Shown here: positions 1-64,000 of the stretch, piece after piece
Layout: each line of letters opens with the position of its first letter
Numbering within the stretch: position 1 is the stretch's first letter
Source of the DNA: an uncultured bacterium
GTDB taxonomy: Bacteria; Armatimonadota; HRBIN16
Length of the DNA stretch: 64,000 bases
Direction of reading: 5' to 3'
Assembly: GCA_964579145.1 (NCBI GenBank)
Contig: CAZOGB010000013.1
Span: 154-64,153 of the forward strand
Made by a program: the position numbers and the translations under genes
The notes under the pieces: model-generated
What the model was told of the DNA's origin: nothing
What the model saw: the letters and a program-made list of their open reading frames with translations, nothing else
Database searches by the model: none

Positions 1-123
1 AGGGCTATAATCTGCTTCAGCGGGTTTTGTCCTGTGTGTTGCACCACCTCTCGATTGCAGGCGGAAGAAGTCAACCTTTAGGTTTTGGTGGCGCTTCAGA
101 CCTGCTTTCCGCGACAGCGTTTG

Positions 124-3100
124 TCATGGAGTTTCAATTTGACATTGCTTACCTACGGGGGCCTCCTGTAATCTTCGAAGCAGTACTTCAAGATAGCGTG
201 CAACAGGACCCCGCTGGAGGTACTGGTGAGCAAACTGGTTTCGGTAGCTTCTCAAGCATCCGTAGCAGCTTGCGTTTTCGTCGCAGCCACACTTACCCCT
301 GACTCGCTCGAAGGCAGCACCTAAACAGGATACTAGTATTCTACTCTCTTCTAACTGTGCCACGAGACCTGCCCCACCTGGCACATTGTCGTATAAGACG
401 ATGGGAAGAATGGTGTGTTGTTCCTTATAATCCACTGTTGCATTGAGATCGGTAGACGGAACCTCCAATACCTCTGCTGCACCCTCTACTATAGCACAAG
501 CCAGTGAATAAGCGAACCAAATAGGGTCAGTACTATCCTCAGGCTTGACATGGAATAGAAGCTGCAGCACGTCGGTCACGAACTCGTGTCCCAAGGAAAC
601 TTGCTCAAGTGTACCTCGGCAATCTTGACCATATGGATCTCTGTGGCTTTTTACACGGCTTCTAAAGCCAGCTCCGCATTCACGACAAACGTAGAACCCC
701 TCTCCTCTTCGCCCTTCGCACAAAACCACCATTCGCCCAGGGGAAGCCTTTTGTATGCTAATGAGAGGATAGCGGGGGTCTGGGAGAACGATAATATCTG
801 GTTGACGTTCCACCGAACCTGCGAAATATGGACGAGTTGAAAAAGCTCTTGTAGTACGCGATCTTGGTTCCTTTGGTCTCTCTCTATCGGTTATAAAGCC
901 AAAAAGCGGAACGATGTACTGACAAGTCACGAGACGATCACCACATGGTGCCTCGGGGGCACTTTGTCCTTGTTCCCACTGCATGAACACGTTGTGTTTT
1001 GCACATCGTATGTAGAACCTCCGCTGCCACTCCTTTCCGGCAACCTTCTTGAGCCCATAGGATGTCCATTCCTTCTTATTTGCAACAATCTTGCTGGTGG
1101 GAGCAAACTCGGAAATAGCTATACTGAGGTCTCTTTGGAGAAGCACTTCAAAGGCTTCTTGATTTTTTAGCGCTCTTTGCGTATCAAGTTCGACCACATC
1201 CACTGGAAAGCCATATTTAGGTATAACTGCTTTGCGAGACAGAAACGAAAGCACTTCTTCTTGGCTGATTGTGTCTGCTCGCCTTGCTGCCCATTGGGCG
1301 GTTTTATAGTCCCTCTGTTCCGCCGATACTTTTTCGAGTTTTTTGACATTTTGATAGTCACTGGATACTTCAGCTTCTGCAAGAGCAAGACGGCTTTCGT
1401 CTCCTGCGATTCTCTCCACCCACTCGTCGTTTTCCAGACCGACCTTATCAAACATGTCTGGTGGGACGATTGCACGAAGACACGTTCGTATTCCATCTTT
1501 GTTGTTTTCCAGAAAATCTTTAAAATCAACACAACCTGTTGGCTGTTCTAAGTTTCTGAACAGCTGTTCTACGGTACGGAACCGTTCTGGGAACTGCCGG
1601 AAAAAACAAGAAAGAGCTACCGCAGTGACGTGGCGAGCGATAATCTTTTCGTTCCTCAAGCTCAAAACTGGCGGACGAACTGTGCCGTTAAGCATTCGTT
1701 CTGGTTCGGCAAAGTGATACAGATCGTGAGGAGACCGACGGCAGTAGGTAATAGCAAAGCCCGGGTAGCCTCTGCGACGCCCTGCTCGCCCCACCCGCTG
1801 GGCATAGTTGAAAGCCTCAGGAGGAACATTACGCAAGAATATTGTATCCAGGTCGCCAAGATCGACACCCAACTCGAAAGTTGTGGAACAGCTCAGAACA
1901 TGGATCTTGCCTTCTTTGAATTCTCGTTGAAACTCACGGGCTTTCTCCTTGTCCAATTGGGCAGTATGTTCCTCTACGCGAAGGATTCCAGGGAGATGCT
2001 CCATGTATAGCTGACGATAGTGATTTGGCTCCAATTCGCAAACTCTTACAGGCGTAAGTTTGCCAGGGCAACGATGCCTTGGACACATATCGCGGACCGA
2101 GAGCGTGTACAGGCGTCCACAAGTATCGCACCGATAAATGGTGCTGTCATCATGTAGAAGCTGAAATCTATACCACTCAGGGTTCAGTCTCCGAGCATCC
2201 CCTACAGAGAGCAAGAGGCGGTGCTCTAGTGGACAGGATTTCTGTTCAGAGTGCATGAAGGTTTGCCAGATATGCCTCAGCACTTCCACAGCCTCATTCA
2301 ACGCTTCTTCTTCAGAAATATCTCTGACCGATCTTAGGAGCAGCTTTGCCAGAAGTTTGGCGCGCTTTCCCATCCTACCATCCCAACCACGTACACTTTG
2401 CTCTCGTCTCGGATCGCCGATGCGGAAACACGTTTGAGAAGCCTGTAGTTTTAGGTCACTCCAGCTTAGCAAGACACCACTTTCTGCCTTCAATTCCACT
2501 GCCCTATCAGATCTCATAGTATCTAACAAGAGAAACACTATATCAAAAGCCTCCTGCTCAGTAAGAGACCAAGGAGGAGAAGTAAGTAAGCGGGGTACTT
2601 CAAGCCATTCCGGCCACTTGATAAACCACCGGATCAAGCCAACCCCTTCAAGTGAGACTCGTATCTCATCGGTCAAGAATTCCCGGTATAAGTCAATCCA
2701 TGCCTCTCGGCGCAGATCGATCTCTCCTGCAGCTGGGGAGGAAGCTCGCTTTTCGCGAAGGCTTTCCTGAAGCCCTCTTGCAAGTTCCCGTAAAGACAAT
2801 CCTTCCTGCGTATAGTGCTCCAGTCTTCGTGCAGTATCAAGAATTAAGTTGCGACTGAGAATATCCCGATAGGAGTTCTCAAGGTACCATGCAAAGAAGG
2901 CTGCTTCCTGCCGACCATCAGCGAATGCCAGAACTTTTTTGCGCTCTTCTGGAAGCAGAATATAGAGAGTTGTTGCAATGACAGCGTGCGGACCATCGGT
3001 CCCATGCACCACTTCCCGCACCGGGTCACGACCAGCAGCAGTATAGCCACAAGCGCTGCATCTTGCCAGTTGATCCGCCTTGTCTTCGTCCGAAGGAGAT

Positions 3101-4851
3101 TCTTCCCTAATAACGCGTAAGAAACTGTTGTGTCCGCAGGTTGGCTCGTTTCGGCTCACTTCACCACAGCGAACACAGAGATAAAGCATCGCCTTGCTGG
3201 GGATGTCATCGTTTTCATCCTCCTCGCTTTCTTCTTCACCGTTTTCGATAGGACGCAAAAACGTCGCTCCAAAATTAGCATCGTTTGGGTCACGAACAGG
3301 TTCTTGTATTTTACCTTCCTTAAAGTTCTTTCGGGCAACAAAGTAGTGTTGCCCACACTCTCGGCACAGAGCAACTTCAAAGGCGGCGCAGTCTGCTTTC
3401 CGATCTAGAAAGACCTTCTTCTCGGGCCAATAGGATACGAAAGCCCCCTCGAGTGATCTAAGGAAGAGATGGTATCGTGCGGACAGCAGTGGAGCACCGG
3501 ATAGAGGGTCTTCAGCCATGAGAAGGATATCTACCAAGTTAGCCAGTGCTTCCACACGCTTGTGCTCGGGTAGATCTTCAAAAACTTGGTCTGCGACATT
3601 TTTAACCTCCACAGGTTTACCAGTGATGAGACGGCGAAGATTTACAGAGCGGGCATCTGCCTGGAGAATTCTTCCCACATTGCGAGAGATGCTTGATTCC
3701 ATAGGTGGTGGAACGTGAACCTTTTCCGCTATCCGGCTTATGCCGTCTAAAGATGCTCCCTTTCCCGATAAGACTTTCCTAAGAACACGATAGTCTTCGT
3801 ACCCGAGCTTCGCGGAACTCGGCTCGGGAATCGGTTCTGCTTCACCTAAAATTACATCCTTTTCGTAGAAGTTCTCACCGAATAGATCGGATGCAAACTT
3901 GGCGACAGCAGATTTGTCCTGCTCTCCCCCCATCAGAGTTGCGCTGGTGGCAATACAGCGAAAAGATTCTGTTTGCCCTCCTTCCCTAAGGCGCTGCTTG
4001 AGGCGCCGCAGTAGCATTGCCATCTCTATGCCTCGCGCTCCGCGGTACTGATGAGCCTCGTCCAAGACCAAGAATGTCCACCAACGAGCACGTCCATTGT
4101 CAAAGAGAGGGCTGTCACCAGGACGAAGCAAAAGATATTCCAACATAGAATAATTGGTCAGAAGGATATGAGGTGGTGTGCGTCGCATTTCAGTGCGTAA
4201 AACAAGCTCTCCGTGTACTACTTCACCATTCTCAACGATAGAGTGACCTTGTCTGCTCGCAAGATGGTCTTGAGCATGACGGCTTAAGTCTTTCTCATCT
4301 TCGGGCGTTTCCCCAATATACTGTGCGAACGTAAACCGAAAAGGCGATTTTGCCTCTTTGAGTCGTTTGCAGATATCTCCTAGTCGGTCACGCTGGTCAT
4401 TGGCTAAAGCATTCATCGGATATAAGACCAGCGCACGTACCCCTGGCCCCAGGTTGCCCTCCAGAAATTCCCGGTAGAGATGGAGTAAGATGGGATAAAG
4501 AAATGCCTCGGTTTTTCCGCTACCTGTTCCCGTGGCAACAACCACGTTGCATCCTCTGGCTACGCGTTGAATAGCTTCCTCCTGATGCAGGTACAAGGGT
4601 CTATCTGCTTCCAACGCTCTCAAAAAACCATCGTCTGGCCAAGTCTGCAAGATGTTCTGAAGCAAGGCACGAAGTGTTGTACCGCGCTTGAAGACTGGGG
4701 TTGCTTCAAGGTACGGACCTCTACTCAGCCGTCCAGAGTCGAGCGCTTGCTCGAACGACCTTCTGAACTGGGGGTCTTTGAAGTAAAAAGTAGTTTTTAG
4801 GTAGCGCCTGTATCTTTCCTCGACATGATGGGCAATATCGATTGGGGTCAT
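124..4851 (-). CDS. DEAD/DEAH-box SF2 helicase with C-terminal DUF1998 (MrfA/DruE/DrmAB-like), 1575 aa
   Basis: Motifs I ATGTGSGKT, Ia YPMNALANDQ, II DEAH, III TSAT, V TTFELGVDLG, VI QRVGRAGRR. Several CxxC pairs. C-terminal LGHEFVTD...YDNVPGGAG...CGCDENASCYGC is typical of DUF1998. RBS GGAGAGG upstream. Confidence 0.92.
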   Translation of the reverse strand: MTPIDIAHHVEERYRRYLKTTFYFKDPQFRRSFEQALDSGRLSRGPYLEATPVFKRGTTLRALLQNILQTWPDDGFLRALEADRPLYLHQEEAIQRVARGCNVVVATGTGSGKTEAFLYPILLHLYREFLEGNLGPGVRALVLYPMNALANDQRDRLGDICKRLKEAKSPFRFTFAQYIGETPEDEKDLSRHAQDHLASRQGHSIVENGEVVHGELVLRTEMRRTPPHILLTNYSMLEYLLLRPGDSPLFDNGRARWWTFLVLDEAHQYRGARGIEMAMLLRRLKQRLREGGQTESFRCIATSATLMGGEQDKSAVAKFASDLFGENFYEKDVILGEAEPIPEPSSAKLGYEDYRVLRKVLSGKGASLDGISRIAEKVHVPPPMESSISRNVGRILQADARSVNLRRLITGKPVEVKNVADQVFEDLPEHKRVEALANLVDILLMAEDPLSGAPLLSARYHLFLRSLEGAFVSYWPEKKVFLDRKADCAAFEVALCRECGQHYFVARKNFKEGKIQEPVRDPNDANFGATFLRPIENGEEESEEDENDDIPSKAMLYLCVRCGEVSRNEPTCGHNSFLRVIREESPSDEDKADQLARCSACGYTAAGRDPVREVVHGTDGPHAVIATTLYILLPEERKKVLAFADGRQEAAFFAWYLENSYRDILSRNLILDTARRLEHYTQEGLSLRELARGLQESLREKRASSPAAGEIDLRREAWIDLYREFLTDEIRVSLEGVGLIRWFIKWPEWLEVPRLLTSPPWSLTEQEAFDIVFLLLDTMRSDRAVELKAESGVLLSWSDLKLQASQTCFRIGDPRREQSVRGWDGRMGKRAKLLAKLLLRSVRDISEEEALNEAVEVLRHIWQTFMHSEQKSCPLEHRLLLSVGDARRLNPEWYRFQLLHDDSTIYRCDTCGRLYTLSVRDMCPRHRCPGKLTPVRVCELEPNHYRQLYMEHLPGILRVEEHTAQLDKEKAREFQREFKEGKIHVLSCSTTFELGVDLGDLDTIFLRNVPPEAFNYAQRVGRAGRRRGYPGFAITYCRRSPHDLYHFAEPERMLNGTVRPPVLSLRNEKIIARHVTAVALSCFFRQFPERFRTVEQLFRNLEQPTGCVDFKDFLENNKDGIRTCLRAIVPPDMFDKVGLENDEWVERIAGDESRLALAEAEVSSDYQNVKKLEKVSAEQRDYKTAQWAARRADTISQEEVLSFLSRKAVIPKYGFPVDVVELDTQRALKNQEAFEVLLQRDLSIAISEFAPTSKIVANKKEWTSYGLKKVAGKEWQRRFYIRCAKHNVFMQWEQGQSAPEAPCGDRLVTCQYIVPLFGFITDRERPKEPRSRTTRAFSTRPYFAGSVERQPDIIVLPDPRYPLISIQKASPGRMVVLCEGRRGEGFYVCRECGAGFRSRVKSHRDPYGQDCRGTLEQVSLGHEFVTDVLQLLFHVKPEDSTDPIWFAYSLACAIVEGAAEVLEVPSTDLNATVDYKEQHTILPIVLYDNVPGGAGLVAQLEESRILVSCLGAAFERVRGKCGCDENASCYGCLRSYRNQFAHQYLQRGPVARYLEVLLRRLQEAPVGKQCQIETP

Positions 4852-4863
4852 AGTATCCTCTCC

Positions 4864-7254
4864 CTAGCGTAGACTATATAATTCCGTCTTATGCTTTTCA
4901 ATCAGATGTTTCCACCTTGCCTCATTTGTTTCCCGCACTGTATTAGCGCACAGCTCGCACCTATAGACAATAGGGAGTTGGCGCATAACCTTTTCCCGGA
5001 TTTCGTTGACATCATCGATGGTACGAAAGCTGACTGTTGCCCCCCAATGACAGGTATCGATGTGTTGCTGGATTTTGCTGGTCGGGCTTGCAGGGTCGCC
5101 TGATTCTGCATAAAAATCGCAGTAAGCACACTTGTAAATCTCATGGGGGAGTCCGTAGATAAAAGAACGTAGCTCTTGGTAAGAGTTCAACGGAGCGAAA
5201 AACTCATTCAGGTGTGCAGTTTGTATGTGACGATATATATCAGCCTCTCCAAGAGAGGCAAAGTTACACTTATTGCAGACAGCTTTAACTACCAGTTCGC
5301 CGAGGATGCCCTCATAATTTTTTTGTTCCTGAGAAATCCACACCTTGAGAGGAAACTTTCCGAGACAGTTCAATTCCTCTGCTCCACTGAAATCGCGAAG
5401 CGGTATAGAGACTTCCTTTTCACCTACCCCTACATCGTAATAGCGAGAATTCTCTTGCTTGAACCCTATACCTATCTTGTCTATCCATCGTTTTTGGGGT
5501 AACCGCAGCCATATTGCAGTGTTTGATGTCGGGAGCATCATGTCTCTTGAGAAGTCCAGGGGCTTGTCTTTCCACTGCGATGGCTTGCTATTCTCTTCTG
5601 CGACACCCCACCAAACTCTGTCCACCAGGAGCGCCAGAGTCACCTGGGGACCATTTTCGTAGCCAATTCGCCAACGAGTCATATCGTAATCGGGTTTGGC
5701 CGGTACTGTTAGAATAATTCTTCCATCTTCTTGATCAACCGACATATCTCGTAAGTTGTCAAGTGGGTATAAGTTGACATCCTTCTCACAGGAAAGTTGA
5801 ATACGAATCGCTTTATGTCCACCTGCAAAAGGGAGGGGAGATGTCGTTTGTGTTTCAATCTGCTGAAGCCCTAGTAGAAATCTAAAGTCCAAGCTCTCCA
5901 CGAGGTCCTCGTTCTCATCGTAGAACCTGATGAAATACCATCCTCCTCTTCTATCCAGGATTTCGGAAGGTAATTCCTGCTCTGTCCGACTAGGATCGGG
6001 GCTGAACTGTGTGCGCCATTTTCCTCGGCCGTGTCCCTCCTCTCCGAGAACTATTATTCTGATTTCTTTCCATATCTCCTTTTCTGTGGCACGAATCGTT
6101 GGGAGATTACTGAAAAGTGGTCCTACACCTTCGCTTGCATCTTCAATTTTATGCCCGATCAAGGTAAAGCAAGCTGACCTCATGGGAAGCTGCAAAACTT
6201 TCCCGCCAGAGCGGAACACGATCCCGTACGTGGAGTTCTTCTGTATATCGAAGAAATGAGCACGGTATCCTTCAATGGCAACGAATTCAGGTGCCACTGG
6301 TGGCGGTCCTGACATAGTTTCATCCCGCTCCCAAGCGTCCCCTGCAACCACAAGATATGAACCCAGCGTCGCCAACCTAACACGCCTGCCATCCCTCAAA
6401 TCTTGACCACTCAGTTTAAACAATAGATAATCCTCAGTATCAAACGCGATACTATGGGTGTGAAGCAAGCCGTTCTCTGTCCATTGCACAAGAACCTGAT
6501 CGCGGATGGAATTAAGAATCCATCGGTTCTCGCGGTCCGGGTCAGCAAAAAGGAATGCCTCTCCCTGGCGAATCTCGAGGTCGGAGCACTTCAGCATTTT
6601 CGTAGGCAATTCTATCCCAATAAACCACATCCGCTCTTTCTTCCAACAAACTACTTCTGGCTTTAGGAAATTACGCAGGGTGAACTGCGTAGAGGCTTCC
6701 CCACCGTAGGTGGTACCTCGTGGTCTGCCCCCCCTATTTATAGGGTCCCGTCGTCGCTTTGCTACCGAGACCGATAAATGGCCTTGCATTACACGCTGCG
6801 ATACAGCAACCTCTTGCTGTTGAACATCCTCCGCCCCTGATGACGCCCCGTTCTGTAGCATTATCGACCGAGCATCTACTACTGAGGATGATGCCTGATT
6901 CTCTTGCCGGCGTTCATCCGTTGGTTCTATCTGTCCCAAGCCCTGTGGTTCGTCTGAACACTCGAGATCTCCCGACTTCGTAGTTTCCGGTTCCTGTACA
7001 GCTACTGACAGGGTTTCTCGGAAGACCGTTGGGGTGCTCTCTTCAACAACATCGGGTTGGATACTCGCTGTTGCTACTCGTGTTTGCCCGTCTACGAGCT
7101 CGATGCCTTGCGCTTCATCTGCGTGGTGGGGCTGTGCCGCCTCAGCTGCTTCTGCTTCGTGCGATTGCTTACGCTTGCGTGCCACTAAGTAGACTGCGGT
7201 AGCGGTTGCGGCTAATACGAGAAAGAAAGCGCAGAACACGGTTACTGACCTCAT
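4864..7254 (-). CDS. Hypothetical membrane-anchored protein with three C-terminal C2H2 zinc fingers (about 796 aa)
   Basis: Long ORF 12 nt upstream of the helicase. N-terminal TM VFCAFFLVLAATATAVYLVA followed by RKRK. C-terminal CNKC-x12-H-x4-H, CAYC-x18-H-x4-H, CELC-x13-H-x4-H. ATG 7254 lies 8 nt after GAGGAG and is preferred over GTG 7263. Confidence 0.85.
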   Translation of the reverse strand: MRSVTVFCAFFLVLAATATAVYLVARKRKQSHEAEAAEAAQPHHADEAQGIELVDGQTRVATASIQPDVVEESTPTVFRETLSVAVQEPETTKSGDLECSDEPQGLGQIEPTDERRQENQASSSVVDARSIMLQNGASSGAEDVQQQEVAVSQRVMQGHLSVSVAKRRRDPINRGGRPRGTTYGGEASTQFTLRNFLKPEVVCWKKERMWFIGIELPTKMLKCSDLEIRQGEAFLFADPDRENRWILNSIRDQVLVQWTENGLLHTHSIAFDTEDYLLFKLSGQDLRDGRRVRLATLGSYLVVAGDAWERDETMSGPPPVAPEFVAIEGYRAHFFDIQKNSTYGIVFRSGGKVLQLPMRSACFTLIGHKIEDASEGVGPLFSNLPTIRATEKEIWKEIRIIVLGEEGHGRGKWRTQFSPDPSRTEQELPSEILDRRGGWYFIRFYDENEDLVESLDFRFLLGLQQIETQTTSPLPFAGGHKAIRIQLSCEKDVNLYPLDNLRDMSVDQEDGRIILTVPAKPDYDMTRWRIGYENGPQVTLALLVDRVWWGVAEENSKPSQWKDKPLDFSRDMMLPTSNTAIWLRLPQKRWIDKIGIGFKQENSRYYDVGVGEKEVSIPLRDFSGAEELNCLGKFPLKVWISQEQKNYEGILGELVVKAVCNKCNFASLGEADIYRHIQTAHLNEFFAPLNSYQELRSFIYGLPHEIYKCAYCDFYAESGDPASPTSKIQQHIDTCHWGATVSFRTIDDVNEIREKVMRQLPIVYRCELCANTVRETNEARWKHLIEKHKTELYSLR

Positions 7255-7337
7255 ATTATGCACTCCTCTACTTCCCGAACCGGAACCCGTCTAGGCGGTA
7301 GCAGGCAGACTGTGCGTCTTGCATGCTTCTACTTTTA

Positions 7338-7374
7338 ATCTTAGCAGTACCATTAAAGTTTTGGCAACTTGCCA
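7338..7374 (-). promoter_or_regulatory. Putative sigma70 promoter of the helicase operon (TTGCCA-N18-TAAGAT), with the -35 inside the palindrome TGGCAA-C-TTGCCA
   Basis: Minus-strand TTGCCA 7367-7362 and TAAGAT 7343-7338; perfect inverted hexamer 7362-7374. Confidence 0.45.
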
Positions 7375-7486
7375 CTTTTCGATTCTCCATCTTACACCCG
7401 CCTATCCTTTCTTCCCAGCGAAAGCAGGAGAATACCCGTCCACTCCCGAAAGTGCTTACGGGAAACGTGCGCAAAAGGAGAGCGGG

Positions 7487-8305
7487 ATGGAAATCGGCGT
7501 TATCAACAGTTTAACCAACGGTGGGCGATGCTTTGACCACGTGGCGCAGTTCGGCTTGCATGTGTGTCAGCTGGCGTGCTGGGATACCCGCCTGGCGACG
7601 CGCGAGGTGGCGCAGACGGTGGTGGAAGAGTCGGCAAGGGCGGGAGTGCGTGTGTGTGCCGTGTGGGCTGGCTGGAGTGGTCCTGCAGAATGGAACTTCA
7701 CGCGCGGACCGGTGACGCTAGGCTTGGTGCCGCCTGAATACCGTGCCCAGCGTGTGGAAGAGCTGAAACGGTGGGCGGATTTCGCCCGGTGGATTGGTGC
7801 GCCTGCTATCATCACCCACTGCGGCTTCATCCCCGAAAACATGACCGACCCCGAATATCCGCCGGTGGTGGAGGCGATTCGCGAAGTGGCTCAGTATTGC
7901 GCGGAGCGGGGCATCGGCTTCTGGTTTGAGACCGGGCAGGAGACGCCAGTGGTGCTTCTGCGAACGATCCAGCGTGTGGGAACGGGCAATCTGGGCATCA
8001 ACCTGGACCCCGCCAACCTTATCCTGTACGGCAAGGGCAACCCGATAGACGCGCTGGACGTCATCGGTCAATATGTGCGCAATGTGCACGTGAAAGACGG
8101 ACTGTATCCTACCGACGGCGACCATCTGGGGCGTGAGGTGCCAGTTGGGCAGGGCAGGGTACGCTTTCCAGAGTTTCTGAAGCGGCTCAAAGAGATAGGC
8201 TTTGACGGTGAGCTGATTATCGAGCGCGAAATCAGCGGCGAACAGCAGATTCGAGACATCCGTCAGGCGGTTAACGACCTGCAGAGGTGGCTTGCCGAAG
8301 TGTAA
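7487..8305 (+). CDS. Sugar phosphate isomerase/epimerase (xylose isomerase-like TIM barrel, AP endonuclease 2 family)
   Basis: WFETGQE, INLDPANL, VHVKDG, IIERE metal-binding pattern. Start ATG 7487 follows AGGAG; the ORF-track extension to 7319 is not supported. Confidence 0.88.
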   Translation: MEIGVINSLTNGGRCFDHVAQFGLHVCQLACWDTRLATREVAQTVVEESARAGVRVCAVWAGWSGPAEWNFTRGPVTLGLVPPEYRAQRVEELKRWADFARWIGAPAIITHCGFIPENMTDPEYPPVVEAIREVAQYCAERGIGFWFETGQETPVVLLRTIQRVGTGNLGINLDPANLILYGKGNPIDALDVIGQYVRNVHVKDGLYPTDGDHLGREVPVGQGRVRFPEFLKRLKEIGFDGELIIEREISGEQQIRDIRQAVNDLQRWLAEV

Positions 8306-8320
8306 ATGGAGGGAATGAGG

Positions 8321-9760
8321 ATGAAAGACCTGGTGCTTTTAGCCATAGACACTGCGAAGGGGAAGGGAGCAACCTACGCCGATGCACGCATCGTGCGTCT
8401 GCGCCGGCAGAACATCGCCTGCGAAGACCAGCGCGTGAGCCTGCTGGCTGACACCGAAGACTGGGGAATTGGCGTGCGGGTGATTGCCGATGGAGCGTGG
8501 GGCTTTGCGGGCACGTCGGTGCTGACGCGCGAGGAGGTTCAGCGTGTCGCCGCCGAGGCGGTAGCCATTGCCAAAGCCAGCGCATCCGCCCGACGCAAGC
8601 CGGTACAGCTCGCGCCCGAGCCGGTGCACCACATGAGCTTCCGCTCGGCGTGCGAGGTTGACCCCTTCACCGTGCCGATTGACCAGAAAGTGGGACTGCT
8701 CCTGCAGATTAACGAGGCATTGTTAAAGCACGAGGGCATCCGCAAGGCGAACAGCTTTATGCTCTTCAAGCGCGAGGAGCGATGGTTTGCCAGCACCGAA
8801 GGCTCGTTGATGGACAGCATCATCTACACTACCGCCACGGGGTATACCGCTACCGCCGTGGGCGAAAGAGACGCCCGAAGCCGCACCTATGCGCCTCCGC
8901 CCCGCACCATGGGCTACGAAAACATCCGCGCCGACGACCTACTTGCCAACACGGAGCGCGTGGCGCAACAGGCGCTGGAGCACCTGAAAGCCCCTGAAGT
9001 GGACGATATGGTGACCGACCTGGTGCTGGACCCGCTGAACCTTGCGCTGACCATGCACGAGTCGGTGGGGCATCCGAGCGAGCTCGACCGCGCGTTGGGC
9101 TACGAGGAGTCGCTGGCGGGACGCAGTTTCGCTACGCCCGACAAACTGCACAAACTGCAGTATGGTTCGCCAATCGTGAACTTCGTGGCGGATAACACCC
9201 TGCCCGGTGGACTGGCGACCCAGGGCTTTGACGACGACGGCGTAGAATGCCAGCGATGGTACATCGTGAAGGACGGCATCTTCTGCGGCTACAGCACCAG
9301 TCGCGAGGTTGCCGCCGAAATCGGGATGGCACGCAGTACCGGCTCCACCCGTGCCGACAGCTGGGGGAGTATTCCTATTGTGCGCCAGCCAAATCTTTCA
9401 CTGATGCCGGGCAAAGAGCCTCTCTCCCCCGAGGAGCTGATTGCCGATACGAAGGATGGCATCTACATAGAAGGCATGGGCAGTTTCTCCATTGACCAGA
9501 TGCGCCAGAACTTTCAGTTCGGTGGAGATGCCTTCTGGCGTATCAAGAACGGCAAACTGGTGCACATGCTGAAGAACGTCACCTATCACAGCATCACCGA
9601 GAAGTTCTGGAACTCGTGCGATGCCATCTGCGATGAACGGTTCTGGGTTCCCAACGGCGTGCTGAACTGCGGGAAGGGCGACCCCATGCAGATTGCGCAG
9701 ATGACGCACGGCGCGGCGACCGCCCGCTTCCGCCAGGTACAGGTGCGGCGGGCGAGGTGA
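8321..9760 (+). CDS. tldD: TldD/PmbA family metalloprotease (TldD type)
   Basis: YADAR N-terminus, HESVGH (HExxxH), FDDDG, NCGKG motif. Start ATG 8321 lies 8 nt after GGAGG. Confidence 0.9.
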   Translation: MKDLVLLAIDTAKGKGATYADARIVRLRRQNIACEDQRVSLLADTEDWGIGVRVIADGAWGFAGTSVLTREEVQRVAAEAVAIAKASASARRKPVQLAPEPVHHMSFRSACEVDPFTVPIDQKVGLLLQINEALLKHEGIRKANSFMLFKREERWFASTEGSLMDSIIYTTATGYTATAVGERDARSRTYAPPPRTMGYENIRADDLLANTERVAQQALEHLKAPEVDDMVTDLVLDPLNLALTMHESVGHPSELDRALGYEESLAGRSFATPDKLHKLQYGSPIVNFVADNTLPGGLATQGFDDDGVECQRWYIVKDGIFCGYSTSREVAAEIGMARSTGSTRADSWGSIPIVRQPNLSLMPGKEPLSPEELIADTKDGIYIEGMGSFSIDQMRQNFQFGGDAFWRIKNGKLVHMLKNVTYHSITEKFWNSCDAICDERFWVPNGVLNCGKGDPMQIAQMTHGAATARFRQVQVRRAR

Positions 9761-9779
9761 CGCGCATTGTCCCCCTGCC

Positions 9780-11801
9780 CTACCAGTTAATCGGGTAGAC
9801 GCTGATGTCGGTTAAACAGCCGACCAGTGTCCAGAAGCCGCCGTTCAAGAAGTCGCCCAGTATCAGCCCGAAGAAGAAGGGCAGGGACTGACGGTACAGC
9901 TTCATCCCGCCGAAGTGCAGCACCACCCACTTGATCGCCCACGCGATAATGAAGGGTAGCCACACCCACTGCATGGTAAAGGTCTGGGCGATAGCATAGC
10001 CGACGGGATGGAAGGGGAACCACGATAACTGCATACGCAGGACAGTCAGAATCACAGTAATCAGGAAGCCGAAGGCGACAGCAATCGTGCCGTTGACGTC
10101 GGCTTTGACGGGTGTCTTGATTGCCTCTGCCAGCGCGTCGAAGGGGGTACGCCCCATATAGGTGCGCCACGGTTCAGCCTTGGCGCCCGCTCCGAACTGA
10201 TACCATATCGCCAACGCAATCACGAAGGAGACGATAAACCCAAGCGTCACCGCGCTCATCATGGCGATAGCCAGCTGGCGCAGGTTGGCGCGCAGTTCCC
10301 CGCCCATCTTGAAACCGTCCAGCTGGTGAGGCATGGAGATACAGCGCAGGTCAAAGTTCGCCAGAGGCGCGCGCATGTACGCCAGAATGGTCAGGTCCTG
10401 CACGCGGAACCCCGTCGTGCCAAAGGTGGTGGTCATGAGCTGATACACATCCACGCTGGGACCGAACAACCAGGCGTTGCCGCTTTCGGCACGGGTGCGT
10501 GTCGCCGCCATCATGTACGATAACGCCAGCAGAACCAGTATCGCCGCTGCGCCCCAGCTCATGCCCGCCACCACACAGAAAGCGATACTGCCCAGTAACC
10601 CCGCAAAGAAGCCAATAACCGCCCAGCGGTAGGACATCGGCTCCATGCTGTCGTCCCCTTTGCCCTGCCAGGCGGTTTGCCACACCTCGCGCAGGTGCTT
10701 TCGCGCCAGATACAGGCTGATGCCCGCCAGCCCCAGAAAGGCTCCCGCGCCCTGATGCCCTATCCAAGGATACACGCTCTGCGCCGCGCCCCCTGCCGCA
10801 GCCGTCCAGCCCATCGCCGCTCCCAGCACTAGCTCCGCTTTGGTGACGAGGTAGAAAAACCAGCAGCTGAACGTGACCTCTAAGGACAGCAGATAAGCGA
10901 TACCGATGACGAACGGGTAGAACGACATCGGCATATAGCCGATAGCGTTCCAAGGAGGTGTGGTGACCCACTGTGCGATGTCCAGCCGGCTGGTGGCACG
11001 CAGAGGGATTTCGGGAACCGCCGGGTAGTTCAGATGGATGGTGTTCAGCGTGCCCAGCGCAAACGGGATGGCAAAGCCCAGCCACAACAGACGGTTGCTG
11101 AACAGCGACTGCGGTTCGCGAATCAACGCCAGCGGGAGGGCAACGGTGGGGAAGGTCAATCGCTCGCGTTCCACCCATTGCCGCCGCATAATCGCCATCA
11201 GGCACAGGCAGGTGAAGGTGTAGACGGTCATGAACAGCGTCCACGCGCCAATCTGCTTCCACCACAGCCCGAGCGGTACCGAGGCGTTGCCCTGATAGAA
11301 GTATTTGAGGGCAAACTCGTTCTTCTGCGCCAGCCAGTCGGGGATATAGCGGTGGAACAGCTCCGCCCAGCGGTTTTCAGGGGAGGCATAGTAGAACGCC
11401 GCGGTGACAGTAGGAACAATAAAGTGCAGAGCGCCCGACGAGGAAAGTACCGTTGCCACCGTCATCATCACGTAGATAACCAGCAGTTCCTGTGCGCTCA
11501 GCGCCCAGCGTGCCGCCGCCCGTCGCAACAGCATATTCATCACCACCAGCGCCACCAGTGCGTTGAACGCTCCCACTGGAATAGAGGTGTTCGCCAGTGC
11601 GGTGTGTCCACGCTGTCCCAGCACCAGCTCCGCCCAGTGAATCCACAGGTCTACCAGGATCACACAGATAATGCCGATAATCCATGCACGAAGGCTCAAC
11701 GCACGCCCGGGTATGCTCACTGCGGCAGACACCGGCTCCGCAACGCGCGCCTCCCTCACGCTGGTCGAGTAAGGCACCGTCCATTTGCGCCAGAAAAGCA
11801 T
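9780..11801 (-). CDS. Polytopic membrane protein, DUF6785/DUF6784-like putative transporter (673 aa)
   Basis: About 16 hydrophobic segments; motifs RRQWVERERLTFP and FPFHPVGYA. Clear paralog of 42996-44981. Confidence 0.8.
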   Translation of the reverse strand: MLFWRKWTVPYSTSVREARVAEPVSAAVSIPGRALSLRAWIIGIICVILVDLWIHWAELVLGQRGHTALANTSIPVGAFNALVALVVMNMLLRRAAARWALSAQELLVIYVMMTVATVLSSSGALHFIVPTVTAAFYYASPENRWAELFHRYIPDWLAQKNEFALKYFYQGNASVPLGLWWKQIGAWTLFMTVYTFTCLCLMAIMRRQWVERERLTFPTVALPLALIREPQSLFSNRLLWLGFAIPFALGTLNTIHLNYPAVPEIPLRATSRLDIAQWVTTPPWNAIGYMPMSFYPFVIGIAYLLSLEVTFSCWFFYLVTKAELVLGAAMGWTAAAGGAAQSVYPWIGHQGAGAFLGLAGISLYLARKHLREVWQTAWQGKGDDSMEPMSYRWAVIGFFAGLLGSIAFCVVAGMSWGAAAILVLLALSYMMAATRTRAESGNAWLFGPSVDVYQLMTTTFGTTGFRVQDLTILAYMRAPLANFDLRCISMPHQLDGFKMGGELRANLRQLAIAMMSAVTLGFIVSFVIALAIWYQFGAGAKAEPWRTYMGRTPFDALAEAIKTPVKADVNGTIAVAFGFLITVILTVLRMQLSWFPFHPVGYAIAQTFTMQWVWLPFIIAWAIKWVVLHFGGMKLYRQSLPFFFGLILGDFLNGGFWTLVGCLTDISVYPINW

Positions 11802-11888
11802 CGGGTTCCCCCTCGCTAAACGGTTTCTTTTATTATCGGTATTTCTTAATCGTTTAATTTGACCAGCCTGCAGAGATTCCCTTCTGCC

Positions 11889-11916
11889 TCAGCAAGTGCC
11901 CCCCTTCTTCCGATAA
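11889..11916 (+). promoter_or_regulatory. Possible sigma28 (FliA)-like promoter upstream of fapA
   Basis: TCCGATAA 11909-11916 resembles the GCCGATAA -10; weak -35 (TCAG, 16-nt spacer); precedes a flagellar-associated gene. Confidence 0.3.
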
Positions 11917-11975
11917 TAGGACAGGCAATATTCCCAGAGGAAGGCAGTGCTTGTTTTGCCTGAGGGAGGAACGCA

Positions 11976-13343
11976 ATGAGTATCATTCCACAGCGGGCAT
12001 CTGTGGATGGCAACTTCTGGGTGTTCTTTAACGAGGATAAGACGCAGGCGATGCTGCTGGTCGCCCCACCGCAGGGGGATGGCAACCCGGTGCGCGTGGC
12101 GGATGTCGTCAAGGCGCTCGAGGAGATGGGTGTCGCTTACGGCATCAACGAACAGGCTATCCGGGATGCCATCGAACGGGCAACGAACACGGCAACCAAA
12201 GTACAGGCGGTGGTAGCAGAGGGTGTTGTGCCCGTTCACGGCACGGATGCAAAGGTCAATTACCGTCTGCCGGAGGAGGCTGTTGTGCGTCCTCTGCCTC
12301 TGTTGCCCGATGGCAGTATAGACTATCTGCAGATAGACTCCGCCCGTTACATTCAGGCTGGTCAGCTGATTGCCACGGTGGTACCAGCTAACCACGGGCG
12401 CCCGGGGCGCACCGTAACTTTTCCCCCTCAGACCGTACACCAGCGACCGGGTAGAGACGCAAACCTTCGAGCGGGAGAGGGCGTCATCGCCTCCGACGAT
12501 AACCTGCAGTTCACCGCCGAAAAATCGGGATACGTATACCTCTCTGGGGACAAACTGTGTGTCCTGCCTGCACAACCGGTGAAGGGCGACCTGCAGGGAG
12601 CACAGCAGTTCCCACATGCGCTGGTGCTGACCGGCAGCGTTCTGCCCGGGGCACAGGTGCGCGTGTATGGTGATGCTGCCATCGGTGGGCGATGCGAGGG
12701 GGCACTGTTGAATGTGCGGGGAGCCTGCTACCTGCACGGCGGAGCGCAGAGTTCGGACATCGCGGCGGATGGAAACATCCTGCTGAGGGCAAGCGTGACC
12801 GACTGTACCCTGAGCACACGGCGCCGCGTGATTGCGCTAAGAGAGGATGTGCAGATTGTGGGCGGGCGCGTAGTGGCATTTGAAGGAGTAGAGGCGTATA
12901 CTATAGGTACGCCTTCGTGGGTTCCGACCGAAGTGGTGGCAGGCGTGGACACCCTGGGCGACGAGCGGCTGTTTGAGATTGCAGAGGAGATACGTCAGTG
13001 TGAAGATAATATACAGAAAATCAACACCGCCTTGCGCCCGTTCGCCTCGGTCACCGCGGAGGTCACTTCGCCGGAGAAAAAGGAGGCGGTTCAACGGCTG
13101 ATTGCACACCGTCGCCGTCTGGAAGCGCGGCTGAAGGAGCTTCAACACGAGAAACGCACCATCACCATTCAGGTCAACGCGCCTATCCGGGCAGAGGTCG
13201 TGGTGATGGGGACAGTATACCCGGGTGTGAAGGTAACCATCGGCAAACACAGCTATCTGGTGGAAGCAGAAATGCAGGCGGTACGCTTCTTTGTAGCGCG
13301 CGGCGAGTCGCGTGTGCAGGTCAGGCCATTGAACAAACTATAG
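11976..13343 (+). CDS. fapA: FapA family (DUF342) protein
   Basis: N-terminal AMLLVAPPQGDG/EEMGVAYGINE region, PGRTVT...GEGV, beta-helix repeats, C-terminal coiled coil and GTVYPGVKVTIG. RBS GGAGG. Confidence 0.85.
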   Translation: MSIIPQRASVDGNFWVFFNEDKTQAMLLVAPPQGDGNPVRVADVVKALEEMGVAYGINEQAIRDAIERATNTATKVQAVVAEGVVPVHGTDAKVNYRLPEEAVVRPLPLLPDGSIDYLQIDSARYIQAGQLIATVVPANHGRPGRTVTFPPQTVHQRPGRDANLRAGEGVIASDDNLQFTAEKSGYVYLSGDKLCVLPAQPVKGDLQGAQQFPHALVLTGSVLPGAQVRVYGDAAIGGRCEGALLNVRGACYLHGGAQSSDIAADGNILLRASVTDCTLSTRRRVIALREDVQIVGGRVVAFEGVEAYTIGTPSWVPTEVVAGVDTLGDERLFEIAEEIRQCEDNIQKINTALRPFASVTAEVTSPEKKEAVQRLIAHRRRLEARLKELQHEKRTITIQVNAPIRAEVVVMGTVYPGVKVTIGKHSYLVEAEMQAVRFFVARGESRVQVRPLNKL

Positions 13344-13353
13344 GAGAAGTGGG

Positions 13354-13701
13354 ATGAACAACGTGCGCTTGAACCGTCTGGTTCGCACCGAAAGCTCGGA
13401 AATCTACCTGATATGGCGCAACAACGAGCGAGTGGGTCAGGTAGATATTCACTACGCTTCCGGCACTATCTATGCCACCCTGCTGCTGGAGGGCGATTTC
13501 GCCCCTGAACAGGAAGAAGCGCTCATCGCCACCATTGATGAGGACATCGTGTCCAGCTACATGCCTCGTTTCGAGCGCGATGACTTCGTGGTGCACGTCT
13601 TCCGCGCGGAGGAAATCGGACGGTACACCGACCCCAGTATGGACCTTGAGGACATCGAAGGCTTCGACTTCGAGGACGAAGACGAGGACGAAGACAACTA
13701 A
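13354..13701 (+). CDS. Hypothetical protein with acidic C-terminal tail (115 aa)
   Basis: RBS GGAG, host-like codon usage, 10 nt after fapA; tail DFEDEDEDEDN. Confidence 0.75.
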   Translation: MNNVRLNRLVRTESSEIYLIWRNNERVGQVDIHYASGTIYATLLLEGDFAPEQEEALIATIDEDIVSSYMPRFERDDFVVHVFRAEEIGRYTDPSMDLEDIEGFDFEDEDEDEDN

Positions 13702-14210
13702 TCCGCCTGTTCCGGAAGGGTCGCTTTGCGGGCGCGTTCTACCCACTTGCCTCGTCGGTTACGCAGGAGGAACTCGCGCACCTTCATTGCCTTCTGCGCC
13801 TCGCCGGAGGACTGGTAAGCACGCATTAGCAAATAGTGCGCTTCGCCGTCCCAGTCGAAACCCCGATTGCCGAAGCGCGTGAATGGTTCCAGAGCGACCC
13901 GCGCCGCCTGCCAGAGGTGTTTCTGCACCGCCGTGCGTCCCAAATCCTTCAGCCGACGATAGTTCTGGCGCACCTGCCACATCATCATCTGCACCAGCAC
14001 AAACACCACCACAAAGTTCAACAGCAGGAAGTTCCACTGCCTTAGCTTCAGCAGGGCGCCCAGAACGGTCATCACCACCGGCGCAACGAACATCAGTATC
14101 GTTATCCAGAACATATAGCGCCACCAGATGGTGCGTAGTTCGCGCTGTGCCTCTTCGATAATCGCCTGCTCGGTGGCGGGTTTGCGCTCGGTGCTCTCCT
14201 TTTTCGCCAT
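13698..14210 (-). CDS. Hypothetical membrane protein (2 TM plus helical/TPR-like C-terminus)
   Basis: RBS GGAGG, two hydrophobic segments, co-directional with the btu genes. Confidence 0.75.
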   Translation of the reverse strand: MAKKESTERKPATEQAIIEEAQRELRTIWWRYMFWITILMFVAPVVMTVLGALLKLRQWNFLLLNFVVVFVLVQMMMWQVRQNYRRLKDLGRTAVQKHLWQAARVALEPFTRFGNRGFDWDGEAHYLLMRAYQSSGEAQKAMKVREFLLRNRRGKWVERARKATLPEQAD

Positions 14211-14229
14211 GCTTTCCTCCCGACAGCAG

Positions 14230-15237
14230 TTATGTGAATCGCTCCCTGCGAAGCAAGGTGATGAAGAAGGGCGCGCCCAGCAGAGCGGTGATTACCCCCA
14301 CGGGTATCTCCGCCGGGCGGGCGATGCTTCGCGCCAGGGTATCCGCCCACACCATCAGCACCGCTCCCAGCACCCCTGCACTCAGACCAAGTTGGCGGTG
14401 GTCCGCGCCAAACAACCGTCGCGCCATGTGCGGCACCACCAGCCCCACGAAGCCGATGATTCCGCTGACCGACACCGCCGCCGCCGTGCACAGCGCAGAC
14501 AGCACAATCGCCCAGCGTTTCAATCGCTCCACGTCAAATCCCAGGTGCGCCGCGCTCTCCTCGCCCAGCGCAAAGGCGTTCAGTCCGTAAGCCATCGCCC
14601 GCAGTGCCAGCACCCCCGCCAGCACAAAGGGCAACAACAGCCTGACGCGCGTCCACTCGGCGTCGGCGAAACTGCCCATCAGCCAGAACAGCACCCGCCC
14701 CACATCCGCGCCCGCCAGCGTGAGCATTAAGGTGACCACCGACCACATGAACGAACCGACCACAATCCCCGCCAGCAGAAACACCGACACACGCAGGGAA
14801 CCTTCGCGTCTGGCTACCATCAGTACCAGCACCGCAGCGCCGATCGCGCACACAAACCCTGCTGCTGGCACGCCAAAGCCATGCCACTTCGCCTCCCAGC
14901 CTGCCAGCACCGCCGCCGACGCGCCCATCGCCGCGCCAGATGAGACGCCCGTCGTGTAGGGGTCGGCGAGGTCGTTGCGCAAAAGCCCCTGCAGGATGAC
15001 TCCAGCCACGCTGAGCAAAACGCCCACCAGCGCCGCCATCGCCATGCGGGGCAGTCGCAGCTGCCACACAATCAGCCCGGAGGTATCGCCCGCGCCGACG
15101 CCCTCGCGCAGGATATGCCATACCTGCCCTGGAGACAGCCTCTCTGCTCCCAGGCACAGTCCCGCCACCGCCGTGACGATGACCGCCGCCCCAAGAAGCA
15201 GTATCAGCCAGATACGCTTTCCCGCTCGCGGAGTCAT
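14230..15237 (-). CDS. btuC: FecCD/BtuC family ABC permease (cobalamin or iron chelate)
   Basis: LRLPR, QGLLRNDLADPYTTGVSSGA, GEESAAHLG, GIIGFVGLVVPHMAR, EIPVGVITALLGAPFF. Confidence 0.9.
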   Translation of the reverse strand: MTPRAGKRIWLILLLGAAVIVTAVAGLCLGAERLSPGQVWHILREGVGAGDTSGLIVWQLRLPRMAMAALVGVLLSVAGVILQGLLRNDLADPYTTGVSSGAAMGASAAVLAGWEAKWHGFGVPAAGFVCAIGAAVLVLMVARREGSLRVSVFLLAGIVVGSFMWSVVTLMLTLAGADVGRVLFWLMGSFADAEWTRVRLLLPFVLAGVLALRAMAYGLNAFALGEESAAHLGFDVERLKRWAIVLSALCTAAAVSVSGIIGFVGLVVPHMARRLFGADHRQLGLSAGVLGAVLMVWADTLARSIARPAEIPVGVITALLGAPFFITLLRRERFT

Positions 15238-15240
15238 CGG

Positions 15241-16071
15241 CTAATGCACCTTCGCCTCCGCCAGGATCTTCCTCAGCACTTCCAGCCCCTTCAAGAGGCG
15301 CGGGGTGGGGCGCACGAAAAGGTTGGAGTCCACGCTGTACACCGCCCCATTGCGCACCGCCTTCAGTCGCCTCAGCACTGGGTGCTCGCGCAGGGGCGAC
15401 AGCCTGTCCGCCGGCACAGTCGTGATGATGACGTCGGGGTCTTTCGCCAGCAATACCTCTGTGGAGATAGTATAGTAGTTCGTCCCACCATCTTCTGCGA
15501 CATTGCGCCCGCCTGCCAGACGGATCATATCGTTCACAAACAGGTCGCGCCCAGCCACCCACATCGGCAGAGGCTCCACATTCAGCGTGAACAGCACACT
15601 GACGGGATGCGGATTGGCAGGGCGCGAACGGAGTTTGCGCTCTTCCTGTTCGAATCGAGTTGCCAGCGTTTCGGCGGTGCGGTCGTGCCCGGTGGCTTTG
15701 CCCAGCAGGCGTATCACCTTTGCCACGTCCAGCCAGCTTTTGGGCGCAATCACCAGCAGAGGCAGTTTCAATCGCTCCAGCTGGGGAATAAATCGCCGGT
15801 TCAACACGCCATCCGCCACCACCAGGTCGGGGCGCAGGGCGACCACCGCCTCCACATTGGTGCGCATATCGCCCACTTTGGGCAGGCGTTTGGCTTCGGG
15901 CGGGTAGTCACAGTAAGTGGTCACTCCCACCACCTGCCTGCCCGCGCCAATGGCGAAGAGCGTTTCGGTGGTGCCCGGCGTCAGCGAGACGATACGCCTG
16001 GGCGGCTGGCGCAACAGCAGTATTCTGCCGCGAAAGTCCGTAACACGCCGTGGAAAGCCTGTGTCGGGCAT
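15241..16071 (-). CDS. btuF: BtuF-like helical-backbone substrate-binding protein
   Basis: PRRIVSLTPGTTETLFAIGAG, VGVTTYCDYP, LRPDLVV, LAKDPDVII, AVRNGAVY, RPTPRL. Confidence 0.85.
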   Translation of the reverse strand: MPDTGFPRRVTDFRGRILLLRQPPRRIVSLTPGTTETLFAIGAGRQVVGVTTYCDYPPEAKRLPKVGDMRTNVEAVVALRPDLVVADGVLNRRFIPQLERLKLPLLVIAPKSWLDVAKVIRLLGKATGHDRTAETLATRFEQEERKLRSRPANPHPVSVLFTLNVEPLPMWVAGRDLFVNDMIRLAGGRNVAEDGGTNYYTISTEVLLAKDPDVIITTVPADRLSPLREHPVLRRLKAVRNGAVYSVDSNLFVRPTPRLLKGLEVLRKILAEAKVH

Positions 16072-16099
16072 CTCCTCTCCTCCTGTTCAGCCGAGTAAG

Positions 16100-16129
16100 A
16101 TTATACAGGCAGGCAGGCTCTGCTGTCGA
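16100..16129 (-). promoter_or_regulatory. Putative sigma70 promoter for btuF (TCGACA-N18-TATAAT)
   Basis: Minus-strand TCGACA 16129-16124 and TATAAT 16105-16100, about 30 nt upstream of the start. Confidence 0.55.
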
Positions 16130-16144
16130 GGTATAGAAGCGCAG

Positions 16145-16171
16145 CAGGAGCGGTGTTACCAGCCGCTCCTG
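16145..16171. other. Perfect 9-bp stem-loop (CAGGAGCGG/CCGCTCCTG)
   Basis: Inverted repeat with a 9-nt loop at the transition from host-like to lower-GC sequence. Confidence 0.6.
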
Positions 16172-16189
16172 TTTACGTCAACCGGTTAA

Positions 16190-16537
16190 GAGGGCAAGCA
16201 GCAAGACTATCTTATTACCAATGTCAAAACCAGCAACCACTTCTTTGCAGTGACTCTCCCATACGGCGCACAACCTGACGTTGTTTGTGCTCGTGCAATG
16301 CCAGCTGATGGCGAGGAGATCATTAGGTGGGAGCTGTGGATAGGACATTGGTCAGAAGATACGGGGCAACCAATAAAGTATTACAGGATCGCTTGGGGTA
16401 GCAACGCCCTGGATACCACAATCTGGGAGATTAACACCACACAATCCCAGGGCGCAAAGTATGGCTACACATTCATTGTTTATGGAAGTGCGGGCTATAC
16501 AGCCACATGCTACTCTGGCATGTTTGTTCGTCCGTAA
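16190..16537 (+). pseudogene. Orphan low-GC open frame, possibly the 3-prime remnant of a gene (about 115 codons)
   Basis: Frame open from 16190 (after TAA 16187-89) to TAA 16537; protein-like W/Y-rich sequence; no RBS before GTG 16250; followed by a strong hairpin. Confidence 0.35.
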
Positions 16538-16544
16538 AGCTTTG

Positions 16545-16572
16545 ACTGGGAGGGGAAACATCCCCTCCCAGT
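16545..16572. terminator. 12-bp perfect hairpin between convergent ORFs (probable terminator)
   Basis: ACTGGGAGGGGA-AACA-TCCCCTCCCAGT; no clear U-tract. Confidence 0.6.
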
Positions 16573-16576
16573 GTTG

Positions 16577-16753
16577 CTATCGCGGCGCGCCCTCTAGAGG
16601 CGGTATTTTGGGTGCAGGGTAGTGGCTTCGCAGACTTTTTTCATCGGTACGCGGAGCAGGTGCCATCCCTGACCGCATGAAAACTATGATAAACCCGACG
16701 ACAACTACTGCGATGGCCACTGCTACCCAGACAGGACTAATCTGCCTTCTCAT
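16577..16753 (-). CDS. Small single-TM Pro-rich protein (58 aa, not in ORF track), paralog of 33732-33935
   Basis: Translated by hand: MRRQISPVWVAVAIAVVVVGFIIVFMRSGMAPAPRTDEKSLRSHYPAPKIPPLEGAPR*. RBS AGGAGG overlaps the DUF1559 stop. Confidence 0.8.
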   Translation of the reverse strand: MRRQISPVWVAVAIAVVVVGFIIVFMRSGMAPAPRTDEKSLRSHYPAPKIPPLEGAPR

Positions 16754-16762
16754 GTGCCTCCT

Positions 16763-17473
16763 CTACAACCCCGGACAGGAGTTATCCGATGACCAGGGAT
16801 AGTAAATGTACAGGTATCTACCCGTGCAGGGATTAGTGGAACGGTCATTCCACCAGCCCTCCAGCACGTTGCGGGATACGTACTTGGCATGAGTATCAAT
16901 GAAAGTGACGTTCATGCCATCCGTATGACGGAAAGCCCAATGGCTTGGACCCCATGTTGCATTGTAGCCAAGCCCCTGATCATTATCGTCCGCGTCGTAG
17001 ACCTCGAAGAACCAGATACGCTCCGCAGGACGCTTGATCAGATCGAGCATGAACTCACTGACCGTGTTGTCCGATTTGATGTAGATTACGGCACCATACA
17101 CGTTAATGCCGTAACTCTTGTAGTACCACTCGGGAACCCAATCATATGGGTCGGTATTCCAAGGTTTCCTGGGCACTGCATGGCTTGGGCAGCGAAAGAT
17201 GTCTTCATTCTTCACATACGGCAGAATAAACCCAGACCATGTATTTGGAAAATGGGTAAACTGCCAGTATGTGTCCCAGATAGACATGCCATCATAGTCT
17301 TCTACATACATTCGCGCTCCCGTGCCAATCTGCTTCATGTTCGAGAGGCACGAGGTCTGCCTTGCTTTTTCCCTGGCTTGAGCGAAGACAGGGAACAGTA
17401 TCGCCGCCAGTATCGCGATAATCGCGATAACCACCAGCAGCTCAATCAGAGTGAACCCACGCTTGCTTTGCAT
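16763..17473 (-). CDS. Prepilin-type N-terminal cleavage/methylation protein, DUF1559 / H-X9-DG family
   Basis: G|[42 protein letters not shown]; C-terminal H-X9-DT variant ([14 protein letters not shown]). Confidence 0.92.
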
Positions 17474-17502
17474 TTCAGAACCCTCCTTCGGTTTTCAGGT
17501 TG

Positions 17503-18603
17503 TTATGTCGTTTTGGCTGGTGCACACGATTCGCGCAGAACCACCTGCGCTGGTACTTCCACCCGATGGGGCACAGGCTTGCCCTCCATCATGTCCATCA
17601 GCAAGCGCACACCCGTCTGCGCCATCTGTTCGAGGTCTACCCGCACCGACGAGAGAGGCGGCTGCATGGTGGTGCAGAAAGGCTCGTCGTCAAAGCCGAT
17701 GAGCGACAGGTCTTCTGGCACCTTCACGTTCATCTCTGTAATCGCGGGATAGGCGAACGCCAAAAGGATGTCCGACGCTCCCACGATCGCCGTCAGGGGT
17801 GGACGTACTTCCAGCAGACGCCTCAGTGCCTCTTGCACCGTCGGGCGGGGGCGGCCATGTTGCATCACCCAGTTCGCTTCGGGAGTGATGCCGGCTTCCT
17901 GCAAGGCGTCCATATAGCCCTCGAAACGCTGGGCGTAATGAGGCATATAGTGTCCGGTAAAGAAGCCGATGCGCCGATGTCCCAGGCGAATCAGCTCACG
18001 CACCGCCTGTCTGGTGCCGTCGCGATTTGCCTGCACCACGCGGGGAACAGGCACTTCTGGCTCCGCATCCACAATCACCACCGGATAGCCCCGTCTTTGC
18101 ATCCACAGCAAGCCCTCTTCATGCAAGGGACCGAACACCAGCGCGGCATCAAAGCGGTGATGACGCTCCCACTCCTGCAGGTAACTGGCGGATGCGCTCC
18201 GGTCGGGGAAGTGAAGCAGAAGGCTCCCCCACAGGTGCCGGGCGCACTCTTCCGCCGCCGCGTGCAACATGCGCATCTCGCCCACCGAGTACGAGGGGCG
18301 TGCGCCGGGTATCTGCCAGGTATACATGAGCGCAACCAGATGCTGTTGGACGGGCTGTTTGGGGCGACTGACCGCAATCACCGTGCCGCGGCGCGTCCGC
18401 TCCACCACCCCCCGTTGTGCCAGCAGGGTCAGGGCACGCTCGGCGGTCTGGTAGCTGATGCCGTAGTGGCGGGCAATCGTGCGGGCGGACCACAGCGGTG
18501 TGCCTGGCGTCAGCTGCCCGGCGTTTACCGCGGCTTCCACCTGCTCCACGATTTGCACGTAGAGCGGCGTGCGCAGGTGAGGGTTCAGGTGTAGCGGTAT
18601 CAT
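17503..18603 (-). CDS. GntR-family regulator with LacI-type sugar-binding effector domain
   Basis: PLYVQIVEQV..PGTPLWSARTIARHYGISYQT winged HTH; GHRRIGF, PEDLSLIGFDD, PPLSSVR. Start ATG 18603 is downstream of the promoter. Confidence 0.88.
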   Translation of the reverse strand: MIPLHLNPHLRTPLYVQIVEQVEAAVNAGQLTPGTPLWSARTIARHYGISYQTAERALTLLAQRGVVERTRRGTVIAVSRPKQPVQQHLVALMYTWQIPGARPSYSVGEMRMLHAAAEECARHLWGSLLLHFPDRSASASYLQEWERHHRFDAALVFGPLHEEGLLWMQRRGYPVVIVDAEPEVPVPRVVQANRDGTRQAVRELIRLGHRRIGFFTGHYMPHYAQRFEGYMDALQEAGITPEANWVMQHGRPRPTVQEALRRLLEVRPPLTAIVGASDILLAFAYPAITEMNVKVPEDLSLIGFDDEPFCTTMQPPLSSVRVDLEQMAQTGVRLLMDMMEGKPVPHRVEVPAQVVLRESCAPAKTT

Positions 18604-18628
18604 CGTTTCGGTCCTTGCTATGACTGCT

Positions 18629-18641
18629 ATGGTAATACCAT
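18629..18641. promoter_or_regulatory. GntR-type palindromic operator ATGGTA-A-TACCAT
   Basis: Perfect inverted repeat just downstream of the -10 of the gntR promoter; fits the GT-N-AC GntR box pattern. Confidence 0.65.
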
Positions 18642-18648
18642 TGCTTAC

Positions 18649-18677
18649 ACTATACAGTATCACGCTGTGTTTGTCAA
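18649..18677 (-). promoter_or_regulatory. sigma70 promoter TTGACA-N17-TATAGT for gntR
   Basis: Minus-strand TTGACA 18677-18672 and TATAGT 18654-18649. Confidence 0.75.
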
Positions 18678-18999
18678 GGGCTTTTGGCTCGCTGATGTAC
18701 GGGTTTTTTCGCTGGCTCGTCAATGCGTTTTGGATGACGATTTTAGAATGCAGAAAGACGATTTAGGCAATGACGAGCGTGGCCTGCCTGGCGGCTGTCG
18801 TCGGCTCAGGACGGCAATTGTGTTGATTTAACCGGTGTGTGCTATGATTTTTGAGGAGATTGAACGCGACGTGCTATGATAACGGTTCGCTCACGGTATC
18901 TGGCAGGACGACAGAGATGAGCCTCTCGTCCCTGATCGGTACAGAAACACCTCTCCGGAAAAGCTATGAAAAATTGTTGATGTTCCCAGCAAAAAGGTA

Positions 19000-19029
19000 T
19001 TGACAGGCTTGGCTGAGGGATAATATAAT
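19000..19029 (+). promoter_or_regulatory. Consensus sigma70 promoter TTGACA-N18-TATAAT for the DUF1559 gene
   Basis: TTGACA 19000-19005, TATAAT 19024-19029, preceded by an A-tract. Confidence 0.75.
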
Positions 19030-19085
19030 GAAAATACGCTTAAGCCCATAATCAGGCGCAAACTGCTCAAAGGAGGTGCACAGTC

Positions 19086-20021
19086 GTGAAGCGTGGTTTT
19101 ACGCTCATTGAGCTGCTGGTGGTCATCGCGATAATCGCGATACTGGCAGCCATCCTGTTCCCCGTGTTCGCGCAGGCACGGGAGAAAGCTCGCCAAGCTT
19201 CCTGCCTCAGCAACTTCAAGCAGGTGGGCACGGGCGTGATGATGTACGTGCAGGACTACGACGAGACCTTCCCCTACAACCGCTTCATCGGTCCCGGAGG
19301 GGCTACCTGGTCTACCTGGAAATACGCTATCCTGCCGTACGTCAAGAATCTGCAGGTGTATGAGTGCCCAAACGCTCGGGCGCAGATAGCGCGTATGCTC
19401 GGCGACAACGAGCGGGCATGGCGCGGATCCAAGATGGATGAGACGTGGGCGCACTGTCATCCCGAATCGCCGTGGGTAAGAAGTGACCCCTACTGCGACA
19501 TCCCACGCAGTCAGAACCTGTGGTTCCCGCGAGGATACACGGTAAACGGCGCGGTGTTTAACCTCTCGGCGTGGATTGGCGGGGCGAACAATCCGCGCAA
19601 GCTGGCTGACCTCGACGCTCCCGCCGAGACCATCTGGCTGCAGGATGGGCGCAACTACGAGCCGGACACCGGTCCCTGGGCAGTCGTGCGATGCTGGTGC
19701 GCGCCTCCGGGAGACCCGCTCGGCGGAGACGTGCCCGATTCCAGCCCGAACAACCCCTGTGGCTTCGTGCGGCAGTATGGATGGCTGATTAACCATCTGA
19801 AGGGCACGCACTTCATTTTCGCGGATGGACACGTGAAGTGGACGCGCGTGCACAGCGCCATCGCCAGCAACCTGTGGAAATGGGCTTGCTTCCAGCGGCC
19901 GGGCGAACGCACCTTCTGGGGAGACCCGCGCGACTTCCCCACTGACGGCAGCTGCCGACAGCCGGACCCGGATACCTGCCGCAGCGTTGCCAGTGCGCTG
20001 GCCGCTTACGAATACCGCTAA
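19086..20021 (+). CDS. Prepilin-type DUF1559 / H-X9-DG protein, Cys-rich (311 aa)
   Basis: G|[10 protein letters not shown]-terminus; [16 protein letters not shown]; 10 Cys; RBS AGGAGG. Confidence 0.92.
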
Positions 20022-20043
20022 TTCCTGAAATCATCAGCATTTG

Positions 20044-20074
20044 CGTCCGCAGAGGCTTCTCTGCGGGCGTTTTT
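20044..20074 (+). terminator. Rho-independent terminator
   Basis: CGTCCGCAGAG-GCTT-CTCTGCGGGCG followed by TTTTT. Confidence 0.75.
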
Positions 20075-22910
20075 ACTTCTGTCCACGCGCCCGTTTCTTG
20101 GCGTCGAGCAGGCGGCTGATCGGCTCACCCGATGAGGCAGGAGGGGCGACAGGCTGAGAGTCTGGTTTCTCATCTACCTCCGGCAGCCCAGCTGAGGGTT
20201 GGTTTGCAGGCTGAGGCGGTGTGTACTTTTCGCGCAGGCGCTGTTTACGCTGGAGCAGTCGCGAGGTTGCCTCAGCGGTTTGCCGGGCGGAAGGCATCCA
20301 CCGAAAGCGCACCGTCAGCCTCGCCCATGCCTCCTGCCATTCGGGAAGCGTTTCCGCCTGCCATAGAATGCGCCGCAGGGCGATGTCCACGGGCAGGAGA
20401 AACAACGCCACAAACAGCAGGGGAACGCTGGCTTCCGAGGGCACGCGCACCGGCACACGCTGTGAGCCGAAAATCTCCTGCGGTGGCGGCTGCTGTTTAC
20501 CACCGGTGAGCCGGGCAATCTGCTCCAGCAAGCCCGAATTGCTCTTCAGATCGCGGTATTCCGGCGAGTAGGCGATGGTATCCGTACCGATGCTGAGGCT
20601 GGTAGTGCCGTCCGAACGGCGATACTGTGTGGCGATAACGTAGGTTCCATAGCCCCGTGCATCAAAGGAGGCTTCGTAGCGGGTGGCGCCCGTCTGTGAT
20701 AGCACCAGCGGCACCACCTGACCGGTAGACGTGATGAGTTTGGCAGAGAGCGAGCGGTTACCATTGTCCTCTGACGCCCGCAGGAGATTCACCGCCACGT
20801 AGCCCTTCCCTCCCGAAATGGTAACCTGCGTGCGCACGTCTTCAGCGGGCAGACTGCGCAGCACCGTCCGCACCGCACGCGCAGCAAAGGCAGGAAACTC
20901 CCCCCATTTCACCCACTGCGCGCACCACTTCGCCTGACCGTCAGAAGTAAAAGCCATACTGCGCCCTACGCCATACTGCCATACCGCAAAGATGGGGTCT
21001 TCTTTGTGCGACAGCAAACCCAGCCGTGCGCCCGGCTTGGCGGTGGTAGTGTTGTAGCCCAGCAGGGGTGGTGAGCCTTCCCAGCCGATGCCCGTTACAA
21101 CCTCATCGCCGGTGTAGCGCACGTAGAAGGGTTCCTCAATGAACTGCGCCTTGCTGGCAATCAGTGCCTCTTTGGTGAAAATCTGCGGCAGGTTCGCCAT
21201 GCGGTCGGTGAAGTAGTAGCGCCCGCCCCCCGCCTTCGCCAGCTGCTGGAGGAAGGCTTCATCCTTGCCATGCCCGAAACAGACTACTGTCACGGTGATG
21301 CCTGCCCTGCGCAACTGCGCCGCGAGGGGAATGGCGCCCTCCTGGTGGTCACAGTCGTCGCCGTCGGCAAGGATAATCATGTGCCTCAACCGGGCACGGC
21401 TGACCTGCATCAGCTTTGCGCCTGCCTCCATACCCGGTCGCACGTAGATACCACCACCGCCCGGCTGGAAGGCCGCGATGGCACGCAGAATCTCTTCCTT
21501 CTTTTCGCCCACCCGCCACATCGGCACTACCGCCCGACAGTCAGAACCCGCAGCGATGACGCCCACCTCATCCTGCGCCGTCAGAAACCGTACCACCGTG
21601 GCGGCAGCGCGGTTTGCCAGCTCCATTTTGGTCGTTCCGCCCTCCGGCATCGCCATACTACCCGAATCGTCCACCACGAGCACAATGCCCACCGAAGGGT
21701 AGGAATGGTACTTGCGCACGTCCATCGACACGGGCAGAACCTCTTCCACGGGCGTCTCGAAGTAGCCTCCCGCGCCGAAGCTGTCCTCGCCACCAATCAT
21801 GCCCAGCCCCACGCCCAGCTCGCGCGTAGCGACCTGCAGGGCGCGCATGGCAGGGACACCCAGTTCATAGGCAGGCACGTTGTGCAGGATGACGGCATCA
21901 TAAGCCTGCAGCTGTGCGGGCTGGGTCTTCATCGCCTGCGGGCTGACCACGTCCACCCGGATACGCTGGGTTTGCGCCGCCTGCGCGAAGGGGGTAGACC
22001 TACCGTTGCCTGTTACGTACAGTACGCGCGGCATGCCCTGCACCCGCACATAGCCCGCGCCGCGGTTGTTCTGGGGATAGGTATCGGTGGATGCCAGCAG
22101 GGATACCTGATAGCGATACTGCCCGGCAGTGTCCTCGCGGTGCGACATCTGCACCAGATTCTTGCCCGGCTTGAGCTCTACTACCTGACTCTTCACCGGC
22201 TGACCGTCGCGCAGCAGCACCAGCTCCGCCGACTGCGGATGGGTGGACGCAATCCACACGCGCAGGTTGAACGGCTCCCCCTCTTTCACCAGCGTGGGGG
22301 TCTGAACCCGTTCTACCAGCGTTTCCGTTCGCACCTCGCGCGGGAAAGGAACCACATGCACCTTGACGCCTCGCCCCGCTGCCTGCAGTGCCTGGGCAAC
22401 CGCGTCACCCGCGTTGGCGTTGCCGTCAGAGAAGAGTACAATCTGTTTGCCCACGTTTTCAGGAAAGGCGGCGAGCGCTAGGCTGAGCCCCCGCCCGATA
22501 TCGGTCATTTCTGGGGAGTTGCTTGGGGGGATATGCGTCACTTCCAGCCGACTGCTCAGCGGAGCCACTATCTGCGGGTCGCTGCCGAAGACGATAATAC
22601 CCGCCATATCGTCCTCGCGCATCTGGCGCACGGCATCCCGGATGAAACGCAATGCGGATTCGCGCTGTTGCGGGTCCACACTGGCGCTTCCGTCCACCAC
22701 GAAGAACACCGCCTGCGCGGTGGCGGTTCGCACCCAGCGGATGCCAGCCAGTGCGAGAATAATCAGCGTCACCAGCAGGAGACGGAGCCACAATGACGCC
22801 TGCATCTGCCAACGGGGCAGTGCCGCCATACTGTGACGATGCACCCACCAGAAGATGGGCAGAATCGCCAGCAGTAACAGCATCCATGCACGCGCGAACT
22901 CCATAGGCAT
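20073..22910 (-). CDS. Membrane-anchored protein with two vWA domains and glutamine-amidotransferase-like (DUF1355-type) domains
   Basis: BatA-like N-terminal TM pair; MIDAS DGSAS and DDSGS motifs; LGMIGGEDSFGAGGY..TPVEEVLPV; PIFAVWQYGVGRS; C-terminal TM. Confidence 0.85.
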   Translation of the reverse strand: MPMEFARAWMLLLLAILPIFWWVHRHSMAALPRWQMQASLWLRLLLVTLIILALAGIRWVRTATAQAVFFVVDGSASVDPQQRESALRFIRDAVRQMREDDMAGIIVFGSDPQIVAPLSSRLEVTHIPPSNSPEMTDIGRGLSLALAAFPENVGKQIVLFSDGNANAGDAVAQALQAAGRGVKVHVVPFPREVRTETLVERVQTPTLVKEGEPFNLRVWIASTHPQSAELVLLRDGQPVKSQVVELKPGKNLVQMSHREDTAGQYRYQVSLLASTDTYPQNNRGAGYVRVQGMPRVLYVTGNGRSTPFAQAAQTQRIRVDVVSPQAMKTQPAQLQAYDAVILHNVPAYELGVPAMRALQVATRELGVGLGMIGGEDSFGAGGYFETPVEEVLPVSMDVRKYHSYPSVGIVLVVDDSGSMAMPEGGTTKMELANRAAATVVRFLTAQDEVGVIAAGSDCRAVVPMWRVGEKKEEILRAIAAFQPGGGGIYVRPGMEAGAKLMQVSRARLRHMIILADGDDCDHQEGAIPLAAQLRRAGITVTVVCFGHGKDEAFLQQLAKAGGGRYYFTDRMANLPQIFTKEALIASKAQFIEEPFYVRYTGDEVVTGIGWEGSPPLLGYNTTTAKPGARLGLLSHKEDPIFAVWQYGVGRSMAFTSDGQAKWCAQWVKWGEFPAFAARAVRTVLRSLPAEDVRTQVTISGGKGYVAVNLLRASEDNGNRSLSAKLITSTGQVVPLVLSQTGATRYEASFDARGYGTYVIATQYRRSDGTTSLSIGTDTIAYSPEYRDLKSNSGLLEQIARLTGGKQQPPPQEIFGSQRVPVRVPSEASVPLLFVALFLLPVDIALRRILWQAETLPEWQEAWARLTVRFRWMPSARQTAEATSRLLQRKQRLREKYTPPQPANQPSAGLPEVDEKPDSQPVAPPASSGEPISRLLDAKKRARGQK

Positions 22911-22916
22911 CTCACA

Positions 22917-25019
22917 TCACCGCTGCTCCTTCAGCGCCCGCGCACACTCCTCGCGCAGTGCCTCCAGTGCCCGCTCACGCTCCGGGGGACGGGACAGAGC
23001 CTGCGCCATCGGGTTGTTCTCTCGCACGGAACGGTCGGCATCCAGTATCTGCAGGGCGCGCGCACACAACCTCTGCGCCTCTTCCGATTGATTGCGTGCC
23101 CTGGCAAGGCGTGCCAGCCCGGCGTAGGCGAAGGCGTAGTCCACCTCCGGTATCTCGGGAATAGCGCGTATCTGGTTGAAGACGCTCGCCTCGATATCCA
23201 GCATTCGCCGGTACACCGCCTCTGCCTGCTGAAGGTCACCGGTCTGCTCCAGTGTCCTGCCCAGCTCCGCCATCACGCGCAGGGCGTGCGGGTCTACCTC
23301 CAGTGCACGGCGGTACGCCTCTATCGCCTTTGCCGGATTGCCCAGCACGTCGCGATACAGGTTGCCCAGATGATACCACGTTTTGGACATCGGCATCACC
23401 TCTGCCGAACGCCTCAGAAAGCGCACCGCGTCCTCTGCCCGCGAGGTATCCCCCGCCCGCGCCATGGCGTAATACAGCATTCCCAGGCTCAACAGGTGGT
23501 CGCCGTTCCAGGGTTCCCAGCGCAGGGCTTGCTGAAAGCCTTCTTCGTCGGGTATTCCCTGCGCCAGGTCCCAGTTCGCCCTGTTCGCGCTGAGCGCACC
23601 CGCCATCCGTAAGGTGAGCACAGGCAGGGCGAGAAGCAAAAGCAGTGCGTGTGCGAGGTAGAGCCGTTTTGTCGGTGCCTGGCGCTCCTCCTCTGGCGCG
23701 AACGATATCGCCAGCATCAGCCCCACCACCGCCCAGAAGGTGAGCAGGCAGGCGACAATAGACCAGTCGGAGTCCACCAGATTACGCGCCAGTCCGGCGG
23801 CAATCGCGCCTGCCAGACCGGCACGCAGGGGACGGAGGTCCCAGCCACCAGCCTGATGGGGAGCGTTCCTCTCCCGACGCAGCACCGCCCATGCCAGCGT
23901 TCCCAGCGTGCCCAGCAGGAAAAGCAGTGCAGGCACTCCCGCCTCCGCGCTGATTTGCAGGTAGCTGTTGTGCGCCAGGCGGGTAAAACCGACGATGGCG
24001 TAACGTGGATAGGCAATCTCATACGTTCCCAGACCCGTGCCGAGTATCGGGTTCGCCTTCGCCACCCTGAGCGTGCCCTTCCACGTCCAGATGCGAAAGC
24101 CTCCGGAGTGGCTCTCCGCCTGCGCCGCCTGTGCCGTCACGCGCTGGGTGAGGGGACGCGCCGCCAGCACCGCCGTCAGCACCGCAATCAGGCAGAACAG
24201 CGCAAACGTCACGGCACGCTGAGGGTTCCAGGAGCGATTAAACGCCATCCACCCAGCCATGACCACCAGCGACAGCACCGCACAAATCGCCCCGAAGCGT
24301 GAGCCGGTGAGCAGAAGCGCGCCCACCTGAAGCCATGTGCCGAAGCCCGCCAGCCAGCGAATGCTCTTGGCGCTGGGGTGGGAGGGAGGGGTGGATAGAG
24401 CGATTGACAGTGTGGCCGGTACCGTCAAACACAGGTAGCCCGCGAGAAAGTCGGGGTTGAAGAATGTCCCGAACACGCGCCAGTTCGCCACCTCGCGCAC
24501 GTTCTGGGCGTATTCGCGCACGGCGACGGCAGCGGCAAGTGTGCCCCCTGTCGCCAGCGCATGAACCATTGTCACCGTCGCCTCGCCGCGCCGCTGAGAG
24601 AACAACCATGCCGGCACAATGGCGACCACCCAGTAGCTCCACGCAACCAGCGTTGCCCAGCGATACACGGAGGCAAATACCGACGCTAACAGCCACACCA
24701 GCAAAAGCACCGCCAGCACGCGCGCCCCTCGCGGCACGCTGTCGCCGTGTGCCGGCTGGCGTATTCCCTCCCACACCAGCGCGGCCAGCGCCAGTAGAAG
24801 GATGCACCATACCGTCACCGACAGCATCGTGCCTGTGGTGAACAGCGCGACGACCACTCCGCGCAGGGTGGGCTCTACCGGTTCACCGCCCACCTCCAGC
24901 CTGCCGGTGGTGAGCGGCGCCAGCACCACTATCGCCCCCAGAAGCCACGTGGAGAGAGAAACCTCGCCCCTGGTGGTCTGCCGATTGGTTGGTTCCGTTT
25001 TTCGCGAACGTTTCTTCAT
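22917..25019 (-). CDS. O-antigen ligase (Wzy_C/WaaL/PglL-like) family protein with C-terminal TPRs
   Basis: GTFFNPDFLAGYL, LTGSRFG, WTWKGTLRVAKANPILGTGLGTY, AHNSYLQISAEAG; TPR helices at the C-terminus. Confidence 0.88.
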   Translation of the reverse strand: MKKRSRKTEPTNRQTTRGEVSLSTWLLGAIVVLAPLTTGRLEVGGEPVEPTLRGVVVALFTTGTMLSVTVWCILLLALAALVWEGIRQPAHGDSVPRGARVLAVLLLVWLLASVFASVYRWATLVAWSYWVVAIVPAWLFSQRRGEATVTMVHALATGGTLAAAVAVREYAQNVREVANWRVFGTFFNPDFLAGYLCLTVPATLSIALSTPPSHPSAKSIRWLAGFGTWLQVGALLLTGSRFGAICAVLSLVVMAGWMAFNRSWNPQRAVTFALFCLIAVLTAVLAARPLTQRVTAQAAQAESHSGGFRIWTWKGTLRVAKANPILGTGLGTYEIAYPRYAIVGFTRLAHNSYLQISAEAGVPALLFLLGTLGTLAWAVLRRERNAPHQAGGWDLRPLRAGLAGAIAAGLARNLVDSDWSIVACLLTFWAVVGLMLAISFAPEEERQAPTKRLYLAHALLLLLALPVLTLRMAGALSANRANWDLAQGIPDEEGFQQALRWEPWNGDHLLSLGMLYYAMARAGDTSRAEDAVRFLRRSAEVMPMSKTWYHLGNLYRDVLGNPAKAIEAYRRALEVDPHALRVMAELGRTLEQTGDLQQAEAVYRRMLDIEASVFNQIRAIPEIPEVDYAFAYAGLARLARARNQSEEAQRLCARALQILDADRSVRENNPMAQALSRPPERERALEALREECARALKEQR

Positions 25020-25095
25020 GGTAGGGCTTTACCTGCTGAGTTATCGTTTTAGAGTTATTTATGTGACGTTCTGCAAGCGTGTTACCCGTACCCCT

Positions 25096-25564
25096 CTGGA
25101 GGGCGAACCTCCCGGTGAGCCGAAAGAAGCCCCACCTGGCCTCCCCGCAGGCGGGAAGGGAAGCCCTCACCCTGACCCTCTCCCACGGGGAGAGGGCAAA
25201 CGGCTCGGCAGGAGCCTCGCGCTCCAGAGATAGTCCGCCAATTTGGGGGGCGAACCTCCTGTGGGGGCAACCCTCTGTGGTTGCTCCCCCTTTGATTTGG
25301 AACCGACCTTCCTGCAGGGGGGAGGAACGCTTGGCATCCTCTCCCAACCGCCCCGCAGGCGGAAAGAGACGTCCCCCTGCTTGCGGGGGGACCACAGGGG
25401 GGCTGACAACTCCTGAAAAAGCCCCACCTAGCCTCCCCGCAGGCGGGGAGGAGAACCCCTCTCCCGACCTCTCCCCGACGGGGGACAGCCCCACCTAACC
25501 TCCCCGCAGGCGGGGAGGGAATCTGGCTCTCCTTCCCTCGCAGGGAAGGGGCTGGGGGTTAGGT
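25096..25564. repeat. Intergenic mosaic of palindromic REP-like repeats
   Basis: AGCCCCACCT(G/A)(G/A)CCTCCCCGCAGGCGGG units at 25128, 25420 and 25487; CCCTCACCCTGACCCTCTCCC-ACG-GGGAGAGGG at 25164; imperfect IR pair 25096-25122/25201-25227; GTGGGGGCAACCCTCTGTGGTTGCTCCC at 25261; CCCCCTGCTTGCGGGGGG near 25373. Confidence 0.85.
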
Positions 25565-25596
25565 CTGCCGACCCCCTTGCTTACCTGCCCGCACGT

Positions 25597-26493
25597 TCAC
25601 CTGCCCAGCAGCTTCAGCCGAATGGCTATCAGATGATTGCGGGTTATCAGCAGGTTTGCTCTCAGCCACAAGCCCAACGGGATAAGCACCCGGCTCCAGA
25701 TGGGCAGGCGGTGCGCGTAGTGTTTCTGGAAAAACAGCCGATGACTGCGATGGAACTGTCGGATCATCGCGTTGACCGCCCTGTCGGTGCTGCGCCCGAT
25801 GGCGTGAGTGACCGTCGCTTCGGGGTGGTACACCACCTTCCAGCCCGCCTCATGCGCCCGCCAGCACAGGTCCACATCCTCGCAGTACATGAAGAACTGT
25901 TCGTCGAACCCGCCCAGCTGGTCCCATGTTTCCCGCCGTATCATCATCGCACAGCCCGACACCCAGTCCACCTCTATCGTGTGGGCGTGGTCAAAGTCGG
26001 TCATCAGGTAATCGCGCACAAAGCGGTTTTGCGGGAACAGCCGACCCAGAAAGGTATTGCGAAACAGCCCCGCCTCGTACACGGGAAAGCGCCGGCAGGA
26101 GTACTGCAGGGAGCCGTCGGGGTTGAGCACCTTGGGCGCGATGATGCCGACCTCGGGATGGGCGTCGGCGTAGTCCACCAGCGCTTTGAGTGCGCCCGGA
26201 TGCGCTTTAGCGTCCGAGTTCAACAGCATCAGATAGCGTCCCTGTGCGACCTGTGCCGCGCGGTTGTGCGCCTTACCAAAGCCCTCGTTCAGGCGGTTCT
26301 CAATCAGCTTCACCTCGGGAAACTCGCGCTTCACCATTGCCACGCTGTCGTCCCATGAGGCGTTGTCTACCACGATAATCTCCACCTGCACGCCCGGATG
26401 CAGGGAGGGGTGAAGCGAACGCAGGCACTCGCGCAGGTCATCGCGCGTGTTCCAGTTGACGATAATCACGCTCACATCAGGCTTTTCGTTCAC
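25597..26493 (-). CDS. Glycosyltransferase family 2 (WbbL-like)
   Basis: SVIIVNWN, VDNASWD, LLNSD, VDWVSGCAMMIR, FDEQFFMYCEDVDLC. GTG 26493 overlaps the upstream gene end. Confidence 0.9.
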   Translation of the reverse strand: MNEKPDVSVIIVNWNTRDDLRECLRSLHPSLHPGVQVEIIVVDNASWDDSVAMVKREFPEVKLIENRLNEGFGKAHNRAAQVAQGRYLMLLNSDAKAHPGALKALVDYADAHPEVGIIAPKVLNPDGSLQYSCRRFPVYEAGLFRNTFLGRLFPQNRFVRDYLMTDFDHAHTIEVDWVSGCAMMIRRETWDQLGGFDEQFFMYCEDVDLCWRAHEAGWKVVYHPEATVTHAIGRSTDRAVNAMIRQFHRSHRLFFQKHYAHRLPIWSRVLIPLGLWLRANLLITRNHLIAIRLKLLGR

Positions 26494-27355
26494 TTTGCCA
26501 CCCCTCGCGTCCTCTGCCAAGCGTCCTCAGCCAGGCGTTGCAGGTGATGCTCCACAGAATCAGCCCATATATCGGCAGGGGAAGTCGCCCTCGGTAGTGC
26601 TTCTGGTAAAACTTCTGCAGTGACCGATGCGATTCCCATATCATCTGCGGGCGCACCTGCCGGGTACTCGCTCCGCCGTGATGGACCACCACCACGCCGG
26701 GATGGAAATATATCTTCCAGCCCATCTTTTTCGCCCGGTAGCACCAGTCCACCTCGTTGAAGAAGATGGGGAACCGCTCGTCCATCAGCCCCACCTGTTC
26801 CACCGCCCTTCGGGACAGCATCAGGAACGTGCCCATCGGCTGGTCCACCTCGGCGATGTGGTCGTAGGTAAACCACGTCATGCGGTATGCTCCGAATCGG
26901 CGTGAACGGGGAAACAGCTTTGCCAATCCCAAATACTCCCACATCACCGCTTCGGGTTCCGGGAAACCCCGCACCGACGCCTGCACGCGCCCATCGGGAT
27001 GCACCAGCTTCGCGCCCAGCGCAGCCGCTTCAGGGTGTTCGCGAAGGAACTGTACGGCGGTGTCCAGTGCCCCCTCGGTCACCTCTGTGTCGGCGTTCAG
27101 CAGGAGCAGGTACTCGCCCTGTGCTTTCTGCATCAGCAGGTTGTTGCCCGCGGCGTAGCCCAGGTTGCTCTCCGAGGCTATCAGGTGCACCTCGGGGAAC
27201 TCCTGCTGGACCATCTGCGCACTGCCATCGCGCGAGGCGTTGTCCAGCATCCATACCTCCATCGGCTCGGAAAGGGGATAGCACCGCAATGAACGCAGGC
27301 ATGCCCTCAACAGGTCGCGCGTGTTCCAGTTGACGATAAGGATGGAGAGGGTCAT
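26477..27355 (-). CDS. Glycosyltransferase family 2 (tandem paralog)
   Basis: SILIVNWN, LDNASRD, LLNAD, VDQPMGTFLM, MDERFPIFFNEVDWC. Confidence 0.9.
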   Translation of the reverse strand: MTLSILIVNWNTRDLLRACLRSLRCYPLSEPMEVWMLDNASRDGSAQMVQQEFPEVHLIASESNLGYAAGNNLLMQKAQGEYLLLLNADTEVTEGALDTAVQFLREHPEAAALGAKLVHPDGRVQASVRGFPEPEAVMWEYLGLAKLFPRSRRFGAYRMTWFTYDHIAEVDQPMGTFLMLSRRAVEQVGLMDERFPIFFNEVDWCYRAKKMGWKIYFHPGVVVVHHGGASTRQVRPQMIWESHRSLQKFYQKHYRGRLPLPIYGLILWSITCNAWLRTLGRGREGWQSERKA

Positions 27356-28008
27356 AGTAGTTCTCTCAACTCCCGCACCAGCACATCGGGCGGATGATTG
27401 CGGAAGGGATTAATGGGCACATCGCGCCGCCAGATGCCCACTGTGCGGCAGCCCGCACCCCGTCCCGCCTCCACGTCCATCCAGTAATCGCCCACCACCA
27501 CGCACCGTTCCGGCGCAATACGCCACTCCTGCAGGGCAACAAGAACATGCTCTGGATGCGGTTTGACCTGCTGCACGTCGTCGCGGCTGACCAGCAGGTC
27601 ATAGGGTATCTGCAACTGCTCCAGCGTTCGCAGGGATACCTGTCGGTCGTTGCGGGTGATGATGCCGATGCGCACTCCCATCGCCCTCAGCGCAGTCAGC
27701 AGGTCGGTCATGCCCGGCACCGGGCGTGGGGTCGCACAGTAAGCCATCTCCATCGCCTGCAGGCGGGCAAGCGCACGCTGACGAAACTCCTCTGCCTGCT
27801 CGGGTTTGCCGGCAGAGCGCAATTCATTTGCCGCCTTCTCCACCGCGCCCAGCACGTCCAGCGACTGCAAAGGCTGAGGGTCCAGCCCGTATTCGGCAAC
27901 CAGCTTCAGCGTCGCCGCACGCAGTTTGGAGAAGTCGATATCCGTCTCGGCGAGCGTGCCGTCCAGGTCAAACAGTACCGCCTGTGCGTTCTGGAAGATT
28001 GCATGCAT
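27352..28008 (-). CDS. HAD-family hydrolase (phosphoglycolate phosphatase-like)
   Basis: FDLDGTL, IITRN, KPHP, VGDYWMD motifs. Confidence 0.88.
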   Translation of the reverse strand: MHAIFQNAQAVLFDLDGTLAETDIDFSKLRAATLKLVAEYGLDPQPLQSLDVLGAVEKAANELRSAGKPEQAEEFRQRALARLQAMEMAYCATPRPVPGMTDLLTALRAMGVRIGIITRNDRQVSLRTLEQLQIPYDLLVSRDDVQQVKPHPEHVLVALQEWRIAPERCVVVGDYWMDVEAGRGAGCRTVGIWRRDVPINPFRNHPPDVLVRELRELL

Positions 28009-28091
28009 ACCCCGATTATACCAGATGCACGGCGAAGCAGGAACTGCCTGCCTTCCCCGCGAACCTTTCCCCGGCGAAAGGAGGAAACGGG

Positions 28092-28475
28092 ATGAGCAAA
28101 CAGGTCATCAGCACGGCAGACGCCCCCGCCGCGATTGGACCTTACTCGCAGGCGATTCGCGCGGGGAACATGCTTTTCGTGTCGGGACAGATACCTCTGA
28201 ATCCTCAAACGGGCGAGATGGTAGGCACAACCGCTGCCGAGCAGGCGCGACAGGTGCTGAACAACCTGAAGGCGGTTCTGCAGGCGGCGGGCACATCGCT
28301 GGACAACGTGGTGAAAACAACTATCTTCCTCACCGACCTGACGCAGTTCGCCGAAGTGAACGCCGTTTACGCCGAGTTTTTCCCTCAGAATCCACCGGCA
28401 CGTTCGACGATACAGGTTTCCGCCCTGCCGCGCGGGGCGCAGGTAGAGATTGAGGCGATAGCCATCATCCCGTAG
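28092..28475 (+). CDS. ridA: RidA (YjgF/YER057c/UK114) enamine/imine deaminase
   Basis: APAAIGPYSQAI, VSGQIP, VVKTTIFL, PPARSTIQVSALP..VEIEAIA. Start ATG 28092 follows GAGG. Confidence 0.93.
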   Translation: MSKQVISTADAPAAIGPYSQAIRAGNMLFVSGQIPLNPQTGEMVGTTAAEQARQVLNNLKAVLQAAGTSLDNVVKTTIFLTDLTQFAEVNAVYAEFFPQNPPARSTIQVSALPRGAQVEIEAIAIIP

Positions 28476-28498
28476 GGGCGACAGCCCCGTCGCCCCTA
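28472..28498. repeat. GTAG-type REP-like palindrome spanning both stop codons of convergent genes
   Basis: GTAGGGGCGAC-AGCCCC-GTCGCCCCTA. Confidence 0.65.
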
Positions 28499-29851
28499 TA
28501 TCCGCGCCGCCTCGTGCAGTACCTCTATCATGGTGGGATGGGCAGGGAACAACGCCCCCAGCGTTTCTACCGTTGCACCCAGCGCCATCGCTGTTGCCAG
28601 CGGCGCCAGCACGTCCGCTGCGTGTGCCCCAACTGCCGCGCCTCCCAGAAGCCTGCCGGTAGACTCTTCCACCACCAGCTTGACGAACCCTTCGCTCTCG
28701 CCCAGCAATTGCGCCTTGAGGGTGTCGGCGTAGCGGGCGCGGAACACCTGAACCGCCATTCCCTGCTGGCGTGCCTGCACTTCGGTCATACCTACCTGCG
28801 CCACCTGCGGCTGGGTGTACACCGCTTCCACCACCAGGTCGGGGCGGAAGGGAGCAGTTGCCAGGCCAAGCGCGTGACGCACCGCCACTCGCGCCTGCGC
28901 CCAGCCACGGTTGAGGGTGAACGGCGGTCCGGCGGAGTCACCTGCGACGTAGATGTGCCCAACGGACGACTGCATGAACTCGTTTACCACGACGCCCTGG
29001 GAATCGGTCTGTATCCCTGCCGATTCGAGGTTCAGCCGCGCCAGGTCTGCCCGCCTGCCGATGGCGATAAAGGCATGTGAGCCTTCTATCACCGTGCCGT
29101 CCACCAGCCTGACCTGTACGCCCCCATCGGTAGCGGTCACGCTCTCCACCGGTGAGGAGAGCTGAATCTCTATACCCATCTGGCGGAAGGCGTGTTCGAG
29201 TTCTTTCGAAACCTCCTCATCGGCGCGAGGCAGAAGACGAGGCATATCGGTGATGACGGTCACTTCCGAACCCAGTGTGCGGAACAGGTAGGCGAACTCG
29301 CTCCCGGTGACGCCACCTCCGACCATCACCATCCGCTCGGGCAGGCTCTGCAGACTGCTGGCGAAGCGGGGTGCAAGGATGCGTTTGCCGTCCGGTTTCA
29401 TGCTGGGTGGAAAGATGGGCACTGAACCGGTGGCAATCAACGCAAGGTCGAAGGTTATCTCCTGCTCGTCTGCGCCCTCGCTCCGCACCTTCAGCGTGTG
29501 CGGGTCCGCAAAGGAAGCCACACCCGTTATCACCCTTACCCCCGCCTGTTGTAAAGCCTTATGTTGTTGCTCACCCCACTGGCGGGTGCGCTGGCGGATG
29601 CGCTCCATCAGGTGAGCGAGATTGGCAGGGGAAGCCTGAATGTCCACCCCGCGATGCTGTGCATAGCAGGTATCACGTAAAGTGTCCGCCGCGGTGAGCA
29701 GTACCTTGCTTGGAACGAGGCTGTCCCATGTGGTACGCCCGCCGATTTCGCCTTCGCTAATCAGGGTTACCTCAGCTCCCTCGTTAGCCGCTTCCAGCGC
29801 AGCGTACACACCCACCGCGCCGCCTCCGATGATGACAAACCGTTTGGGCAT
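28496..29851 (-). CDS. Lpd/LpdA-like FAD-dependent pyridine nucleotide-disulfide oxidoreductase family protein lacking the redox cysteines
   Basis: GGGAVG FAD fold; GGRTTWDSLVPSK in place of GGTCxxxGCIPSK; GGGVTG NAD(P) fold; C-terminal HPTMIE. Confidence 0.85.
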   Translation of the reverse strand: MPKRFVIIGGGAVGVYAALEAANEGAEVTLISEGEIGGRTTWDSLVPSKVLLTAADTLRDTCYAQHRGVDIQASPANLAHLMERIRQRTRQWGEQQHKALQQAGVRVITGVASFADPHTLKVRSEGADEQEITFDLALIATGSVPIFPPSMKPDGKRILAPRFASSLQSLPERMVMVGGGVTGSEFAYLFRTLGSEVTVITDMPRLLPRADEEVSKELEHAFRQMGIEIQLSSPVESVTATDGGVQVRLVDGTVIEGSHAFIAIGRRADLARLNLESAGIQTDSQGVVVNEFMQSSVGHIYVAGDSAGPPFTLNRGWAQARVAVRHALGLATAPFRPDLVVEAVYTQPQVAQVGMTEVQARQQGMAVQVFRARYADTLKAQLLGESEGFVKLVVEESTGRLLGGAAVGAHAADVLAPLATAMALGATVETLGALFPAHPTMIEVLHEAARI

Positions 29852-29954
29852 CTGCGTCACCTCCAGCGTTCTCACAGGGTTGGACTCCGCAACAGGAACA
29901 GGAGATTCTCCGATGTAGAGGCGTAAGTTTTCGCCCTACCCCTCTCACGCAAGA

Positions 29955-29981
29955 CAGCTCGGCAGAAGCCTCGCCCTCCAG
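29955..29981. repeat. Dispersed copy of the CGGCTCGGCAGGAGCCTCGC(C/G)CTCCAG repeat
   Basis: CAGCTCGGCAGAAGCCTCGCCCTCCAG matches 25201-25227 with 3 mismatches. Confidence 0.7.
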
Positions 29982-29993
29982 GTTTTTTGCTGT

Positions 29994-30950
29994 CTACAGC
30001 GGCTCGCCGCCCTTGTCCACGTTCTCCTTCGTGAAGATGCGCGTACCGAGAGTGATGTTCTTCGGCACCTGCTCGCCCTTCAGTATCTTCAGCGCGGTTT
30101 CTATCGCCTCTTTGCCGCCGGTGGGATACTCGAAGGTGGCGGTGAGGATGCCTTCCTTCACATAACGCACGCCCTCGTGGGGCAGGGCGTCGATGCCGAT
30201 GAACTTGATGGTCTTCTCGCGCCCCTTGCCTTCCTGTCGCGCGGCGAGGTACGCCCCGTGTGCGCTGGGGTCATTGTGCGCGTAAACGGCATCAATCTGA
30301 GGGAACCGAGCCAGGGCGGACTGCATCTCGCGCTGGGCAATGGGTTCCAGCCACTGGCAGTCGGCGTCAAAGATAATCTCAATCTGCGATCCGGCGATGC
30401 CTTCCATGAAGCCTTTGTGACGCTCCTGTCCGGGTGTGGAAGTCATCAGTCCCTTCAGCTCCACCACCTTACCCTTGCCGCCGAGCAGTTTCACCAGGTA
30501 CTTGCCCGCCTCACGCCCGATCTTCACGTTGTCCGCGCCGATGAAGCAGGTATACTGGTCGCCCTCTACCTTGCGGTCGAGCACGATAACGGGGATGCCC
30601 TTCTGGTATGCCTCGGCGACGGGCTGGGTGAGCGGGCGTGCCTCCTTTGGGCTGATGATGAGCAGGTCTACGCCCATCTGGATGAACTCGCGCACCTGCG
30701 CCTGCTGCACCTCCGTCTTGTTCTGCGCATCCTTGAAGATGACCTCGATCTCGTCAGCGTGCTGGCTCGCCGCCTGCCTGATGTCTTCGTTCATCTGCAC
30801 GCGCCAAGGCTCGCCCAGGTTGCACTGCGACATGCCGATAACCCACTTCTTTTTGCCCTGTGGTGCGGATGTCTGCTCGGTCTGCTTCTTCCCACATCCG
30901 GCACACACCACCAGCAGGGCGAATGCCACAGCGATAGCGATTTGTTTCAT
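29994..30950 (-). CDS. Sugar ABC transporter substrate-binding lipoprotein (RbsB-like)
   Basis: Start MKQIAIAVAF at ATG 30950 (RBS GGAGG), lipobox CAGC; IGMSQCNLGEPWR, IGADNVKIG, YAHND, IGIDAL. Confidence 0.88.
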   Translation of the reverse strand: MKQIAIAVAFALLVVCAGCGKKQTEQTSAPQGKKKWVIGMSQCNLGEPWRVQMNEDIRQAASQHADEIEVIFKDAQNKTEVQQAQVREFIQMGVDLLIISPKEARPLTQPVAEAYQKGIPVIVLDRKVEGDQYTCFIGADNVKIGREAGKYLVKLLGGKGKVVELKGLMTSTPGQERHKGFMEGIAGSQIEIIFDADCQWLEPIAQREMQSALARFPQIDAVYAHNDPSAHGAYLAARQEGKGREKTIKFIGIDALPHEGVRYVKEGILTATFEYPTGGKEAIETALKILKGEQVPKNITLGTRIFTKENVDKGGEPL

Positions 30951-31960
30951 CACGACCTCCCTCTCTTTTGCTGGATAAGCACCGCGATAGCGATGATGAT
31001 ACCCTGAATGACCATGCGCGGCGCCAGCTCCACCGCGTTCAAACTGAGGATTTTGTTGATGTATGCCATAATCAGCACGCCGATGAGGGTGAACATCATG
31101 CCCCCGCGTCCCCCCATCAGGCTGGTGCCGCCGATAACGACGGCAGCGATAGCGTCCAGTTCGTAGGTCATACCCGCTTCGGTGTCGCCCAGGTCCTGTC
31201 GACAGGCGTTCAGCACTCCCGCCAGCGCGGCGAACATCCCGCACAGCGCGTAGGTCAATACCTTCACCGCCCCCACACGAATGCCGCTGAGCCGCGCCGC
31301 CTCTTCGTTGCCGCCGATGGCATATAGCCACCTGCCATAGGAGGTATATCGCACCAGCGCCGCCATCACCAGAATGCACAGCAGAAAGAGAAGCGTGGAT
31401 GGCTGGATGCCGATGCCCGGCAGGGCGGTGGTCATCCACTGGAAGAAGGGCGGAGTGCCCGACTGCATCACGTACCACGGTTGTCCGCCGGGCTGAACCT
31501 TGATCCCTCCCGCTACCAGCTTCGCCGCGCCGCGTGCAGCGGTCATCATTGCCAGCGTTGCCACAAACGGTTGCATCCGAAAACGCGCGATCAGGCTTCC
31601 GTTAATGACCCCACACGTCAGCCCTGTTAACAGCACCACGCCCAGCGCGGGCGCGATGCTCCAGCCGTAGCCGATGGTCAGCAGGGAAAAAAGCACCGCG
31701 CTCAGCCCCAGCACCGACCCCACCGACAGGTCAATGCCACCCGTCAGGATGACTAAGGTCATGCCAGTCGCCAGCAGTCCGTACTCCGAGTATTCGTACA
31801 GGATGGCAAGCTGCGTCTGCCAGGACAGAAAAATGGGAAGCCCAGTATCCAGGGCACGCGGACTGAAGATGATGCCCAGCGTGAAAACCACTACGAAGGC
31901 AATCACGCCACGATAGTCGTTCAGCTTCTCCAGAAAACCGTGTAACCTGCTTGTCTCCAT
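30950..31960 (-). CDS. Sugar ABC transporter permease (RbsC-like)
   Basis: ILTGGIDLSVGS, PFVATLAM, YAIGGNEEAARLSGI, YELDAIAAVVIGGTSLMGGRG. Confidence 0.9.
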   Translation of the reverse strand: METSRLHGFLEKLNDYRGVIAFVVVFTLGIIFSPRALDTGLPIFLSWQTQLAILYEYSEYGLLATGMTLVILTGGIDLSVGSVLGLSAVLFSLLTIGYGWSIAPALGVVLLTGLTCGVINGSLIARFRMQPFVATLAMMTAARGAAKLVAGGIKVQPGGQPWYVMQSGTPPFFQWMTTALPGIGIQPSTLLFLLCILVMAALVRYTSYGRWLYAIGGNEEAARLSGIRVGAVKVLTYALCGMFAALAGVLNACRQDLGDTEAGMTYELDAIAAVVIGGTSLMGGRGGMMFTLIGVLIMAYINKILSLNAVELAPRMVIQGIIIAIAVLIQQKRGRS

Positions 31961-32083
31961 GCGTTGAGGGTTCCTCTGATCCTCACTGTGCACCCTGCGA
32001 TTTCCTGTTCGCAAGCGGGCGAAGATTCTCCTTCACAGGTGGAAGGGTAGGGAAAAGGACACGGATAGCCAATTATCTTATCA

Positions 32084-32237
32084 GGAGCTACGCAGTGGAG
32101 TAGGTTAGCCATAAAGGGCTGCTGAAGGTTGCTGCGAAGCGTCGGGAGTGGGTGTCGGAGTGAAGCTTGAGACCCTTCGCTGGCGCTCAGGGTGATCAAA
32201 GCGGCAGGGTGATAGCGTTTCGCGACTGTGTAGCTCC
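32084..32237. mobile_element. Putative 154-bp MITE-like element with 13-bp terminal inverted repeats
   Basis: GGAGCTACGCAGT ... ACTGTGTAGCTCC (1 mismatch); non-coding interior contains REP-like GAGACCCTTCGCTGGCGCTCAGGGTGA (32169-32195); no target-site duplication seen. Confidence 0.4.
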
Positions 32238-32274
32238 GGTTCTTTGTGACACTTTCGTCTTTGGGGAGGAAAAC

Positions 32275-33687
32275 ATGCGATTCGGCAAACCGCTTCTAAC
32301 CTTTGTGCTGGCCGTGCTGGTATCCACGAGCGTTTTCGCTCAGATAAAGGTAAGCGGCACCTGGCGACTGCGAATCGAGGACTGGCAGTGGTTCAACGTG
32401 CCCGGCTTTGATACCGATTACACCTATGCGCATTCCCTCCTGCGTCTTGCGCTGACGGGCGAAACGGGTACAGCTCGGTGGAGAGCTGAACTGGCGCAGG
32501 CGGGGCTGTTCGACGTGCCCGATGCGGTGGCCCCACCGCCTGCAGGTCAGCTGGGGCTGGGTGGAACGCTCAAAGCGGTGAACGGCAACAACAAAGCCAG
32601 CCTGTTCGTGAAGCAGCTGAATGCAGAGTGGTCGCTGAACTGGGGCAGTCTGGAGGTTGGGCGTATGGAGTTCGGTGATGGGTGCGAGGTAGCGGTCAAA
32701 GACGCTGGATTGAACTGGCTACATGCCAATCGTATCAGCAACCGTCTGATTGGTCCTTTCGGCTTCTCTCCTGTCACCCGCTCGTTTGATGGGGTGCTGT
32801 TGCAGACGGGCGACAACTCCGGGCGATGGCTTTTCTTCGCCGCCTATCCCACGCAGGGCGCGTTTGACCTGAACGGCAACCCCACGTTGACCAATGTGAA
32901 CCAGCTGTATCTTGCCTACGCCCGTGCCCAGGAGACGAAGAATACGAGCTTTGACTGGCGTCTGTTCTGGGGCTGGTATCGCGACAGCCGCAACGTGCTC
33001 AAGGTAGACAACCGCCTGCTGGCGGCGCGGCAGGCAGACAGCGAGGACATCCGCGTGTGGACGCTGGGCGGACACTGGGCGCAAGTGTGGAACAGTGCCG
33101 CGGGACGAACCGACCTGCTGTTGTGGGGCGCTCTGCAGGGCGGTGAGTGGGGACAGATCAGCCACTCGGCATACGCGCTGGCGGCGGAAGCGGGCTTCCA
33201 GTTCCCGACGCTGTGGAAACCGTGGGTGCGTGCCGGCTATTACGTTGGCTCCGGCGACAAGGATAACACCGACGACCGCCACGAGACCTTCATCGCTGGC
33301 ATGAACACGCCTCGCCTGTATGCGATGACACCCTTCTACAACACCATGAACCTGGAGGACGCCTTCGTGCAGGTGATGTTCACACCGCATCCGCGCTGGT
33401 CGGCGAGGGTGGACTATCACCGCCTGCGCCTGAACCGCTCTTCCGACCTGTGGTATGCGGGAGGCGGTCCTTTCGACAACACCAGCTACGGTGTGGTGGG
33501 GCGTCCTTCGGGAGGCAATCGCGACCTGGCGCATCTGTTTGACATCTCGCTGAACTACCGCGCCAGCGATAGCCTGCAGATTTCGGTCTACAAGAGCTGG
33601 ATTCAGGGCGGCAGCGTCCTGCGCTCGGTGTATCCGGCTGGCGAGGACGGAGGGTTCTTCTTCGTCGAGGCGAACTATCGCTTCTAA
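32275..33687 (+). CDS. Outer-membrane beta-barrel, alginate export (AlgE)-like family
   Basis: Signal peptide MRFGKPLLTFVLAVLVSTSVFA; alternating beta-strand pattern; RSFDG; SGDKDNTDDRHETF; C-terminal NYRF. RBS GGAGG before ATG 32275. Confidence 0.72.
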   Translation: MRFGKPLLTFVLAVLVSTSVFAQIKVSGTWRLRIEDWQWFNVPGFDTDYTYAHSLLRLALTGETGTARWRAELAQAGLFDVPDAVAPPPAGQLGLGGTLKAVNGNNKASLFVKQLNAEWSLNWGSLEVGRMEFGDGCEVAVKDAGLNWLHANRISNRLIGPFGFSPVTRSFDGVLLQTGDNSGRWLFFAAYPTQGAFDLNGNPTLTNVNQLYLAYARAQETKNTSFDWRLFWGWYRDSRNVLKVDNRLLAARQADSEDIRVWTLGGHWAQVWNSAAGRTDLLLWGALQGGEWGQISHSAYALAAEAGFQFPTLWKPWVRAGYYVGSGDKDNTDDRHETFIAGMNTPRLYAMTPFYNTMNLEDAFVQVMFTPHPRWSARVDYHRLRLNRSSDLWYAGGGPFDNTSYGVVGRPSGGNRDLAHLFDISLNYRASDSLQISVYKSWIQGGSVLRSVYPAGEDGGFFFVEANYRF

Positions 33688-33697
33688 GGCACAAAGC

Positions 33698-33725
33698 GCA
33701 GGGGCAATCTGCCGATTGCCCCTGC
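33698..33725. terminator. 12-bp perfect hairpin between convergent genes (REP-like)
   Basis: GCAGGGGCAATC-TGCC-GATTGCCCCTGC. Confidence 0.65.
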
Positions 33726-33731
33726 CAGTTT

Positions 33732-33935
33732 CTATCGAGGGGTTTTCGCCGCCGGAGGGTAGTCAGGCGTCGGCTTGTAGGAACCACCCTGTTCCATCCA
33801 GGGCGGTACGCCCGGTGTGTATTTGACTCCCCTCGGTGGGCGTGGAGCGCTGAGGTAGTAATATGCTCCAAGAATCAGCCCAATCACCACCACGAGGAGC
33901 ACCACTGCAAGCGCGGGACTGACTTCCCGTTTCAT
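33732..33935 (-). CDS. Small single-TM Pro-rich protein (67 aa), paralog of 16577-16753
   Basis: MKREVSP + TM + Pro-rich tail; RBS GAGG; 15 nt after the DUF1559 stop. Confidence 0.82.
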   Translation of the reverse strand: MKREVSPALAVVLLVVVIGLILGAYYYLSAPRPPRGVKYTPGVPPWMEQGGSYKPTPDYPPAAKTPR

Positions 33936-33950
33936 GGAACCTCACCCCAA

Positions 33951-34703
33951 TTACTGCCTCTTGTCCCACATGCCGTTGGGCCAGGGGCCGTTGGGCGGGT
34001 CGCGTCGGGCAGGGTCGCGGGTCTGGTTGCCGATAGGTTGCGTGGTCTGGTCGCGGCGCATCCACTTCACATGCCCGTCGCACATGGCGTAGTTACTGCC
34101 CTGCGAGTGCATCGTTGCGCCGCCACCCTGCATGTTGAACTCGTTGTAATCCCAGAAGACCTCCGTTGCCCAGCCGACACTCCACTGGTGATACCAGTTG
34201 GGGCGCTCTGCCATGAAGATGGTGGTCGCTGGGCTAACGATGGTGGATTCGGCGGAAGCGGCAGGCGACATCAGGAAGCTGTAGGAGTTGGGACCCCAGC
34301 CCCAGTCGCTCTCGGGCCAGCGAAAGTTCTGGCTGTAGGTGACCGGAATGGCAGGTTTGGTGTTGTCCACGGCATCCTGTCCGCGCCCCCAGGCGTCGCT
34401 TGGGCATCGCCACATCTGCTGGTTTTTGACGTAGGGGTGTATCTGCTGGTGCCAGGGCACCCATGTGGGATTCCACCCCCATGTCCAGCTGTGCACTTCG
34501 TCATAGTCCTGAATGTACATCAGCTCGCCCAGCATGATTTGTTTCATGTTGGACAAGCAGGTAGTGGAGCGTGCCTTTTCCCGTGCCTGTGCGAACACCG
34601 GGAACAGAATCGCCGCCAGAATGGCGATAATGGCGATGACTACGAGCAGCTCAATGAGGGTGAACGCTCGCGCATCGTCTCGCCGTTGAGCAGTGAGTTG
34701 CAT
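33951..34703 (-). CDS. Prepilin-type DUF1559 / H-X9-DG protein
   Basis: A|[32 protein letters not shown]; [25 protein letters not shown]. Confidence 0.92.
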
Positions 34704-34727
34704 TGTTGAACCCTCCTTCTGTGCGTT

Positions 34728-35771
34728 TTATGGTGTACCGGATGCAGATGCTGCACCCAGCGTTGTCCCTTGTTGAATCTGCACTGGGATAGTCACGTCG
34801 GCGTATGTTTCCTGTTCACCTGTGATGTAGCGGTGCAGGAGATTCACCGCCGCTTCGGCTAGTGCGTCAAGGTCTACGTGCACTGACGCGGCGATGTGGC
34901 AGGTGGTGGCGGGCCAGTGTAACCCGTCGTAGCCAACCACCGAAAGCTGCGCAGGCACTTGTATACCCAGCTGGTCGCAGTCTTCCAGAACACGATACGC
35001 CAGCCAGTCACGCCAGCAGAACACCGCCGTTGGAGGCTCCCGCTGGCTCATCAGGTGGGCAAGCACCCCATGCGGCTCACTCCAGTAGCTGGCGATACGG
35101 TGCTCGGGAAGGTCGGCGCCAAGCTCGCGCAGGTAGTTCTGCAGAAGGCGAACGCGCGGAACGGCATCGCGAAAGTCGCTACCCTCCTCGATGATGGCAG
35201 CTACACGCCGATGCCCCAGCGATACCAGCGTCTGAGCAACCTGCTGCATCCCGCTTTCCATATCATCTCTGACCGACGGCAGGATGCCCGCTTCGTCGCG
35301 CGCGTTAATCAGCACGACCGGCAGGCGTGAACGCCTGAGCAGGGGCAAAAGGGGGTCATCGGGAAGAGGGGCAAACAGCAACACGCCATCCGCCCGACCG
35401 CCGTTGAGGAAGCGATAGGTCTCTTCGGGTGGGCGGCTGAAGTCGCAATGCACCAGCACATCATAGCCCAGCTTGCCCGCCGCGCGCTCGATGGCGGTGG
35501 ACAGCCTGTCCATATACAGGTCGTTGACGGTGCGCAGGCGGAAGGCGTTGAAGAAGGAAAGCACCTGCGTGCGCCCTCGCTGCAGAGAGCGTACCAGCAG
35601 GTTGGGGCTGTAGTCCAGCTCCTGCGCCGCCTCTTTCACGCGTTGGCGCGTCTGCTCGGAAATGCGGTGGCTGGTTGCCTTGCCGCTGAGCACCAGCGAG
35701 GCGGTGGTACGGGATACACCTGCCCGCCTGGCAACCTCATCTAGGGTTGTTCGCAACCTGCGCTTTGACAT
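34728..35771 (-). CDS. LacI-family transcriptional regulator
   Basis: TTLDEVARRAGVSRTTASLVL HTH; LGHRRVA; VPAQLSVVGYD. Start ATG 35771. Confidence 0.92.
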   Translation of the reverse strand: MSKRRLRTTLDEVARRAGVSRTTASLVLSGKATSHRISEQTRQRVKEAAQELDYSPNLLVRSLQRGRTQVLSFFNAFRLRTVNDLYMDRLSTAIERAAGKLGYDVLVHCDFSRPPEETYRFLNGGRADGVLLFAPLPDDPLLPLLRRSRLPVVLINARDEAGILPSVRDDMESGMQQVAQTLVSLGHRRVAAIIEEGSDFRDAVPRVRLLQNYLRELGADLPEHRIASYWSEPHGVLAHLMSQREPPTAVFCWRDWLAYRVLEDCDQLGIQVPAQLSVVGYDGLHWPATTCHIAASVHVDLDALAEAAVNLLHRYITGEQETYADVTIPVQIQQGTTLGAASASGTP

Positions 35772-35782
35772 GGGTTCTTTTC

Positions 35783-35800
35783 TGCTAAAGTACTTTAGCA
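35783..35800. promoter_or_regulatory. LacI-type operator O1: TGCTAAAGTACTTTAGCA (perfect 18-bp palindrome)
   Basis: Lies between the -10 and the start of lacI. Confidence 0.75.
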
Positions 35801-35802
35801 AT

Positions 35803-35831
35803 ATTATAGCCCACTCTTTCTCTGCTGTCAA
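35803..35831 (-). promoter_or_regulatory. Consensus sigma70 promoter TTGACA-N17-TATAAT for the lacI-DUF1559-small TM operon
   Basis: Minus-strand TTGACA 35831-35826 and TATAAT 35808-35803. Confidence 0.8.
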
Positions 35832-35838
35832 GAGGTTT

Positions 35839-35854
35839 GCTAAAATATTTTAGC
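35839..35854. promoter_or_regulatory. LacI-type operator O2: GCTAAAATATTTTAGC (perfect 16-bp palindrome)
   Basis: Same GCTAAA/TTTAGC arms as O1; overlaps an extended -10 (TG-C-TAAAAT, 35838-35846) facing the GH30 gene. Confidence 0.72.
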
Positions 35855-35990
35855 GAAATTTCAAAGAGGTTGATGCGGCCGGGGGGAAAGTTTCCCCCCT
35901 TCGCCCGCGATCCGAGGATAGGGGAACAGGGGTTTCAAGCCGTAACCGATTCATTTCCATTCCATTCTGAACAACACGAGGAGAGGATAG

Positions 35991-37451
35991 ATGTCTGCTG
36001 TAACTGTAGAGGTAGACACGGGACGGCGCTACCAGGTGATAGAAAACTTTGGGGCGTCGGGCGCATGGAGCATAGACCCCATCGGTAAGGAGTGGTCGGA
36101 GGCGAACAAGAACGCGCTTGCTGACCTGCTCTTCTCGCGCGAAAAGGGCATTGGATTATCGCTGTGGCGGTTCAACATCGGCGCGGGAGGAGCGCTCACC
36201 GACCAGCTATGGGACCCCTGGCGGGGTGCAGAGGTGTTCAAAGCCAGCGAGAACGCCGATTACGACTGGAGCAAACATGCGGGACAGCAATGGTTCCTGC
36301 GCGCCGCCAGAAAACGCGGGGTAGAGCGGTTCCTCGCCTGCGTGTACAGCCCACCCATCTGGATGACCAAGAACGGACATGCCCACTGCGACAAACAGTC
36401 CGGCTCCACGAATCTCAAGCCTGGCTATGAACAGCCTTTTGCCCGTTTCCTCACCGATGTGCTGGAGCATTTCGCCAGAGAGGGACTGCCTTTTCACTAC
36501 ATCAGCCCGGTCAACGAGCCGAACTGGGAGTGGGAAGGCGGTCAGGAAGGCTGCCGATATGACAACGACGACCTGAAGCGAGTGATTCACGCCCTCTATG
36601 CCGAGGTTCGGTCTCGCAGGCTGTCCACCCAAATCGTGGTGCCGGAGGCAGGCGAGCTGGTCTCCCTGCTGGACGACGAGTTCTATCGTCGCTGGGCGGG
36701 CATTGATGACCCGAAAGCTGCCCACACCCACGGCAACCGCTCCAGAGGCTGGGGGATGTATGGGCAGTATATCCGGGAACTGCTGGGCGATGCCGAACTG
36801 CGGCGCAGGATAGGCAACCGTATCTGCGCACATGCCTACTGGACTGATTCCAGCCTGCATCTTCTGCGCGACCTGCGTCGCACGGTGCAGGAAAACATCG
36901 CGCGTTACGCGCCGGGCGCACAGTACTGGCAAACGGAGTACTGCGTGATGGAGCACCGACGTGACCTGGGCATGGATACCGCTCTCCGTGTGGCTCGGGT
37001 GATCCACTACGACCTGACCGCGGGCAACGCCTCAGCATGGCACTGGTGGCTGGCGGTTTCGCCCTATGACTACAAAGACGGGCTGATATACACCGACTAC
37101 CGGCGCACCGGTCAGCAAAACATCCTGCCCTCCAAAACGCTGTGGGTGCTGGGGAACTTCAGCCGCTATCTGCGTCCGGGCGCCATCCGCGTACACGCCG
37201 AACCCTCCGAGGTAGAGGAAGACCTGCTGGTTTCCGCTTATATCCAGTCCACCAGTCCGCGCTTTGTGTGCGTGGTGGTCAATCGTGAGTCGCAGGAGGT
37301 TACCCTCAAACTGAAAGTGGACCGCAAGGTAGATACGCTCCTTCCGGTAGTGACCTCCGCCGAACACGACCTGGCCCCGCAGCCGGCGGTCAGAGCCTCC
37401 ACAGGGACAGTGATCCCCCCGCGCAGTGTGGTGACGTTAATTCACCGGTGA
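35991..37451 (+). CDS. Glycoside hydrolase family 30 (Glyco_hydr_30_2 type), no signal peptide
   Basis: NFGASGAW, GLSLWRFNIGAG, SPPIWMTKNG, catalytic NEP and TEY, ASAWHWW, FSRYLRPG. Confidence 0.88.
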   Translation: MSAVTVEVDTGRRYQVIENFGASGAWSIDPIGKEWSEANKNALADLLFSREKGIGLSLWRFNIGAGGALTDQLWDPWRGAEVFKASENADYDWSKHAGQQWFLRAARKRGVERFLACVYSPPIWMTKNGHAHCDKQSGSTNLKPGYEQPFARFLTDVLEHFAREGLPFHYISPVNEPNWEWEGGQEGCRYDNDDLKRVIHALYAEVRSRRLSTQIVVPEAGELVSLLDDEFYRRWAGIDDPKAAHTHGNRSRGWGMYGQYIRELLGDAELRRRIGNRICAHAYWTDSSLHLLRDLRRTVQENIARYAPGAQYWQTEYCVMEHRRDLGMDTALRVARVIHYDLTAGNASAWHWWLAVSPYDYKDGLIYTDYRRTGQQNILPSKTLWVLGNFSRYLRPGAIRVHAEPSEVEEDLLVSAYIQSTSPRFVCVVVNRESQEVTLKLKVDRKVDTLLPVVTSAEHDLAPQPAVRASTGTVIPPRSVVTLIHR

Positions 37452-37521
37452 AAAACGCAGGAAATATGCGCCAGCGCAGGTAAAATTAGGCTGTATCCGG
37501 CAAGGGAGGCTGGTAACAAGG

Positions 37522-38763
37522 ATGTCCAGGCGTAAGTCCAAAATCATCGGTACAGCGCAACCTGCGGAGGGGACCATTCGCCTGCTGGAGCCGGCGCGTG
37601 GGGTTGCAGACCCTGATGACCCGCATGTTCAACAGGTGGCGTCGCAGTTGCTGACGCTCTCGCAGGAGGAGCAGATAGCGGCGGCACAGTGGATGGGTTC
37701 ACAGCCCGATTACGTTGCGCTGGTGGCTTGTCTGCTCCATAGGATAGGGGTCAGTGGCGCGGTGCGTCGCGTGCTGAAGCGGGCGATGTTCGAACTGGAT
37801 CGACAGGGCGTACAGGTCGCACAGGTGTACTCAGTAGTGAGTTCAGACCGTGAAGACACTCGCAGGTCCGAGCAGTGGGTGACCGAAGAGGTGTTTGCGA
37901 GTGTGTTCTACGGATTCAGCAGCGACGTGCATCTGCGATTCTTCATGCGCCACCCCGTAGAGGGACGGGCGGCATTCCTCCTCGAGGTCACCGGCGGCGG
38001 CTACCTTGGGCTGGCACAGTTTGTGGATAGACAAGTCGATGAATTGCACCACGAGTGCCTGACCTACACGTATAATGCGCTGCTGCCGGGGCGCGAATCG
38101 GAGATCGAAGGCAACATAGGCATGTTTTTTACGCCAGTACCTGTAGACTGGGCAGTACAGGTGGTCAACCGGGCACGTCAACGGAACCTGCAGGAGCACC
38201 AGGAATTACATCCCCATGCCGCCTTCTACTGGGGTCGCCTGCCTGCGCCGCCAGATCCTCCAGTGCCCATGCCTGTCGATTCCATCCCGGACGCAGAGAC
38301 GGACTGGGCACTGTCCCCTTTGATGGGCAACCAGCCGGAGCGCGAAGCACCCCAGCCGCTCCTGCTGATGCTGACGGGATACATACCTCCATCAGAAGTG
38401 CTTGCTGAAGAGATGACGCGCCAGATGAAGCAGATGCAGAGCAGACTCATCCTGACCGAGCAGGCAGAGCGAGACCGGCTTGCTCAGGTGATGGACAGAG
38501 TCGCCCAGCAACTTCTGCCTGAAAAGTTTCGAGGATGGCTGCAAGAAATACTTCCCGTCTACGGGAGCGTTGCTTTGCTGGCTGGCGACCGTCAAACCGC
38601 GGTATGGTGCAAGGCACTCTGGCGCGAGCTGACCGAAAGGCGTGATAAACCCTTCTGGGATACTCGTACAGCATCGCTGTTGATCGCTATGTCATTGTCG
38701 GTATTGCTGTCCGAGATAGAAACGGCTGAGGGAGGTTTCGCTAATGACACGCCACTTGCATAG
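37522..38763 (+). CDS. Hypothetical protein (413 aa)
   Basis: RBS GGAGG; long ORF overlapping the next gene; no recognised motif. Confidence 0.75.
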   Translation: MSRRKSKIIGTAQPAEGTIRLLEPARGVADPDDPHVQQVASQLLTLSQEEQIAAAQWMGSQPDYVALVACLLHRIGVSGAVRRVLKRAMFELDRQGVQVAQVYSVVSSDREDTRRSEQWVTEEVFASVFYGFSSDVHLRFFMRHPVEGRAAFLLEVTGGGYLGLAQFVDRQVDELHHECLTYTYNALLPGRESEIEGNIGMFFTPVPVDWAVQVVNRARQRNLQEHQELHPHAAFYWGRLPAPPDPPVPMPVDSIPDAETDWALSPLMGNQPEREAPQPLLLMLTGYIPPSEVLAEEMTRQMKQMQSRLILTEQAERDRLAQVMDRVAQQLLPEKFRGWLQEILPVYGSVALLAGDRQTAVWCKALWRELTERRDKPFWDTRTASLLIAMSLSVLLSEIETAEGGFANDTPLA

Positions 38764-39736
38764 TAGAGGTTTCGCGTGGAGTCTGTCTCGCTGTTTGGCG
38801 ACCCTTTTACTGGTCGCTGTTGCTACCGGGTGTGCCCGTACCCAGAACGCACAGCCCTCGCGCAGCATTCCCTACGAGCAGGTTTATGCTTACGACCGCG
38901 ACCTGCCCCTCAACGCTGAAGTTACCGAGCAACAACGCGGCACGGGCTATGTCATCTACCGCGTGCAATACAGCAGCGTGCACGATAAGCGTGTGCCCGC
39001 GTGGTGGTGCGTGCCGACGACCGGAACGCCTCCCTATCCCTGTGTCATCATCATGCACGGCTACGGCGGTGACAAGAACGGTCTGCAGATGCTGGCGCCT
39101 GCCTTTGCCATGCGCGGTATTGCCACGCTGGCGATTGATGCCGAATATCACGGCGACCGCAAACAGCCGGGCAACGATATCCTCAGCACATACATCTACC
39201 GCAACCGCGAAGCCCTCGTTCAGACGGTGATTGACCTGCGCCGCGCCGTGGACTTCCTGCAAAGCAGGCAGGAGATAGACGGCAAGCGCATCAGCTATAT
39301 CGGCTTGAGCATGGGAGGCATTCTGGGCGGGATACTGGCAGGCGTGGACGAGCGCATCCAGGCGCCCATCCTGATTGTAGCGGGCGGCGACTGGGGCTAC
39401 CTGTTCAGCACCAGCCAACACCCAACCGCCGTGCAGCTGCGTGAGAAGAACCCTGAACTGTTCAAGAGCACACAGAAGATGAACGAGGTGATGGGCGTGG
39501 TTGACCCGGTGAACTGGGTGGCACACATCTCGCCGCGCCCCCTGCTGATGATTAACGGCAAGGATGACCAGATTGTGCCCAAAGAGTGCACCGAGCGCCT
39601 CTTCGCCGCAGCAAAAGAGCCGAAGGAGATTGTGTGGCTGGAAGGCGGACATATGCCCCAGCCCGATGTCGTCCTGCGCAAGGTAGACGAGTGGCTGACG
39701 AAGCACCTGTTGAACGGACAGACGGCAGGGAAGTAG
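38744..39736 (+). CDS. Alpha/beta-hydrolase lipoprotein (acetyl xylan esterase / dienelactone hydrolase-like)
   Basis: Lipobox VATGC; HGYGG; GLSMG nucleophile elbow; GKDDQIVP; GGH. Confidence 0.82.
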   Translation: MTRHLHSRGFAWSLSRCLATLLLVAVATGCARTQNAQPSRSIPYEQVYAYDRDLPLNAEVTEQQRGTGYVIYRVQYSSVHDKRVPAWWCVPTTGTPPYPCVIIMHGYGGDKNGLQMLAPAFAMRGIATLAIDAEYHGDRKQPGNDILSTYIYRNREALVQTVIDLRRAVDFLQSRQEIDGKRISYIGLSMGGILGGILAGVDERIQAPILIVAGGDWGYLFSTSQHPTAVQLREKNPELFKSTQKMNEVMGVVDPVNWVAHISPRPLLMINGKDDQIVPKECTERLFAAAKEPKEIVWLEGGHMPQPDVVLRKVDEWLTKHLLNGQTAGK

Positions 39737-39763
39737 GCGGGCTGGATGTGGGAGCCAGAGCAT

Positions 39764-39791
39764 AGCCCCACCTGACCTCCCCGCAGGCAGG
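39764..39791 (+). repeat. Dispersed copy of the AGCCCCACCT..CCTCCCCGCAGGC repeat
   Basis: AGCCCCACCTGACCTCCCCGCAGGCAGG between convergent genes; same family as 25128/25420/25487. Confidence 0.75.
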
Positions 39792-39804
39792 ATGGTTTGT
39801 GGCG

Positions 39805-40836
39805 TTACCCCGCTCTGCTCACCTGCGCGAAGGCATCAATCGCCCGGCTGATGTCCTCGTCGTCCACGTCTTTGTGCGTAACCAGGCGAAGCGTGTGGGG
39901 AAATACGTCCAGACACAGCACGTCCAGCGTCTCTAACTGCTGAACCACCCGACGCGCCGGTTGTTCGGTTTGTACATACACCATGTTGGTCTGCACCGTC
40001 TCCATGTCCACCGAAAAACCGGGCATCTCTGCAATCGCTTCCGCCAGGCGTCGCGCTCGGGCGTGGTCTTGCGCCAGCCGGTCAATCATGGTGTCCAGTG
40101 CTACCAGTCCCGCCGCGGCGAGAATCCCCGCCTGACGCATCGCGCCCCCCAGTATCTTGCGCACGCGACGTGCCTCCTCGATGAACGCTCGTGAACCGCA
40201 AAGCACCGACCCCACCGGACACGCCAGCCCCTTTGAGAGACAGAACATCACCGAATCGGCGCACGCCGCCAGTTCCTTCGCAGCCACGCCCAGCGCCACC
40301 GCGGCGTTGAAAATGCGCGCCCCGTCCAAATGCACCGACACGCCATACCGTCCAGCCAGATCCCACACCTCGCGCATATACTCTAAGGGTAGCACCACGC
40401 CTCCCGCCGCGTTGTGGGTGTTCTCCAGACAGATGAGACGGGTAGGGGGTGTATGGTCATCGCCCGGGTGGATGCGTTTGGCGTACTCTTCCACCGGCAC
40501 AATACCGCGCGTATTGGGCAGGGTGTGCAACTGCACGTTGCTGATAAACGCCGCTGCACCCAGCTCCCACTTCACAATATGGCAGTCCTCGTCGATTAAT
40601 ACCTCGTCGCCCGGGCGGGTGTGTACCTTGATAGCGATTTCGTTGCCCATCGTGCCCGAGGGAACAAACAGGGCAGCTTCCTTGCCCAGCAGTTCCGCGC
40701 TCCTCTCCTGCAGACGATTGATAGTCGGGTCCTCCCCGTAAACGTCGTCGCCCACCTCGGCGTTCGCCATCGCGCGGCGCATTTCGGGGGTGGGTACGGT
40801 CACCGTATCACTGCGCAAATCCACCAGACGCTTCAT
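39805..40836 (-). CDS. ltaE: Low-specificity L-threonine aldolase
   Basis: [47 protein letters not shown] (PLP Lys). Confidence 0.93.
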
Positions 40837-40928
40837 TGCTCTCCTCCAGAGGTCAGGTCTGCTCACCTAACAGGATACACTCTGTGCGTACCGAAATCAA
40901 CGCTTTGCGGGATGTCTTCCTATTGTGC

Positions 40929-40980
40929 CCTGCGATTGGAAATCGCAGGCAACACAGAACAAAACCTGCTGAAGCAGGTT
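40929..40980. repeat. Two adjacent intergenic hairpins (CCTGCGAT-TGGAA-ATCGCAGG; AACCTGCT-GA-AGCAGGTT)
   Basis: Perfect 8-bp stems at 40929-40949 and 40963-40980 in a divergent intergenic region. Confidence 0.5.
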
Positions 40981-41062
40981 CCAGTCTCGGAAGAAGGCTT
41001 TGTCATGGATGACCTGCAGCTTTGGGTTGCGGGATTGCCTCTTACCAATTAGGAGACGAAAG

Positions 41063-42088
41063 ATGCGCAGTCTGAACAAACTTCTGGAGCCGATACGTGC
41101 GGAGTCGGGAGTGCCCGCGCTGGCGGCTGGGGTAATAAAGCACGGGAAGCTGGTGGCACTGGGGGCGGTGGGCAGGAGACGCGCCGACCACGAACAGCCT
41201 GTGCAGACGGGCGACCGTTTCCACATCGGTTCCTGTACCAAGTCTATGACCGCTACCCTGCTCGCAAAGCTGGTGGAAAGCGGCAGAATAGACTGGGGAA
41301 GCATGATTGCTGAAGTGTTCCCCGATATTCGCAAGCGTATCAAACGAGAGTACTGGAAGGTGACGTTAGAGCAGTTACTGACGCACCGCTCCGGCTTACC
41401 AGAGGACCGTGCGCCCGACCCGCAGGTCTTTCCCAAACTATGGGCACTGTCAGCCAGTCAGCGCAAGCAGGCGGTGGAATTGATACTTCAGCAGGAACCT
41501 GTAGCGAAGCCAGGCGAGAAGATGGTGTACTCCAATGGCGGCTATGTGGTGGCAGGGGCGATGGCGGAGGTGGTTGTGGGCAAAAGCTGGGAAGAGCTGA
41601 TTCAGGAGATGCTTTTCCACCCGCTGGGCATCAGGAGCGCAGGGTTTGGTGCACCCCTCAACGCCCCATGGGGGCATCGGGCAACGCCACAGGGCTACAT
41701 GCCTGTTGCACCCTCTCCCCTTGCGGATAACCCGCCGGTGTTCGGTCCGGCAGGAAGGGTGCATCTGTCTCTGCCAGACTGGGCGCGCTATGCCATCGCC
41801 CATCTGAATGGGGCAACGGAGCAGAAACCGCCCTTGCTGTCTCACTCTGCCTTCCGCAAACTGCACACCCCTCCTGATGGAAACGGCTACGCGATGGGCT
41901 GGGGAGTGGCTCAGCCCACGTGGGCGAAGGGTGTTGTGTTGCTCCACGCGGGAAGCAATACCCTGTGGTTTGCCCAGATTGTGCTTGTGCCGGCGGCGCG
42001 AGCTGGTTATCTGGTAGCCACTAATGCCGGGGACGAGAAGGCAGTGGGCGCGGTAAGGCAGGTGCAGGAGATTTTGCGCCAGCTGTGA
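41063..42088 (+). CDS. Serine hydrolase, beta-lactamase/AmpC-like family
   Basis: FHIGSCTKS (SxxK), LLTHRSGL, YSNGGY, PAG, HAGSN. ATG 41063 follows AGGAG. Confidence 0.88.
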   Translation: MRSLNKLLEPIRAESGVPALAAGVIKHGKLVALGAVGRRRADHEQPVQTGDRFHIGSCTKSMTATLLAKLVESGRIDWGSMIAEVFPDIRKRIKREYWKVTLEQLLTHRSGLPEDRAPDPQVFPKLWALSASQRKQAVELILQQEPVAKPGEKMVYSNGGYVVAGAMAEVVVGKSWEELIQEMLFHPLGIRSAGFGAPLNAPWGHRATPQGYMPVAPSPLADNPPVFGPAGRVHLSLPDWARYAIAHLNGATEQKPPLLSHSAFRKLHTPPDGNGYAMGWGVAQPTWAKGVVLLHAGSNTLWFAQIVLVPAARAGYLVATNAGDEKAVGAVRQVQEILRQL

Positions 42089-42163
42089 AGCGAGACGGTA
42101 CAGGGAAAACCGCTGGCGATGGCGAATTGGACAGTGCAGGCAATTTCGCAGGAGGTCACAGAG

Positions 42164-42916
42164 ATGGGGAAATTCGGTATCGCCTTACAGACCTACACCG
42201 TGCGCGATGAGATGGCGCGCGATTTCAAAGGCACTCTGCAGAAGGTGGCAGAAATGGGCTATCCGGCGGTGCAGCTCGCTGGTACCGGCGGGATGAGCAT
42301 TCAGGAGGCGAGGCAGTTTCTGGACAGTCTCGGCTTGAAGGTATTTGGCGGGCATTTCGGCATCGAGCAGCTGGAGAAGGATCTGGATAGCGTGCTGGAG
42401 CTGGCTCGCGGGCTGGGCATGGAGTATATCGTGGTGCCCTGGATGCCAGAGGAGCTGCGCCGGGATGCGGAAGGCTGGAAGACCGTGGCAAAGCGCATGA
42501 ACGCCATCGGTGAGAAGGTTGTGGCAGAGGGATTTGTGTTCTGCTACCACAACCACTCGTTTGAGTTCCAGAAGTTCGACGGCAAATACGGGCTGGATAT
42601 CTTCTATGAGAACACCGACCCGAAGCTGGTGCAGGCGGAGCTAGACACCTACTGGGTGAAACACGGTGGCGAAGACCCCGCCGAGTACATCCGCAAGTAC
42701 GCCGGGCGAGTGCCCCTGCTTCATCTGAAGGATATGGCGGAAGACGGCAGCTTCGCCGAAGTGGGGCACGGGATTCTGGACTGGGATGCCATCTTCAAAG
42801 CGGCGGAAGAGAGCGGCGTGAAGTGGATGGCGGTCGAGCAGGACGTGTGCAAACGCCCGCCCCTGGAGAGCGCAAAACTGAGTCTGGAGTTCCTGAAGTC
42901 TAAGGGCTTGCTGTAG
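42164..42916 (+). CDS. Sugar phosphate isomerase/epimerase (xylose isomerase-like TIM barrel)
   Basis: LQTYTVRD, YHNHSFEF, ELDTYW, HLKD, VEQD. ATG 42164 follows GGAGG. Confidence 0.9.
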   Translation: MGKFGIALQTYTVRDEMARDFKGTLQKVAEMGYPAVQLAGTGGMSIQEARQFLDSLGLKVFGGHFGIEQLEKDLDSVLELARGLGMEYIVVPWMPEELRRDAEGWKTVAKRMNAIGEKVVAEGFVFCYHNHSFEFQKFDGKYGLDIFYENTDPKLVQAELDTYWVKHGGEDPAEYIRKYAGRVPLLHLKDMAEDGSFAEVGHGILDWDAIFKAAEESGVKWMAVEQDVCKRPPLESAKLSLEFLKSKGLL

Positions 42917-42930
42917 TTCCCTGCTTTCGT

Positions 42931-42966
42931 CCCCACCTCTCTGTGGTCAAGTGCAGGGAGGTGGGG
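42931..42966. repeat. 13-bp imperfect hairpin with CCCCACCT core
   Basis: CCCCACCTCTCTG...CAGGGAGGTGGGG; shares its core with the 25128 repeat family. Confidence 0.5.
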
Positions 42967-42995
42967 GCAATCTATCATGTACCGGGTAGAGATGC

Positions 42996-44981
42996 ATGGC
43001 AACGACGATATGGCAGAGAATACGTGCCGAGGCAGAGACGCGCGAAGAGGCTATCCCGGCGCAACGTGGCGTTACCTTGCGTGCCGTACTTGTCGGCATT
43101 ATCCTCGCTCCGCTGATTGCGTGGTTCAATATTTCCGTTGAAGCTATCCGCTACGCCGGTCAACCCACCACGATATCGCTTTTCCCACATGTGCTGTTTG
43201 TTCTGCTCTGTTTGATTGCGTTGAACGCGGTGGTAGGGCGCGTCTTGCCGCGATGGCGGTTCTCACCGGCGGAGCTGATGACGGTCTATTTCTTCACGCT
43301 GATGAACGCGGTGATGGCGTCGCATGACCTGATTGAAGTGATTACCCCCATCCTCACCTATCCCTTCAAATACGCCAACCCCGCTAACCGCTGGGAGAGC
43401 GAGGTTATCCCCTACATGCCGAAGTGGCTGTTCGTGAGCGACCCCGATGCGGTGGATAAATACTACATCGGCAATTCCAACTTTTGGAACGTCCGCGACC
43501 TGCGCATCTGGACGCCACCCCTGCTCATCTGGACGGGCTTTTTTACCGTGCTGGCGTTCGGCATGTTCTGCCTGAACGTGCTCCTGCGCAAACAGTGGAC
43601 AGACCGCGAACGGCTCTCCTATCCGCTGGTGCAGCTGCCACTGGAGCTGGTACAGCCGCGCGTGCCGGTGCTCCAAAGCCGCCTGTTCTGGATTGCCTTC
43701 GCCATTGCTGCGGTCAACGATATCTGGTTCGGGTTGAACCGACTCTTCCCCAACATCCCCCAGCCTTACGTGCGCTGGCAGACGCTGGAACAGTACATCA
43801 CCACGCCTCCGTGGAACGCTATCGGCTGGCTTCCGCTGGCGTTTTTCCCGTGGATTGTGGGCATTGGGGTGATGCTGCCCACCGACCTGCTCTTTTCATG
43901 CTGGTTCTTCTTCTGGATGTGGAAGCTTCAGCCCATCATCGCCGCCTATTACGGCTGGAACCAGATACCCGGCTTTCCCTACGTGAACGAACAATCGTTC
44001 GGGGCATATATGGGTATCGCCCTGTTCACGATATACACGGCGCGGAAGGCACTGGCGCACGGCTTCTCGTCAATATGGCGAGGCTCGGACGGCACCGACA
44101 AGGGCGAGGCGATGTCCTATCGCTGGGCGGCGCTGGGCTTTCTGGCAAGCCTGGCGGCGCTGTACCTGTTCTTTCTGTCCACCGGCATGACGGGTTGGGT
44201 GATTGCCCTCTCCCTGCTCATCTATCTGGCGATTTCGCTGGCGGTAACACGAATGCGTGCCGAACTCGGTCCACCTGCGCATGACCTGCACGACTCGGGA
44301 CCTCAGCGACTGATTCCCCTGCTGTTTGGGGTGGAAAACCTGAAACGCCAGGACCTGGTGATGTTCGCGCCGATACAGGGCTTCAACCGCGCCTACCGCG
44401 CCCACCCGATGCCGACGCATATTGAAGGGCTTCGCGCCGCCGAACGCACCCGCTCCTCCATGCGGGCGATGTTCTGGGTGCTGGTGTTTGCCGTGTTCTG
44501 GGGCACGTTGACCGGTTTCTTCGTGAACGTGCACCTGCATTACCAGTGGGGCGCGGCGTCCAAGGCGGATACCCCCTACGTCAGCACCATCTTCGGCAGG
44601 GAGCCTTATGACCGCATCACCTCTCTGCTGTCGGGCTCGGTCTCGTCGTTGCAGAAGCGCAACGTCATCTGGGCAATGATGGTGGGCTTTGGCGTTACGG
44701 CGGTGCTCAGCCTTTTCCGCATGAACATCCCGAACTTTCCGTTCCACCCGGTGGGCTATGCTATCTCCAGCAGCTGGAGCCTGAGCGTGCTGTGGTTCTC
44801 ACTGCTGGTAGCATGGGTGTGTAAGGTGGTGATTATGAAAGTGGGAGGGTTGCGCAGCTACCAGCGTGCCCTACCCTTCTTCCTCGGGCTGGTGCTGGGA
44901 GAGTGCACCATGGGTAGCCTGTGGATGCTGGTCAGCATCTTCACCGGCACGAAGACCTTTATTGTCTGGCCATACGGATAA
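42996..44981 (+). CDS. Polytopic membrane protein, DUF6785/DUF6784-like putative transporter (661 aa)
   Basis: RKQWTDRERLSYP, TTPPWNAIG, FPFHPVGYA; paralog of 9780-11801. Confidence 0.8.
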   Translation: MATTIWQRIRAEAETREEAIPAQRGVTLRAVLVGIILAPLIAWFNISVEAIRYAGQPTTISLFPHVLFVLLCLIALNAVVGRVLPRWRFSPAELMTVYFFTLMNAVMASHDLIEVITPILTYPFKYANPANRWESEVIPYMPKWLFVSDPDAVDKYYIGNSNFWNVRDLRIWTPPLLIWTGFFTVLAFGMFCLNVLLRKQWTDRERLSYPLVQLPLELVQPRVPVLQSRLFWIAFAIAAVNDIWFGLNRLFPNIPQPYVRWQTLEQYITTPPWNAIGWLPLAFFPWIVGIGVMLPTDLLFSCWFFFWMWKLQPIIAAYYGWNQIPGFPYVNEQSFGAYMGIALFTIYTARKALAHGFSSIWRGSDGTDKGEAMSYRWAALGFLASLAALYLFFLSTGMTGWVIALSLLIYLAISLAVTRMRAELGPPAHDLHDSGPQRLIPLLFGVENLKRQDLVMFAPIQGFNRAYRAHPMPTHIEGLRAAERTRSSMRAMFWVLVFAVFWGTLTGFFVNVHLHYQWGAASKADTPYVSTIFGREPYDRITSLLSGSVSSLQKRNVIWAMMVGFGVTAVLSLFRMNIPNFPFHPVGYAISSSWSLSVLWFSLLVAWVCKVVIMKVGGLRSYQRALPFFLGLVLGECTMGSLWMLVSIFTGTKTFIVWPYG

Positions 44982-44996
44982 AGGAGGCAATGCGCA

Positions 44997-46241
44997 ATGT
45001 CCCGTGTGAGTGCGAACGACAGGGTGGTGCTGGGCTTCATCGGCACCGGCGGACGCGGTCAGCACCTGATGCGGGTGGCACTGAGCAACCCCGACGTGCA
45101 GATTGCTGCCGTGTGCGATGTGATGGAGTCCCGACTGTCGCAGGCGGTGCAAATCACCGGCGGCACCGCGACCCCTTATAAGGACTTTCGCCGCCTGCTG
45201 GAGCGCAAGGACCTGGATGCGGTGTTCGTCACCACGCCGGACCACTGGCACTGCATCATGACCATCGCCGCGTGCGAGGCAGGCAAAGATGTGTACGTGG
45301 AGAAGCCGCTGGGGCACAACATTGCCGAAGGGCGCGCGGCGGTGAACGCGGCGAAGCGGTTCAATCGTATCGTCCAGCACGGAACCCAGCAGTTAAGCGG
45401 TCAGCACTATGCGGAGGCGCGCGAGCTGATTCGCTCTGGGGCGCTGGGCAAAATCACCCATGTGCGCATCTGGAACGTGTGGAACGAGTCGCCCGACGGC
45501 ATCGGCAATCCGCCCGACTCGGAGCCGCCGCCCGATATCGATTACGACATGTGGCTGGGGCCTGCGCCCAAACGCCCGTTCAATCCCAACCGGTGCTACG
45601 CGCCCGGCTACTGGTTCCAGTGGGACTACTCCGGCGGGCACATGCTGGCGTGGGCAATCCACCATATCGACACGGCGCACTGGGTGCTGGGGGTTACCGC
45701 TCCGCGCATGGTGGTGTCCACCGGCGGCAAGTACGCCCTGAAGGACAACCGTACCACCCCGGACACGCAGGACGCCCTGCTGGACTACGGCGACTTCATC
45801 GTGCAGGCTTCCGTCTACCACGCCAACGCCCGCCCCATTGAGGGCAGCTGGTACGGCATCGCCTTCTACGGAACGAACGGCACCATGCGCCTCCTGCGCG
45901 AGGGCTTTGAGGTCTACCCCGAGGGCAACCGTACCCGACCGATAGGGCGCGGCGGCTCCCCGCAGGAGGAACCGCATGTCCGTAACTTTCTGGACTGCGT
46001 GAAGAGCAGAAAACAGCCCAACGCACCGGTGGAATGGGGGCATCTCTCCACGAACGCCATGCACCTGGCGAACATCGCCCTTCGCACGGGGCGAGCGGTG
46101 CACTGGGACGCAAAGGGCGAGAAAGTCATCGGCGATGAGGGAGCGAACCGCTATCTGTGTCGCACCTACCGCAAACCGTGGGGGCAGTATGTCCTGCGCT
46201 ACCTTGCGCCGGCACACCGGAAGTACTATCGGGAGACATAG
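44997..46241 (+). CDS. Gfo/Idh/MocA family oxidoreductase
   Basis: GFIGTGGRG, TTPDHWH, YVEKP, QHGTQQ, DYDMWLGPAP. Confidence 0.92.
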   Translation: MSRVSANDRVVLGFIGTGGRGQHLMRVALSNPDVQIAAVCDVMESRLSQAVQITGGTATPYKDFRRLLERKDLDAVFVTTPDHWHCIMTIAACEAGKDVYVEKPLGHNIAEGRAAVNAAKRFNRIVQHGTQQLSGQHYAEARELIRSGALGKITHVRIWNVWNESPDGIGNPPDSEPPPDIDYDMWLGPAPKRPFNPNRCYAPGYWFQWDYSGGHMLAWAIHHIDTAHWVLGVTAPRMVVSTGGKYALKDNRTTPDTQDALLDYGDFIVQASVYHANARPIEGSWYGIAFYGTNGTMRLLREGFEVYPEGNRTRPIGRGGSPQEEPHVRNFLDCVKSRKQPNAPVEWGHLSTNAMHLANIALRTGRAVHWDAKGEKVIGDEGANRYLCRTYRKPWGQYVLRYLAPAHRKYYRET

Positions 46242-46274
46242 AGGAGATTTTTCTTGACAATTTGGCAGGTAAAA

Positions 46275-46354
46275 ACCTAACCCCCAGCCCCTTCCCTGCG
46301 AGGGAAGGAGAGTCAGATTCCTCCCCGCCTGCGGGGAGGTTAGGTGGGGCTGTC
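46275..46354 (-). repeat. 80-bp inverted copy of the composite repeat at 25484-25564
   Basis: Reverse complement matches 25484-25564 with one substitution and one 1-nt indel. Confidence 0.9.
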
Positions 46355-46396
46355 ATCGGGGTCTGAACAAACCTGCTAACAGGAGGTGTGAAATCC

Positions 46397-47149
46397 ATGC
46401 AGACCGTCATCAGGATGGCTCTGGTGCTTGGCTTATGGTTTACCGTGTTCAACACATCACCGGGAGAGGCACAGAAGATGGAGACAGACAAACCCATCCG
46501 TGTTCTGGTCGTGACGGGCGGACATGACTTTGAGCGTGAACCGTTCTTCGAGATGTTTCGCGCCTTTGAGGGCATCGTGTACGAAGAAGTACAGCACCCC
46601 AACGCGCACGCACGTCTGACCCCCGAAGGCGCAAAAGGCTATGATGTGATCGTGCTGTACGACATGTGGCAGCCCATCAACGAGGAGAGTCAGGAGGCGT
46701 TCGTGAAACTGCTGAGGCAGGGCAAGGGGCTGGTCGCGCTTCACCACAGCCTTGCCAGCTACCAGACCTGGGATGAGTACCGAAACATCATCGGCGGCAG
46801 GTGGTACATGGACAAATGGAGCCAAAATGGGAAGGAACAGCCTCCATCCACTTTTAAACATGATGTACAATTTAAAGTGCATATCGCCGATAGCAAGCAC
46901 CCTGTCACCAGAGGCTTGCAGGATTTCGACATCCGGGATGAAACCTACGGCAACTTCGAAGTGTTGCCGAAAGTCAAACCGTTGCTGACCACCGAGGAAC
47001 CGACCAGCAACCGCGTGATTGCCTGGGCGCACACTTACGGCAGGTCGCGCGTGGTGTATATCCAGCTGGGGCACGACCATTACGCCTACCAGAATCCAAA
47101 CTACCGCCGCCTTGTTCTGCAGGCGATACGCTGGGTGGCAGGTAGATGA
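46397..47149 (+). CDS. ThuA-like (trehalose utilisation) domain protein with signal peptide
   Basis: RVLVVTGGHDFE, YDVIVLYD, GKGLVALHHS, DETY, YGRSRVVYIQLGHD. Confidence 0.85.
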   Translation: MQTVIRMALVLGLWFTVFNTSPGEAQKMETDKPIRVLVVTGGHDFEREPFFEMFRAFEGIVYEEVQHPNAHARLTPEGAKGYDVIVLYDMWQPINEESQEAFVKLLRQGKGLVALHHSLASYQTWDEYRNIIGGRWYMDKWSQNGKEQPPSTFKHDVQFKVHIADSKHPVTRGLQDFDIRDETYGNFEVLPKVKPLLTTEEPTSNRVIAWAHTYGRSRVVYIQLGHDHYAYQNPNYRRLVLQAIRWVAGR

Positions 47150-47170
47150 GCAGGAGAGTCTGCGACGTCG

Positions 47171-50100
47171 ATGGGATTAAGGAAATCGTTTCGTAATCCG
47201 GGCGCGGAATACAGGGGCGCGCCCTTCTGGTCATGGAACGACCGACTGGACGCCGCCGAACTGGTACGCCAGATTGACAGCATGATGCAGGCGGGGATGG
47301 GAGGCTTCTTCATGCACTCCCGCACCGGTCTGCTCACCCCATATCTGTCGGACGAGTGGATGGCGCTGGTTCGCACCTGCGTTCAGGCTGCGGGAGAGCG
47401 AGGGCTTCTTGCCTGGCTGTACGATGAAGACCGCTGGCCCTCTGGATTCGCCGGGGGCGATGTGCCCGCGATGCATCCCTCCTTCAGGGCGAAACACCTC
47501 ACCTGGACCCGGGGGGATACGCCTGTTTCGGCAGAGGACAACGTGCTGGTGGTCTATTCCTGTGTGGAAGAGGATGGCTCGCTTCGGGATTTCTGCCTTC
47601 TGCGCGATGGCGAGGAAGTGCCTGCTGGACGAACAGTGATACGATTCGTGTGGCGATACGACCAACCCAGCCCCTGGTACAACGGCGGCAGCTACCTGGA
47701 CACTCTGAACCCCGAAGCGGTCGCCGCCTTCCTGCACCATACCTACGACGCCTACGCCCGCGAGGTGAGCAATGAGTTCGGCAGGGCGATACCGGGCATC
47801 TTCACCGACGAACCGCACTACGGCAAATGCTTTCAGCCCGACAAACTGCCGTTCACGGAAAGGTTGCCAGCGGAGTTCCAGAAGGCGTACGGCTATCCGT
47901 TCGTGGAGGCACTGCCCGCGCTCTTCTTCGATACGCCCGATGCCACTGCACACCGCTACCGTTTCCATCGCCTGCTGACGCAGATGTTTGTGCAGAGCTT
48001 CGGCAAGCAGCTGTACGACTGGTGCGAGGCGCACGGTATCGAACTGACCGGGCACTACTTGTTGGAGGATACCTTCCAGGACCAGATTGCAGCCATCGGT
48101 GCGGCGATGCCCCTGTACGAGTACATGCAGTCGCCGGGCATTGACCATCTCGGCAGACGCCTACCGGACGCCCTGCTGGCGCGACAGGTCTCTAGCGTGG
48201 CAAGGCAGATGGGCAGGAAGCGCGTGTTGTGCGAGACCTATGGCTGTTCGGGGTGGAACATCTCCTTCGCCGAGCAGAAATGGATTGCCGACAGCCTGTT
48301 CGTGCAGGGCGTGACCTATATGAACCAGCATCTTGCGCTCTACTCCATGTGGGGCGGACGCAAGCGCGACTTTCCACCGTCCATCTTCTACCAGCAACCC
48401 TGGTGGAAGCACTACCGCTATCTTTCCGACTATATGGCGCGGGTAACGCTGATGCTTCAGTCGGGCGCGCCCTGCAGTGAACTGCTGGTGCTACATACCA
48501 TCGGCTCGGGCTGGGCGACCTTCCGACCGGACAACCAGCAGGAGTGTGCCCGCTACGGCGAGGCGTGTATGCGCATCAGCACCTGGCTGAACGAGTTACA
48601 GCACGACCACGATTTCGGCGACGAGCTGATAATGCAGAGGCACGCCGGCGTGGAAGGCGAGACCCTGCGCGTCGGGCAGGCGCGTTATCGCCTGCTGGTG
48701 ATACCCCCTGCGCTCACGCTTGCGCGCAGCACGGTCACTCTTCTGCGCCAGTGGCTGGAGGCTGGGGGGCGGATTATCGTCGTGGGAGAGACCGCGTGGC
48801 AGATAGAAGGCGTGCCTGCGGCAGAGGAGCTCGATTCGCTGTGGAACCATCCGAACGTGATACGTATACCCGAGGATTTCACCGCGCTGGCGCAAAGCGT
48901 GGATGGGGTTCTGCCTCCGCTAGTGCGTGTGACCTATCCGGGCGGCGAGGTGTGTCGCTCGGTGTACGCGCGCACAGTGCAGCGGGAGGATGACTCTCTG
49001 GTGGTCTTCCTTGCCAACCGCGCTCTGAACGACGACCACGGCGACCTGACGGTGCACCTGCGCCGCGAGGGACACCTGAGCCAGTGGAAGGCAGAAACGG
49101 GTGAAATCGTGGCACTGCCTGCGGACAGAACGAGTGATGGCGTTCGGTGCACCCTGCCGTTCGGACCCGCGCAGTCCTACCTGCTGATGCTGGACGGCAG
49201 TGCGGGTTCCACGTACGAGCGCAGGAAGCATCCTGCCATGCAGATACAGCTGGACCATAATTACCGGGTGGAGCGTACCGAGCCGAACGTGCTTCTGCTG
49301 GACTACGCCACGCTGACAATACCCGGTCAACCTCCAACCGAACGCCTGCCGATGTGGAAACTGCATCTGCAGCTGGCAGAGCATCTGGGAATCGACCCCG
49401 ATCTACATAACAGCGGGGTATCGCTGTGGAAGCGCGAAAAGGAGCGAGCGACACCACCCAAGACGTGCGATGTAGTGCTGACTTATACCTTTGAGAGCCG
49501 CATCAAGCCGTCCTCACCGCTGACGCTGGTGGTGGAGAAACCGGAACACAGCCGATTCCTCATCAACGGAACGCCGATAGACAGCACGGACATCGGCTGG
49601 TGGCTGGACATCGGTTTTCGCAAGCTGGACATTTCGGGAACCATTCGCAAAGGAACAAACATCATCGAACAGCATCTCCACTTTGTGGAGGGGCTGACAC
49701 TGGAGCCTATCATGATACTGGGAGATTTCGGGGTGTTGCCGATGAAGAATAACTGTCAATTTGTACTGGACAGGGAGCCGAAAACCATCACGCTGGACGA
49801 CTGGTGCAAGCAGGGGTATCCCTTCTATTGCGGGTCACAGCGATTCACCTGGCGAGTACACCTGCCCGGTGAGGCACAGCGCGTGGTGCTGGAGTGCCAG
49901 AAACCCGGTGCGCCGGTGTACAGTGTGCACGTGAATGGGCAGTACGCCGGACTGCTGGCATGGCATCCCTACGAGGTGGACATCACTGACCTGGTGCACG
50001 AAGGGGAAAACGAAATCACGATAGAGGTGTTCACCAGCCCGCGCAACCTGCTGGGTCCCCTGCATCACCGGCAGGGCGAGCTGTTCGGCGTGGGACCGGA

Positions 50101-50191
50101 GAGTTTCACCGCGGGCGAGGCGTGGACGGACGAGTATCAGTTCGTGCCGTATGGCTTGCTGACGCCTCCACGCATCACCATTTACGAGTAG
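47171..50191 (+). CDS. GH106-like glycoside hydrolase (alpha-L-rhamnosidase-related, 1006 aa)
   Basis: PFWSWN, GGFFMHSRTGL, WLYDEDRWPSG, GIFTDEP, PGIDHL, SSVARQMG, CETYG; C-terminal beta-sandwich. Confidence 0.78.
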   Translation: MGLRKSFRNPGAEYRGAPFWSWNDRLDAAELVRQIDSMMQAGMGGFFMHSRTGLLTPYLSDEWMALVRTCVQAAGERGLLAWLYDEDRWPSGFAGGDVPAMHPSFRAKHLTWTRGDTPVSAEDNVLVVYSCVEEDGSLRDFCLLRDGEEVPAGRTVIRFVWRYDQPSPWYNGGSYLDTLNPEAVAAFLHHTYDAYAREVSNEFGRAIPGIFTDEPHYGKCFQPDKLPFTERLPAEFQKAYGYPFVEALPALFFDTPDATAHRYRFHRLLTQMFVQSFGKQLYDWCEAHGIELTGHYLLEDTFQDQIAAIGAAMPLYEYMQSPGIDHLGRRLPDALLARQVSSVARQMGRKRVLCETYGCSGWNISFAEQKWIADSLFVQGVTYMNQHLALYSMWGGRKRDFPPSIFYQQPWWKHYRYLSDYMARVTLMLQSGAPCSELLVLHTIGSGWATFRPDNQQECARYGEACMRISTWLNELQHDHDFGDELIMQRHAGVEGETLRVGQARYRLLVIPPALTLARSTVTLLRQWLEAGGRIIVVGETAWQIEGVPAAEELDSLWNHPNVIRIPEDFTALAQSVDGVLPPLVRVTYPGGEVCRSVYARTVQREDDSLVVFLANRALNDDHGDLTVHLRREGHLSQWKAETGEIVALPADRTSDGVRCTLPFGPAQSYLLMLDGSAGSTYERRKHPAMQIQLDHNYRVERTEPNVLLLDYATLTIPGQPPTERLPMWKLHLQLAEHLGIDPDLHNSGVSLWKREKERATPPKTCDVVLTYTFESRIKPSSPLTLVVEKPEHSRFLINGTPIDSTDIGWWLDIGFRKLDISGTIRKGTNIIEQHLHFVEGLTLEPIMILGDFGVLPMKNNCQFVLDREPKTITLDDWCKQGYPFYCGSQRFTWRVHLPGEAQRVVLECQKPGAPVYSVHVNGQYAGLLAWHPYEVDITDLVHEGENEITIEVFTSPRNLLGPLHHRQGELFGVGPESFTAGEAWTDEYQFVPYGLLTPPRITIYE

Positions 50192-50207
50192 GGCGCAGGC
50201 GGAGCCA

Positions 50208-51068
50208 TCACTTCCCCTGCGGAGGCGCGGTCTGCGGCTTGGGGATTTTCTTCCCGCACATCGGGCAGTAGTTCCAGTGCGGTTGCAGTTCCGTGCCGCA
50301 GTTGCCACAGCGCAACGCCCCTACCTGCGTATCCGCGCCTGCTCTTTTCGCGGCTACCGACGGTTGAGCCGGCACAGCTGCCCCCAGCGTCGGCGCAACG
50401 CGCAGGGTCATTGGGTCAACGAACTGTCTCATGCCGGGCGCGGGTGCACCTTTCACCTGAATCTGTGGAGCGGGTACCAGCAAAATCGAGCCATCGGGCT
50501 GAACCTGATACTGCGTCTGGGTCGCCTGGGCAATCACGTTCAGCGCGTAGCCCAGTGTGACGTTGCTCAGCACCAGTCTTGTGACCTCCAGGTCGGGAAC
50601 CTCCGGCGCGGCGCTAATCGGCACGCCCGTCTGTTGAGAGAGCATCGCCAGCACGTTGCGCAGGCGTGCACTGGCGACCATGTTCACCGGTCGCGAAAGG
50701 ATGTCCACCGGCGCCTGCATCGCCATCAGCATTGCCGGACGCGCCCGCACGACGTACGTCTCCACCAGGCGCCCCTGCGGCGAGCGCGACCGCTCCAGCC
50801 GATACATCAGCCCCGCGCTTTGCAGAACGCGGTTCAGCGCCTCCTCAAACGAGTTGGTCGCTATGCGCAGAGAAACCCGTCCCTGCACGCCGGGCTCTAT
50901 CACATATTGCTTGCCCGCTTTCTGGAACAGGTCATCCAGCACCTCACGCACATCGCGATTGACCGCCTCAATCTGATACGCCCGGAGGGGTGCTGGCTGC
51001 TGGCACCATGCCGTCAGTGGAGCCATGAGTATTGCTGTGACTATCAGGGTTATCCATCGGCTGTTCAT
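50208..51068 (-). CDS. Exported tandem STN (secretin/TonB N-terminal) domain protein with C-terminal zinc ribbon
   Basis: Hydrophobic leader; two STN-like repeats (DVREVLDDLFQKAGKQYVI...FEEALNRVL; LRNVLAMLSQQTGVPI...LGYALNVIA); CGNCG...YCPMCG. Confidence 0.75.
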   Translation of the reverse strand: MNSRWITLIVTAILMAPLTAWCQQPAPLRAYQIEAVNRDVREVLDDLFQKAGKQYVIEPGVQGRVSLRIATNSFEEALNRVLQSAGLMYRLERSRSPQGRLVETYVVRARPAMLMAMQAPVDILSRPVNMVASARLRNVLAMLSQQTGVPISAAPEVPDLEVTRLVLSNVTLGYALNVIAQATQTQYQVQPDGSILLVPAPQIQVKGAPAPGMRQFVDPMTLRVAPTLGAAVPAQPSVAAKRAGADTQVGALRCGNCGTELQPHWNYCPMCGKKIPKPQTAPPQGK

Positions 51069-51783
51069 TCGTTTCCACCTCCACCACTGCTGAGCTGTTC
51101 ATCTCTATCTGCACCGCTTTGGGTTGACCAGTCGAATCGTAAGTGGTTTGCAAAAGCACTTTGCCCACCAGCTCGCCGTCCGCGTTGCGCACCTCGGCAT
51201 ATGCCATGCTGACCGTCGCCTCCGGCGCGGGCTGCGAAGGCACGCTCACAGGCGCCGTTTTGGACGTCTGTTGCACCGCCACGCGCGGCGGCGCAGGAAC
51301 CTTCGGTCGGCTATTCACTGGAACGCGGTCGGGTTCTGCCGTATCCTGCTGGGATGGTGCGATGTGGGGCGAGGGAACCGCATCTACCGGCGGCGCCTTG
51401 ACGAACTCCCCTGCCTCAGACGGACTGCTAACGGGAGAGGTCGCCGGAGCGGGAGTGGGATTTCGTGCCCACCAGACCACGCCAAGCACCAGCGCACACG
51501 CCGCCGCTGCGGTTACTGTGCCCACCTGCCACCACAGAACACCTGCCCTGCGAGCAGGAGCGGTGCGCCCGGCGAGTCGCTGTTGAAACTCCTGCCACAT
51601 CTCCTGCGACGGCGGCGCGGATACCGTGACCTTCAACACCCGGCGCAGGGAACGTTGCCACTTCAGCTCCTGTGCACACGCCCGGCACGTCTGAAGGTGC
51701 GCCTGCACCCATTGCAGACGCCGACCGCTCAGCCTGCCGTCGATATACTCATCCAGCCACCACCGAACCAGCACACAGCGCAT
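50968..51783 (-). CDS. Zinc-binding anti-sigma factor (zf-HC2) with one TM and Pro-rich linker
   Basis: MRC...LDEYIDG...HLQTCRAC (HxxxCxxC); TM AAAACALVLGVVWW; 2 nt after the sigma gene. Confidence 0.85.
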   Translation of the reverse strand: MRCVLVRWWLDEYIDGRLSGRRLQWVQAHLQTCRACAQELKWQRSLRRVLKVTVSAPPSQEMWQEFQQRLAGRTAPARRAGVLWWQVGTVTAAAACALVLGVVWWARNPTPAPATSPVSSPSEAGEFVKAPPVDAVPSPHIAPSQQDTAEPDRVPVNSRPKVPAPPRVAVQQTSKTAPVSVPSQPAPEATVSMAYAEVRNADGELVGKVLLQTTYDSTGQPKAVQIEMNSSAVVEVETNEQPMDNPDSHSNTHGSTDGMVPAASTPPGVSD

Positions 51784-51785
51784 CG

Positions 51786-52400
51786 TTACTCGCCGTCCTC
51801 CTGTGCAAACCTCTTCCCATACAGGCGACGGAAGGTGTTGCGAGCCCGGTGCAGACGAACCTTAACCGCCGCCACCGAGCAGTTCATCACCTCAGCCATC
51901 TCCTCCAGCGACATCTCCTGAAAATAGCGCAGCACCAGCACCGCCCTCTGCTGTTCCGGCAGCTGGGCAAGTAGTTCCTGTACCGCCTGCTGGGTCTCCA
52001 CCCGTGCCAGCTGTTGCTCCGGCTCTGCCTCGATGTCGGCGCGGAACTCGCGCAGGGCGTCCAGCGGTATCTGCGGGTGACGTTTCTGTTTGCGCACATG
52101 CGTAATCGCCGCGTTCACCGCTACCCGGTACAGCCACGTAGACAGCGCGGAACCGCCACGAAAGCTCGACAGCGCATCGTAAACATGCAGAAAAACGTCC
52201 TGCGTGACATCTCGCGCGTCGTCGGGGTTCTGCACGATGCCGTACACCACGTTGTACACGTAAGGCTGGTACCGGTGGTATAGTTCCTCGAACGCGCTGG
52301 CGTCGCCCGCCAGAAATCGCTCGATCGCCTGGTGGTCGGCGTCAGCCGAGTTAACCGTACCGGAAGAGTGCGGCAACGCTATCGCTCCCAGATTCGCCAA
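51786..52400 (-). CDS. ECF-type RNA polymerase sigma factor (sigma-70 group 4)
   Basis: AFEELYHRY, DARDVTQDVF, STWLYRVAVN, LPEQQRAVLVLRYFQEMSLEEMA, VKVRLHRAR. Confidence 0.93.
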   Translation of the reverse strand: MANLGAIALPHSSGTVNSADADHQAIERFLAGDASAFEELYHRYQPYVYNVVYGIVQNPDDARDVTQDVFLHVYDALSSFRGGSALSTWLYRVAVNAAITHVRKQKRHPQIPLDALREFRADIEAEPEQQLARVETQQAVQELLAQLPEQQRAVLVLRYFQEMSLEEMAEVMNCSVAAVKVRLHRARNTFRRLYGKRFAQEDGE

Positions 52401-52446
52401 TGATTCGCTCCCGCTTCCCGCCTTGCGCGGATGTCATGCACAGATA

Positions 52447-52473
52447 AGACGTCATGCATCCCACAAAGGTTAC
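52447..52473 (-). promoter_or_regulatory. Putative autoregulated ECF promoter GTAACC-N16-CGTCT
   Basis: Minus-strand GTAAC 52473-52469 and CGTCT 52451-52447, about 45 nt upstream of the sigma start; matches the ECF AAC/CGT pattern. Confidence 0.55.
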
Positions 52474-52555
52474 GGGACGCGGGGAGTTTCGCTCTCATTC
52501 TTAGACGCGCTTTCTCTCTGTCCCTTTTCAGGGATGCAGGCGAACGCAGATGGAG

Positions 52556-52570
52556 TATTTAACTTAAATA
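52556..52570. promoter_or_regulatory. AT-rich palindrome TATTTAA-C-TTAAATA (candidate operator)
   Basis: Perfect inverted heptamer 30 nt upstream of the URO-D-like operon. Confidence 0.4.
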
Positions 52571-52599
52571 GTGCAATCAGATGAACGGAGGCGATGGCT

Positions 52600-53772
52600 A
52601 TGTCTGCGCAGATAACCGATTTCGCCGAGCACAACGCGGAGGTTCGACACGTCTGGGAGGCATACCGGGCGGGCAAGCCGGTGCGCGTGCCCATCATCTG
52701 GGGCATAAACGTCCGGTTTACCATGGAAATACCCGAAGCAAACCCGCGCGGTCTTACTTTTAGCCAGTACTTTGATGACCCGCAGGCGATGCTGGAGCGG
52801 CAGATTGAGCATATTTATTGGGTGCGCCACCACGTCCCGCAGGACGCCGAAATGGGCGTTCCCGAAAAGGGATGGGACGTGTGGGTGGACTTCCAGAACG
52901 TGTACGAATCGGCGTGGCTGGGCTGTGAGATATTCTACTCTCCCGACCAGGTACCCGACGTGAAACCTCTGCTAGCGGGCGACCGGAAGAACCTGCTATT
53001 TGACAGGGGCATTCCCGACCCCTTCACGGGCGGACTAATGGCACGCAACTGGGAGTTCTGCGAGTACATGAAGTGCAGGCAGGAAGAGGGCTGGACCATG
53101 TACGGCAAGCCCATCGCCTCCGTCTCGCCGACGGGTCTGGGGACGGATGGACCCATGACGATATGCTGTAACCTGCGTGGAGCATCGCAGTTCGCCGCCG
53201 ACCTGATCGAAGACCCTGACTACGCCCTGCAGCTGCTGGACTTCGTGACCACAGCCATTATCACCCGCATCAAAGCGTACCGCCGCCATCTGGGGCAGCC
53301 TGAGAAGACGCCCAACGGCTGGGGCTTTGCCGACGACAGCATTGAACTGCTCAGCACGCACATGTACGAGCAGATGGTCTTTCCCTTCCACCAGCGATTG
53401 AAAGAGGAGTTGATGGAAGACCCCACCCAGCCGATAGGCATCCACCTGTGCGGTGATGTGCAGAGGCATCTGGTGTTCCTGCGCGACAGGCTGAACGTGC
53501 GCAGTATCGACACCGGTTTCCCCATAGACCTTGGCAGGGCGCGACGCGACCTGGGTCCCGAGGTGGAACTGCTGGGTGGACCCGCGGTGCCCCTGCTTCA
53601 TCATGGCACGCCAGATGAGGTGCGCAGGGAGACCATCCGAATCCTGCAGAGCGGAGTGATGGAGGGCGGCAGGTTCATCCTGCGTGAAGGCAATAATCTC
53701 GCCCCGGGCACGCCACTGGAGAATCTGTGGGCGATGTATGAAACCGGAAAGCAATACGGACGATACACATAG
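52600..53772 (+). CDS. Uroporphyrinogen decarboxylase (URO-D)/MtaA-like family protein
   Basis: DLIEDPDYA, FADDS, HLCG, GGRFILREGNNL..GTP. Lacks the HemE RQAGR motif. Confidence 0.8.
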   Translation: MSAQITDFAEHNAEVRHVWEAYRAGKPVRVPIIWGINVRFTMEIPEANPRGLTFSQYFDDPQAMLERQIEHIYWVRHHVPQDAEMGVPEKGWDVWVDFQNVYESAWLGCEIFYSPDQVPDVKPLLAGDRKNLLFDRGIPDPFTGGLMARNWEFCEYMKCRQEEGWTMYGKPIASVSPTGLGTDGPMTICCNLRGASQFAADLIEDPDYALQLLDFVTTAIITRIKAYRRHLGQPEKTPNGWGFADDSIELLSTHMYEQMVFPFHQRLKEELMEDPTQPIGIHLCGDVQRHLVFLRDRLNVRSIDTGFPIDLGRARRDLGPEVELLGGPAVPLLHHGTPDEVRRETIRILQSGVMEGGRFILREGNNLAPGTPLENLWAMYETGKQYGRYT

Positions 53773-53792
53773 CACAGGAGGAGGGCACAGCG

Positions 53793-54326
53793 ATGGAGTT
53801 CTTCGAGGTGTTGAAAGAACGTCGCTCGGTGCGCGCCTACGAGCGCAAGCCGATTGAAGAGGAGAAGCTGCAGAAGATTCTGGAAGCCATCAACAGCGCG
53901 CCCTCAGCGGGCAACCTGCAGGCATACGAGGTGGTGCTGGTGCGCGACCGCGAGCGCATCCGCCAGCTGGCACGAGCCTCCCATGACCAGACCTTCATCG
54001 AGGACGCGCCCGTGGTGCTGGTGTTCGTTGCCAACCCCCTGCGCAACAGCCACACCTACGGGAGGCGTGGAGAACACCTGTACTGTATGCAGGACGCCAC
54101 CATTGCCTGCACCGTCGCTCACTTCGCTGCGACCGCGCTGGGGCTGAGCAGCTGCTGGATCGGCGCGTTCGACGACGAGGCGGTGGCGAACATTGTGGGT
54201 GCGGAGCCGCCCCTGCACGTCGCGGCAATACTGCCCATCGGCTATCCCGCCGAGCATCCTTCCCCGCGCCCGCGCCGTCCACTGAGCGACCTGGTGCACG
54301 AGGAGCGACTGAGGAGGACGAAATGA
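53793..54326 (+). CDS. Nitroreductase family protein
   Basis: RRSVRAY, APSAGNLQ, ATALGLSSCWIGAF, IGYP. Confidence 0.92.
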   Translation: MEFFEVLKERRSVRAYERKPIEEEKLQKILEAINSAPSAGNLQAYEVVLVRDRERIRQLARASHDQTFIEDAPVVLVFVANPLRNSHTYGRRGEHLYCMQDATIACTVAHFAATALGLSSCWIGAFDDEAVANIVGAEPPLHVAAILPIGYPAEHPSPRPRRPLSDLVHEERLRRTK

Positions 54327-55477
54327 ACAGTTATGAACGGTTCATGACCGCCCTTTTGCGCCGCGGGGAGCCCGACAGGGTTCCCCTGTGGGAGCTTATC
54401 GTCAACGAGCCGACCCTTTCCGCGGTGGGCGCGAAATCGCTTGAAGACCTCGCCGAGATGGACCATCTGGACGGAATCACCATCTTTGAAGACATGCAGA
54501 TGCAGTTACTTGGCTCGGCACAGCAGTCGGAAGTGGTGTGGCGAGGGCGCACCATCCTGGAGGGCACTCAGCAGATTATGCGCGACGAATGGGGCATTAT
54601 CTGGGGCGTGACGGAGTTCGGTATCCCTTACCCGATTGAGGGGCCCATCCGCTCCCGCGAAGACCTGAAGCACTACACCCCGCCCGACCCCGATGCGCCA
54701 CACCGTCTGCGCTCCCTGCGTGAGGCGGTCAAACGGTTCAAAGGGCGCAAAGCGATTGTTTTCCTGACCCACGACGGCTTCGAGTTCCCGCACTACCTGC
54801 GCGGGGGCATGGAAAACCTGCTGATGGACTACGTGGACGACCCCGACCTGGCGCATACCCTGGCGGAGATGGTGATTGACTACAAGATTCGCCTGCTTCG
54901 TCGCGCCATTCGCGAGGGGGCGGATGCTATCGTTTCGGGTGATGACTACGCCACCGCGCACGGGTTAATTATGAGCCCCGCCCACTTTCGCACCTTTATC
55001 CTGCCTTACCTGAAGCGCAGTATCGACGCGGTGCACGAGATGGGCGTGCCGTACATCAAACATACCGATGGCAACATCTGGGCGATTATGGATATGCTCG
55101 TGGAGGCGGGCATTGACGCCATTGACCCCATCGAACCCTTAGCGGGCATGGACATCGGCGAAGTGAAGGCACGCTACGGCGATCGGATTGCTGTCATCGG
55201 CAACGTGGACTGCTCGCTGGTGCTCACTCAGGGCACAACGGAAGAGGTAGAGGAAGCGGTGAAGGAGACCATTGCCAAAGCCTCGCACGGCGGTGGGCAC
55301 ATCCTAGCGTCCAGCAACTCCATCCATCCCGCCGTCAAGCCCGAGAACTATCTCGCGATGGTGGAAGCGGCAAAGAAGTACGGCAGATACCCGATAGACC
55401 CGAATCTGGTAGCGGAGTATCGCACGCGCCGTTATATCCAGCGATACACCCACGCGCAGGAAGCCCACAGCGGGTGA
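54323..55477 (+). CDS. Uroporphyrinogen decarboxylase (URO-D)-like family protein
   Basis: PDRVP, DEWGI, GGMENLLMD, GDDYA, KHTDG, IGNVD, GGHILASSNSI. Confidence 0.82.
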   Translation: MNSYERFMTALLRRGEPDRVPLWELIVNEPTLSAVGAKSLEDLAEMDHLDGITIFEDMQMQLLGSAQQSEVVWRGRTILEGTQQIMRDEWGIIWGVTEFGIPYPIEGPIRSREDLKHYTPPDPDAPHRLRSLREAVKRFKGRKAIVFLTHDGFEFPHYLRGGMENLLMDYVDDPDLAHTLAEMVIDYKIRLLRRAIREGADAIVSGDDYATAHGLIMSPAHFRTFILPYLKRSIDAVHEMGVPYIKHTDGNIWAIMDMLVEAGIDAIDPIEPLAGMDIGEVKARYGDRIAVIGNVDCSLVLTQGTTEEVEEAVKETIAKASHGGGHILASSNSIHPAVKPENYLAMVEAAKKYGRYPIDPNLVAEYRTRRYIQRYTHAQEAHSG

Positions 55478-55514
55478 AAAAGGAAATCACGTTCGCTGGC
55501 GTGAACAGAATGCT

Positions 55515-57350
55515 GTGACCATCCGAATACTGGCTATCCTGACAGGGCTTCTGCTTCTGCTGGTGTCGGCGGCAGCGCAGCGCGTGGTGGTGGTGTGTCT
55601 TCCTCCAGCCGACGCGCAGAACAGTGTCCCTCATCTGCTTCGCGAAACCGCTAACCTGCGGGGAGCGCAGGCTCTGGTGCTGAGCCGGGTTGCCTCCTCG
55701 CCGTGGAAACGTTCCAAGCCACTCTTGTTGGAACGGTGGGAACAGAGCGCATACCTTACCCTGAATGCGGGCACGCGCGCGCTCGCGCCCGGGAACCTGC
55801 CGGCGGACGGCATCGAGCGGCTTCGTTCCCAGGTAGAGGCCAATCGGGGATGGGGCTACCCGGTGGTGATAGGGCTTCTGCCGGAGGAGCTGAAGGCGAG
55901 GGGGGTACACCTTCGCTACCTGACCCAACGCCCCGACTCGCCCATGTTGCTGGTGGGAGCACCGTTTGCCCAGCGTGATACCCGCCTTGTGCCCGACTTT
56001 CCCACGTTGTTGCGGATGGCGGAGTTCATAGTGCGCGGGCACTCACGCCTGATGCTGTGGGTTGACGCGGATGGTGTCTCCCCCGCGCAGAGGCAGACGC
56101 TGGTGAACATCTTGTACAAAAACCTGACCCAGCCCCAGGATAAACTCTACCTGCTCCTGCCCACTCCCACGCCTGCAGAGGCGCAGACGGGCTTGCGTTT
56201 GGGATGGGTGATGCGACTGGGCAGGGAGGACTCGGGCGTGCTGGCATCCAATTCCACCCGCCTGCCCGGCTATATCACCCTGCCCGACCTTACCGCCACA
56301 TGGCTATCGCACTTCGGTTGTGCTCCCATTCCGCCAGAGGTGCTCGGCTCGCCAGCGCGAACCCTGCCCGATGAAGAGGCGGTGCAGAGGGTGCATCGCC
56401 TGTATCTCTCAATGCTTCGGCAGGTGTGGTGGAACCGCACAGTGGGCGCACTGCCGACGGTGCAGGCGGTGGTGCTTGTGCTGGCGTGGCTCTGGTGGTA
56501 TCGCTTCGGGCGAGTGGTGCGGGCGCTGTGGCTGTTTCCATGTGTTGTGCCCGTGCTGGGCGTTTCGCTGGCTCCGGTGCTTATCACTCTGCCTCTGGGA
56601 GGCGTTTCGCTACAGGCTCGCGCTGGCGTCTGGGCAGCTGTGCTGGCTGGGCTTCTGGTGTGGCTTTCACGATTTCCTCTGCGCAGCTCCCTGCGCGGGC
56701 TGGCAACGGTGCTTCTTGTGTTCGTCGGGGTGGGGCTGTTGCACGGAGGCGACCTTCTGCGCTGGAGCGGCTTCGGTTACATCCTGCAGGAGGGGGCGAG
56801 ATATTACGGCGTGGGCAACGAAATGGCGGGCAGTTTGTTCGGAGCGCAAAGCGGCTTTCTGGTGACGGAAGGGGCGGGCTGGGGGCTGGTGCGCTGGCTG
56901 GCAACCGCACTGGCATCAGGCGCGCCGTTCTGGGGAGCAAACGCGGGGGCGATGCTTGCCTCGCTGTGTGTGGCAGGTGTGCAGGCTCTGCGCTCTCGCA
57001 GGGTGGTGCTGTGGGGGATGCTCGCCGTGGCGGTTCTGGCAGCGGGGGTGGTGGCATGGGAGATGGTGTCGCCCAATCCAACCCATGTAGGGGCTTTCCT
57101 GCGCAGCCCTCAGACATGGCTACCGACCGTGTGGCGCAAGGCGCAGATGAATCTGGCACTACTGTGGCAAAGCGCGTGGACACCTCTACTCGTATTCGGA
57201 TTGTTGGGGCTGAGGAGTGCGCCCGCGGGGGTGTGGGCGGGAGCGGTTGCCCTGCTGTTGCTGAACGATTCGGGAGTGGTTGCCGCAGCGGCGATGCTGG
57301 CGTGGTGGTGGGCATGGCGAATGGCAAACCACGAGCAAACCTCCCCCTAA
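55515..57350 (+). CDS. Hypothetical polytopic membrane protein with extracytoplasmic phosphatase-like domain (YGxGNE family), paralog of 58092-59864
   Basis: Signal peptide; GVLASNSTRLPGYITLPDLTAT; GARYYGVGNEMAG; GANAG; about 10 TM. Confidence 0.75.
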   Translation: MTIRILAILTGLLLLLVSAAAQRVVVVCLPPADAQNSVPHLLRETANLRGAQALVLSRVASSPWKRSKPLLLERWEQSAYLTLNAGTRALAPGNLPADGIERLRSQVEANRGWGYPVVIGLLPEELKARGVHLRYLTQRPDSPMLLVGAPFAQRDTRLVPDFPTLLRMAEFIVRGHSRLMLWVDADGVSPAQRQTLVNILYKNLTQPQDKLYLLLPTPTPAEAQTGLRLGWVMRLGREDSGVLASNSTRLPGYITLPDLTATWLSHFGCAPIPPEVLGSPARTLPDEEAVQRVHRLYLSMLRQVWWNRTVGALPTVQAVVLVLAWLWWYRFGRVVRALWLFPCVVPVLGVSLAPVLITLPLGGVSLQARAGVWAAVLAGLLVWLSRFPLRSSLRGLATVLLVFVGVGLLHGGDLLRWSGFGYILQEGARYYGVGNEMAGSLFGAQSGFLVTEGAGWGLVRWLATALASGAPFWGANAGAMLASLCVAGVQALRSRRVVLWGMLAVAVLAAGVVAWEMVSPNPTHVGAFLRSPQTWLPTVWRKAQMNLALLWQSAWTPLLVFGLLGLRSAPAGVWAGAVALLLLNDSGVVAAAAMLAWWWAWRMANHEQTSP

Positions 57351-58108
57351 AGCCCCGTCGGGTGGTCAAAGAAGCGGTGTTCCAGCCCGAACTGTCGTTG
57401 CAGATGCTCGCCCAGCGCACGCACCCCCAGCGTTTCGGTGGCATAGTGCCCGGCATACACCAGATTGATGCCCAGCTCTTCGGCGTCCAGATAGGTGTGG
57501 TGTGCGCCTTCGCCGGTGATCAGTGTATCAATGCCCAGACGATGCGCTTCGGTGAGGCTACGTGTGTTGCCCCCGGCGCCCGTCAGGATGCCCACGCGAC
57601 GAACAGGGTCCCGGCCAAACGGAAGTACCTTCGCCTGTGTGTTCAGCCTGTTCTCTAACAGAGACACCAGCTCGGACAGGGGCGTTTCGGTGTCGCACAC
57701 CAGCCCGGTGGGCACGCCCTGGTAGTCCCCGAAACGCTCGACCGGCGTCAGCCCCAGTAACCGCGCCAGTCGGGCGTTGTTGCCCACCTCGGGATGCACA
57801 TCCAGCGGAAGGTGTACCGAATACAGGCTGATGTTCTCACGCAAGAGGGGCTGTAATCGCCTGCGGAACCGCCCCACGATGGGCTGTAAGCCGTTCCAGA
57901 ACAAACCGTGATGCACCACCAGCAGGTCAGCGCCCCACGCCACCGCCTCCTCGACCGATGCGACAGACACGTCCACCGCCGTCAAGACGCGCCGCACCTC
58001 CTCCCTGCCTTCCGCCTGCAACCCGTTGAAGGCGTTCGGATAGTCGGGAACCTCGCGGACAGCAAGGTATTCGTCCAGATAGCCCACCAGATCAGGCAGA
58101 CGAACCAT
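57347..58108 (-). CDS. Nif3-like dinuclear metal-centre protein (YbgI family)
   Basis: DYPNAFNGLQ, VVHHGLFW, HLPLDVHPEVGNN, TGE, AGHYATE. Start MVRLPDL at 58108. Confidence 0.92.
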   Translation of the reverse strand: MVRLPDLVGYLDEYLAVREVPDYPNAFNGLQAEGREEVRRVLTAVDVSVASVEEAVAWGADLLVVHHGLFWNGLQPIVGRFRRRLQPLLRENISLYSVHLPLDVHPEVGNNARLARLLGLTPVERFGDYQGVPTGLVCDTETPLSELVSLLENRLNTQAKVLPFGRDPVRRVGILTGAGGNTRSLTEAHRLGIDTLITGEGAHHTYLDAEELGINLVYAGHYATETLGVRALGEHLQRQFGLEHRFFDHPTGL

Positions 58109-59864
58109 GATATACCTCCTGTAACCGACGGGTGAGCATCGCCCCCACGCCCACTCCCAGTATGGCTGATGCGGGCACAAAGCCCGAATCATTGAATATA
58201 AAAGCGGCGATAATACATGCCAGCCACGCGGTGTACTCCCTCTGCCATCCACTGTCTACTGCCTGCAGGGCGCCGCTTCGTCGCATCGCCCAGAGCGCAA
58301 GCGCAATCGCCGCCAGCACCGCCCAGGCAAACGGACTGGTCAGCACCCGCGCGGTCAGCACAAGCTTGGAGCCAAGCGTCTCCATCACCGCCTGCCAGCC
58401 TCCCATGCACCATCTCAACCACGCCTCACCAGCGTGCGACGGCGATGCACTCAGGCTGTCTATCCACATGATGCCCACAGCGCCCACTATCGCCACCGCC
58501 AGCCACCGAGCGCATCGTCTCCAGCCCTTGGCCTGCATCGCCTCCCAGGCACAGCCAAGTCCGGTCACCGCCGTGAGCCATCCGCCCAGGTTGGCGCCCC
58601 ATGCGGGCAGAGCCAGCACAACGGCTGCGATCGCCCACAGCGCGGCACGCAGGATAGCACCAGCACCATACAGCCCCCACACCAGGGCACACCCCACCAG
58701 CACGCCCATCATCTCGTTGCCGATGCCGTAGAAGCGGATGCCCGATAGCGCATACGCGCTGTACATGGACGCCCTGATGCCATGCTGGCCGTCGATGCCG
58801 TCTACCAGAATCACCAGCACGCTCAGGGCACAGGCGCGGATGTAGGCACGGAACGGCTCCTCCCATGCGCCCCAGTGCGCCCACAGCGACAGACACACTG
58901 CCGACAGCATAATCGCGCCCACATACTGCCACAGCGTCCCGGCGGGAAGGTAGGGCGCCAGCACCGTGCCTGCAGGCAGGGAGAGCAGTCCGCCTATCGA
59001 CGCCGAAAGCAGTAACCTCGCGCGACGGGATGCTGTCTGCCGGCGTGTCATACTCAACGCCGTGAATACGGCAAGAAGCCCGCCGCCCACCTGCACTGCC
59101 CCCACAGGTATCAGCCCCTGCGCGTTCCACCTGTATAGCCGGGCGGCTCGTTGAACGACAGTGGCGGCGTTCTCTTCCCCAGTAACACGCGTGGGATGCT
59201 CGCCGACGCGAGGCGCGACACCATGCCACCGTAACAGCGTGGGCGCGATGTCCACATCAGAGACCAATCCCGGCGTGCGCGTGGTGTCGGAAGCCAGAAC
59301 GCCCGGCGATAGCCCACTTCCCGCGGCGATGAGAGGACCCAGCCCTTCACCCGGCGGAGGCAAGCCGATGATGAGCACCCTGTCGCGTTCGGGGTTCAGC
59401 GAGCCGATCGCCCTCTCCATCTGCCTGCTCACCGCGTCCGTGCTTCCCTGAAGCCACCATATCTGCACCTCTGCCGTGGGGGAAGCAGGAGGATGCGGTT
59501 GTTCGAGCAGGGATTGCAGATACTGTTGCGATGGCTGGAAATGGGTGGTTACCCGCACGCCCGCCTGTGCCAAAATGTCCGTCAACCCAGCCGATGGGCG
59601 TGCCGCCTGCTTCGAAAACGCAGGTCGTTTCCCCGTCTGCAGGGTAAGGGCAAAGCGGGTAGCGGTATCCCGTCCTGCACCCACGCTCATCAAGCCGATC
59701 GCCCCATGCCTTGCCAGCACATACAGCGCGCCCGCCTCTCCGCGTTCAATCTGCTCCCAGGTCAAGCCGTCTACCACCACCACTGCCGTCACCGGGGGCT
59801 GGGCAGAGACGCAGGGGAGCAAGCACGATACCAGTAACGCTATAGCCAGCGAGATTCGGTTCAC
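58092..59864 (-). CDS. Hypothetical polytopic membrane protein with extracytoplasmic phosphatase-like domain (YGxGNE family)
   Basis: VVVVDGLTW; GVLASDTTRTPGLVSDVDIAPT; GIRFYGIGNEMMG; GANLG; FNDSG. Confidence 0.78.
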   Translation of the reverse strand: MNRISLAIALLVSCLLPCVSAQPPVTAVVVVDGLTWEQIERGEAGALYVLARHGAIGLMSVGAGRDTATRFALTLQTGKRPAFSKQAARPSAGLTDILAQAGVRVTTHFQPSQQYLQSLLEQPHPPASPTAEVQIWWLQGSTDAVSRQMERAIGSLNPERDRVLIIGLPPPGEGLGPLIAAGSGLSPGVLASDTTRTPGLVSDVDIAPTLLRWHGVAPRVGEHPTRVTGEENAATVVQRAARLYRWNAQGLIPVGAVQVGGGLLAVFTALSMTRRQTASRRARLLLSASIGGLLSLPAGTVLAPYLPAGTLWQYVGAIMLSAVCLSLWAHWGAWEEPFRAYIRACALSVLVILVDGIDGQHGIRASMYSAYALSGIRFYGIGNEMMGVLVGCALVWGLYGAGAILRAALWAIAAVVLALPAWGANLGGWLTAVTGLGCAWEAMQAKGWRRCARWLAVAIVGAVGIMWIDSLSASPSHAGEAWLRWCMGGWQAVMETLGSKLVLTARVLTSPFAWAVLAAIALALWAMRRSGALQAVDSGWQREYTAWLACIIAAFIFNDSGFVPASAILGVGVGAMLTRRLQEVYHGSSA

Positions 59865-60721
59865 GGTTTCACCATCGTGCCCACGCCGCGGTCGGTGAAC
59901 ACCTCCATCAGGATAGCATGGGGCTGACGTCCGTCAATGATATGCGCCCGGTGCACTCCGCCGCGCAGGGCGGTAATACACGCCTCCAGCTTGGGCGTCA
60001 TGCCGCTCTCTGCCTTGCCGTTGCGCAGGAGCTCTTCCGCTCCGGTGATGCTCATCTCGGAGATGAGCGAGGAGGGGTCGTTGAGGTTCGCCAGCACGCC
60101 GGGCACGTCGGTCAGCACAATCAGCTTCTCCGCCTTCAGCGCGGCGGCGATAGCGCCAGCAGCATGGTCGGCGTTGACGTTGTAGCTCTGCCCATCCTCA
60201 CCGATGGCCACCGAGGAGATGACCGGGATATACCCCGCACCCGAAAGCACTTCTATCACCTCCGGGTTGACCTGCGTCACCTCGCCGACGTAGCCGATGT
60301 CCGTACCGCCGGGGGTCAGCTTCTTCGCCATCAGCAGGTTGCCGTCCTTGCCGCTTAAGCCCACCGCCTTGCCGCCCGCGCGGTGTATCAGCGAGACGAT
60401 GCCTTTGTTGGTCGTGCCCGCCAGCACCATCTCCACAATCTCCATCGTTTCAGCGTCGGTCACGCGCAGACCGCCCGCAAAGCGCGGCTGTAATCCCATG
60501 CGCTGCATGACCTCGCTCACCTCTTTGCCTCCACCATGCACCAGCACGGGTTTGATGCCTACCGTGCGCAACAGCACGATGTCCTGCATCACCTGCGCCT
60601 TGAGGCGTTCGTCTACCATCGCCGCGCCGCCATACTTGACCACAAAACACTTCCCACTGTAGCGCTGCATGTACGGCAGCGCCTGCACCAGCACGTTTGC
60701 CTGATGGATTGCTTCCTGCAC
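59861..60721 (-). CDS. argB: Acetylglutamate kinase
   Basis: KYGGAAM, VHGGGK, GLRVTD, NVNADHAA, GMTPK, IIDGR. Confidence 0.95.
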   Translation of the reverse strand: MQEAIHQANVLVQALPYMQRYSGKCFVVKYGGAAMVDERLKAQVMQDIVLLRTVGIKPVLVHGGGKEVSEVMQRMGLQPRFAGGLRVTDAETMEIVEMVLAGTTNKGIVSLIHRAGGKAVGLSGKDGNLLMAKKLTPGGTDIGYVGEVTQVNPEVIEVLSGAGYIPVISSVAIGEDGQSYNVNADHAAGAIAAALKAEKLIVLTDVPGVLANLNDPSSLISEMSITGAEELLRNGKAESGMTPKLEACITALRGGVHRAHIIDGRQPHAILMEVFTDRGVGTMVKP

Positions 60722-60952
60722 GTCTGCACCTCCCTTAACGGCTTTATTGTACCGACAGGCGAGGGATTACGCAACGAGCAGATAACGGCGAGAGGACAGA
60801 TTGCCCGCCGAGGCCCGAACCGTACGCGATCAGAAATGTTCGTACGAAAAAATCCCTGCTTCAACGTTTTATAAAGGAAAATAAAAACGAGTAGTCAAAT
60901 ATACTATGTGTAGTAACTCTACATTAAACAATGACGGTGAGGTGGATAAACA

Positions 60953-61408
60953 ATGCACGTCTGGCGACCTCTGTACGTGGTTCTGGCACTGATTGGATTG
61001 GTGCTCATCGCTCGCCAGGCTATGGTGCCGAAGGATTTTGGGGTCTCCAGCAGAGGGTATACCTATGGATGGCATAGAAGGTCCAACGAGGCGGAATGGA
61101 AAGCCCTGAAGCCAAAGTACCGAGGCAGAGAATATTGCAGAGACTGCCATGAGGAGCAGGTGAAGAGTATTCTCACCTCCCCTCACGCGCCGATTCAGTG
61201 CGAAAACTGCCATGGTCCGGCTACGGAGCACCCTGACGCCCCGGAAAAGCTTCCTATCACCAGAGACAGGGAGCAATGCCTGCGTTGTCACACTTATCTG
61301 CCCTATCCAAGCAGTGCACGGGCTAAGATTAAGGGCATCGTGCCTGATAAACATTACGCGGACACGGAGTGTGTCGCATGCCACTATCCACACAATCCCG
61401 CTCAGTAG
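60953..61408 (+). CDS. Membrane-anchored tetraheme cytochrome c
   Basis: N-terminal TM; CRDCH, CENCH, CLRCH, CVACH. Confidence 0.9.
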   Translation: MHVWRPLYVVLALIGLVLIARQAMVPKDFGVSSRGYTYGWHRRSNEAEWKALKPKYRGREYCRDCHEEQVKSILTSPHAPIQCENCHGPATEHPDAPEKLPITRDREQCLRCHTYLPYPSSARAKIKGIVPDKHYADTECVACHYPHNPAQ

Positions 61409-61418
61409 GAGGGTAGCG

Positions 61419-62198
61419 ATGATTACCAGACGCACATTCGTTCGTGGATTACTGCGTTTCGCCTTCGGGCTGGCAGGCACTGCCAGTATTGCAACGGTTG
61501 CCTTTCGCAAACGGGCGATGGGGAACAAAGCAAAATCCCCACGCTGGGCTTTTCTGGTAGACACTTACAAATGCGTGGGTTGCGGCTTCTGCGTGAAAGC
61601 GTGCAAGATGGAAAACGACGTGCCTTACGATGCCAGCGTGACTCGCACGTGGGTGGAAAGATACATCCTGACAAAAAACGGCGAGGTGCTTGCAGACACC
61701 CCCAGGGGGGGACGGGATGGATTTATCACGTCAAAGGTACAGCTGGGCGCGGAGCATTACCGGGAAGTGAAGCCAGAAGAGATAGCAAAAGCGTTTTTCG
61801 TGCCCAAGCTGTGTAACCAGTGCGAGAACCCGCCGTGTGTGCAGGTGTGCCCGGTAGGTGCTACTTACCAGACAGAGGACGGCGTGGTGCTGGTAGACCG
61901 CAAATGGTGCATCGGCTGTGGCTACTGCATCATGGCGTGTCCCTACGGAGCGCGCTTTTTCCATCCGGTGTACAAGGTCGCCGATAAGTGTAACTTCTGC
62001 TATCACAGGATTCATCAGGGTCTCAAGCCCGCCTGTGTGGAAGCCTGCCCATTTGAGGCTCGGCTGGTCGGCGATTTGAACAATCCTGATGACCCTGTCA
62101 CCCAGTTTATCAACACACAACGAGTGGGCGTGCTCAAGGAAGACTACGGTACCAGACCACAGGTCTACTACGTCGGACTGAGCAAGGAGGTGCGCTAA
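61419..62198 (+). CDS. 4Fe-4S dicluster protein (NrfC/PsrB/TtrB-like) with Tat leader
   Basis: MITRRTFV; CVGCGFCVKAC, CNQCENPPCVQVCP, CIGCGYCIMACP, CNFC..CVEACP. RBS AGGAGG before ATG 61419. Confidence 0.9.
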   Translation: MITRRTFVRGLLRFAFGLAGTASIATVAFRKRAMGNKAKSPRWAFLVDTYKCVGCGFCVKACKMENDVPYDASVTRTWVERYILTKNGEVLADTPRGGRDGFITSKVQLGAEHYREVKPEEIAKAFFVPKLCNQCENPPCVQVCPVGATYQTEDGVVLVDRKWCIGCGYCIMACPYGARFFHPVYKVADKCNFCYHRIHQGLKPACVEACPFEARLVGDLNNPDDPVTQFINTQRVGVLKEDYGTRPQVYYVGLSKEVR

Positions 62199-62199
62199 G

Positions 62200-63450
62200 A
62201 TGGACGTACACGGTGAGGTGTGGACTCTCAAAGAGCTGTTCGTCTACCCCAACGAGTTTGTATACTGGAGTGTTCAGATCGTCATGTACCCGTTTATGAC
62301 GGGTGTGGTGGCGGGCGCCTTTGTGCTCTCCTCGCTGTACCACGTGTTCGGTATCAAGCAGCTCAAGGGCATGGCACGGTTTTCGCTGGTGCTGTCTTTT
62401 GCCCTGCTGCTTGCGGCGCCGCTACCCCTGCTGTTCCACCTTCTGCAGCCGAGTCGGGCTTTTAACGTGTTTCTCACCCCGCATTTCACGTCGGCTATTG
62501 CCGCCTTCGGTGTGGTCTTCTCGGCGTACACAGCCATCGTTGCCTCCGAACTGTGGTTTCTCTATCGCAAGCATTTTGTCACTACCGCCTCTTCCCTGCG
62601 CCAGAAGCCCGATAGAAGCCTTCGGGAAAGCCTGCTCCTGTTGCTGTACTCTGCACTAACTCTGGGCGCCTGTGACATCAGCGAATCTGCCCTGCGCAAA
62701 GATGAGATGGCTACACGAGTGCTCGCGGGTGTCGGCATTCCTGTGGCGTGCTTCCTGCACGGCTACGCGGGATTCATCTTTGGCTCTGTCAAGGCGAACG
62801 CGCTGTGGATGACCCCGCTCATGCCTGTTATCTTCATCGTGTCCGCAGTGGTCTCGGGCATAGCGCTGTGTATGTTGACCTACATCGTGGTCATGGAGGG
62901 TCGGCGAGCGCGTGTTTCGAACACAACCGCCTCTTATTCGCTCACCCGGGAAGAGATAAAGGGGGTGGAGCTGTTCGAAATTACCACAACGGCGAAATAT
63001 CTGGTGCTGTTTATGATTTTCGCTATCAGCCTGGAGCTGCTGGACCTTATCTTCCGCGAGTACACGGCGCTGAAGTCCTGGGACGTGCTGAGACGCATTA
63101 TTTACGGCAGAGACTTCGTGAACATCTTCATTCTGCAGTATCTTGTGGGCAACCTTGTGCCGTTCATCATGCTGTTACTGCCGAATCTTACCATTCGACG
63201 GGCGGTGGTCAGCCTTCTGCTGGTGCTTCTGGGGGTATTCATGATGCGCTGGAACGTGGTCATCGGTGGACAGGCGTTCTCGCTGAGCTTTGCGGGTTAT
63301 ATGCACTATCGCCTGCCTGTGATACCGCATGACCTGAGCACTTTCAAGGAGGGGCTGTTTGGAGCGCTGGTGATTCTTGCCGTGCCTTACGTGCTGTTCT
63401 GGTTCCTCAGCAAGATATTCCCGGTGTTCAACACTGAGGAGGTGCACTGA
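62200..63450 (+). CDS. NrfD/PsrC-family quinol-interacting membrane subunit
   Basis: YPFMTGVVAGA, HLLQPSRA, LHGYAGFIFG, WMTPLMPVIFIVSA, MRWNVVIGGQ. Confidence 0.88.
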   Translation: MDVHGEVWTLKELFVYPNEFVYWSVQIVMYPFMTGVVAGAFVLSSLYHVFGIKQLKGMARFSLVLSFALLLAAPLPLLFHLLQPSRAFNVFLTPHFTSAIAAFGVVFSAYTAIVASELWFLYRKHFVTTASSLRQKPDRSLRESLLLLLYSALTLGACDISESALRKDEMATRVLAGVGIPVACFLHGYAGFIFGSVKANALWMTPLMPVIFIVSAVVSGIALCMLTYIVVMEGRRARVSNTTASYSLTREEIKGVELFEITTTAKYLVLFMIFAISLELLDLIFREYTALKSWDVLRRIIYGRDFVNIFILQYLVGNLVPFIMLLLPNLTIRRAVVSLLLVLLGVFMMRWNVVIGGQAFSLSFAGYMHYRLPVIPHDLSTFKEGLFGALVILAVPYVLFWFLSKIFPVFNTEEVH

Positions 63451-63925
63451 GGTTCCGGAAAGCCATCTCCACTGCCTGCTCGGGGGTCTGGGCGTGGTAT
63501 AGCGGAGCATGCTCTTGCGGTGGCAGGTCCCACGAGCGAAGCATCACTACCGGTTTGCCCACTTTCAGCGCAAGGGCAATCTCGGAGAGGGTTCCGTAGC
63601 CCCCGGCAATGGCGATAATCGCATCGCTGGCGCAGATGTTTATCCAGTTGCGTCCGTCGCGCAAGCCGGTGAAAATCGCCACGTCAATATATGGGTTGGG
63701 TGGGGTCTCGCTAGCGTTCATGCCGGGCAGGATACCGACCGTCAGTCCTCCTGCCTCTTTAGCGCCGCGCGCCGCGGCCTCCATCACCCCGCCGCGTCCA
63801 CCGCACAGCAATACCGCTCCACGCTCGGCGATGAGTGCGCCTACCCGACGTGCCATCTGGTAAATCTCTTCATCGCACTGCGACGCTCCCATCACTCCAA
63901 TCACCACGCGGTAGGTTCGTGCCAC
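63428..63925 (-). CDS. TIGR00725/LOG-family Rossmann-fold protein
   Basis: IGVMG, CGGRGGVMEAAARGAKEAGGLTVGILPG, RNWIN, GGYGTLSEIALA. Confidence 0.88.
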   Translation of the reverse strand: MARTYRVVIGVMGASQCDEEIYQMARRVGALIAERGAVLLCGGRGGVMEAAARGAKEAGGLTVGILPGMNASETPPNPYIDVAIFTGLRDGRNWINICASDAIIAIAGGYGTLSEIALALKVGKPVVMLRSWDLPPQEHAPLYHAQTPEQAVEMAFRNLSAPPQC

Positions 63926-63937
63926 TGTCTTTGCCTC

Positions 63938-64000
63938 CTACCCGGGTTGGATGCACAGCGGGTCGTCGTTGCCGGGGTTGTTTACGCGCGTGGAGACGGC
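63938..64000 (-). CDS. 3-prime end of a SOS response-associated peptidase (SRAP/YedK) gene, truncated by the window edge
   Basis: Translated by hand: AVSTRVNNPGNDDPLCIQPG*, typical SRAP C-terminus; stop lies just upstream of the LOG gene RBS. Confidence 0.7.
   Translation of the reverse strand, partial: AVSTRVNNPGNDDPLCIQPG

Follow-up and report, generated by a model that had tools for sequence, protein, structure and literature searches.

Regulator, prepilin-like DUF1559 and small membrane protein operons in an Armatimonadota bacterium: candidate units for carbohydrate acquisition

The pul genes of Klebsiella encode a MalT-controlled, maltose-regulated secreton (a T2SS) that exports the lipoprotein pullulanase, and the whole of this secreton constitutes one regulated operon with a single set of pseudopilins. 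Pilin-type signals also occur on proteins dedicated to sugars. In Sulfolobus, sugar-binding proteins with class III signals are assembled into the bindosome by the Bas system (PMC3047682), and pilin-like proteins have been implicated in the adherence of Ruminococcus albus to fibre (PMC4300822). In DUF1559-rich Planctomycetes, dextran binds to pili-like fibres (PMC5394234).

The window considered here is a 64-kb (64,000-nucleotide) stretch of DNA, whose host is a soil/hot-spring bacterium of the phylum Armatimonadota. An initial annotation described in it a repeated module, in which a self-repressed, sugar-sensing regulator, a prepilin-like DUF1559 protein and a small transmembrane (TM) protein are encoded in succession, and interpreted this module as a pilin-based system of glycan capture, an interpretation that is partly supported by the present analysis. 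As the best explanation, to which a probability of roughly 0.4 is assigned, a sugar-derepressed operon would provide a pilin-like DUF1559 protein and its small partner, both destined for a type IV filament or T2SS-like machine that the modules share, with the Trp-rich head serving to acquire a particular carbohydrate. The trio units provide a testable clue to DUF1559, which in these bacteria ranks among the largest families of uncharacterised proteins.

Table 1. Positions of the modules, the divergent DUF1559 gene and neighbouring features in the window
Feature	Positions	Strand	Remarks
Hairpin, end of operon 1	16545-16572		perfect 12-bp stem, 4-nt loop; from sequence
Small single-pass membrane protein, 58 aa	16577-16753	-	MRRQISP, one TM helix, Pro-rich tail
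DUF1559 prepilin-like copy 1, 236 aa	16763-17473	-	N_methyl and PF07596 matches; leader MQSKRG/FTLIE
AraR-type regulator, 366 aa	17503-18603	-	from ATG 18603; GntR winged HTH and LacI-type Peripla_BP_3/1
Module 1 operator region	18617-18644		between -10 and start codon
Module 1 promoter, TTGACA-N17-TATAGT	18649-18677	-	11/12 consensus match
Copy 3 promoter, TTGACA-N18-TATAAT	19000-19029	+	12/12 consensus; sequence match
DUF1559 prepilin-like copy 3, 311 aa	19086-20021	+	GTG start; leader MKRG/FTLIE; 9 Cys in head
Terminator 3' of copy 3	20043-20070
Sugar ABC permease (32014-30950) and lipoprotein solute-binding protein (Peripla_BP_4)	29994-32014	-
Outer-membrane beta-barrel, Alginate_exp family	32167-33687	+	signal peptide from internal Met
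Hairpin, end of operon 2	33698-33725		perfect 12-bp stem, 4-nt loop; between convergent small TM and porin genes
Small single-pass membrane protein, 67 aa	33732-33935	-	MKREVSP, one TM helix, Pro-rich tail
DUF1559 prepilin-like copy 2, 250 aa	33951-34703	-	Ala at -1, H-X9-DG motif, 8.9% Trp in head
LacI-family regulator, 347 aa	34728-35771	-	from ATG 35771; domain matches
LacI operator O2, GCTAAAGTACTTTAGC	35784-35799		immediately 3' of -10
Module 2 promoter, TTGACA-N17-TATAAT	35803-35831	-	12/12; conserved in L086, L087, L088
LacI operator O1, GCTAAAATATTTTAGC	35839-35854		abuts -35, faces divergent GH30 operon
Divergent operon GH30/413-aa protein/esterase	35991-39736	+	faces operator O1
GH30	35991-37451	+	no signal peptide
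Conserved 413-aa protein	37522-38763	+	no signal peptide
AXE1-like esterase lipoprotein	38744-39736	+

Operon layout and regulatory sites

Module 1 is a compact transcription unit, as had been proposed, and its sigma-70-type promoter, operator, regulator, DUF1559 gene, small TM gene and hairpin were all located (Table 1). The promoter named in the initial annotation reads from 18677 to 18649, and the regulator start was placed at ATG 18603, not at the TTG 18723 of the ORF listing, because the former fits this promoter. The regulator and DUF1559 copy 1 are separated by a 29-nt spacer with the RBS AAGGAGG, and copy 1 and the 58-aa TM gene by a 9-nt spacer with the RBS GGAGG. Strong RBSs and tight gene spacing are seen in both modules, and the reported recurrence of the architecture with a LacI regulator at 33732-35854 was confirmed in the same layout. 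The second, divergent DUF1559 gene (copy 3) does possess the consensus promoter ascribed to it and is a solo gene, as a search downstream for a small TM partner found none.

The regulators are of sugar type, as described, with a LacI-type PBP domain in both, to which a GntR HTH is fused in module 1. In Pfam, the module 1 regulator matches PF00392 (E 2e-11) and PF13377 (E 8e-36), and that of module 2 matches PF00356 (E 3.5e-16) and PF13377 (E 7e-23); in the PDB, the former matches YvoA at its N-terminus and LacI, PurR and AraR (3tb6) at its C-terminus. The ligand of a LacI-type domain need not be a sugar, a point that is counted against the best explanation.

The palindromic operator reported for module 1 is present as ATGGTAaTACCAT at 18629-18641, between the -10 and the start codon of the regulator, but this palindrome is not the element that is conserved across orthologous promoters. 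The conserved element is instead the half-site CATAGC/GCTATG, occurring as inverted and direct repeats just 3' of the -10, and the place of CATAGC within the promoter is unchanged between the window and the orthologs L001 and L005. The sequence CATAGCAGTCATAGC just after the -10 is common to the window and L001, while L005 carries ATAGCATaATGCTAT and CATAGCA; the promoter layout itself is retained in L001 (TTGACA-N17-TATAAT), and L005 has TTGACA plus an ATAAT -10-like element. Within the operator region of the window, GCTATG half-sites lie at 18617 and 18626, along with a wider inverted repeat, GCTATGG-N5-CCATTGC. Three further half-sites are found 5' of the copy 3 promoter (18841, 18873 and 18963; region 18841-18968, plus strand), and 5 of the 24 GCTATG sites of the window fall within 350 bp around module 1 and copy 3. 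Copy 3 may be co-regulated by the module 1 regulator through these half-sites.

Near module 2, two perfect 16-bp palindromes were found, compared with 0.26 expected from shuffles. The promoter and both operators form a phylogenetic footprint, being conserved in three diverged genomes in which the flanking intergenic sequence is not. The self-repression initially proposed for the modules is consistent with the positions and conservation of these putative operators. Without effector, the LacI- or AraR-type repressor would occupy palindromic operators overlapping its own promoter and, in module 2, also the operator facing the divergent GH30 operon; binding of a sugar to the PBP domain would then release it.

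This divergent operon probably belongs to the module 2 LacI regulon. Since it encodes a GH30 xylanase-like enzyme and an acetyl-xylan-esterase-like lipoprotein, the module 2 inducer probably derives from xylan or xylo-oligosaccharide, and since the GH30 and 413-aa proteins have no signal peptides, their substrate must be imported. The Alginate_exp beta-barrel adjoins module 2 both here and in L088; the neighbouring sugar ABC permease and solute-binding protein are present in L088 and absent from L086 and L087. In L091, a GH30 gene lies directly 3' of the trio on the same strand. For module 1, no CAZyme neighbour was found either in the window or in the syntenic ortholog L093, and an iron/cobalamin-type ABC transporter adjoins the module in its place.

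The trio in other genomes

The module proves to be a recurrent, evolutionarily conserved architecture in other Armatimonadota, as claimed. Among the contexts of the small TM family examined, a DUF1559 gene adjoins the small TM gene in 11 of 11, and a PBP-type or AraC regulator is also present in 10; in L089 and L090 the order is permuted, such that the regulator is followed by the small TM gene and then by DUF1559. In a census of DUF1559 at 80 loci from several phyla, the commonest upstream neighbours were Peripla_BP_3 regulators of LacI/GntR type (9/91, plus three AraC), and sugar regulators are enriched upstream of DUF1559 with a Fisher odds ratio of about 10-14 (p about 1e-5 to 1e-6). The genes downstream include GH78, GH27, LamG, heparinase, polysaccharide lyase and DUF4838. 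Random placement of DUF1559 genes relative to sugar regulators and CAZymes, which the initial annotation had named as an outcome that would speak against it, is thus not what the census shows. Against the best explanation, the regulator and the small TM partner are both absent beside the majority of DUF1559 genes at these 80 loci.

The same neighbourhoods bear on a serious if unlikely rival, in which each paralog and its small partner form a cargo-dedicated pseudopilin that adapts a shared T2SS to the export or display of sugar-induced enzymes. In Lentisphaerota, the gene after the regulator and DUF1559 is usually large and carries a signal peptide (LamG, CBM-like or beta-helix), the module 2 regulon would include the exported AXE1-like lipoprotein, and secretin or T2SS-F genes adjoin a few DUF1559 loci, all of which favour such a role. 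Also in its favour, genes for proteins with type I or II signal peptides often border DUF1559 genes in planctomycetes (PMC8567305), and a T2SS is known from Armatimonadetes (PMC6668835). Several operon or regulon partners, however, carry no signal peptide, among them the GH30 of the window and GH78 of both L010 and L001, and module 1 lacks any candidate for a cargo. The check for prepilin peptidase and T4P/T2SS machinery suggested in the initial annotation came back empty for the window, with Peptidase_A24, T2SS-E/F and secretin not found among the larger predicted genes scanned (to ~59.9 kb).

Features of the DUF1559 proteins

The class III (prepilin) signals attributed to the DUF1559 proteins are borne out by their N_methyl matches and by F+1, E+5 and P+22. 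The three copies score 34-38 bits against N_methyl (cutoff 21.2) and 29-37 against TIGR02532 (cutoff 16.3). Copies 1 and 3 have a basic leader with Gly at -1 and Phe at +1 (MQSKRG/F and MKRG/F), and copy 2 has Ala at -1 (…DDARA/F), a variant kept in its orthologs L086 and L088 and one that weighs against the best explanation. The stretch with E+5, the hydrophobic alpha-1N and P+22 is identical in all three. In total, 32 N-terminal residues are identical across the paralogs although the corresponding 96 nt differ by 16-18 synonymous changes, which argues for purifying selection and not gene conversion. This invariant, GspG/PilA-like alpha-1 implies a shared machine and would suit a cargo-dedicated pseudopilin. 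Against the latter, the scores for GspG TIGR01710 (33.6-36.4 bits) are far under the equivalog cutoff of 88.85, with alignments mostly confined to alpha-1 (residues 1-58; longer in copy 2, 12-108), and known T2SSs operate with one fixed pseudopilin set, such that a cargo-specific subunit of the major type is not needed.

Matches to PF07596 (DUF1559, SBP_bac_10) score 38.4, 53.2 and 40.7 bits (cutoff 23.3) and are limited to profile positions 2-65 or 2-102 of 268; the heads therefore diverge from the planctomycete core. The H-X9-DG profile TIGR04294 (cutoff 19 bits) gives 30.5 bits for copy 2 and 18.2 for copy 3, and copy 1 has no match but carries H-x9-DT in register with the family motif. Beyond this motif, the heads differ strongly from one paralog to another, whereas orthologs hardly differ. 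All paralogs share the residues that are best conserved in the head (D59, Y60, D61, H183, N188, D193, H195 and K197), which suggests that these serve a role that the paralogs have in common, for instance in a metal site or in contact with a partner, and not one particular to each. The predicted topology consists of a long alpha-1 helix followed by a beta-sheet head, and the AlphaFold model is confident (pLDDT 81-82, pTM 0.81). Foldseek comparison of this model with the PDB returned no significant match among lectins, CBMs, solute-binding proteins or pilin heads, and a Pfam scan of the heads found no PBP/SBP domain; a bindosome-type solute-binding fold behind the class III signal was accordingly rejected.

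The absence of a structural match to known pilin heads, together with the polar residues invariant across the family, would also suit a non-polymerising, membrane-anchored periplasmic protein, for which the class III signal is an anchor only and the H-X9-DG head has a common biochemical role, be it as a metal-dependent enzyme, as a chaperone or in the processing of imported oligosaccharides, with the small TM protein as co-anchor. The Tuwongella proteins combining N_methyl and SBP_bac_10 are expressed and fractionate with membranes (PMC8567305), and no machinery genes are adjacent here. We nonetheless consider this distinctly unlikely, as 32 invariant alpha-1 residues, including E+5 and P+22, in the face of saturated synonymous change represent constraint beyond the needs of an anchor, and the divergence of paralog heads outside the motif beside near-identical orthologs is likewise not what it would predict.

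Trp makes up 5.7-8.9% of the heads, the highest content in the window (median 2.25%), and orthologs of the module 2 head share 90-95% identity, compared with 78-84% for GH30. With the invariant N-terminus, these properties lend indirect support to the glycan-capture interpretation. Aromatic-rich heads under sugar-type regulation might instead mediate adhesion to insoluble polymers or surfaces, on the model of the R. albus cellulose-adhesion pilins, or a general envelope remodelling upon a sugar signal, with no role in uptake. This we hold to be more doubtful still, because the partly cytoplasmic enzymes, the porin and the ABC transporter nearby point to the uptake of soluble oligosaccharides; it also coincides in part with the best explanation, and computation can hardly tell the two apart.

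Under the best explanation, that of a pilin-like unit for carbohydrate acquisition, the DUF1559 preprotein would enter the inner membrane through its class III signal. A prepilin peptidase would process it, and the 32 invariant residues of its alpha-1 N-terminus would dock in the common filament core or assembly platform of a machine encoded elsewhere than in the modules. The paralog-specific, disulfide-containing, aromatic-rich head would then bind the glycan or oligosaccharide specific to it, either in the periplasm or on the cell surface, concentrating substrate for uptake and hydrolysis in the manner of archaeal bindosome proteins and cellulose-binding type IV pilins. Anchoring or assembly would require the small TM protein, whose Pro-rich tail would lie in the periplasm, as an obligate partner.

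Comparison with described systems

The role of SusC/SusD pairs, to which the modules had been likened, holds as a loose functional analogy only: Pfam scans of the module neighbours found neither a TonB-dependent transporter nor a SusD-like lipoprotein. Both systems comprise many paralogous, substrate-linked envelope components beside CAZymes and a sugar-responsive regulator, but the SusC/SusD fold and envelope mechanism are unrelated to DUF1559, and the modules use cytoplasmic LacI/GntR repressors in place of hybrid two-component or ECF systems.

With type IV pilins and GspG/PulG, the DUF1559 proteins share the basic leader, F+1, E+5, the hydrophobic alpha-1N and P+22, and their profile aligns over alpha-1 (residues 4-66) to Geobacter PilA-N (E 1e-15) as well as to Thermus PilA, Myxococcus PilA and GspG. 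Unlike these, they have a head of about 190 aa for which neither sequence comparison nor Foldseek found a counterpart among solved pilins and pseudopilins, their equivalog scores for GspG, PilA and ComGC are far under the cutoffs, and their genes, many paralogs per genome, are scattered, each under a sugar repressor and not in a machinery operon.

The bindosome offers a pilin-type signal on sugar-acquisition proteins, a substrate-specific gene beside its own sugar genes and a shared type IV-like assembly, features that the modules would parallel if the proposed sugar role is correct. Its subunits, however, are genuine ABC solute-binding proteins of a single-membrane archaeon, whereas the DUF1559 head is small and without a PBP match, the host appears to be diderm, and the ABC system beside module 2 comes with a lipoprotein binding protein of its own, no other solute-binding protein being encoded in the vicinity. 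In the Klebsiella pul system, pseudopilin genes are likewise co-induced by sugar with a glycan-degrading lipoprotein enzyme, as module 2 would be, but each module here regulates one pilin-like and one small TM gene, and the linked enzymes are partly cytoplasmic.

Judged by its HTH and Peripla_BP domains and palindromic operators, the module 2 regulator is a member of the LacI family, and that of module 1 is, by domain architecture, AraR-type. It has the two-domain architecture of Bacillus subtilis AraR, with a PBP domain matching the AraR effector domain (3tb6, E 8e-12) and an N-terminus resembling GntR/HutC-type HTH proteins such as YvoA, and the position of its putative operator fits an autoregulated layout. 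It differs from AraR in its half-site, CATAGC, and in its targets, which are a pilin-like and a small TM protein in place of arabinose catabolism.

Layout and predicted control of the two modules

The window has a G+C content of 59%, and the closest relatives of its proteins belong to Armatimonadota, among Chthonomonadales/Chthonomonadaceae MAGs and Fimbriimonas. Three encoded proteins carry the prepilin motif FTLIELLVV, and all three match the Pfam families N_methyl and DUF1559 (PF07596) above gathering scores. Two of the three genes sit in three-gene units of identical layout, in which a regulator is followed by the DUF1559 gene and a gene for a small transmembrane (TM) protein. The third is a solo gene beside which no small TM partner gene was found. 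Mapping of promoters, domains, spacers and hairpins bore out the layout that the initial annotation had drawn for both modules and the divergent DUF1559 gene.

Mapped features of the two modules and the solo DUF1559 gene
Feature	Position	Strand	Remarks
Module 1 promoter	18677->18649	-	TTGACA-N17-TATAGT
Module 1 leader	between promoter and regulator gene	-	rich in palindromes
Module 1 regulator	18603 (ATG) to 17503	-	GntR winged helix and LacI-type Peripla_BP_3
Module 1 DUF1559 gene (copy 1)	17473-16763	-	after 29-nt spacer with RBS AAGGAGG
Module 1 small TM gene	16753-16577	-	58 aa, single-pass; after 9-nt spacer with RBS GGAGG
Module 1 terminal hairpin	16545-16572		perfect 12-bp stem, 4-nt loop, GGGAGGGGA/TCCCCTCCC
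Solo DUF1559 gene (copy 3)	19086-20021	+	perfect TTGACA-N18-TATAAT promoter; own terminator
Module 2 promoter	35831->35803	-	consensus 12/12
Module 2 palindromes O2 and O1	35784-35799 and 35839-35854		two, perfect, 16 bp
Module 2 LacI gene	35771-34728	-	
Module 2 DUF1559 gene (copy 2)	34703-33951	-	RBS AAGGAGGGTTC, same as module 1
Module 2 small TM gene	33935-33732	-	67 aa
Module 2 terminal hairpin	33698-33725		12 bp

The control region of module 2 retains a single arrangement, TGCTAAAATAyTTTAGCA-7 nt-TTGACA-17 nt-TAtAAT-3 nt-TGCTAAAGTAyTTTAGCA, in the window and in the orthologous loci L086/L087 and L088, and the remainder of the intergenic region has diverged among them. The candidate LacI operator is TGCTAAAGTAYTTTAGCA; two perfect 16-bp palindromes were observed against 0.26 expected from shuffles, one directly after the -10 element and the other abutting the -35 element and facing the divergent GH30 gene. 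A LacI repressor that regulates both itself and a divergent operon classically has one operator after its own -10 element and another facing that operon. From this arrangement, the module 2 LacI protein is predicted to repress its own promoter and the divergent GH30 operon, with a sugar as the presumed inducer.

The putative regulon comprises the GH30 enzyme, a 413-aa protein (37522-38763) and an AXE1-like esterase that carries a lipoprotein signal. Among solved structures, the GH30 enzyme is nearest to 3clw, a GH30-like protein of Bacteroides, to a xylobiohydrolase and to xylanases of GH30. The 413-aa protein, which has neither a Pfam match nor a signal peptide, is always present between the other two (411-420 aa in the window, L086 and L088; orthologs at L086 272-1507 and L088 242-1504).

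In the window and L088 alike, module 2 is adjoined by an outer-membrane barrel of the Alginate_exp type and by a sugar ABC permease together with the corresponding binding protein. In the window, the permease and the lipoprotein binding protein (29994-32014) have no adjacent ATPase gene, and the next gene (28496-29875) encodes a pyridine-nucleotide disulfide oxidoreductase. Between O1 and the GH30 start lies a G/C-rich perfect hairpin, GGGGGGAAA/TTTCCCCCC (35881-35899), similar in style to the terminal hairpin of module 1 and missing from the shorter orthologous intergenic regions of L086 and L088; it may act as an attenuator or be one of a set of small palindromic repeats. Elsewhere in the window are two large membrane proteins of the DUF6785/DUF6784 family (9780-11801, - strand, E 1e-152; 42996-44981, + strand, E 2e-160), which may represent a novel sugar transporter family. 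The second is part of a cluster for sugar metabolism that also encodes a xylose-isomerase-like TIM barrel (42119-42916), a GFO/IDH/MocA oxidoreductase (44997-46241), ThuA (46388-47149) and a GH106-like rhamnosidase (47171-50191).

Both module 2 palindromes are conserved. The 13-bp palindrome that the initial annotation had put forward for module 1 is not, and what is conserved at that promoter is the half-site CATAGC. As a regulon motif, this palindrome was rejected, with 11 matches at ≤3 mismatches against 6.7 expected in the window, where no further close copy was found. Directly after the module 1 -10 element, CATAGCAGTCATAGC is common to the window and L001, a Chthonomonadaceae locus, and the corresponding promoter region of the Armatimonadaceae locus L005 carries ATAGCATaATGCTAT and CATAGCA. 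Of 24 GCTATG sites in the 64-kb window, 5 fall within the 350-bp region between the module 1 regulator and the divergent DUF1559 gene, and because of this clustering the solo gene may belong to the module 1 regulon.

Three extra GCTATG half-sites in one orientation lie at 18841-18968, upstream of the solo gene's promoter. Directly downstream of that gene, on the opposite strand (20073-25019), are encoded a 945-aa BatA/DUF58-like protein, in which two VWA domains are combined with a GATase1-like one, and, after it, a 700-aa protein with an O-antigen-ligase (Wzy_C) domain and TPR repeats.

Conservation of the trio and association with sugar regulators

Orthologs of copy 1 occur in three arrangements across five loci. 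The order GntR-PBP, DUF1559, small TM is found in the Chthonomonadaceae MAG loci L001-L003 and in L005, and in Fimbriimonas (L004) a divergent AraC regulator accompanies DUF1559 and the small TM gene. A further module 1 ortholog is syntenic and retains the Peripla_BP_2/FecCD/FapA neighbours (L093). Module 2 orthologs (L086/L087/L088) keep the divergent GH30, unknown and AXE1 genes as in the window. Other loci show a permuted order of GntR-PBP, small TM, DUF1559 (L089/L090), a LacI, DUF1559, small TM and GH30 series on one strand (L091), or LacI, DUF1559 and small TM (L092). Among the small TM family contexts examined, a DUF1559 gene is adjacent in 11/11 and a sugar-type regulator in 10/11. The partnership persists through changes of gene order and of regulator family, which is good evidence for a joint function of the trio genes, and the module structure and its conservation are solid.

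The motif M-[KR]-[KR]-E-V-S-P is common to the small TM proteins, as are a single TM helix and a tail rich in Pro, Lys and Gly. A profile search returned 33 proteins, all unannotated, and those with a source name are all from Armatimonadota. A census was then made of 80 DUF1559 loci in GTDB species genomes of Armatimonadota, Lentisphaerota, Verrucomicrobiota, Planctomycetota and others. A narrow small-TM HMM recovered only close orthologs from the ORFs of these loci, and a scan based on hydrophobicity contributed L011 as well, and perhaps L025; together, these scans rule out the small TM partner as a general DUF1559 feature. In loci of Planctomycetota and other PVC bacteria (L040, L048, L061, L068, L069), a small protein often follows DUF1559. 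These proteins are of ~120-240 aa with a lipoprotein signal, unlike the small, Pro-rich TM protein found in Armatimonadota, and all-against-all BLAST found no common partner family among them, only recurrent small lipoproteins.

Immediately upstream of DUF1559, the commonest Pfam family is Peripla_BP_3, in 9 of 91 cases (GntR HTH in 5, LacI HTH in 3), followed in the 80-locus sample by DUF1559 itself and then AraC (3). Compared with other genes in the same loci, a regulator is favoured upstream of DUF1559 with an odds ratio of ~10-14 (p 2e-5 to 2e-6), and the association is present in Lentisphaerota/Victivallales as well as Armatimonadota. The initial annotation had tied its reading to a non-random placement of DUF1559 genes relative to sugar regulators and CAZymes, and across the 80 loci the placement is indeed non-random. 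Most DUF1559 genes of the sample have no adjacent regulator. In the ten loci where a regulator precedes DUF1559, the following gene encodes GH78, GH27, LamG, a weak CBM4_9, a weak beta-helix, PGI or an unknown protein; downstream neighbours over the whole sample include DUF4838, heparinase, polysaccharide lyase and ThuA. No CAZyme gene neighbours module 1 itself.

Sequence and structure of the DUF1559 proteins

The DUF1559 proteins qualify as type IV pilin-like proteins with a class III signal. Against solved type IV pilins and GspG, the family profile matches over alpha-1 only (residues 4-66), best with Geobacter PilA-N (E 1e-15), then with Thermus and Myxococcus PilA and GspG (6e-5); NCBIfam equivalog scores for GspG, PilA and ComGC are all far under their cutoffs. 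The AlphaFold model is confident (pLDDT 82, pTM 0.81) and joins a helix of 50 residues to an alpha/beta head. Foldseek of the full-length model against the PDB gave no match with E < 1, and since the long helix was suspected of masking the head, the structure was re-predicted from residue 30, again with no match in the PDB.

From F+1, the three paralogs have 32 identical residues, of which 24 are invariant or nearly so among 110 relatives. The coding sequences differ by 16-18 nt per 96 nt, all synonymous, which excludes gene conversion as the source of the identity. The constraint is far beyond the need of a membrane anchor or peptidase site, and the invariant N-terminus fits packing into a filament core, or an assembly platform, common to the paralogs. 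In copy 2, Ala replaces the near-universal Gly at -1 of the prepilin cleavage site and is kept in all three orthologs (window 33951-34703, L086 4233-4985, L088 4241-4987), so processing of copy 2 may differ from that of copies 1 and 3.

The heads contain 5.7-8.9% Trp and 14-20% aromatic residues, and the three DUF1559 proteins are the most Trp-rich of the window; such aromatic-rich heads are typical, though not diagnostic, of sugar-binding surfaces. No protein of the module 2 locus is better conserved than DUF1559, with 90-95% identity between ortholog heads, compared with 80-83% for LacI, 78-84% for GH30, 75-81% for the small TM protein and 43-48% for the fast-evolving 413-aa protein. The function of the head is therefore specific and constrained, rather than that of a variable surface antigen. 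Family-wide, the polar residues D59, Y60, D61, H183, N188, D193, H195 and K197 are invariant, as is the Cys pair C42/C95. The polar residues suggest that all paralogs share a function, for instance at a putative metal site. A periplasmic protein that is anchored in the membrane, does not polymerise and carries a conserved motif for metal binding or catalysis is a quite unlikely alternative in view of the N-terminal constraint.

A possible role in glycan capture

The favoured reading, to which a probability of roughly 0.4 is assigned, is a sugar-derepressed pilin-like subunit and partner that use a shared machine and present a glycan-binding head. Derepression by sugar would yield one specialised pilin-like subunit with its small membrane partner; a prepilin peptidase from a gene elsewhere would cut the subunit, the invariant alpha-1 would dock with a type IV filament or T2SS-like machine common to the paralogs, and the head would bind the cognate glycan or oligosaccharide within the envelope. 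No filament machinery was found among the larger predicted genes of the window scanned (to ~59.9 kb); for the Armatimonadetes as a phylum, the presence of a T2SS has been reported (PMC6668835).

A cargo-dedicated pseudopilin for the secretion or display of co-induced exoenzymes is the main rival, a rather less probable explanation, with which the esterase lipoprotein of the module 2 regulon and the signal-peptide proteins downstream of DUF1559 in Lentisphaerota loci would fit. The GH30 enzyme and the 413-aa protein are cytoplasmic, so substrate import would be required, and an uptake-side role is favoured for module 2. Adhesion alone appears the least probable of the readings weighed. As an extension of the glycan-capture reading, the paralogs might be interchangeable, individually sugar-induced heads on one shared type IV filament, joined in Armatimonadota by the small Pro-rich membrane partner and together forming a programmable glycan-capture and import device. 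Though doubtful at present, such a device would constitute a third general strategy of polysaccharide acquisition in diderms, beside Sus/TonB systems and the classical ABC uptake by way of binding proteins. The same device would account for the huge expansions of DUF1559 in Planctomycetota, Verrucomicrobiota, Lentisphaerota and Armatimonadota, along with the dextran-binding fibres of planctomycetes.

DUF1559 proteins (N_methyl and SBP_bac_10) are among the largest paralog families of PVC bacteria and Armatimonadota, with 68 in Planctopirus and 91 in Tuwongella, and the literature found reports numbers and membrane fractionation only, with no function assigned (PMC10632474, PMC8567305). Literature searches found no functional study of DUF1559/H-X9-DG proteins, no published description of the regulator/DUF1559/small TM module or the small TM family, and no published cross-phylum link of DUF1559 to LacI/GntR-type regulators. 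The modules of the window link single paralogs to a defined repressor, operators and enzymes, bring to light a small membrane partner not described before, and open this very large orphan family to direct tests of function. Should the capture model be true, glycan-uptake annotation would change in several environmentally abundant phyla.

The DUF1559 proteins of the window are not GspG equivalogs, bindosome-type binding proteins or Sus-like components, and the SusC/SusD pairs, to which they had initially been likened, offer a loose functional analogy only. Precedents for the favoured reading are offered by the archaeal bindosome (PMC3047682), by fibre adhesion through pilin-like proteins in Ruminococcus (PMC4300822) and by the dextran-binding fibres of planctomycetes (PMC5394234). 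The modules appear to place type IV filament subunits, with a presumed capture function, under substrate-specific sugar control.

Follow-up and report, generated by a model that had tools for sequence, protein, structure and literature searches.

Do the genes that surround a GH30 glycosidase gene in an uncultured bacterium of the Armatimonadota make up one system for the uptake of a glycan? The first-pass annotation of the window (the whole stretch of DNA analysed, 64,000 nucleotides) took that view, and searches for Pfam domains, open reading frames, and operators find every element it listed at or near the place it gave (Table 1). The stretch itself is a mosaic, with no integrated locus for sugar uptake, and its sole functional unit is a four-gene, 3.7-kb cassette at about 33712-37453, in the order microprotein < DUF1559 pilin-like protein < LacI <> GH30. 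These four genes are gained, lost, and regulated together, and the joint behavior is limited to them. The cassette is best read as self-repressed and sugar-inducible, and its Trp-rich pilin-like protein and partner microprotein would handle the substrate of the GH30 enzyme by way of shared type IV filament machinery. Taken whole (mosaic stretch, cassette, glycan-handling mechanism, and unrelated neighbors), I consider this explanation likely. Of the earlier interpretation, the half that joins DUF1559 to GH30 stands; the barrel as a glycan porin, the small membrane protein as a carrier, and the membership of the esterase and ABC genes do not.

Table 1. Positions of the cassette, its regulatory sites, and neighboring genes within the window.
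Feature	Position	Strand	Remarks
RbsB/YtfQ-like lipoprotein binding protein (neighbor)	29994-30950	-	
CUT2-type monosaccharide ABC permease (neighbor)	30950-32014	-	RbsC type
Alginate_exp outer-membrane barrel (neighbor)	32275-33687	+	PF13372, 63.2 bits; signal peptide MRFGKPLLTFVLAVLVSTSVFAQ
G+C hairpin, 12-bp stem	33698-33725		Lies where the barrel and microprotein genes converge; candidate bidirectional terminator
Bitopic microprotein, 67 aa	33732-33935	-	ORF with RBS; last gene of LacI operon
DUF1559/H-X9-DG prepilin-like protein	33951-34703	-	PF07963, 35.3 bits; PF07596, 40.7 bits
LacI-family repressor	34728-35771	-	PF00356 and PF13377/PF00532; first gene of operon
Operator O2, GCTAAAGTACTTTAGC	35784-35799		Perfect palindrome over predicted transcription start of LacI operon
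Consensus sigma-70 promoter of LacI-pilin-microprotein operon	35803-35831	-	TTGACA-17-TATAAT, 12/12 match; -35 at 35831, -10 end at 35803
Operator O1, GCTAAAATATTTTAGC	35839-35854		Upstream of -35, GH30-facing
GH30 glycosidase	35991-37451	+	PF14587, 304.9 bits; single copy in genome
orf413, 413-aa cytoplasmic orphan (neighbor)	37522-38763	+	Genus-restricted; between GH30 and esterase
Lipoprotein alpha/beta-hydrolase, AXE1/DLH-like esterase (neighbor)	38744-39736	+	Lipobox VATGC

Of the 13 genomes of the genus, nine have all four genes (LacI, pilin, microprotein, and GH30) and the other four have none of them, and the DUF1559 module lies next to GH30 in eight of the nine. The LacI orthologues (9/13 genomes, 80-96% identity) always adjoin the pilin gene. 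In one of the cassette-free genomes, G006, orf413 and the esterase gene come straight after the barrel gene, a clean indel of exactly four genes, whose break points, by alignment of the flanks with that genome, fall inside the hairpin behind the barrel gene and at the stop codon of GH30. Across the genus the cassette occupies three different places with respect to the barrel gene and orf413. In the closest relative (G001), GH30, orf413, and the esterase gene lie on another contig, without operators: either GH30 can be uncoupled or the assembly is rearranged. The first-pass annotation had staked its reading on co-regulation with the DUF1559 operon and on conservation of the linkage in other genomes; judged so, the GH30 half survives and the barrel half is refuted.

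The operon that runs from LacI through DUF1559 to the small membrane protein is present as first described, and so is the twin operator that separates it from the divergent GH30 gene. Two 16-bp palindromes, 55 bp apart from center to center, bracket the promoter of the LacI operon. They are the only exact sites in the 3.68-Mb genome, which has no further site within one mismatch. The operators and the -35 and -10 hexamers are invariant in eight genomes, with spacers that vary, and in G002, G005, G011, and G012 only some 40 nt separate O1 from the GH30 start codon. In distant orthologous loci, related TGCTCAAnnnnTTGAGCA pairs occur downstream of the promoter for LacI. The LacI operon is predicted from this layout to be autoregulated. 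No sigma-70-like promoter was detected for GH30, and I therefore infer its co-repression from the geometry of the operators alone.

The partnership reaches beyond the genus. Other Armatimonadota MAGs contain eight orthologues of the pilin (48-63% identity), each of which scores higher against this pilin than against anything else in the genome, by a factor of more than two in bits. All eight are behind a LacI gene or adjoin a GH30 gene, and five adjoin a GH30 gene of the PF14587 type, an adjacency far beyond chance since PF14587 is found in only 25 of 61 related genomes. The arrangements are LacI>pilin>65aa>GH30 in L058, LacI>pilin>79aa>SBP_bac_1>2 permeases>NPCBM-GH30 in L060, GH30<>LacI>pilin>74aa>GH51-like in L061, and pilin>microprotein>GH30 in both L064 and L065. 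Within 7 kb of the other three pilin genes there is no GH30 gene; one of these loci has a GH95 gene and another a pectate-lyase-like gene. The partner GH30 enzymes fall in at least two clades, part of them exported and part cytoplasmic; the one from L058 is 54% identical to the enzyme here and has no signal peptide. The co-occurrence in 9/13 genomes, the invariant operators, and the five distant orthologues of eight that sit beside GH30 bear out the claim that the DUF1559 module and GH30 are one functional and regulatory unit.

What might a pilin-like protein do beside a glycosidase? The protein has the N_methyl class III signal, the PF07596 domain, and the C-terminal H-X9-DG motif of the DUF1559/H-X9-DG family, scoring over the cut-off for all four profiles (the two in Table 1, TIGR02532, and, for H-X9-DG, the NCBIfam model TIGR04294 at 30.5 bits). 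Its class III signal peptide, A/FTLIELLVV with Glu5, leads into an N-terminal helix of 50 residues and then a Trp-rich head, whose 17 Trp amount to 8.9% of residues, a 6-fold enrichment over the genome average of 1.5%. An AF2 model (pLDDT 92.8) has the pilin helix, and the sole Foldseek matches in the PDB were to the type IV pilins, in the N-terminal helix (E>0.4), the head finding no match. At 90-97% identity across the genus, the pilin is the best conserved of the cassette genes. The massive expansion of the family in Planctomycetota and their relatives is matched here by 68-69 pilin genes, and the first ~31 mature residues, Glu5 included, are near-identical in all 68 paralogues. The papers searched give no function for DUF1559, their most detailed account being of membrane fractionation only, and the tie of this orthogroup to LacI, a cognate microprotein, and GH30 is absent from their descriptions.

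With type IV pilins and the pseudopilins of T2SS (GspG/PulG), the protein shares the prepilin cleavage motif, Glu5, the long N-terminal helix, and a small beta-sheet, and the genome encodes the equipment of the type IV filament superfamily: one Peptidase_A24 (PilD), five secretins, and 12 T2SSE ATPases, with four that are PilB/GspE-like and about seven PilT-like. However, the protein scores far below the cut-offs of the GspG, GspH, and PilA equivalogs, and its gene is part of an operon with a sugar repressor, beside a glycosidase gene and outside any pilus or T2SS cluster.

The microprotein encoded next to it has an N-in topology, one transmembrane segment, and a Pro-rich periplasmic tail with VKYTPGVPPW, and matches no family in Pfam or NCBIfam. 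It is found in all nine cassettes of the genus (76-91% identity), and orthologues with GQV(K/Q)YTPG(V/K)PPW, two of which are uncalled ORFs, follow all eight of the external pilins. In this genome such a microprotein (52-105 aa, bitopic) comes after 29 of the 69 pilin genes. The window does hold the other copy of the pilin-like module that had been noticed, at 16577-18723 (GntR-PBP > pilin > 58-aa TM). It is too much to ask that the microprotein be the inner-membrane carrier it was taken for: a 67-aa protein with a single transmembrane segment cannot be one, and the carrier in an orthologous operon is a normal CUT1 ABC system.

The GH30 enzyme was correctly said to have no signal peptide, since an in-frame TAG stands immediately 5' of its ATG; it is cytoplasmic, and its substrate must therefore be imported, as first proposed. 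The closest solved structure is that of Bacteroides fragilis BF1510 (3clw; full-length alignment, E 7e-65), and the catalytic Glu pair is kept in aligned NEP and TEY motifs. 3clw has been assigned to GH30_4 (PMC13431644), for which the activity listed is beta-fucosidase (PMC11058611). The enzyme here is likened to GH30_4 by alignment, and it differs from BF1510 in that the latter is 'exported', with a signal peptide.

I propose that in the uninduced state both divergent promoters would be silenced by LacI dimers bound at O1 and O2, until LacI is released by a sugar related to the substrate or product of GH30. The prepilin-like protein would then be cut by the single PilD peptidase and join the shared type IV filament machinery, where the Trp-rich head and cognate microprotein may capture the glycan or pass it on at the envelope. 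The oligosaccharide would be brought into the cell by an importer whose genes lie elsewhere (in one orthologous operon, a CUT1 ABC system), and the signal-less GH30 would cleave it in the cytoplasm. No transporter for the GH30 substrate was identified in this genome.

An alternative view, which I consider unlikely, is that the pilin does not polymerize at all but is anchored by its helix in the inner membrane, binds or senses glycan in the periplasm with the microprotein as partner, and passes the substrate to an importer, as do the sugar-binding proteins of Sulfolobus with pilin signals. These, with class III signal peptides and assembly by Bas, form the archaeal bindosome (PMC3047682), which is the precedent. 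The class III signal peptide and predicted sugar-regulated expression agree with the idea, as do the gene order in L060, where a CUT1 ABC importer comes straight after pilin and microprotein, and the fractionation of planctomycete N_methyl+SBP_bac_10 proteins with membranes (PMC8567305). But the ABC system of L060 has its own canonical SBP_bac_1, the head is unlike any solved binding protein, and the near-identical N-terminus of the 68 paralogues is what packing into a common filament core or engagement of one assembly platform would demand. The likeness to the bindosome is in the pilin-type signal peptides on sugar-uptake proteins, and dependence on filament-like assembly is a proposed analogy. 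The members of the bindosome are true substrate-binding proteins of ABC transporters, whereas the DUF1559 head has no SBP Pfam domain, and the host here is bacterial and possesses an outer membrane.

Quite unlikely is a role in secretion or display, in which a T2SS-like machine would export the cognate glycosidase or anchor it at the surface and the DUF1559 protein would serve that machine as a substrate-specific pseudopilin or adaptor, with the microprotein an assembly factor and the GH30 signal peptide lost secondarily in the genus. If so, one might point to the signal peptide or hydrophobic N-terminus of the partner GH30 in L060, L061, and L064, and possibly in L065 and L045 (orthologous or analogous loci), to a pilin N-terminus weakly like GspG/GspH, and to the secretins and GspE/PilB-like ATPases of the genome. 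Yet the pilin is the most conserved gene of a cassette whose GH30, like that of L058, has no signal peptide, the GspG model gives 36 bits where its cut-off is 88.85, and no T2SS genes lie beside the cassette.

Very improbable, and largely refuted by synteny, is the single diderm glycan-uptake route, an analogue of a PUL in which an AlgE-like porin, pilin-like binding protein, transmembrane 'carrier', and cytoplasmic GH30 act in series and to which the esterase and ABC genes would also belong. Every gene is physically adjacent, the hairpin is common to the barrel and microprotein genes, G005 keeps the order barrel-cassette-orf413 and G001 the junction of barrel and cassette, and a genome nearly without TonB-dependent receptors must have another outer-membrane route for glycans. 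Like the SusC/SusD loci of Bacteroidota, the cassette brings together a regulator, a glycosidase, and proteins of the envelope and is predicted to be substrate-inducible. Unlike them, the locus has no SusC/SusD, and the unit is one of four genes whose other neighbors are not co-inherited. That the locus has no TonB-dependent receptor is true but trivial, since this genome has only one and each relative in the genus about one.

The barrel, which does converge on the module, is found in 12 of the 13 genomes, including all four without the cassette, and borders on the cassette in just three of nine; a genome-wide search found no operator near it or the ABC genes. Its match to AlgE/Alginate_exp barrels is over the cut-off and the signal peptide is common to both, but no alginate biosynthesis genes are present here. 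Homologues lie in nrtABCD-nasA-nirB operons, beside norB, behind carbonic anhydrase, or in molybdoenzyme loci, some are fused to a NarJ/TorD domain (PF02613), and in four of 12 genomes of the genus the barrel gene is directly behind those for a NitT/TauT binding protein and permease. Contexts such as these therefore indicate an anion porin, and instead of admitting glycans the barrel is probably a porin for small oxyanions of the nitrate/NitT-TauT type.

The sugar ABC genes are there in part, a monosaccharide-type permease and binding protein with no ATPase gene alongside. As a CUT2 pair that is the conserved divergent neighbor of the barrel (synteny in 12/13 genomes), they belong to the backbone and not to the uptake system. 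The same is true of the esterase, whose gene is always directly 3' of orf413 and overlaps it by 20 nt; the two form an independent backbone operon, found in all 13 genomes, cassette or none. The first-pass annotation made no mention of orf413. Its product matches nothing in Pfam, NCBIfam, or, by its AF2 model (pLDDT 83.5), the PDB, and among 5.8 billion proteins it is represented by only 26 clusters.

The functional unit in this part of the window is a cassette that couples one orthogroup of DUF1559 pilin-like proteins and a microprotein to a GH30 enzyme. The genome containing it (G000; 3.68 Mb in 134 contigs) has, at positions 29994-39736 of the window (contig C13), all the genes listed by the first-pass annotation, and one that was missed, a 413-aa orphan ORF (orf413). 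An Rfam scan of 29000-41000 gave no matches. The sugar ABC transporter claimed nearby is there in part: genes for a permease and a binding protein are present, corresponding to the RbsC/AraH-type single permease and RbsB-type binding protein of a CUT2 monosaccharide transporter, but the set is incomplete. The best NCBIfam models (RbsC/AraH/YjfF and RbsB/YtfQ) all score under their equivalog cut-offs, and no ATPase gene lies beside the pair in G000 or in its relative G008, so the ATPase must come from a gene located elsewhere or from a shared system. A PUL of the Bacteroidota type has an adjacent SusC-like TonB-dependent transporter and a SusD-like lipoprotein, whereas the window has no TonB-dependent transporter; the one TonB-dependent receptor in the whole genome (a PF00593 match) is on another contig.

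Features of the cassette and its surroundings (window positions)
Feature	Position	Strand	Family match or remark
RbsB/YtfQ-type lipoprotein binding protein	29994-30950	-	PF13407, 171.5 bits; translationally coupled to permease
RbsC/AraH-type permease	30950-32014	-	PF02653, 157 bits
Alginate_exp barrel with signal peptide	32275-33687	+	PF13372, 63.2 bits (cut-off 25.2)
Hairpin, 12-bp stem	33698-33725		
Microprotein, 67 aa, single-TM, Pro-rich	33732-33935	-	
DUF1559/H-X9-DG prepilin-like protein (pilin)	33951-34703	-	
LacI-family regulator	34728-35771	-	PF00356, 59.2 bits; PF13377, 81.9 bits
Control region, 219 bp	35772-35990		
Operator O2, GCTAAAGTACTTTAGC	35784-35799		over predicted transcription start
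Operator O1, GCTAAAATATTTTAGC	35839-35854		upstream of -35
G/C hairpin in GH30 leader, 19 nt, GGGGGGAAAGTTTCCCCCC	35881-35899		
GH30	35991-37451	+	PF14587, 304.9 bits
orf413	37522-38763	+	
Lipoprotein esterase	38744-39736	+	20-nt overlap with orf413

Within the genus, the orthologues of LacI, pilin and GH30 are present together in nine of 13 genomes and missing together from the other four. The microprotein is found in all nine cassettes, and the cassette genes are adjacent in eight of them. In the cassette-free genome G006 the genes run permease <> barrel > orf413 > esterase, with a spacer of 173 nt between barrel and orf413, and when this spacer is set against the window, the edges of the indel fall inside the hairpin that follows the barrel and at the stop codon of GH30. 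By this comparison the indel comprises the four-gene cassette, no more and no less. Twelve of the 13 genomes have the barrel, cassette-free ones included, and its constant neighbor is a divergent ABC permease. The orf413-esterase pair is in all 13, the esterase always following and overlapping orf413. In G008 a single 1.6-Mb contig holds cassette, barrel and orf413-esterase pair, each at a place of its own. The linkage of barrel, DUF1559 gene and glycosidase, put forward earlier as something to be sought in other genomes, therefore holds in one half: pilin and GH30 stay together (in eight of nine cassettes within the genus and five of eight loci outside it), but barrel and cassette are in contact in G000, G001 and G005 alone. 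The best-conserved cassette protein in the genus is the pilin, at 90-97% identity vs 78-95% for GH30.

The exception to adjacency is G001 (loci L048 and L049), the closest relative, where GH30, orf413 and esterase are on a separate contig without operators, and LacI, pilin, microprotein and barrel retain theirs. Either GH30 was uncoupled from its repressor by a recent rearrangement, or the arrangement is an artefact of assembly.

On each side of the promoter of the LacI operon, a perfect TTGACA-17-TATAAT, lies a perfect palindrome of 16 bp; the two, O1 and O2, are 55 bp apart from centre to centre. An HTH, a periplasmic-binding-protein-like effector domain and operators at its own predicted promoter are what would be expected of an autoregulated repressor of the LacI family, and all appear to be present here. 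The exact sites occur in the genome at these two places alone, with no others at one mismatch or fewer, and a scan allowing up to three mismatches produced no further credible sites, which rules out control of the barrel, the ABC genes or the esterase by the same LacI. When the intergenic regions of eight genomes of the genus are aligned, O1, O2 and both promoter hexamers are invariant and the spacer drifts. Pairs of related sites, TGCTCAAnnnnTTGAGCA, follow directly after the LacI promoters of distant orthologous loci, which makes predicted autoregulation through twin operators a trait of this LacI lineage.

GH30 is harder to place. In four of the eight aligned genomes its start codon comes about 40 nt past O1, and because of this distance the GH30 promoter must, in those genomes, overlap the operator region. 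A consensus scan for a sigma-70-like GH30 promoter was negative, and inspection by hand gave weak candidates only. The simplest reading of the geometry of O1 would be co-repression of GH30 and the LacI operon. A cassette of this kind would repress itself and would probably be inducible by a sugar. In G000 an insertion of about 95 nt in the GH30 leader (35855-35990), carrying the G/C hairpin, sits between O1 and GH30. The insertion is missing from G002, G005, G011 and G012, and it may belong to the small palindromic repeats that occur elsewhere in the window. Just past O1 and ahead of GH30, several genomes of the genus have a perfect palindrome rich in A and T, AATTTTTCGAAAAATT, which is degenerate in G000; it could be the site of a second regulator or a piece of the GH30 promoter.

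Then there is the evidence from more distant genomes. In a protein search, other Armatimonadota MAGs yielded full-length relatives of the pilin with identities of 48-63%. For eight of these the best match in G000 is this pilin, at 185-278 bits vs 120 or less for the next of the 68 paralogues, a gap that makes the eight and this pilin an orthogroup. A GH30 gene is adjacent in five of the eight loci, which is beyond chance because PF14587 is found in just 25 of 61 related genomes. The orthologous microprotein is in all eight, with a conserved periplasmic motif, GQV(K/Q)YTPG(V/K)PPW, that reads VKYTPGVPPW in the window. At least two clades are represented among the partner GH30s, which share 54%, about 39% and 24-31% identity with the window GH30, and some of them carry a signal peptide. 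What is constant among these partners is the family of the enzyme and not its location. Other DUF1559 modules in these loci adjoin other families, GH99-like and GH44. A colinear LacI > pilin > GH30 in genome G054 was rejected as an orthologous case: its pilin falls outside the orthogroup, and the pairing is analogous only. Common inheritance, common operators and linkage across lineages can be considered established for the cassette genes at the level of sequence.

Gene orders around orthologues of the pilin and homologues of the barrel
Gene	Locus	Order or neighbors
Pilin	L058	LacI > pilin > 65 aa > GH30
Pilin	L060	LacI > pilin > 79 aa > SBP_bac_1 > two permeases > NPCBM-GH30
Pilin	L061	GH30 <> LacI > pilin > 74 aa > GH51-like
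Pilin	L064	pilin > uncalled microprotein > GH30
Pilin	L065	LacI > pilin > uncalled microprotein > GH30
Pilin	L059	LacI > pilin > microprotein; no GH30 within 7 kb
Pilin	L062	LacI > pilin > microprotein; no GH30 within 7 kb; pectate-lyase-like gene nearby
Pilin	L063	LacI > pilin > microprotein; no GH30 within 7 kb; GH95 nearby
Barrel	L038	nirB-hemD-barrel-nrtA-nrtB-ATPase-MFS
Barrel	L036	nrtA-permease-ATPase-barrel
Barrel	L039	MFS-MFS-x-barrel-molybdopterin oxidoreductase
Barrel	L067	nrtABCD-barrel-nasA-like
Barrel	L066	barrel adjoins norB
Barrel	L040	barrel after beta-carbonic anhydrase
Barrel	L068	barrel fused to NarJ/TorD chaperone domain, behind three-subunit molybdoenzyme

The pilin has a class III signal with Glu5 (A|FTLIELLVV; PF07963, 35.3 bits, cut-off 21.2; TIGR02532, 28.9 bits, cut-off 16.3), a match to PF07596 (40.7 bits, cut-off 23.3) that covers profile positions 2-66 of 268 only, and the H-X9-DG motif at residues 198-216 (TIGR04294, 30.5 bits, cut-off 19). 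These features place it, as a predicted protein, in the DUF1559/H-X9-DG prepilin family. It scores 36.4 bits against TIGR01710, the model for the T2SS pseudopilin GspG, below the cut-off of 88.85, and GspG is expected in a gsp operon, whereas the neighbors here are LacI, the microprotein and GH30. An AlphaFold model built with 62 sequences (pLDDT 92.8) shows an N-terminal helix of 50 residues, a small sheet and long loops; a Foldseek search of the PDB matched the type IV pilin helix only, with E>0.4, and left the head unmatched. The head contains 17 Trp (8.9% vs a genome mean of 1.5%), several of them conserved in the orthogroup, a richness that would fit sugar binding but is no proof of it. 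The microprotein matched no Pfam or NCBIfam family.

The window GH30, which has no signal peptide, begins at an ATG directly after an in-frame TAG. Its best PDB match is BF1510 (3clw), in an alignment that spans the whole protein (E 7e-65); both catalytic glutamates are conserved and the NEP and TEY motifs align. On these grounds it can be assigned to glycoside hydrolase family 30. The structure 3clw has been classed as GH30_4 (PMC13431644), for which the listed activity is that of beta-fucosidases (PMC11058611).

What might the pilin do? G000 has 68 DUF1559 proteins, nearly identical over their first 31 or so mature residues, 12 T2SSE ATPases (four long and about seven PilT-sized, three of the latter in tandem on contig C1), five secretins (three in tandem on contig C35) and a single TonB-dependent receptor, an envelope inventory unusual for 3.7 Mb. 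There is one prepilin peptidase. A pilin gene comes directly after about 23 of 28 PBP-type regulators, and a small TM protein after 29 of the 69 pilin-like genes. I propose, with somewhat less than even confidence, that the pilin head binds the substrate of GH30 and acts by way of the type IV filament machinery. Among functional precedents the archaeal bindosome (PMC3047682), which shares the class III signal, comes closest; however, bindosome proteins have the fold of ABC-type substrate-binding proteins, and the pilin head has neither an SBP Pfam domain nor a match to a PDB fold. Two variants are live rivals, one in which the pilin would serve as a tethered receptor and one in which it would be a secretion adaptor.

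The proposal of a substrate-binding head can be carried further, by analogy with DNA-uptake pseudopili, to a version that I consider rather unlikely: a type IV filament would harvest glycans via secretins, each DUF1559 pilin with its microprotein serving as a head specific for a substrate, and the tight pairing of pilin orthogroup with GH30 would reflect a glycan code carried by the pilin heads. If this were true, diderms poor in TonB receptors (Armatimonadota, possibly the PVC phyla) would have a third route of polysaccharide import, beside Sus-like TonB systems and the ABC systems of Gram-positive bacteria. Planctomycete genomes, within the PVC phyla, have 40-100 DUF1559 genes each. The DUF1559/H-X9-DG family is among the largest uncharacterised families of bacterial paralogues, with no function found in the literature searched, and the cassette offers a compact, testable case, in which one pilin orthogroup shares its inheritance, regulation and conservation with a single family of glycosidases and a microprotein dedicated to it. 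With a predicted operator defined and a head domain of 190 residues, inducer and ligand are open to binding assays.

The barrel is a different matter. It shares PF13372 with the alginate porin AlgE, but a porin of the AlgE type would be expected in an alginate/exopolysaccharide operon, and the homologues compared here (eight outside the genus, those in other families at 39-47% identity, and four copies within the genus) lie near genes for nitrate or NitT/TauT-type uptake, molybdoenzymes, norB or carbonic anhydrase. Among the homologue matches, several metagenomic proteins are further fusions of barrel with NarJ/TorD (PF02613). In four of the 12 genus genomes with a barrel (G008, G004, G002, G010) it comes directly after a NitT/TauT-type binding protein and permease. 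Given such contexts the barrel is best read as a predicted small-oxyanion porin that in G000 abuts the cassette by happenstance. The earlier route, in which a barrel porin, a pilin-like binding protein and an inner-membrane carrier would feed a cytoplasmic GH30, is not supported, given the barrel's presence in cassette-free genomes, the oxyanion contexts of its homologues and the lack of an operator site near it. An outer-membrane barrel beside a glycosidase need not be a glycan porin. By its look, the branch of Alginate_exp linked to nrtABCD/nasA/nirB, norB and PF02613 is a subfamily of oxyanion porins; no published description of it came up in a full-text search, and it is apparently undescribed.

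Two observations concern the genes on either side. Upstream of the barrel, the same four genomes have a 5.7-kb accessory block, missing from G000 (in G008, locus L028, 3715-9186), with genes for a 272-aa protein, an SCO4226-like protein, an acyl-CoA-dehydrogenase-N-like protein, a 604-aa NMT1_2 binding protein and a permease. Possibly the block is a unit for uptake and oxidation of the organosulfonate or nitrate type. On the other side, orf413, whose AF2 model has a pLDDT of 83.5, had no matches in Pfam, NCBIfam or PDB sequence and fold searches. It is cytoplasmic and confined to this genus-level group (5.8 billion proteins contain 26 clusters of it), and because the sequence ahead of it, TAAAAT box included, is conserved in cassette-free G006, it is probably driven by a promoter of its own.
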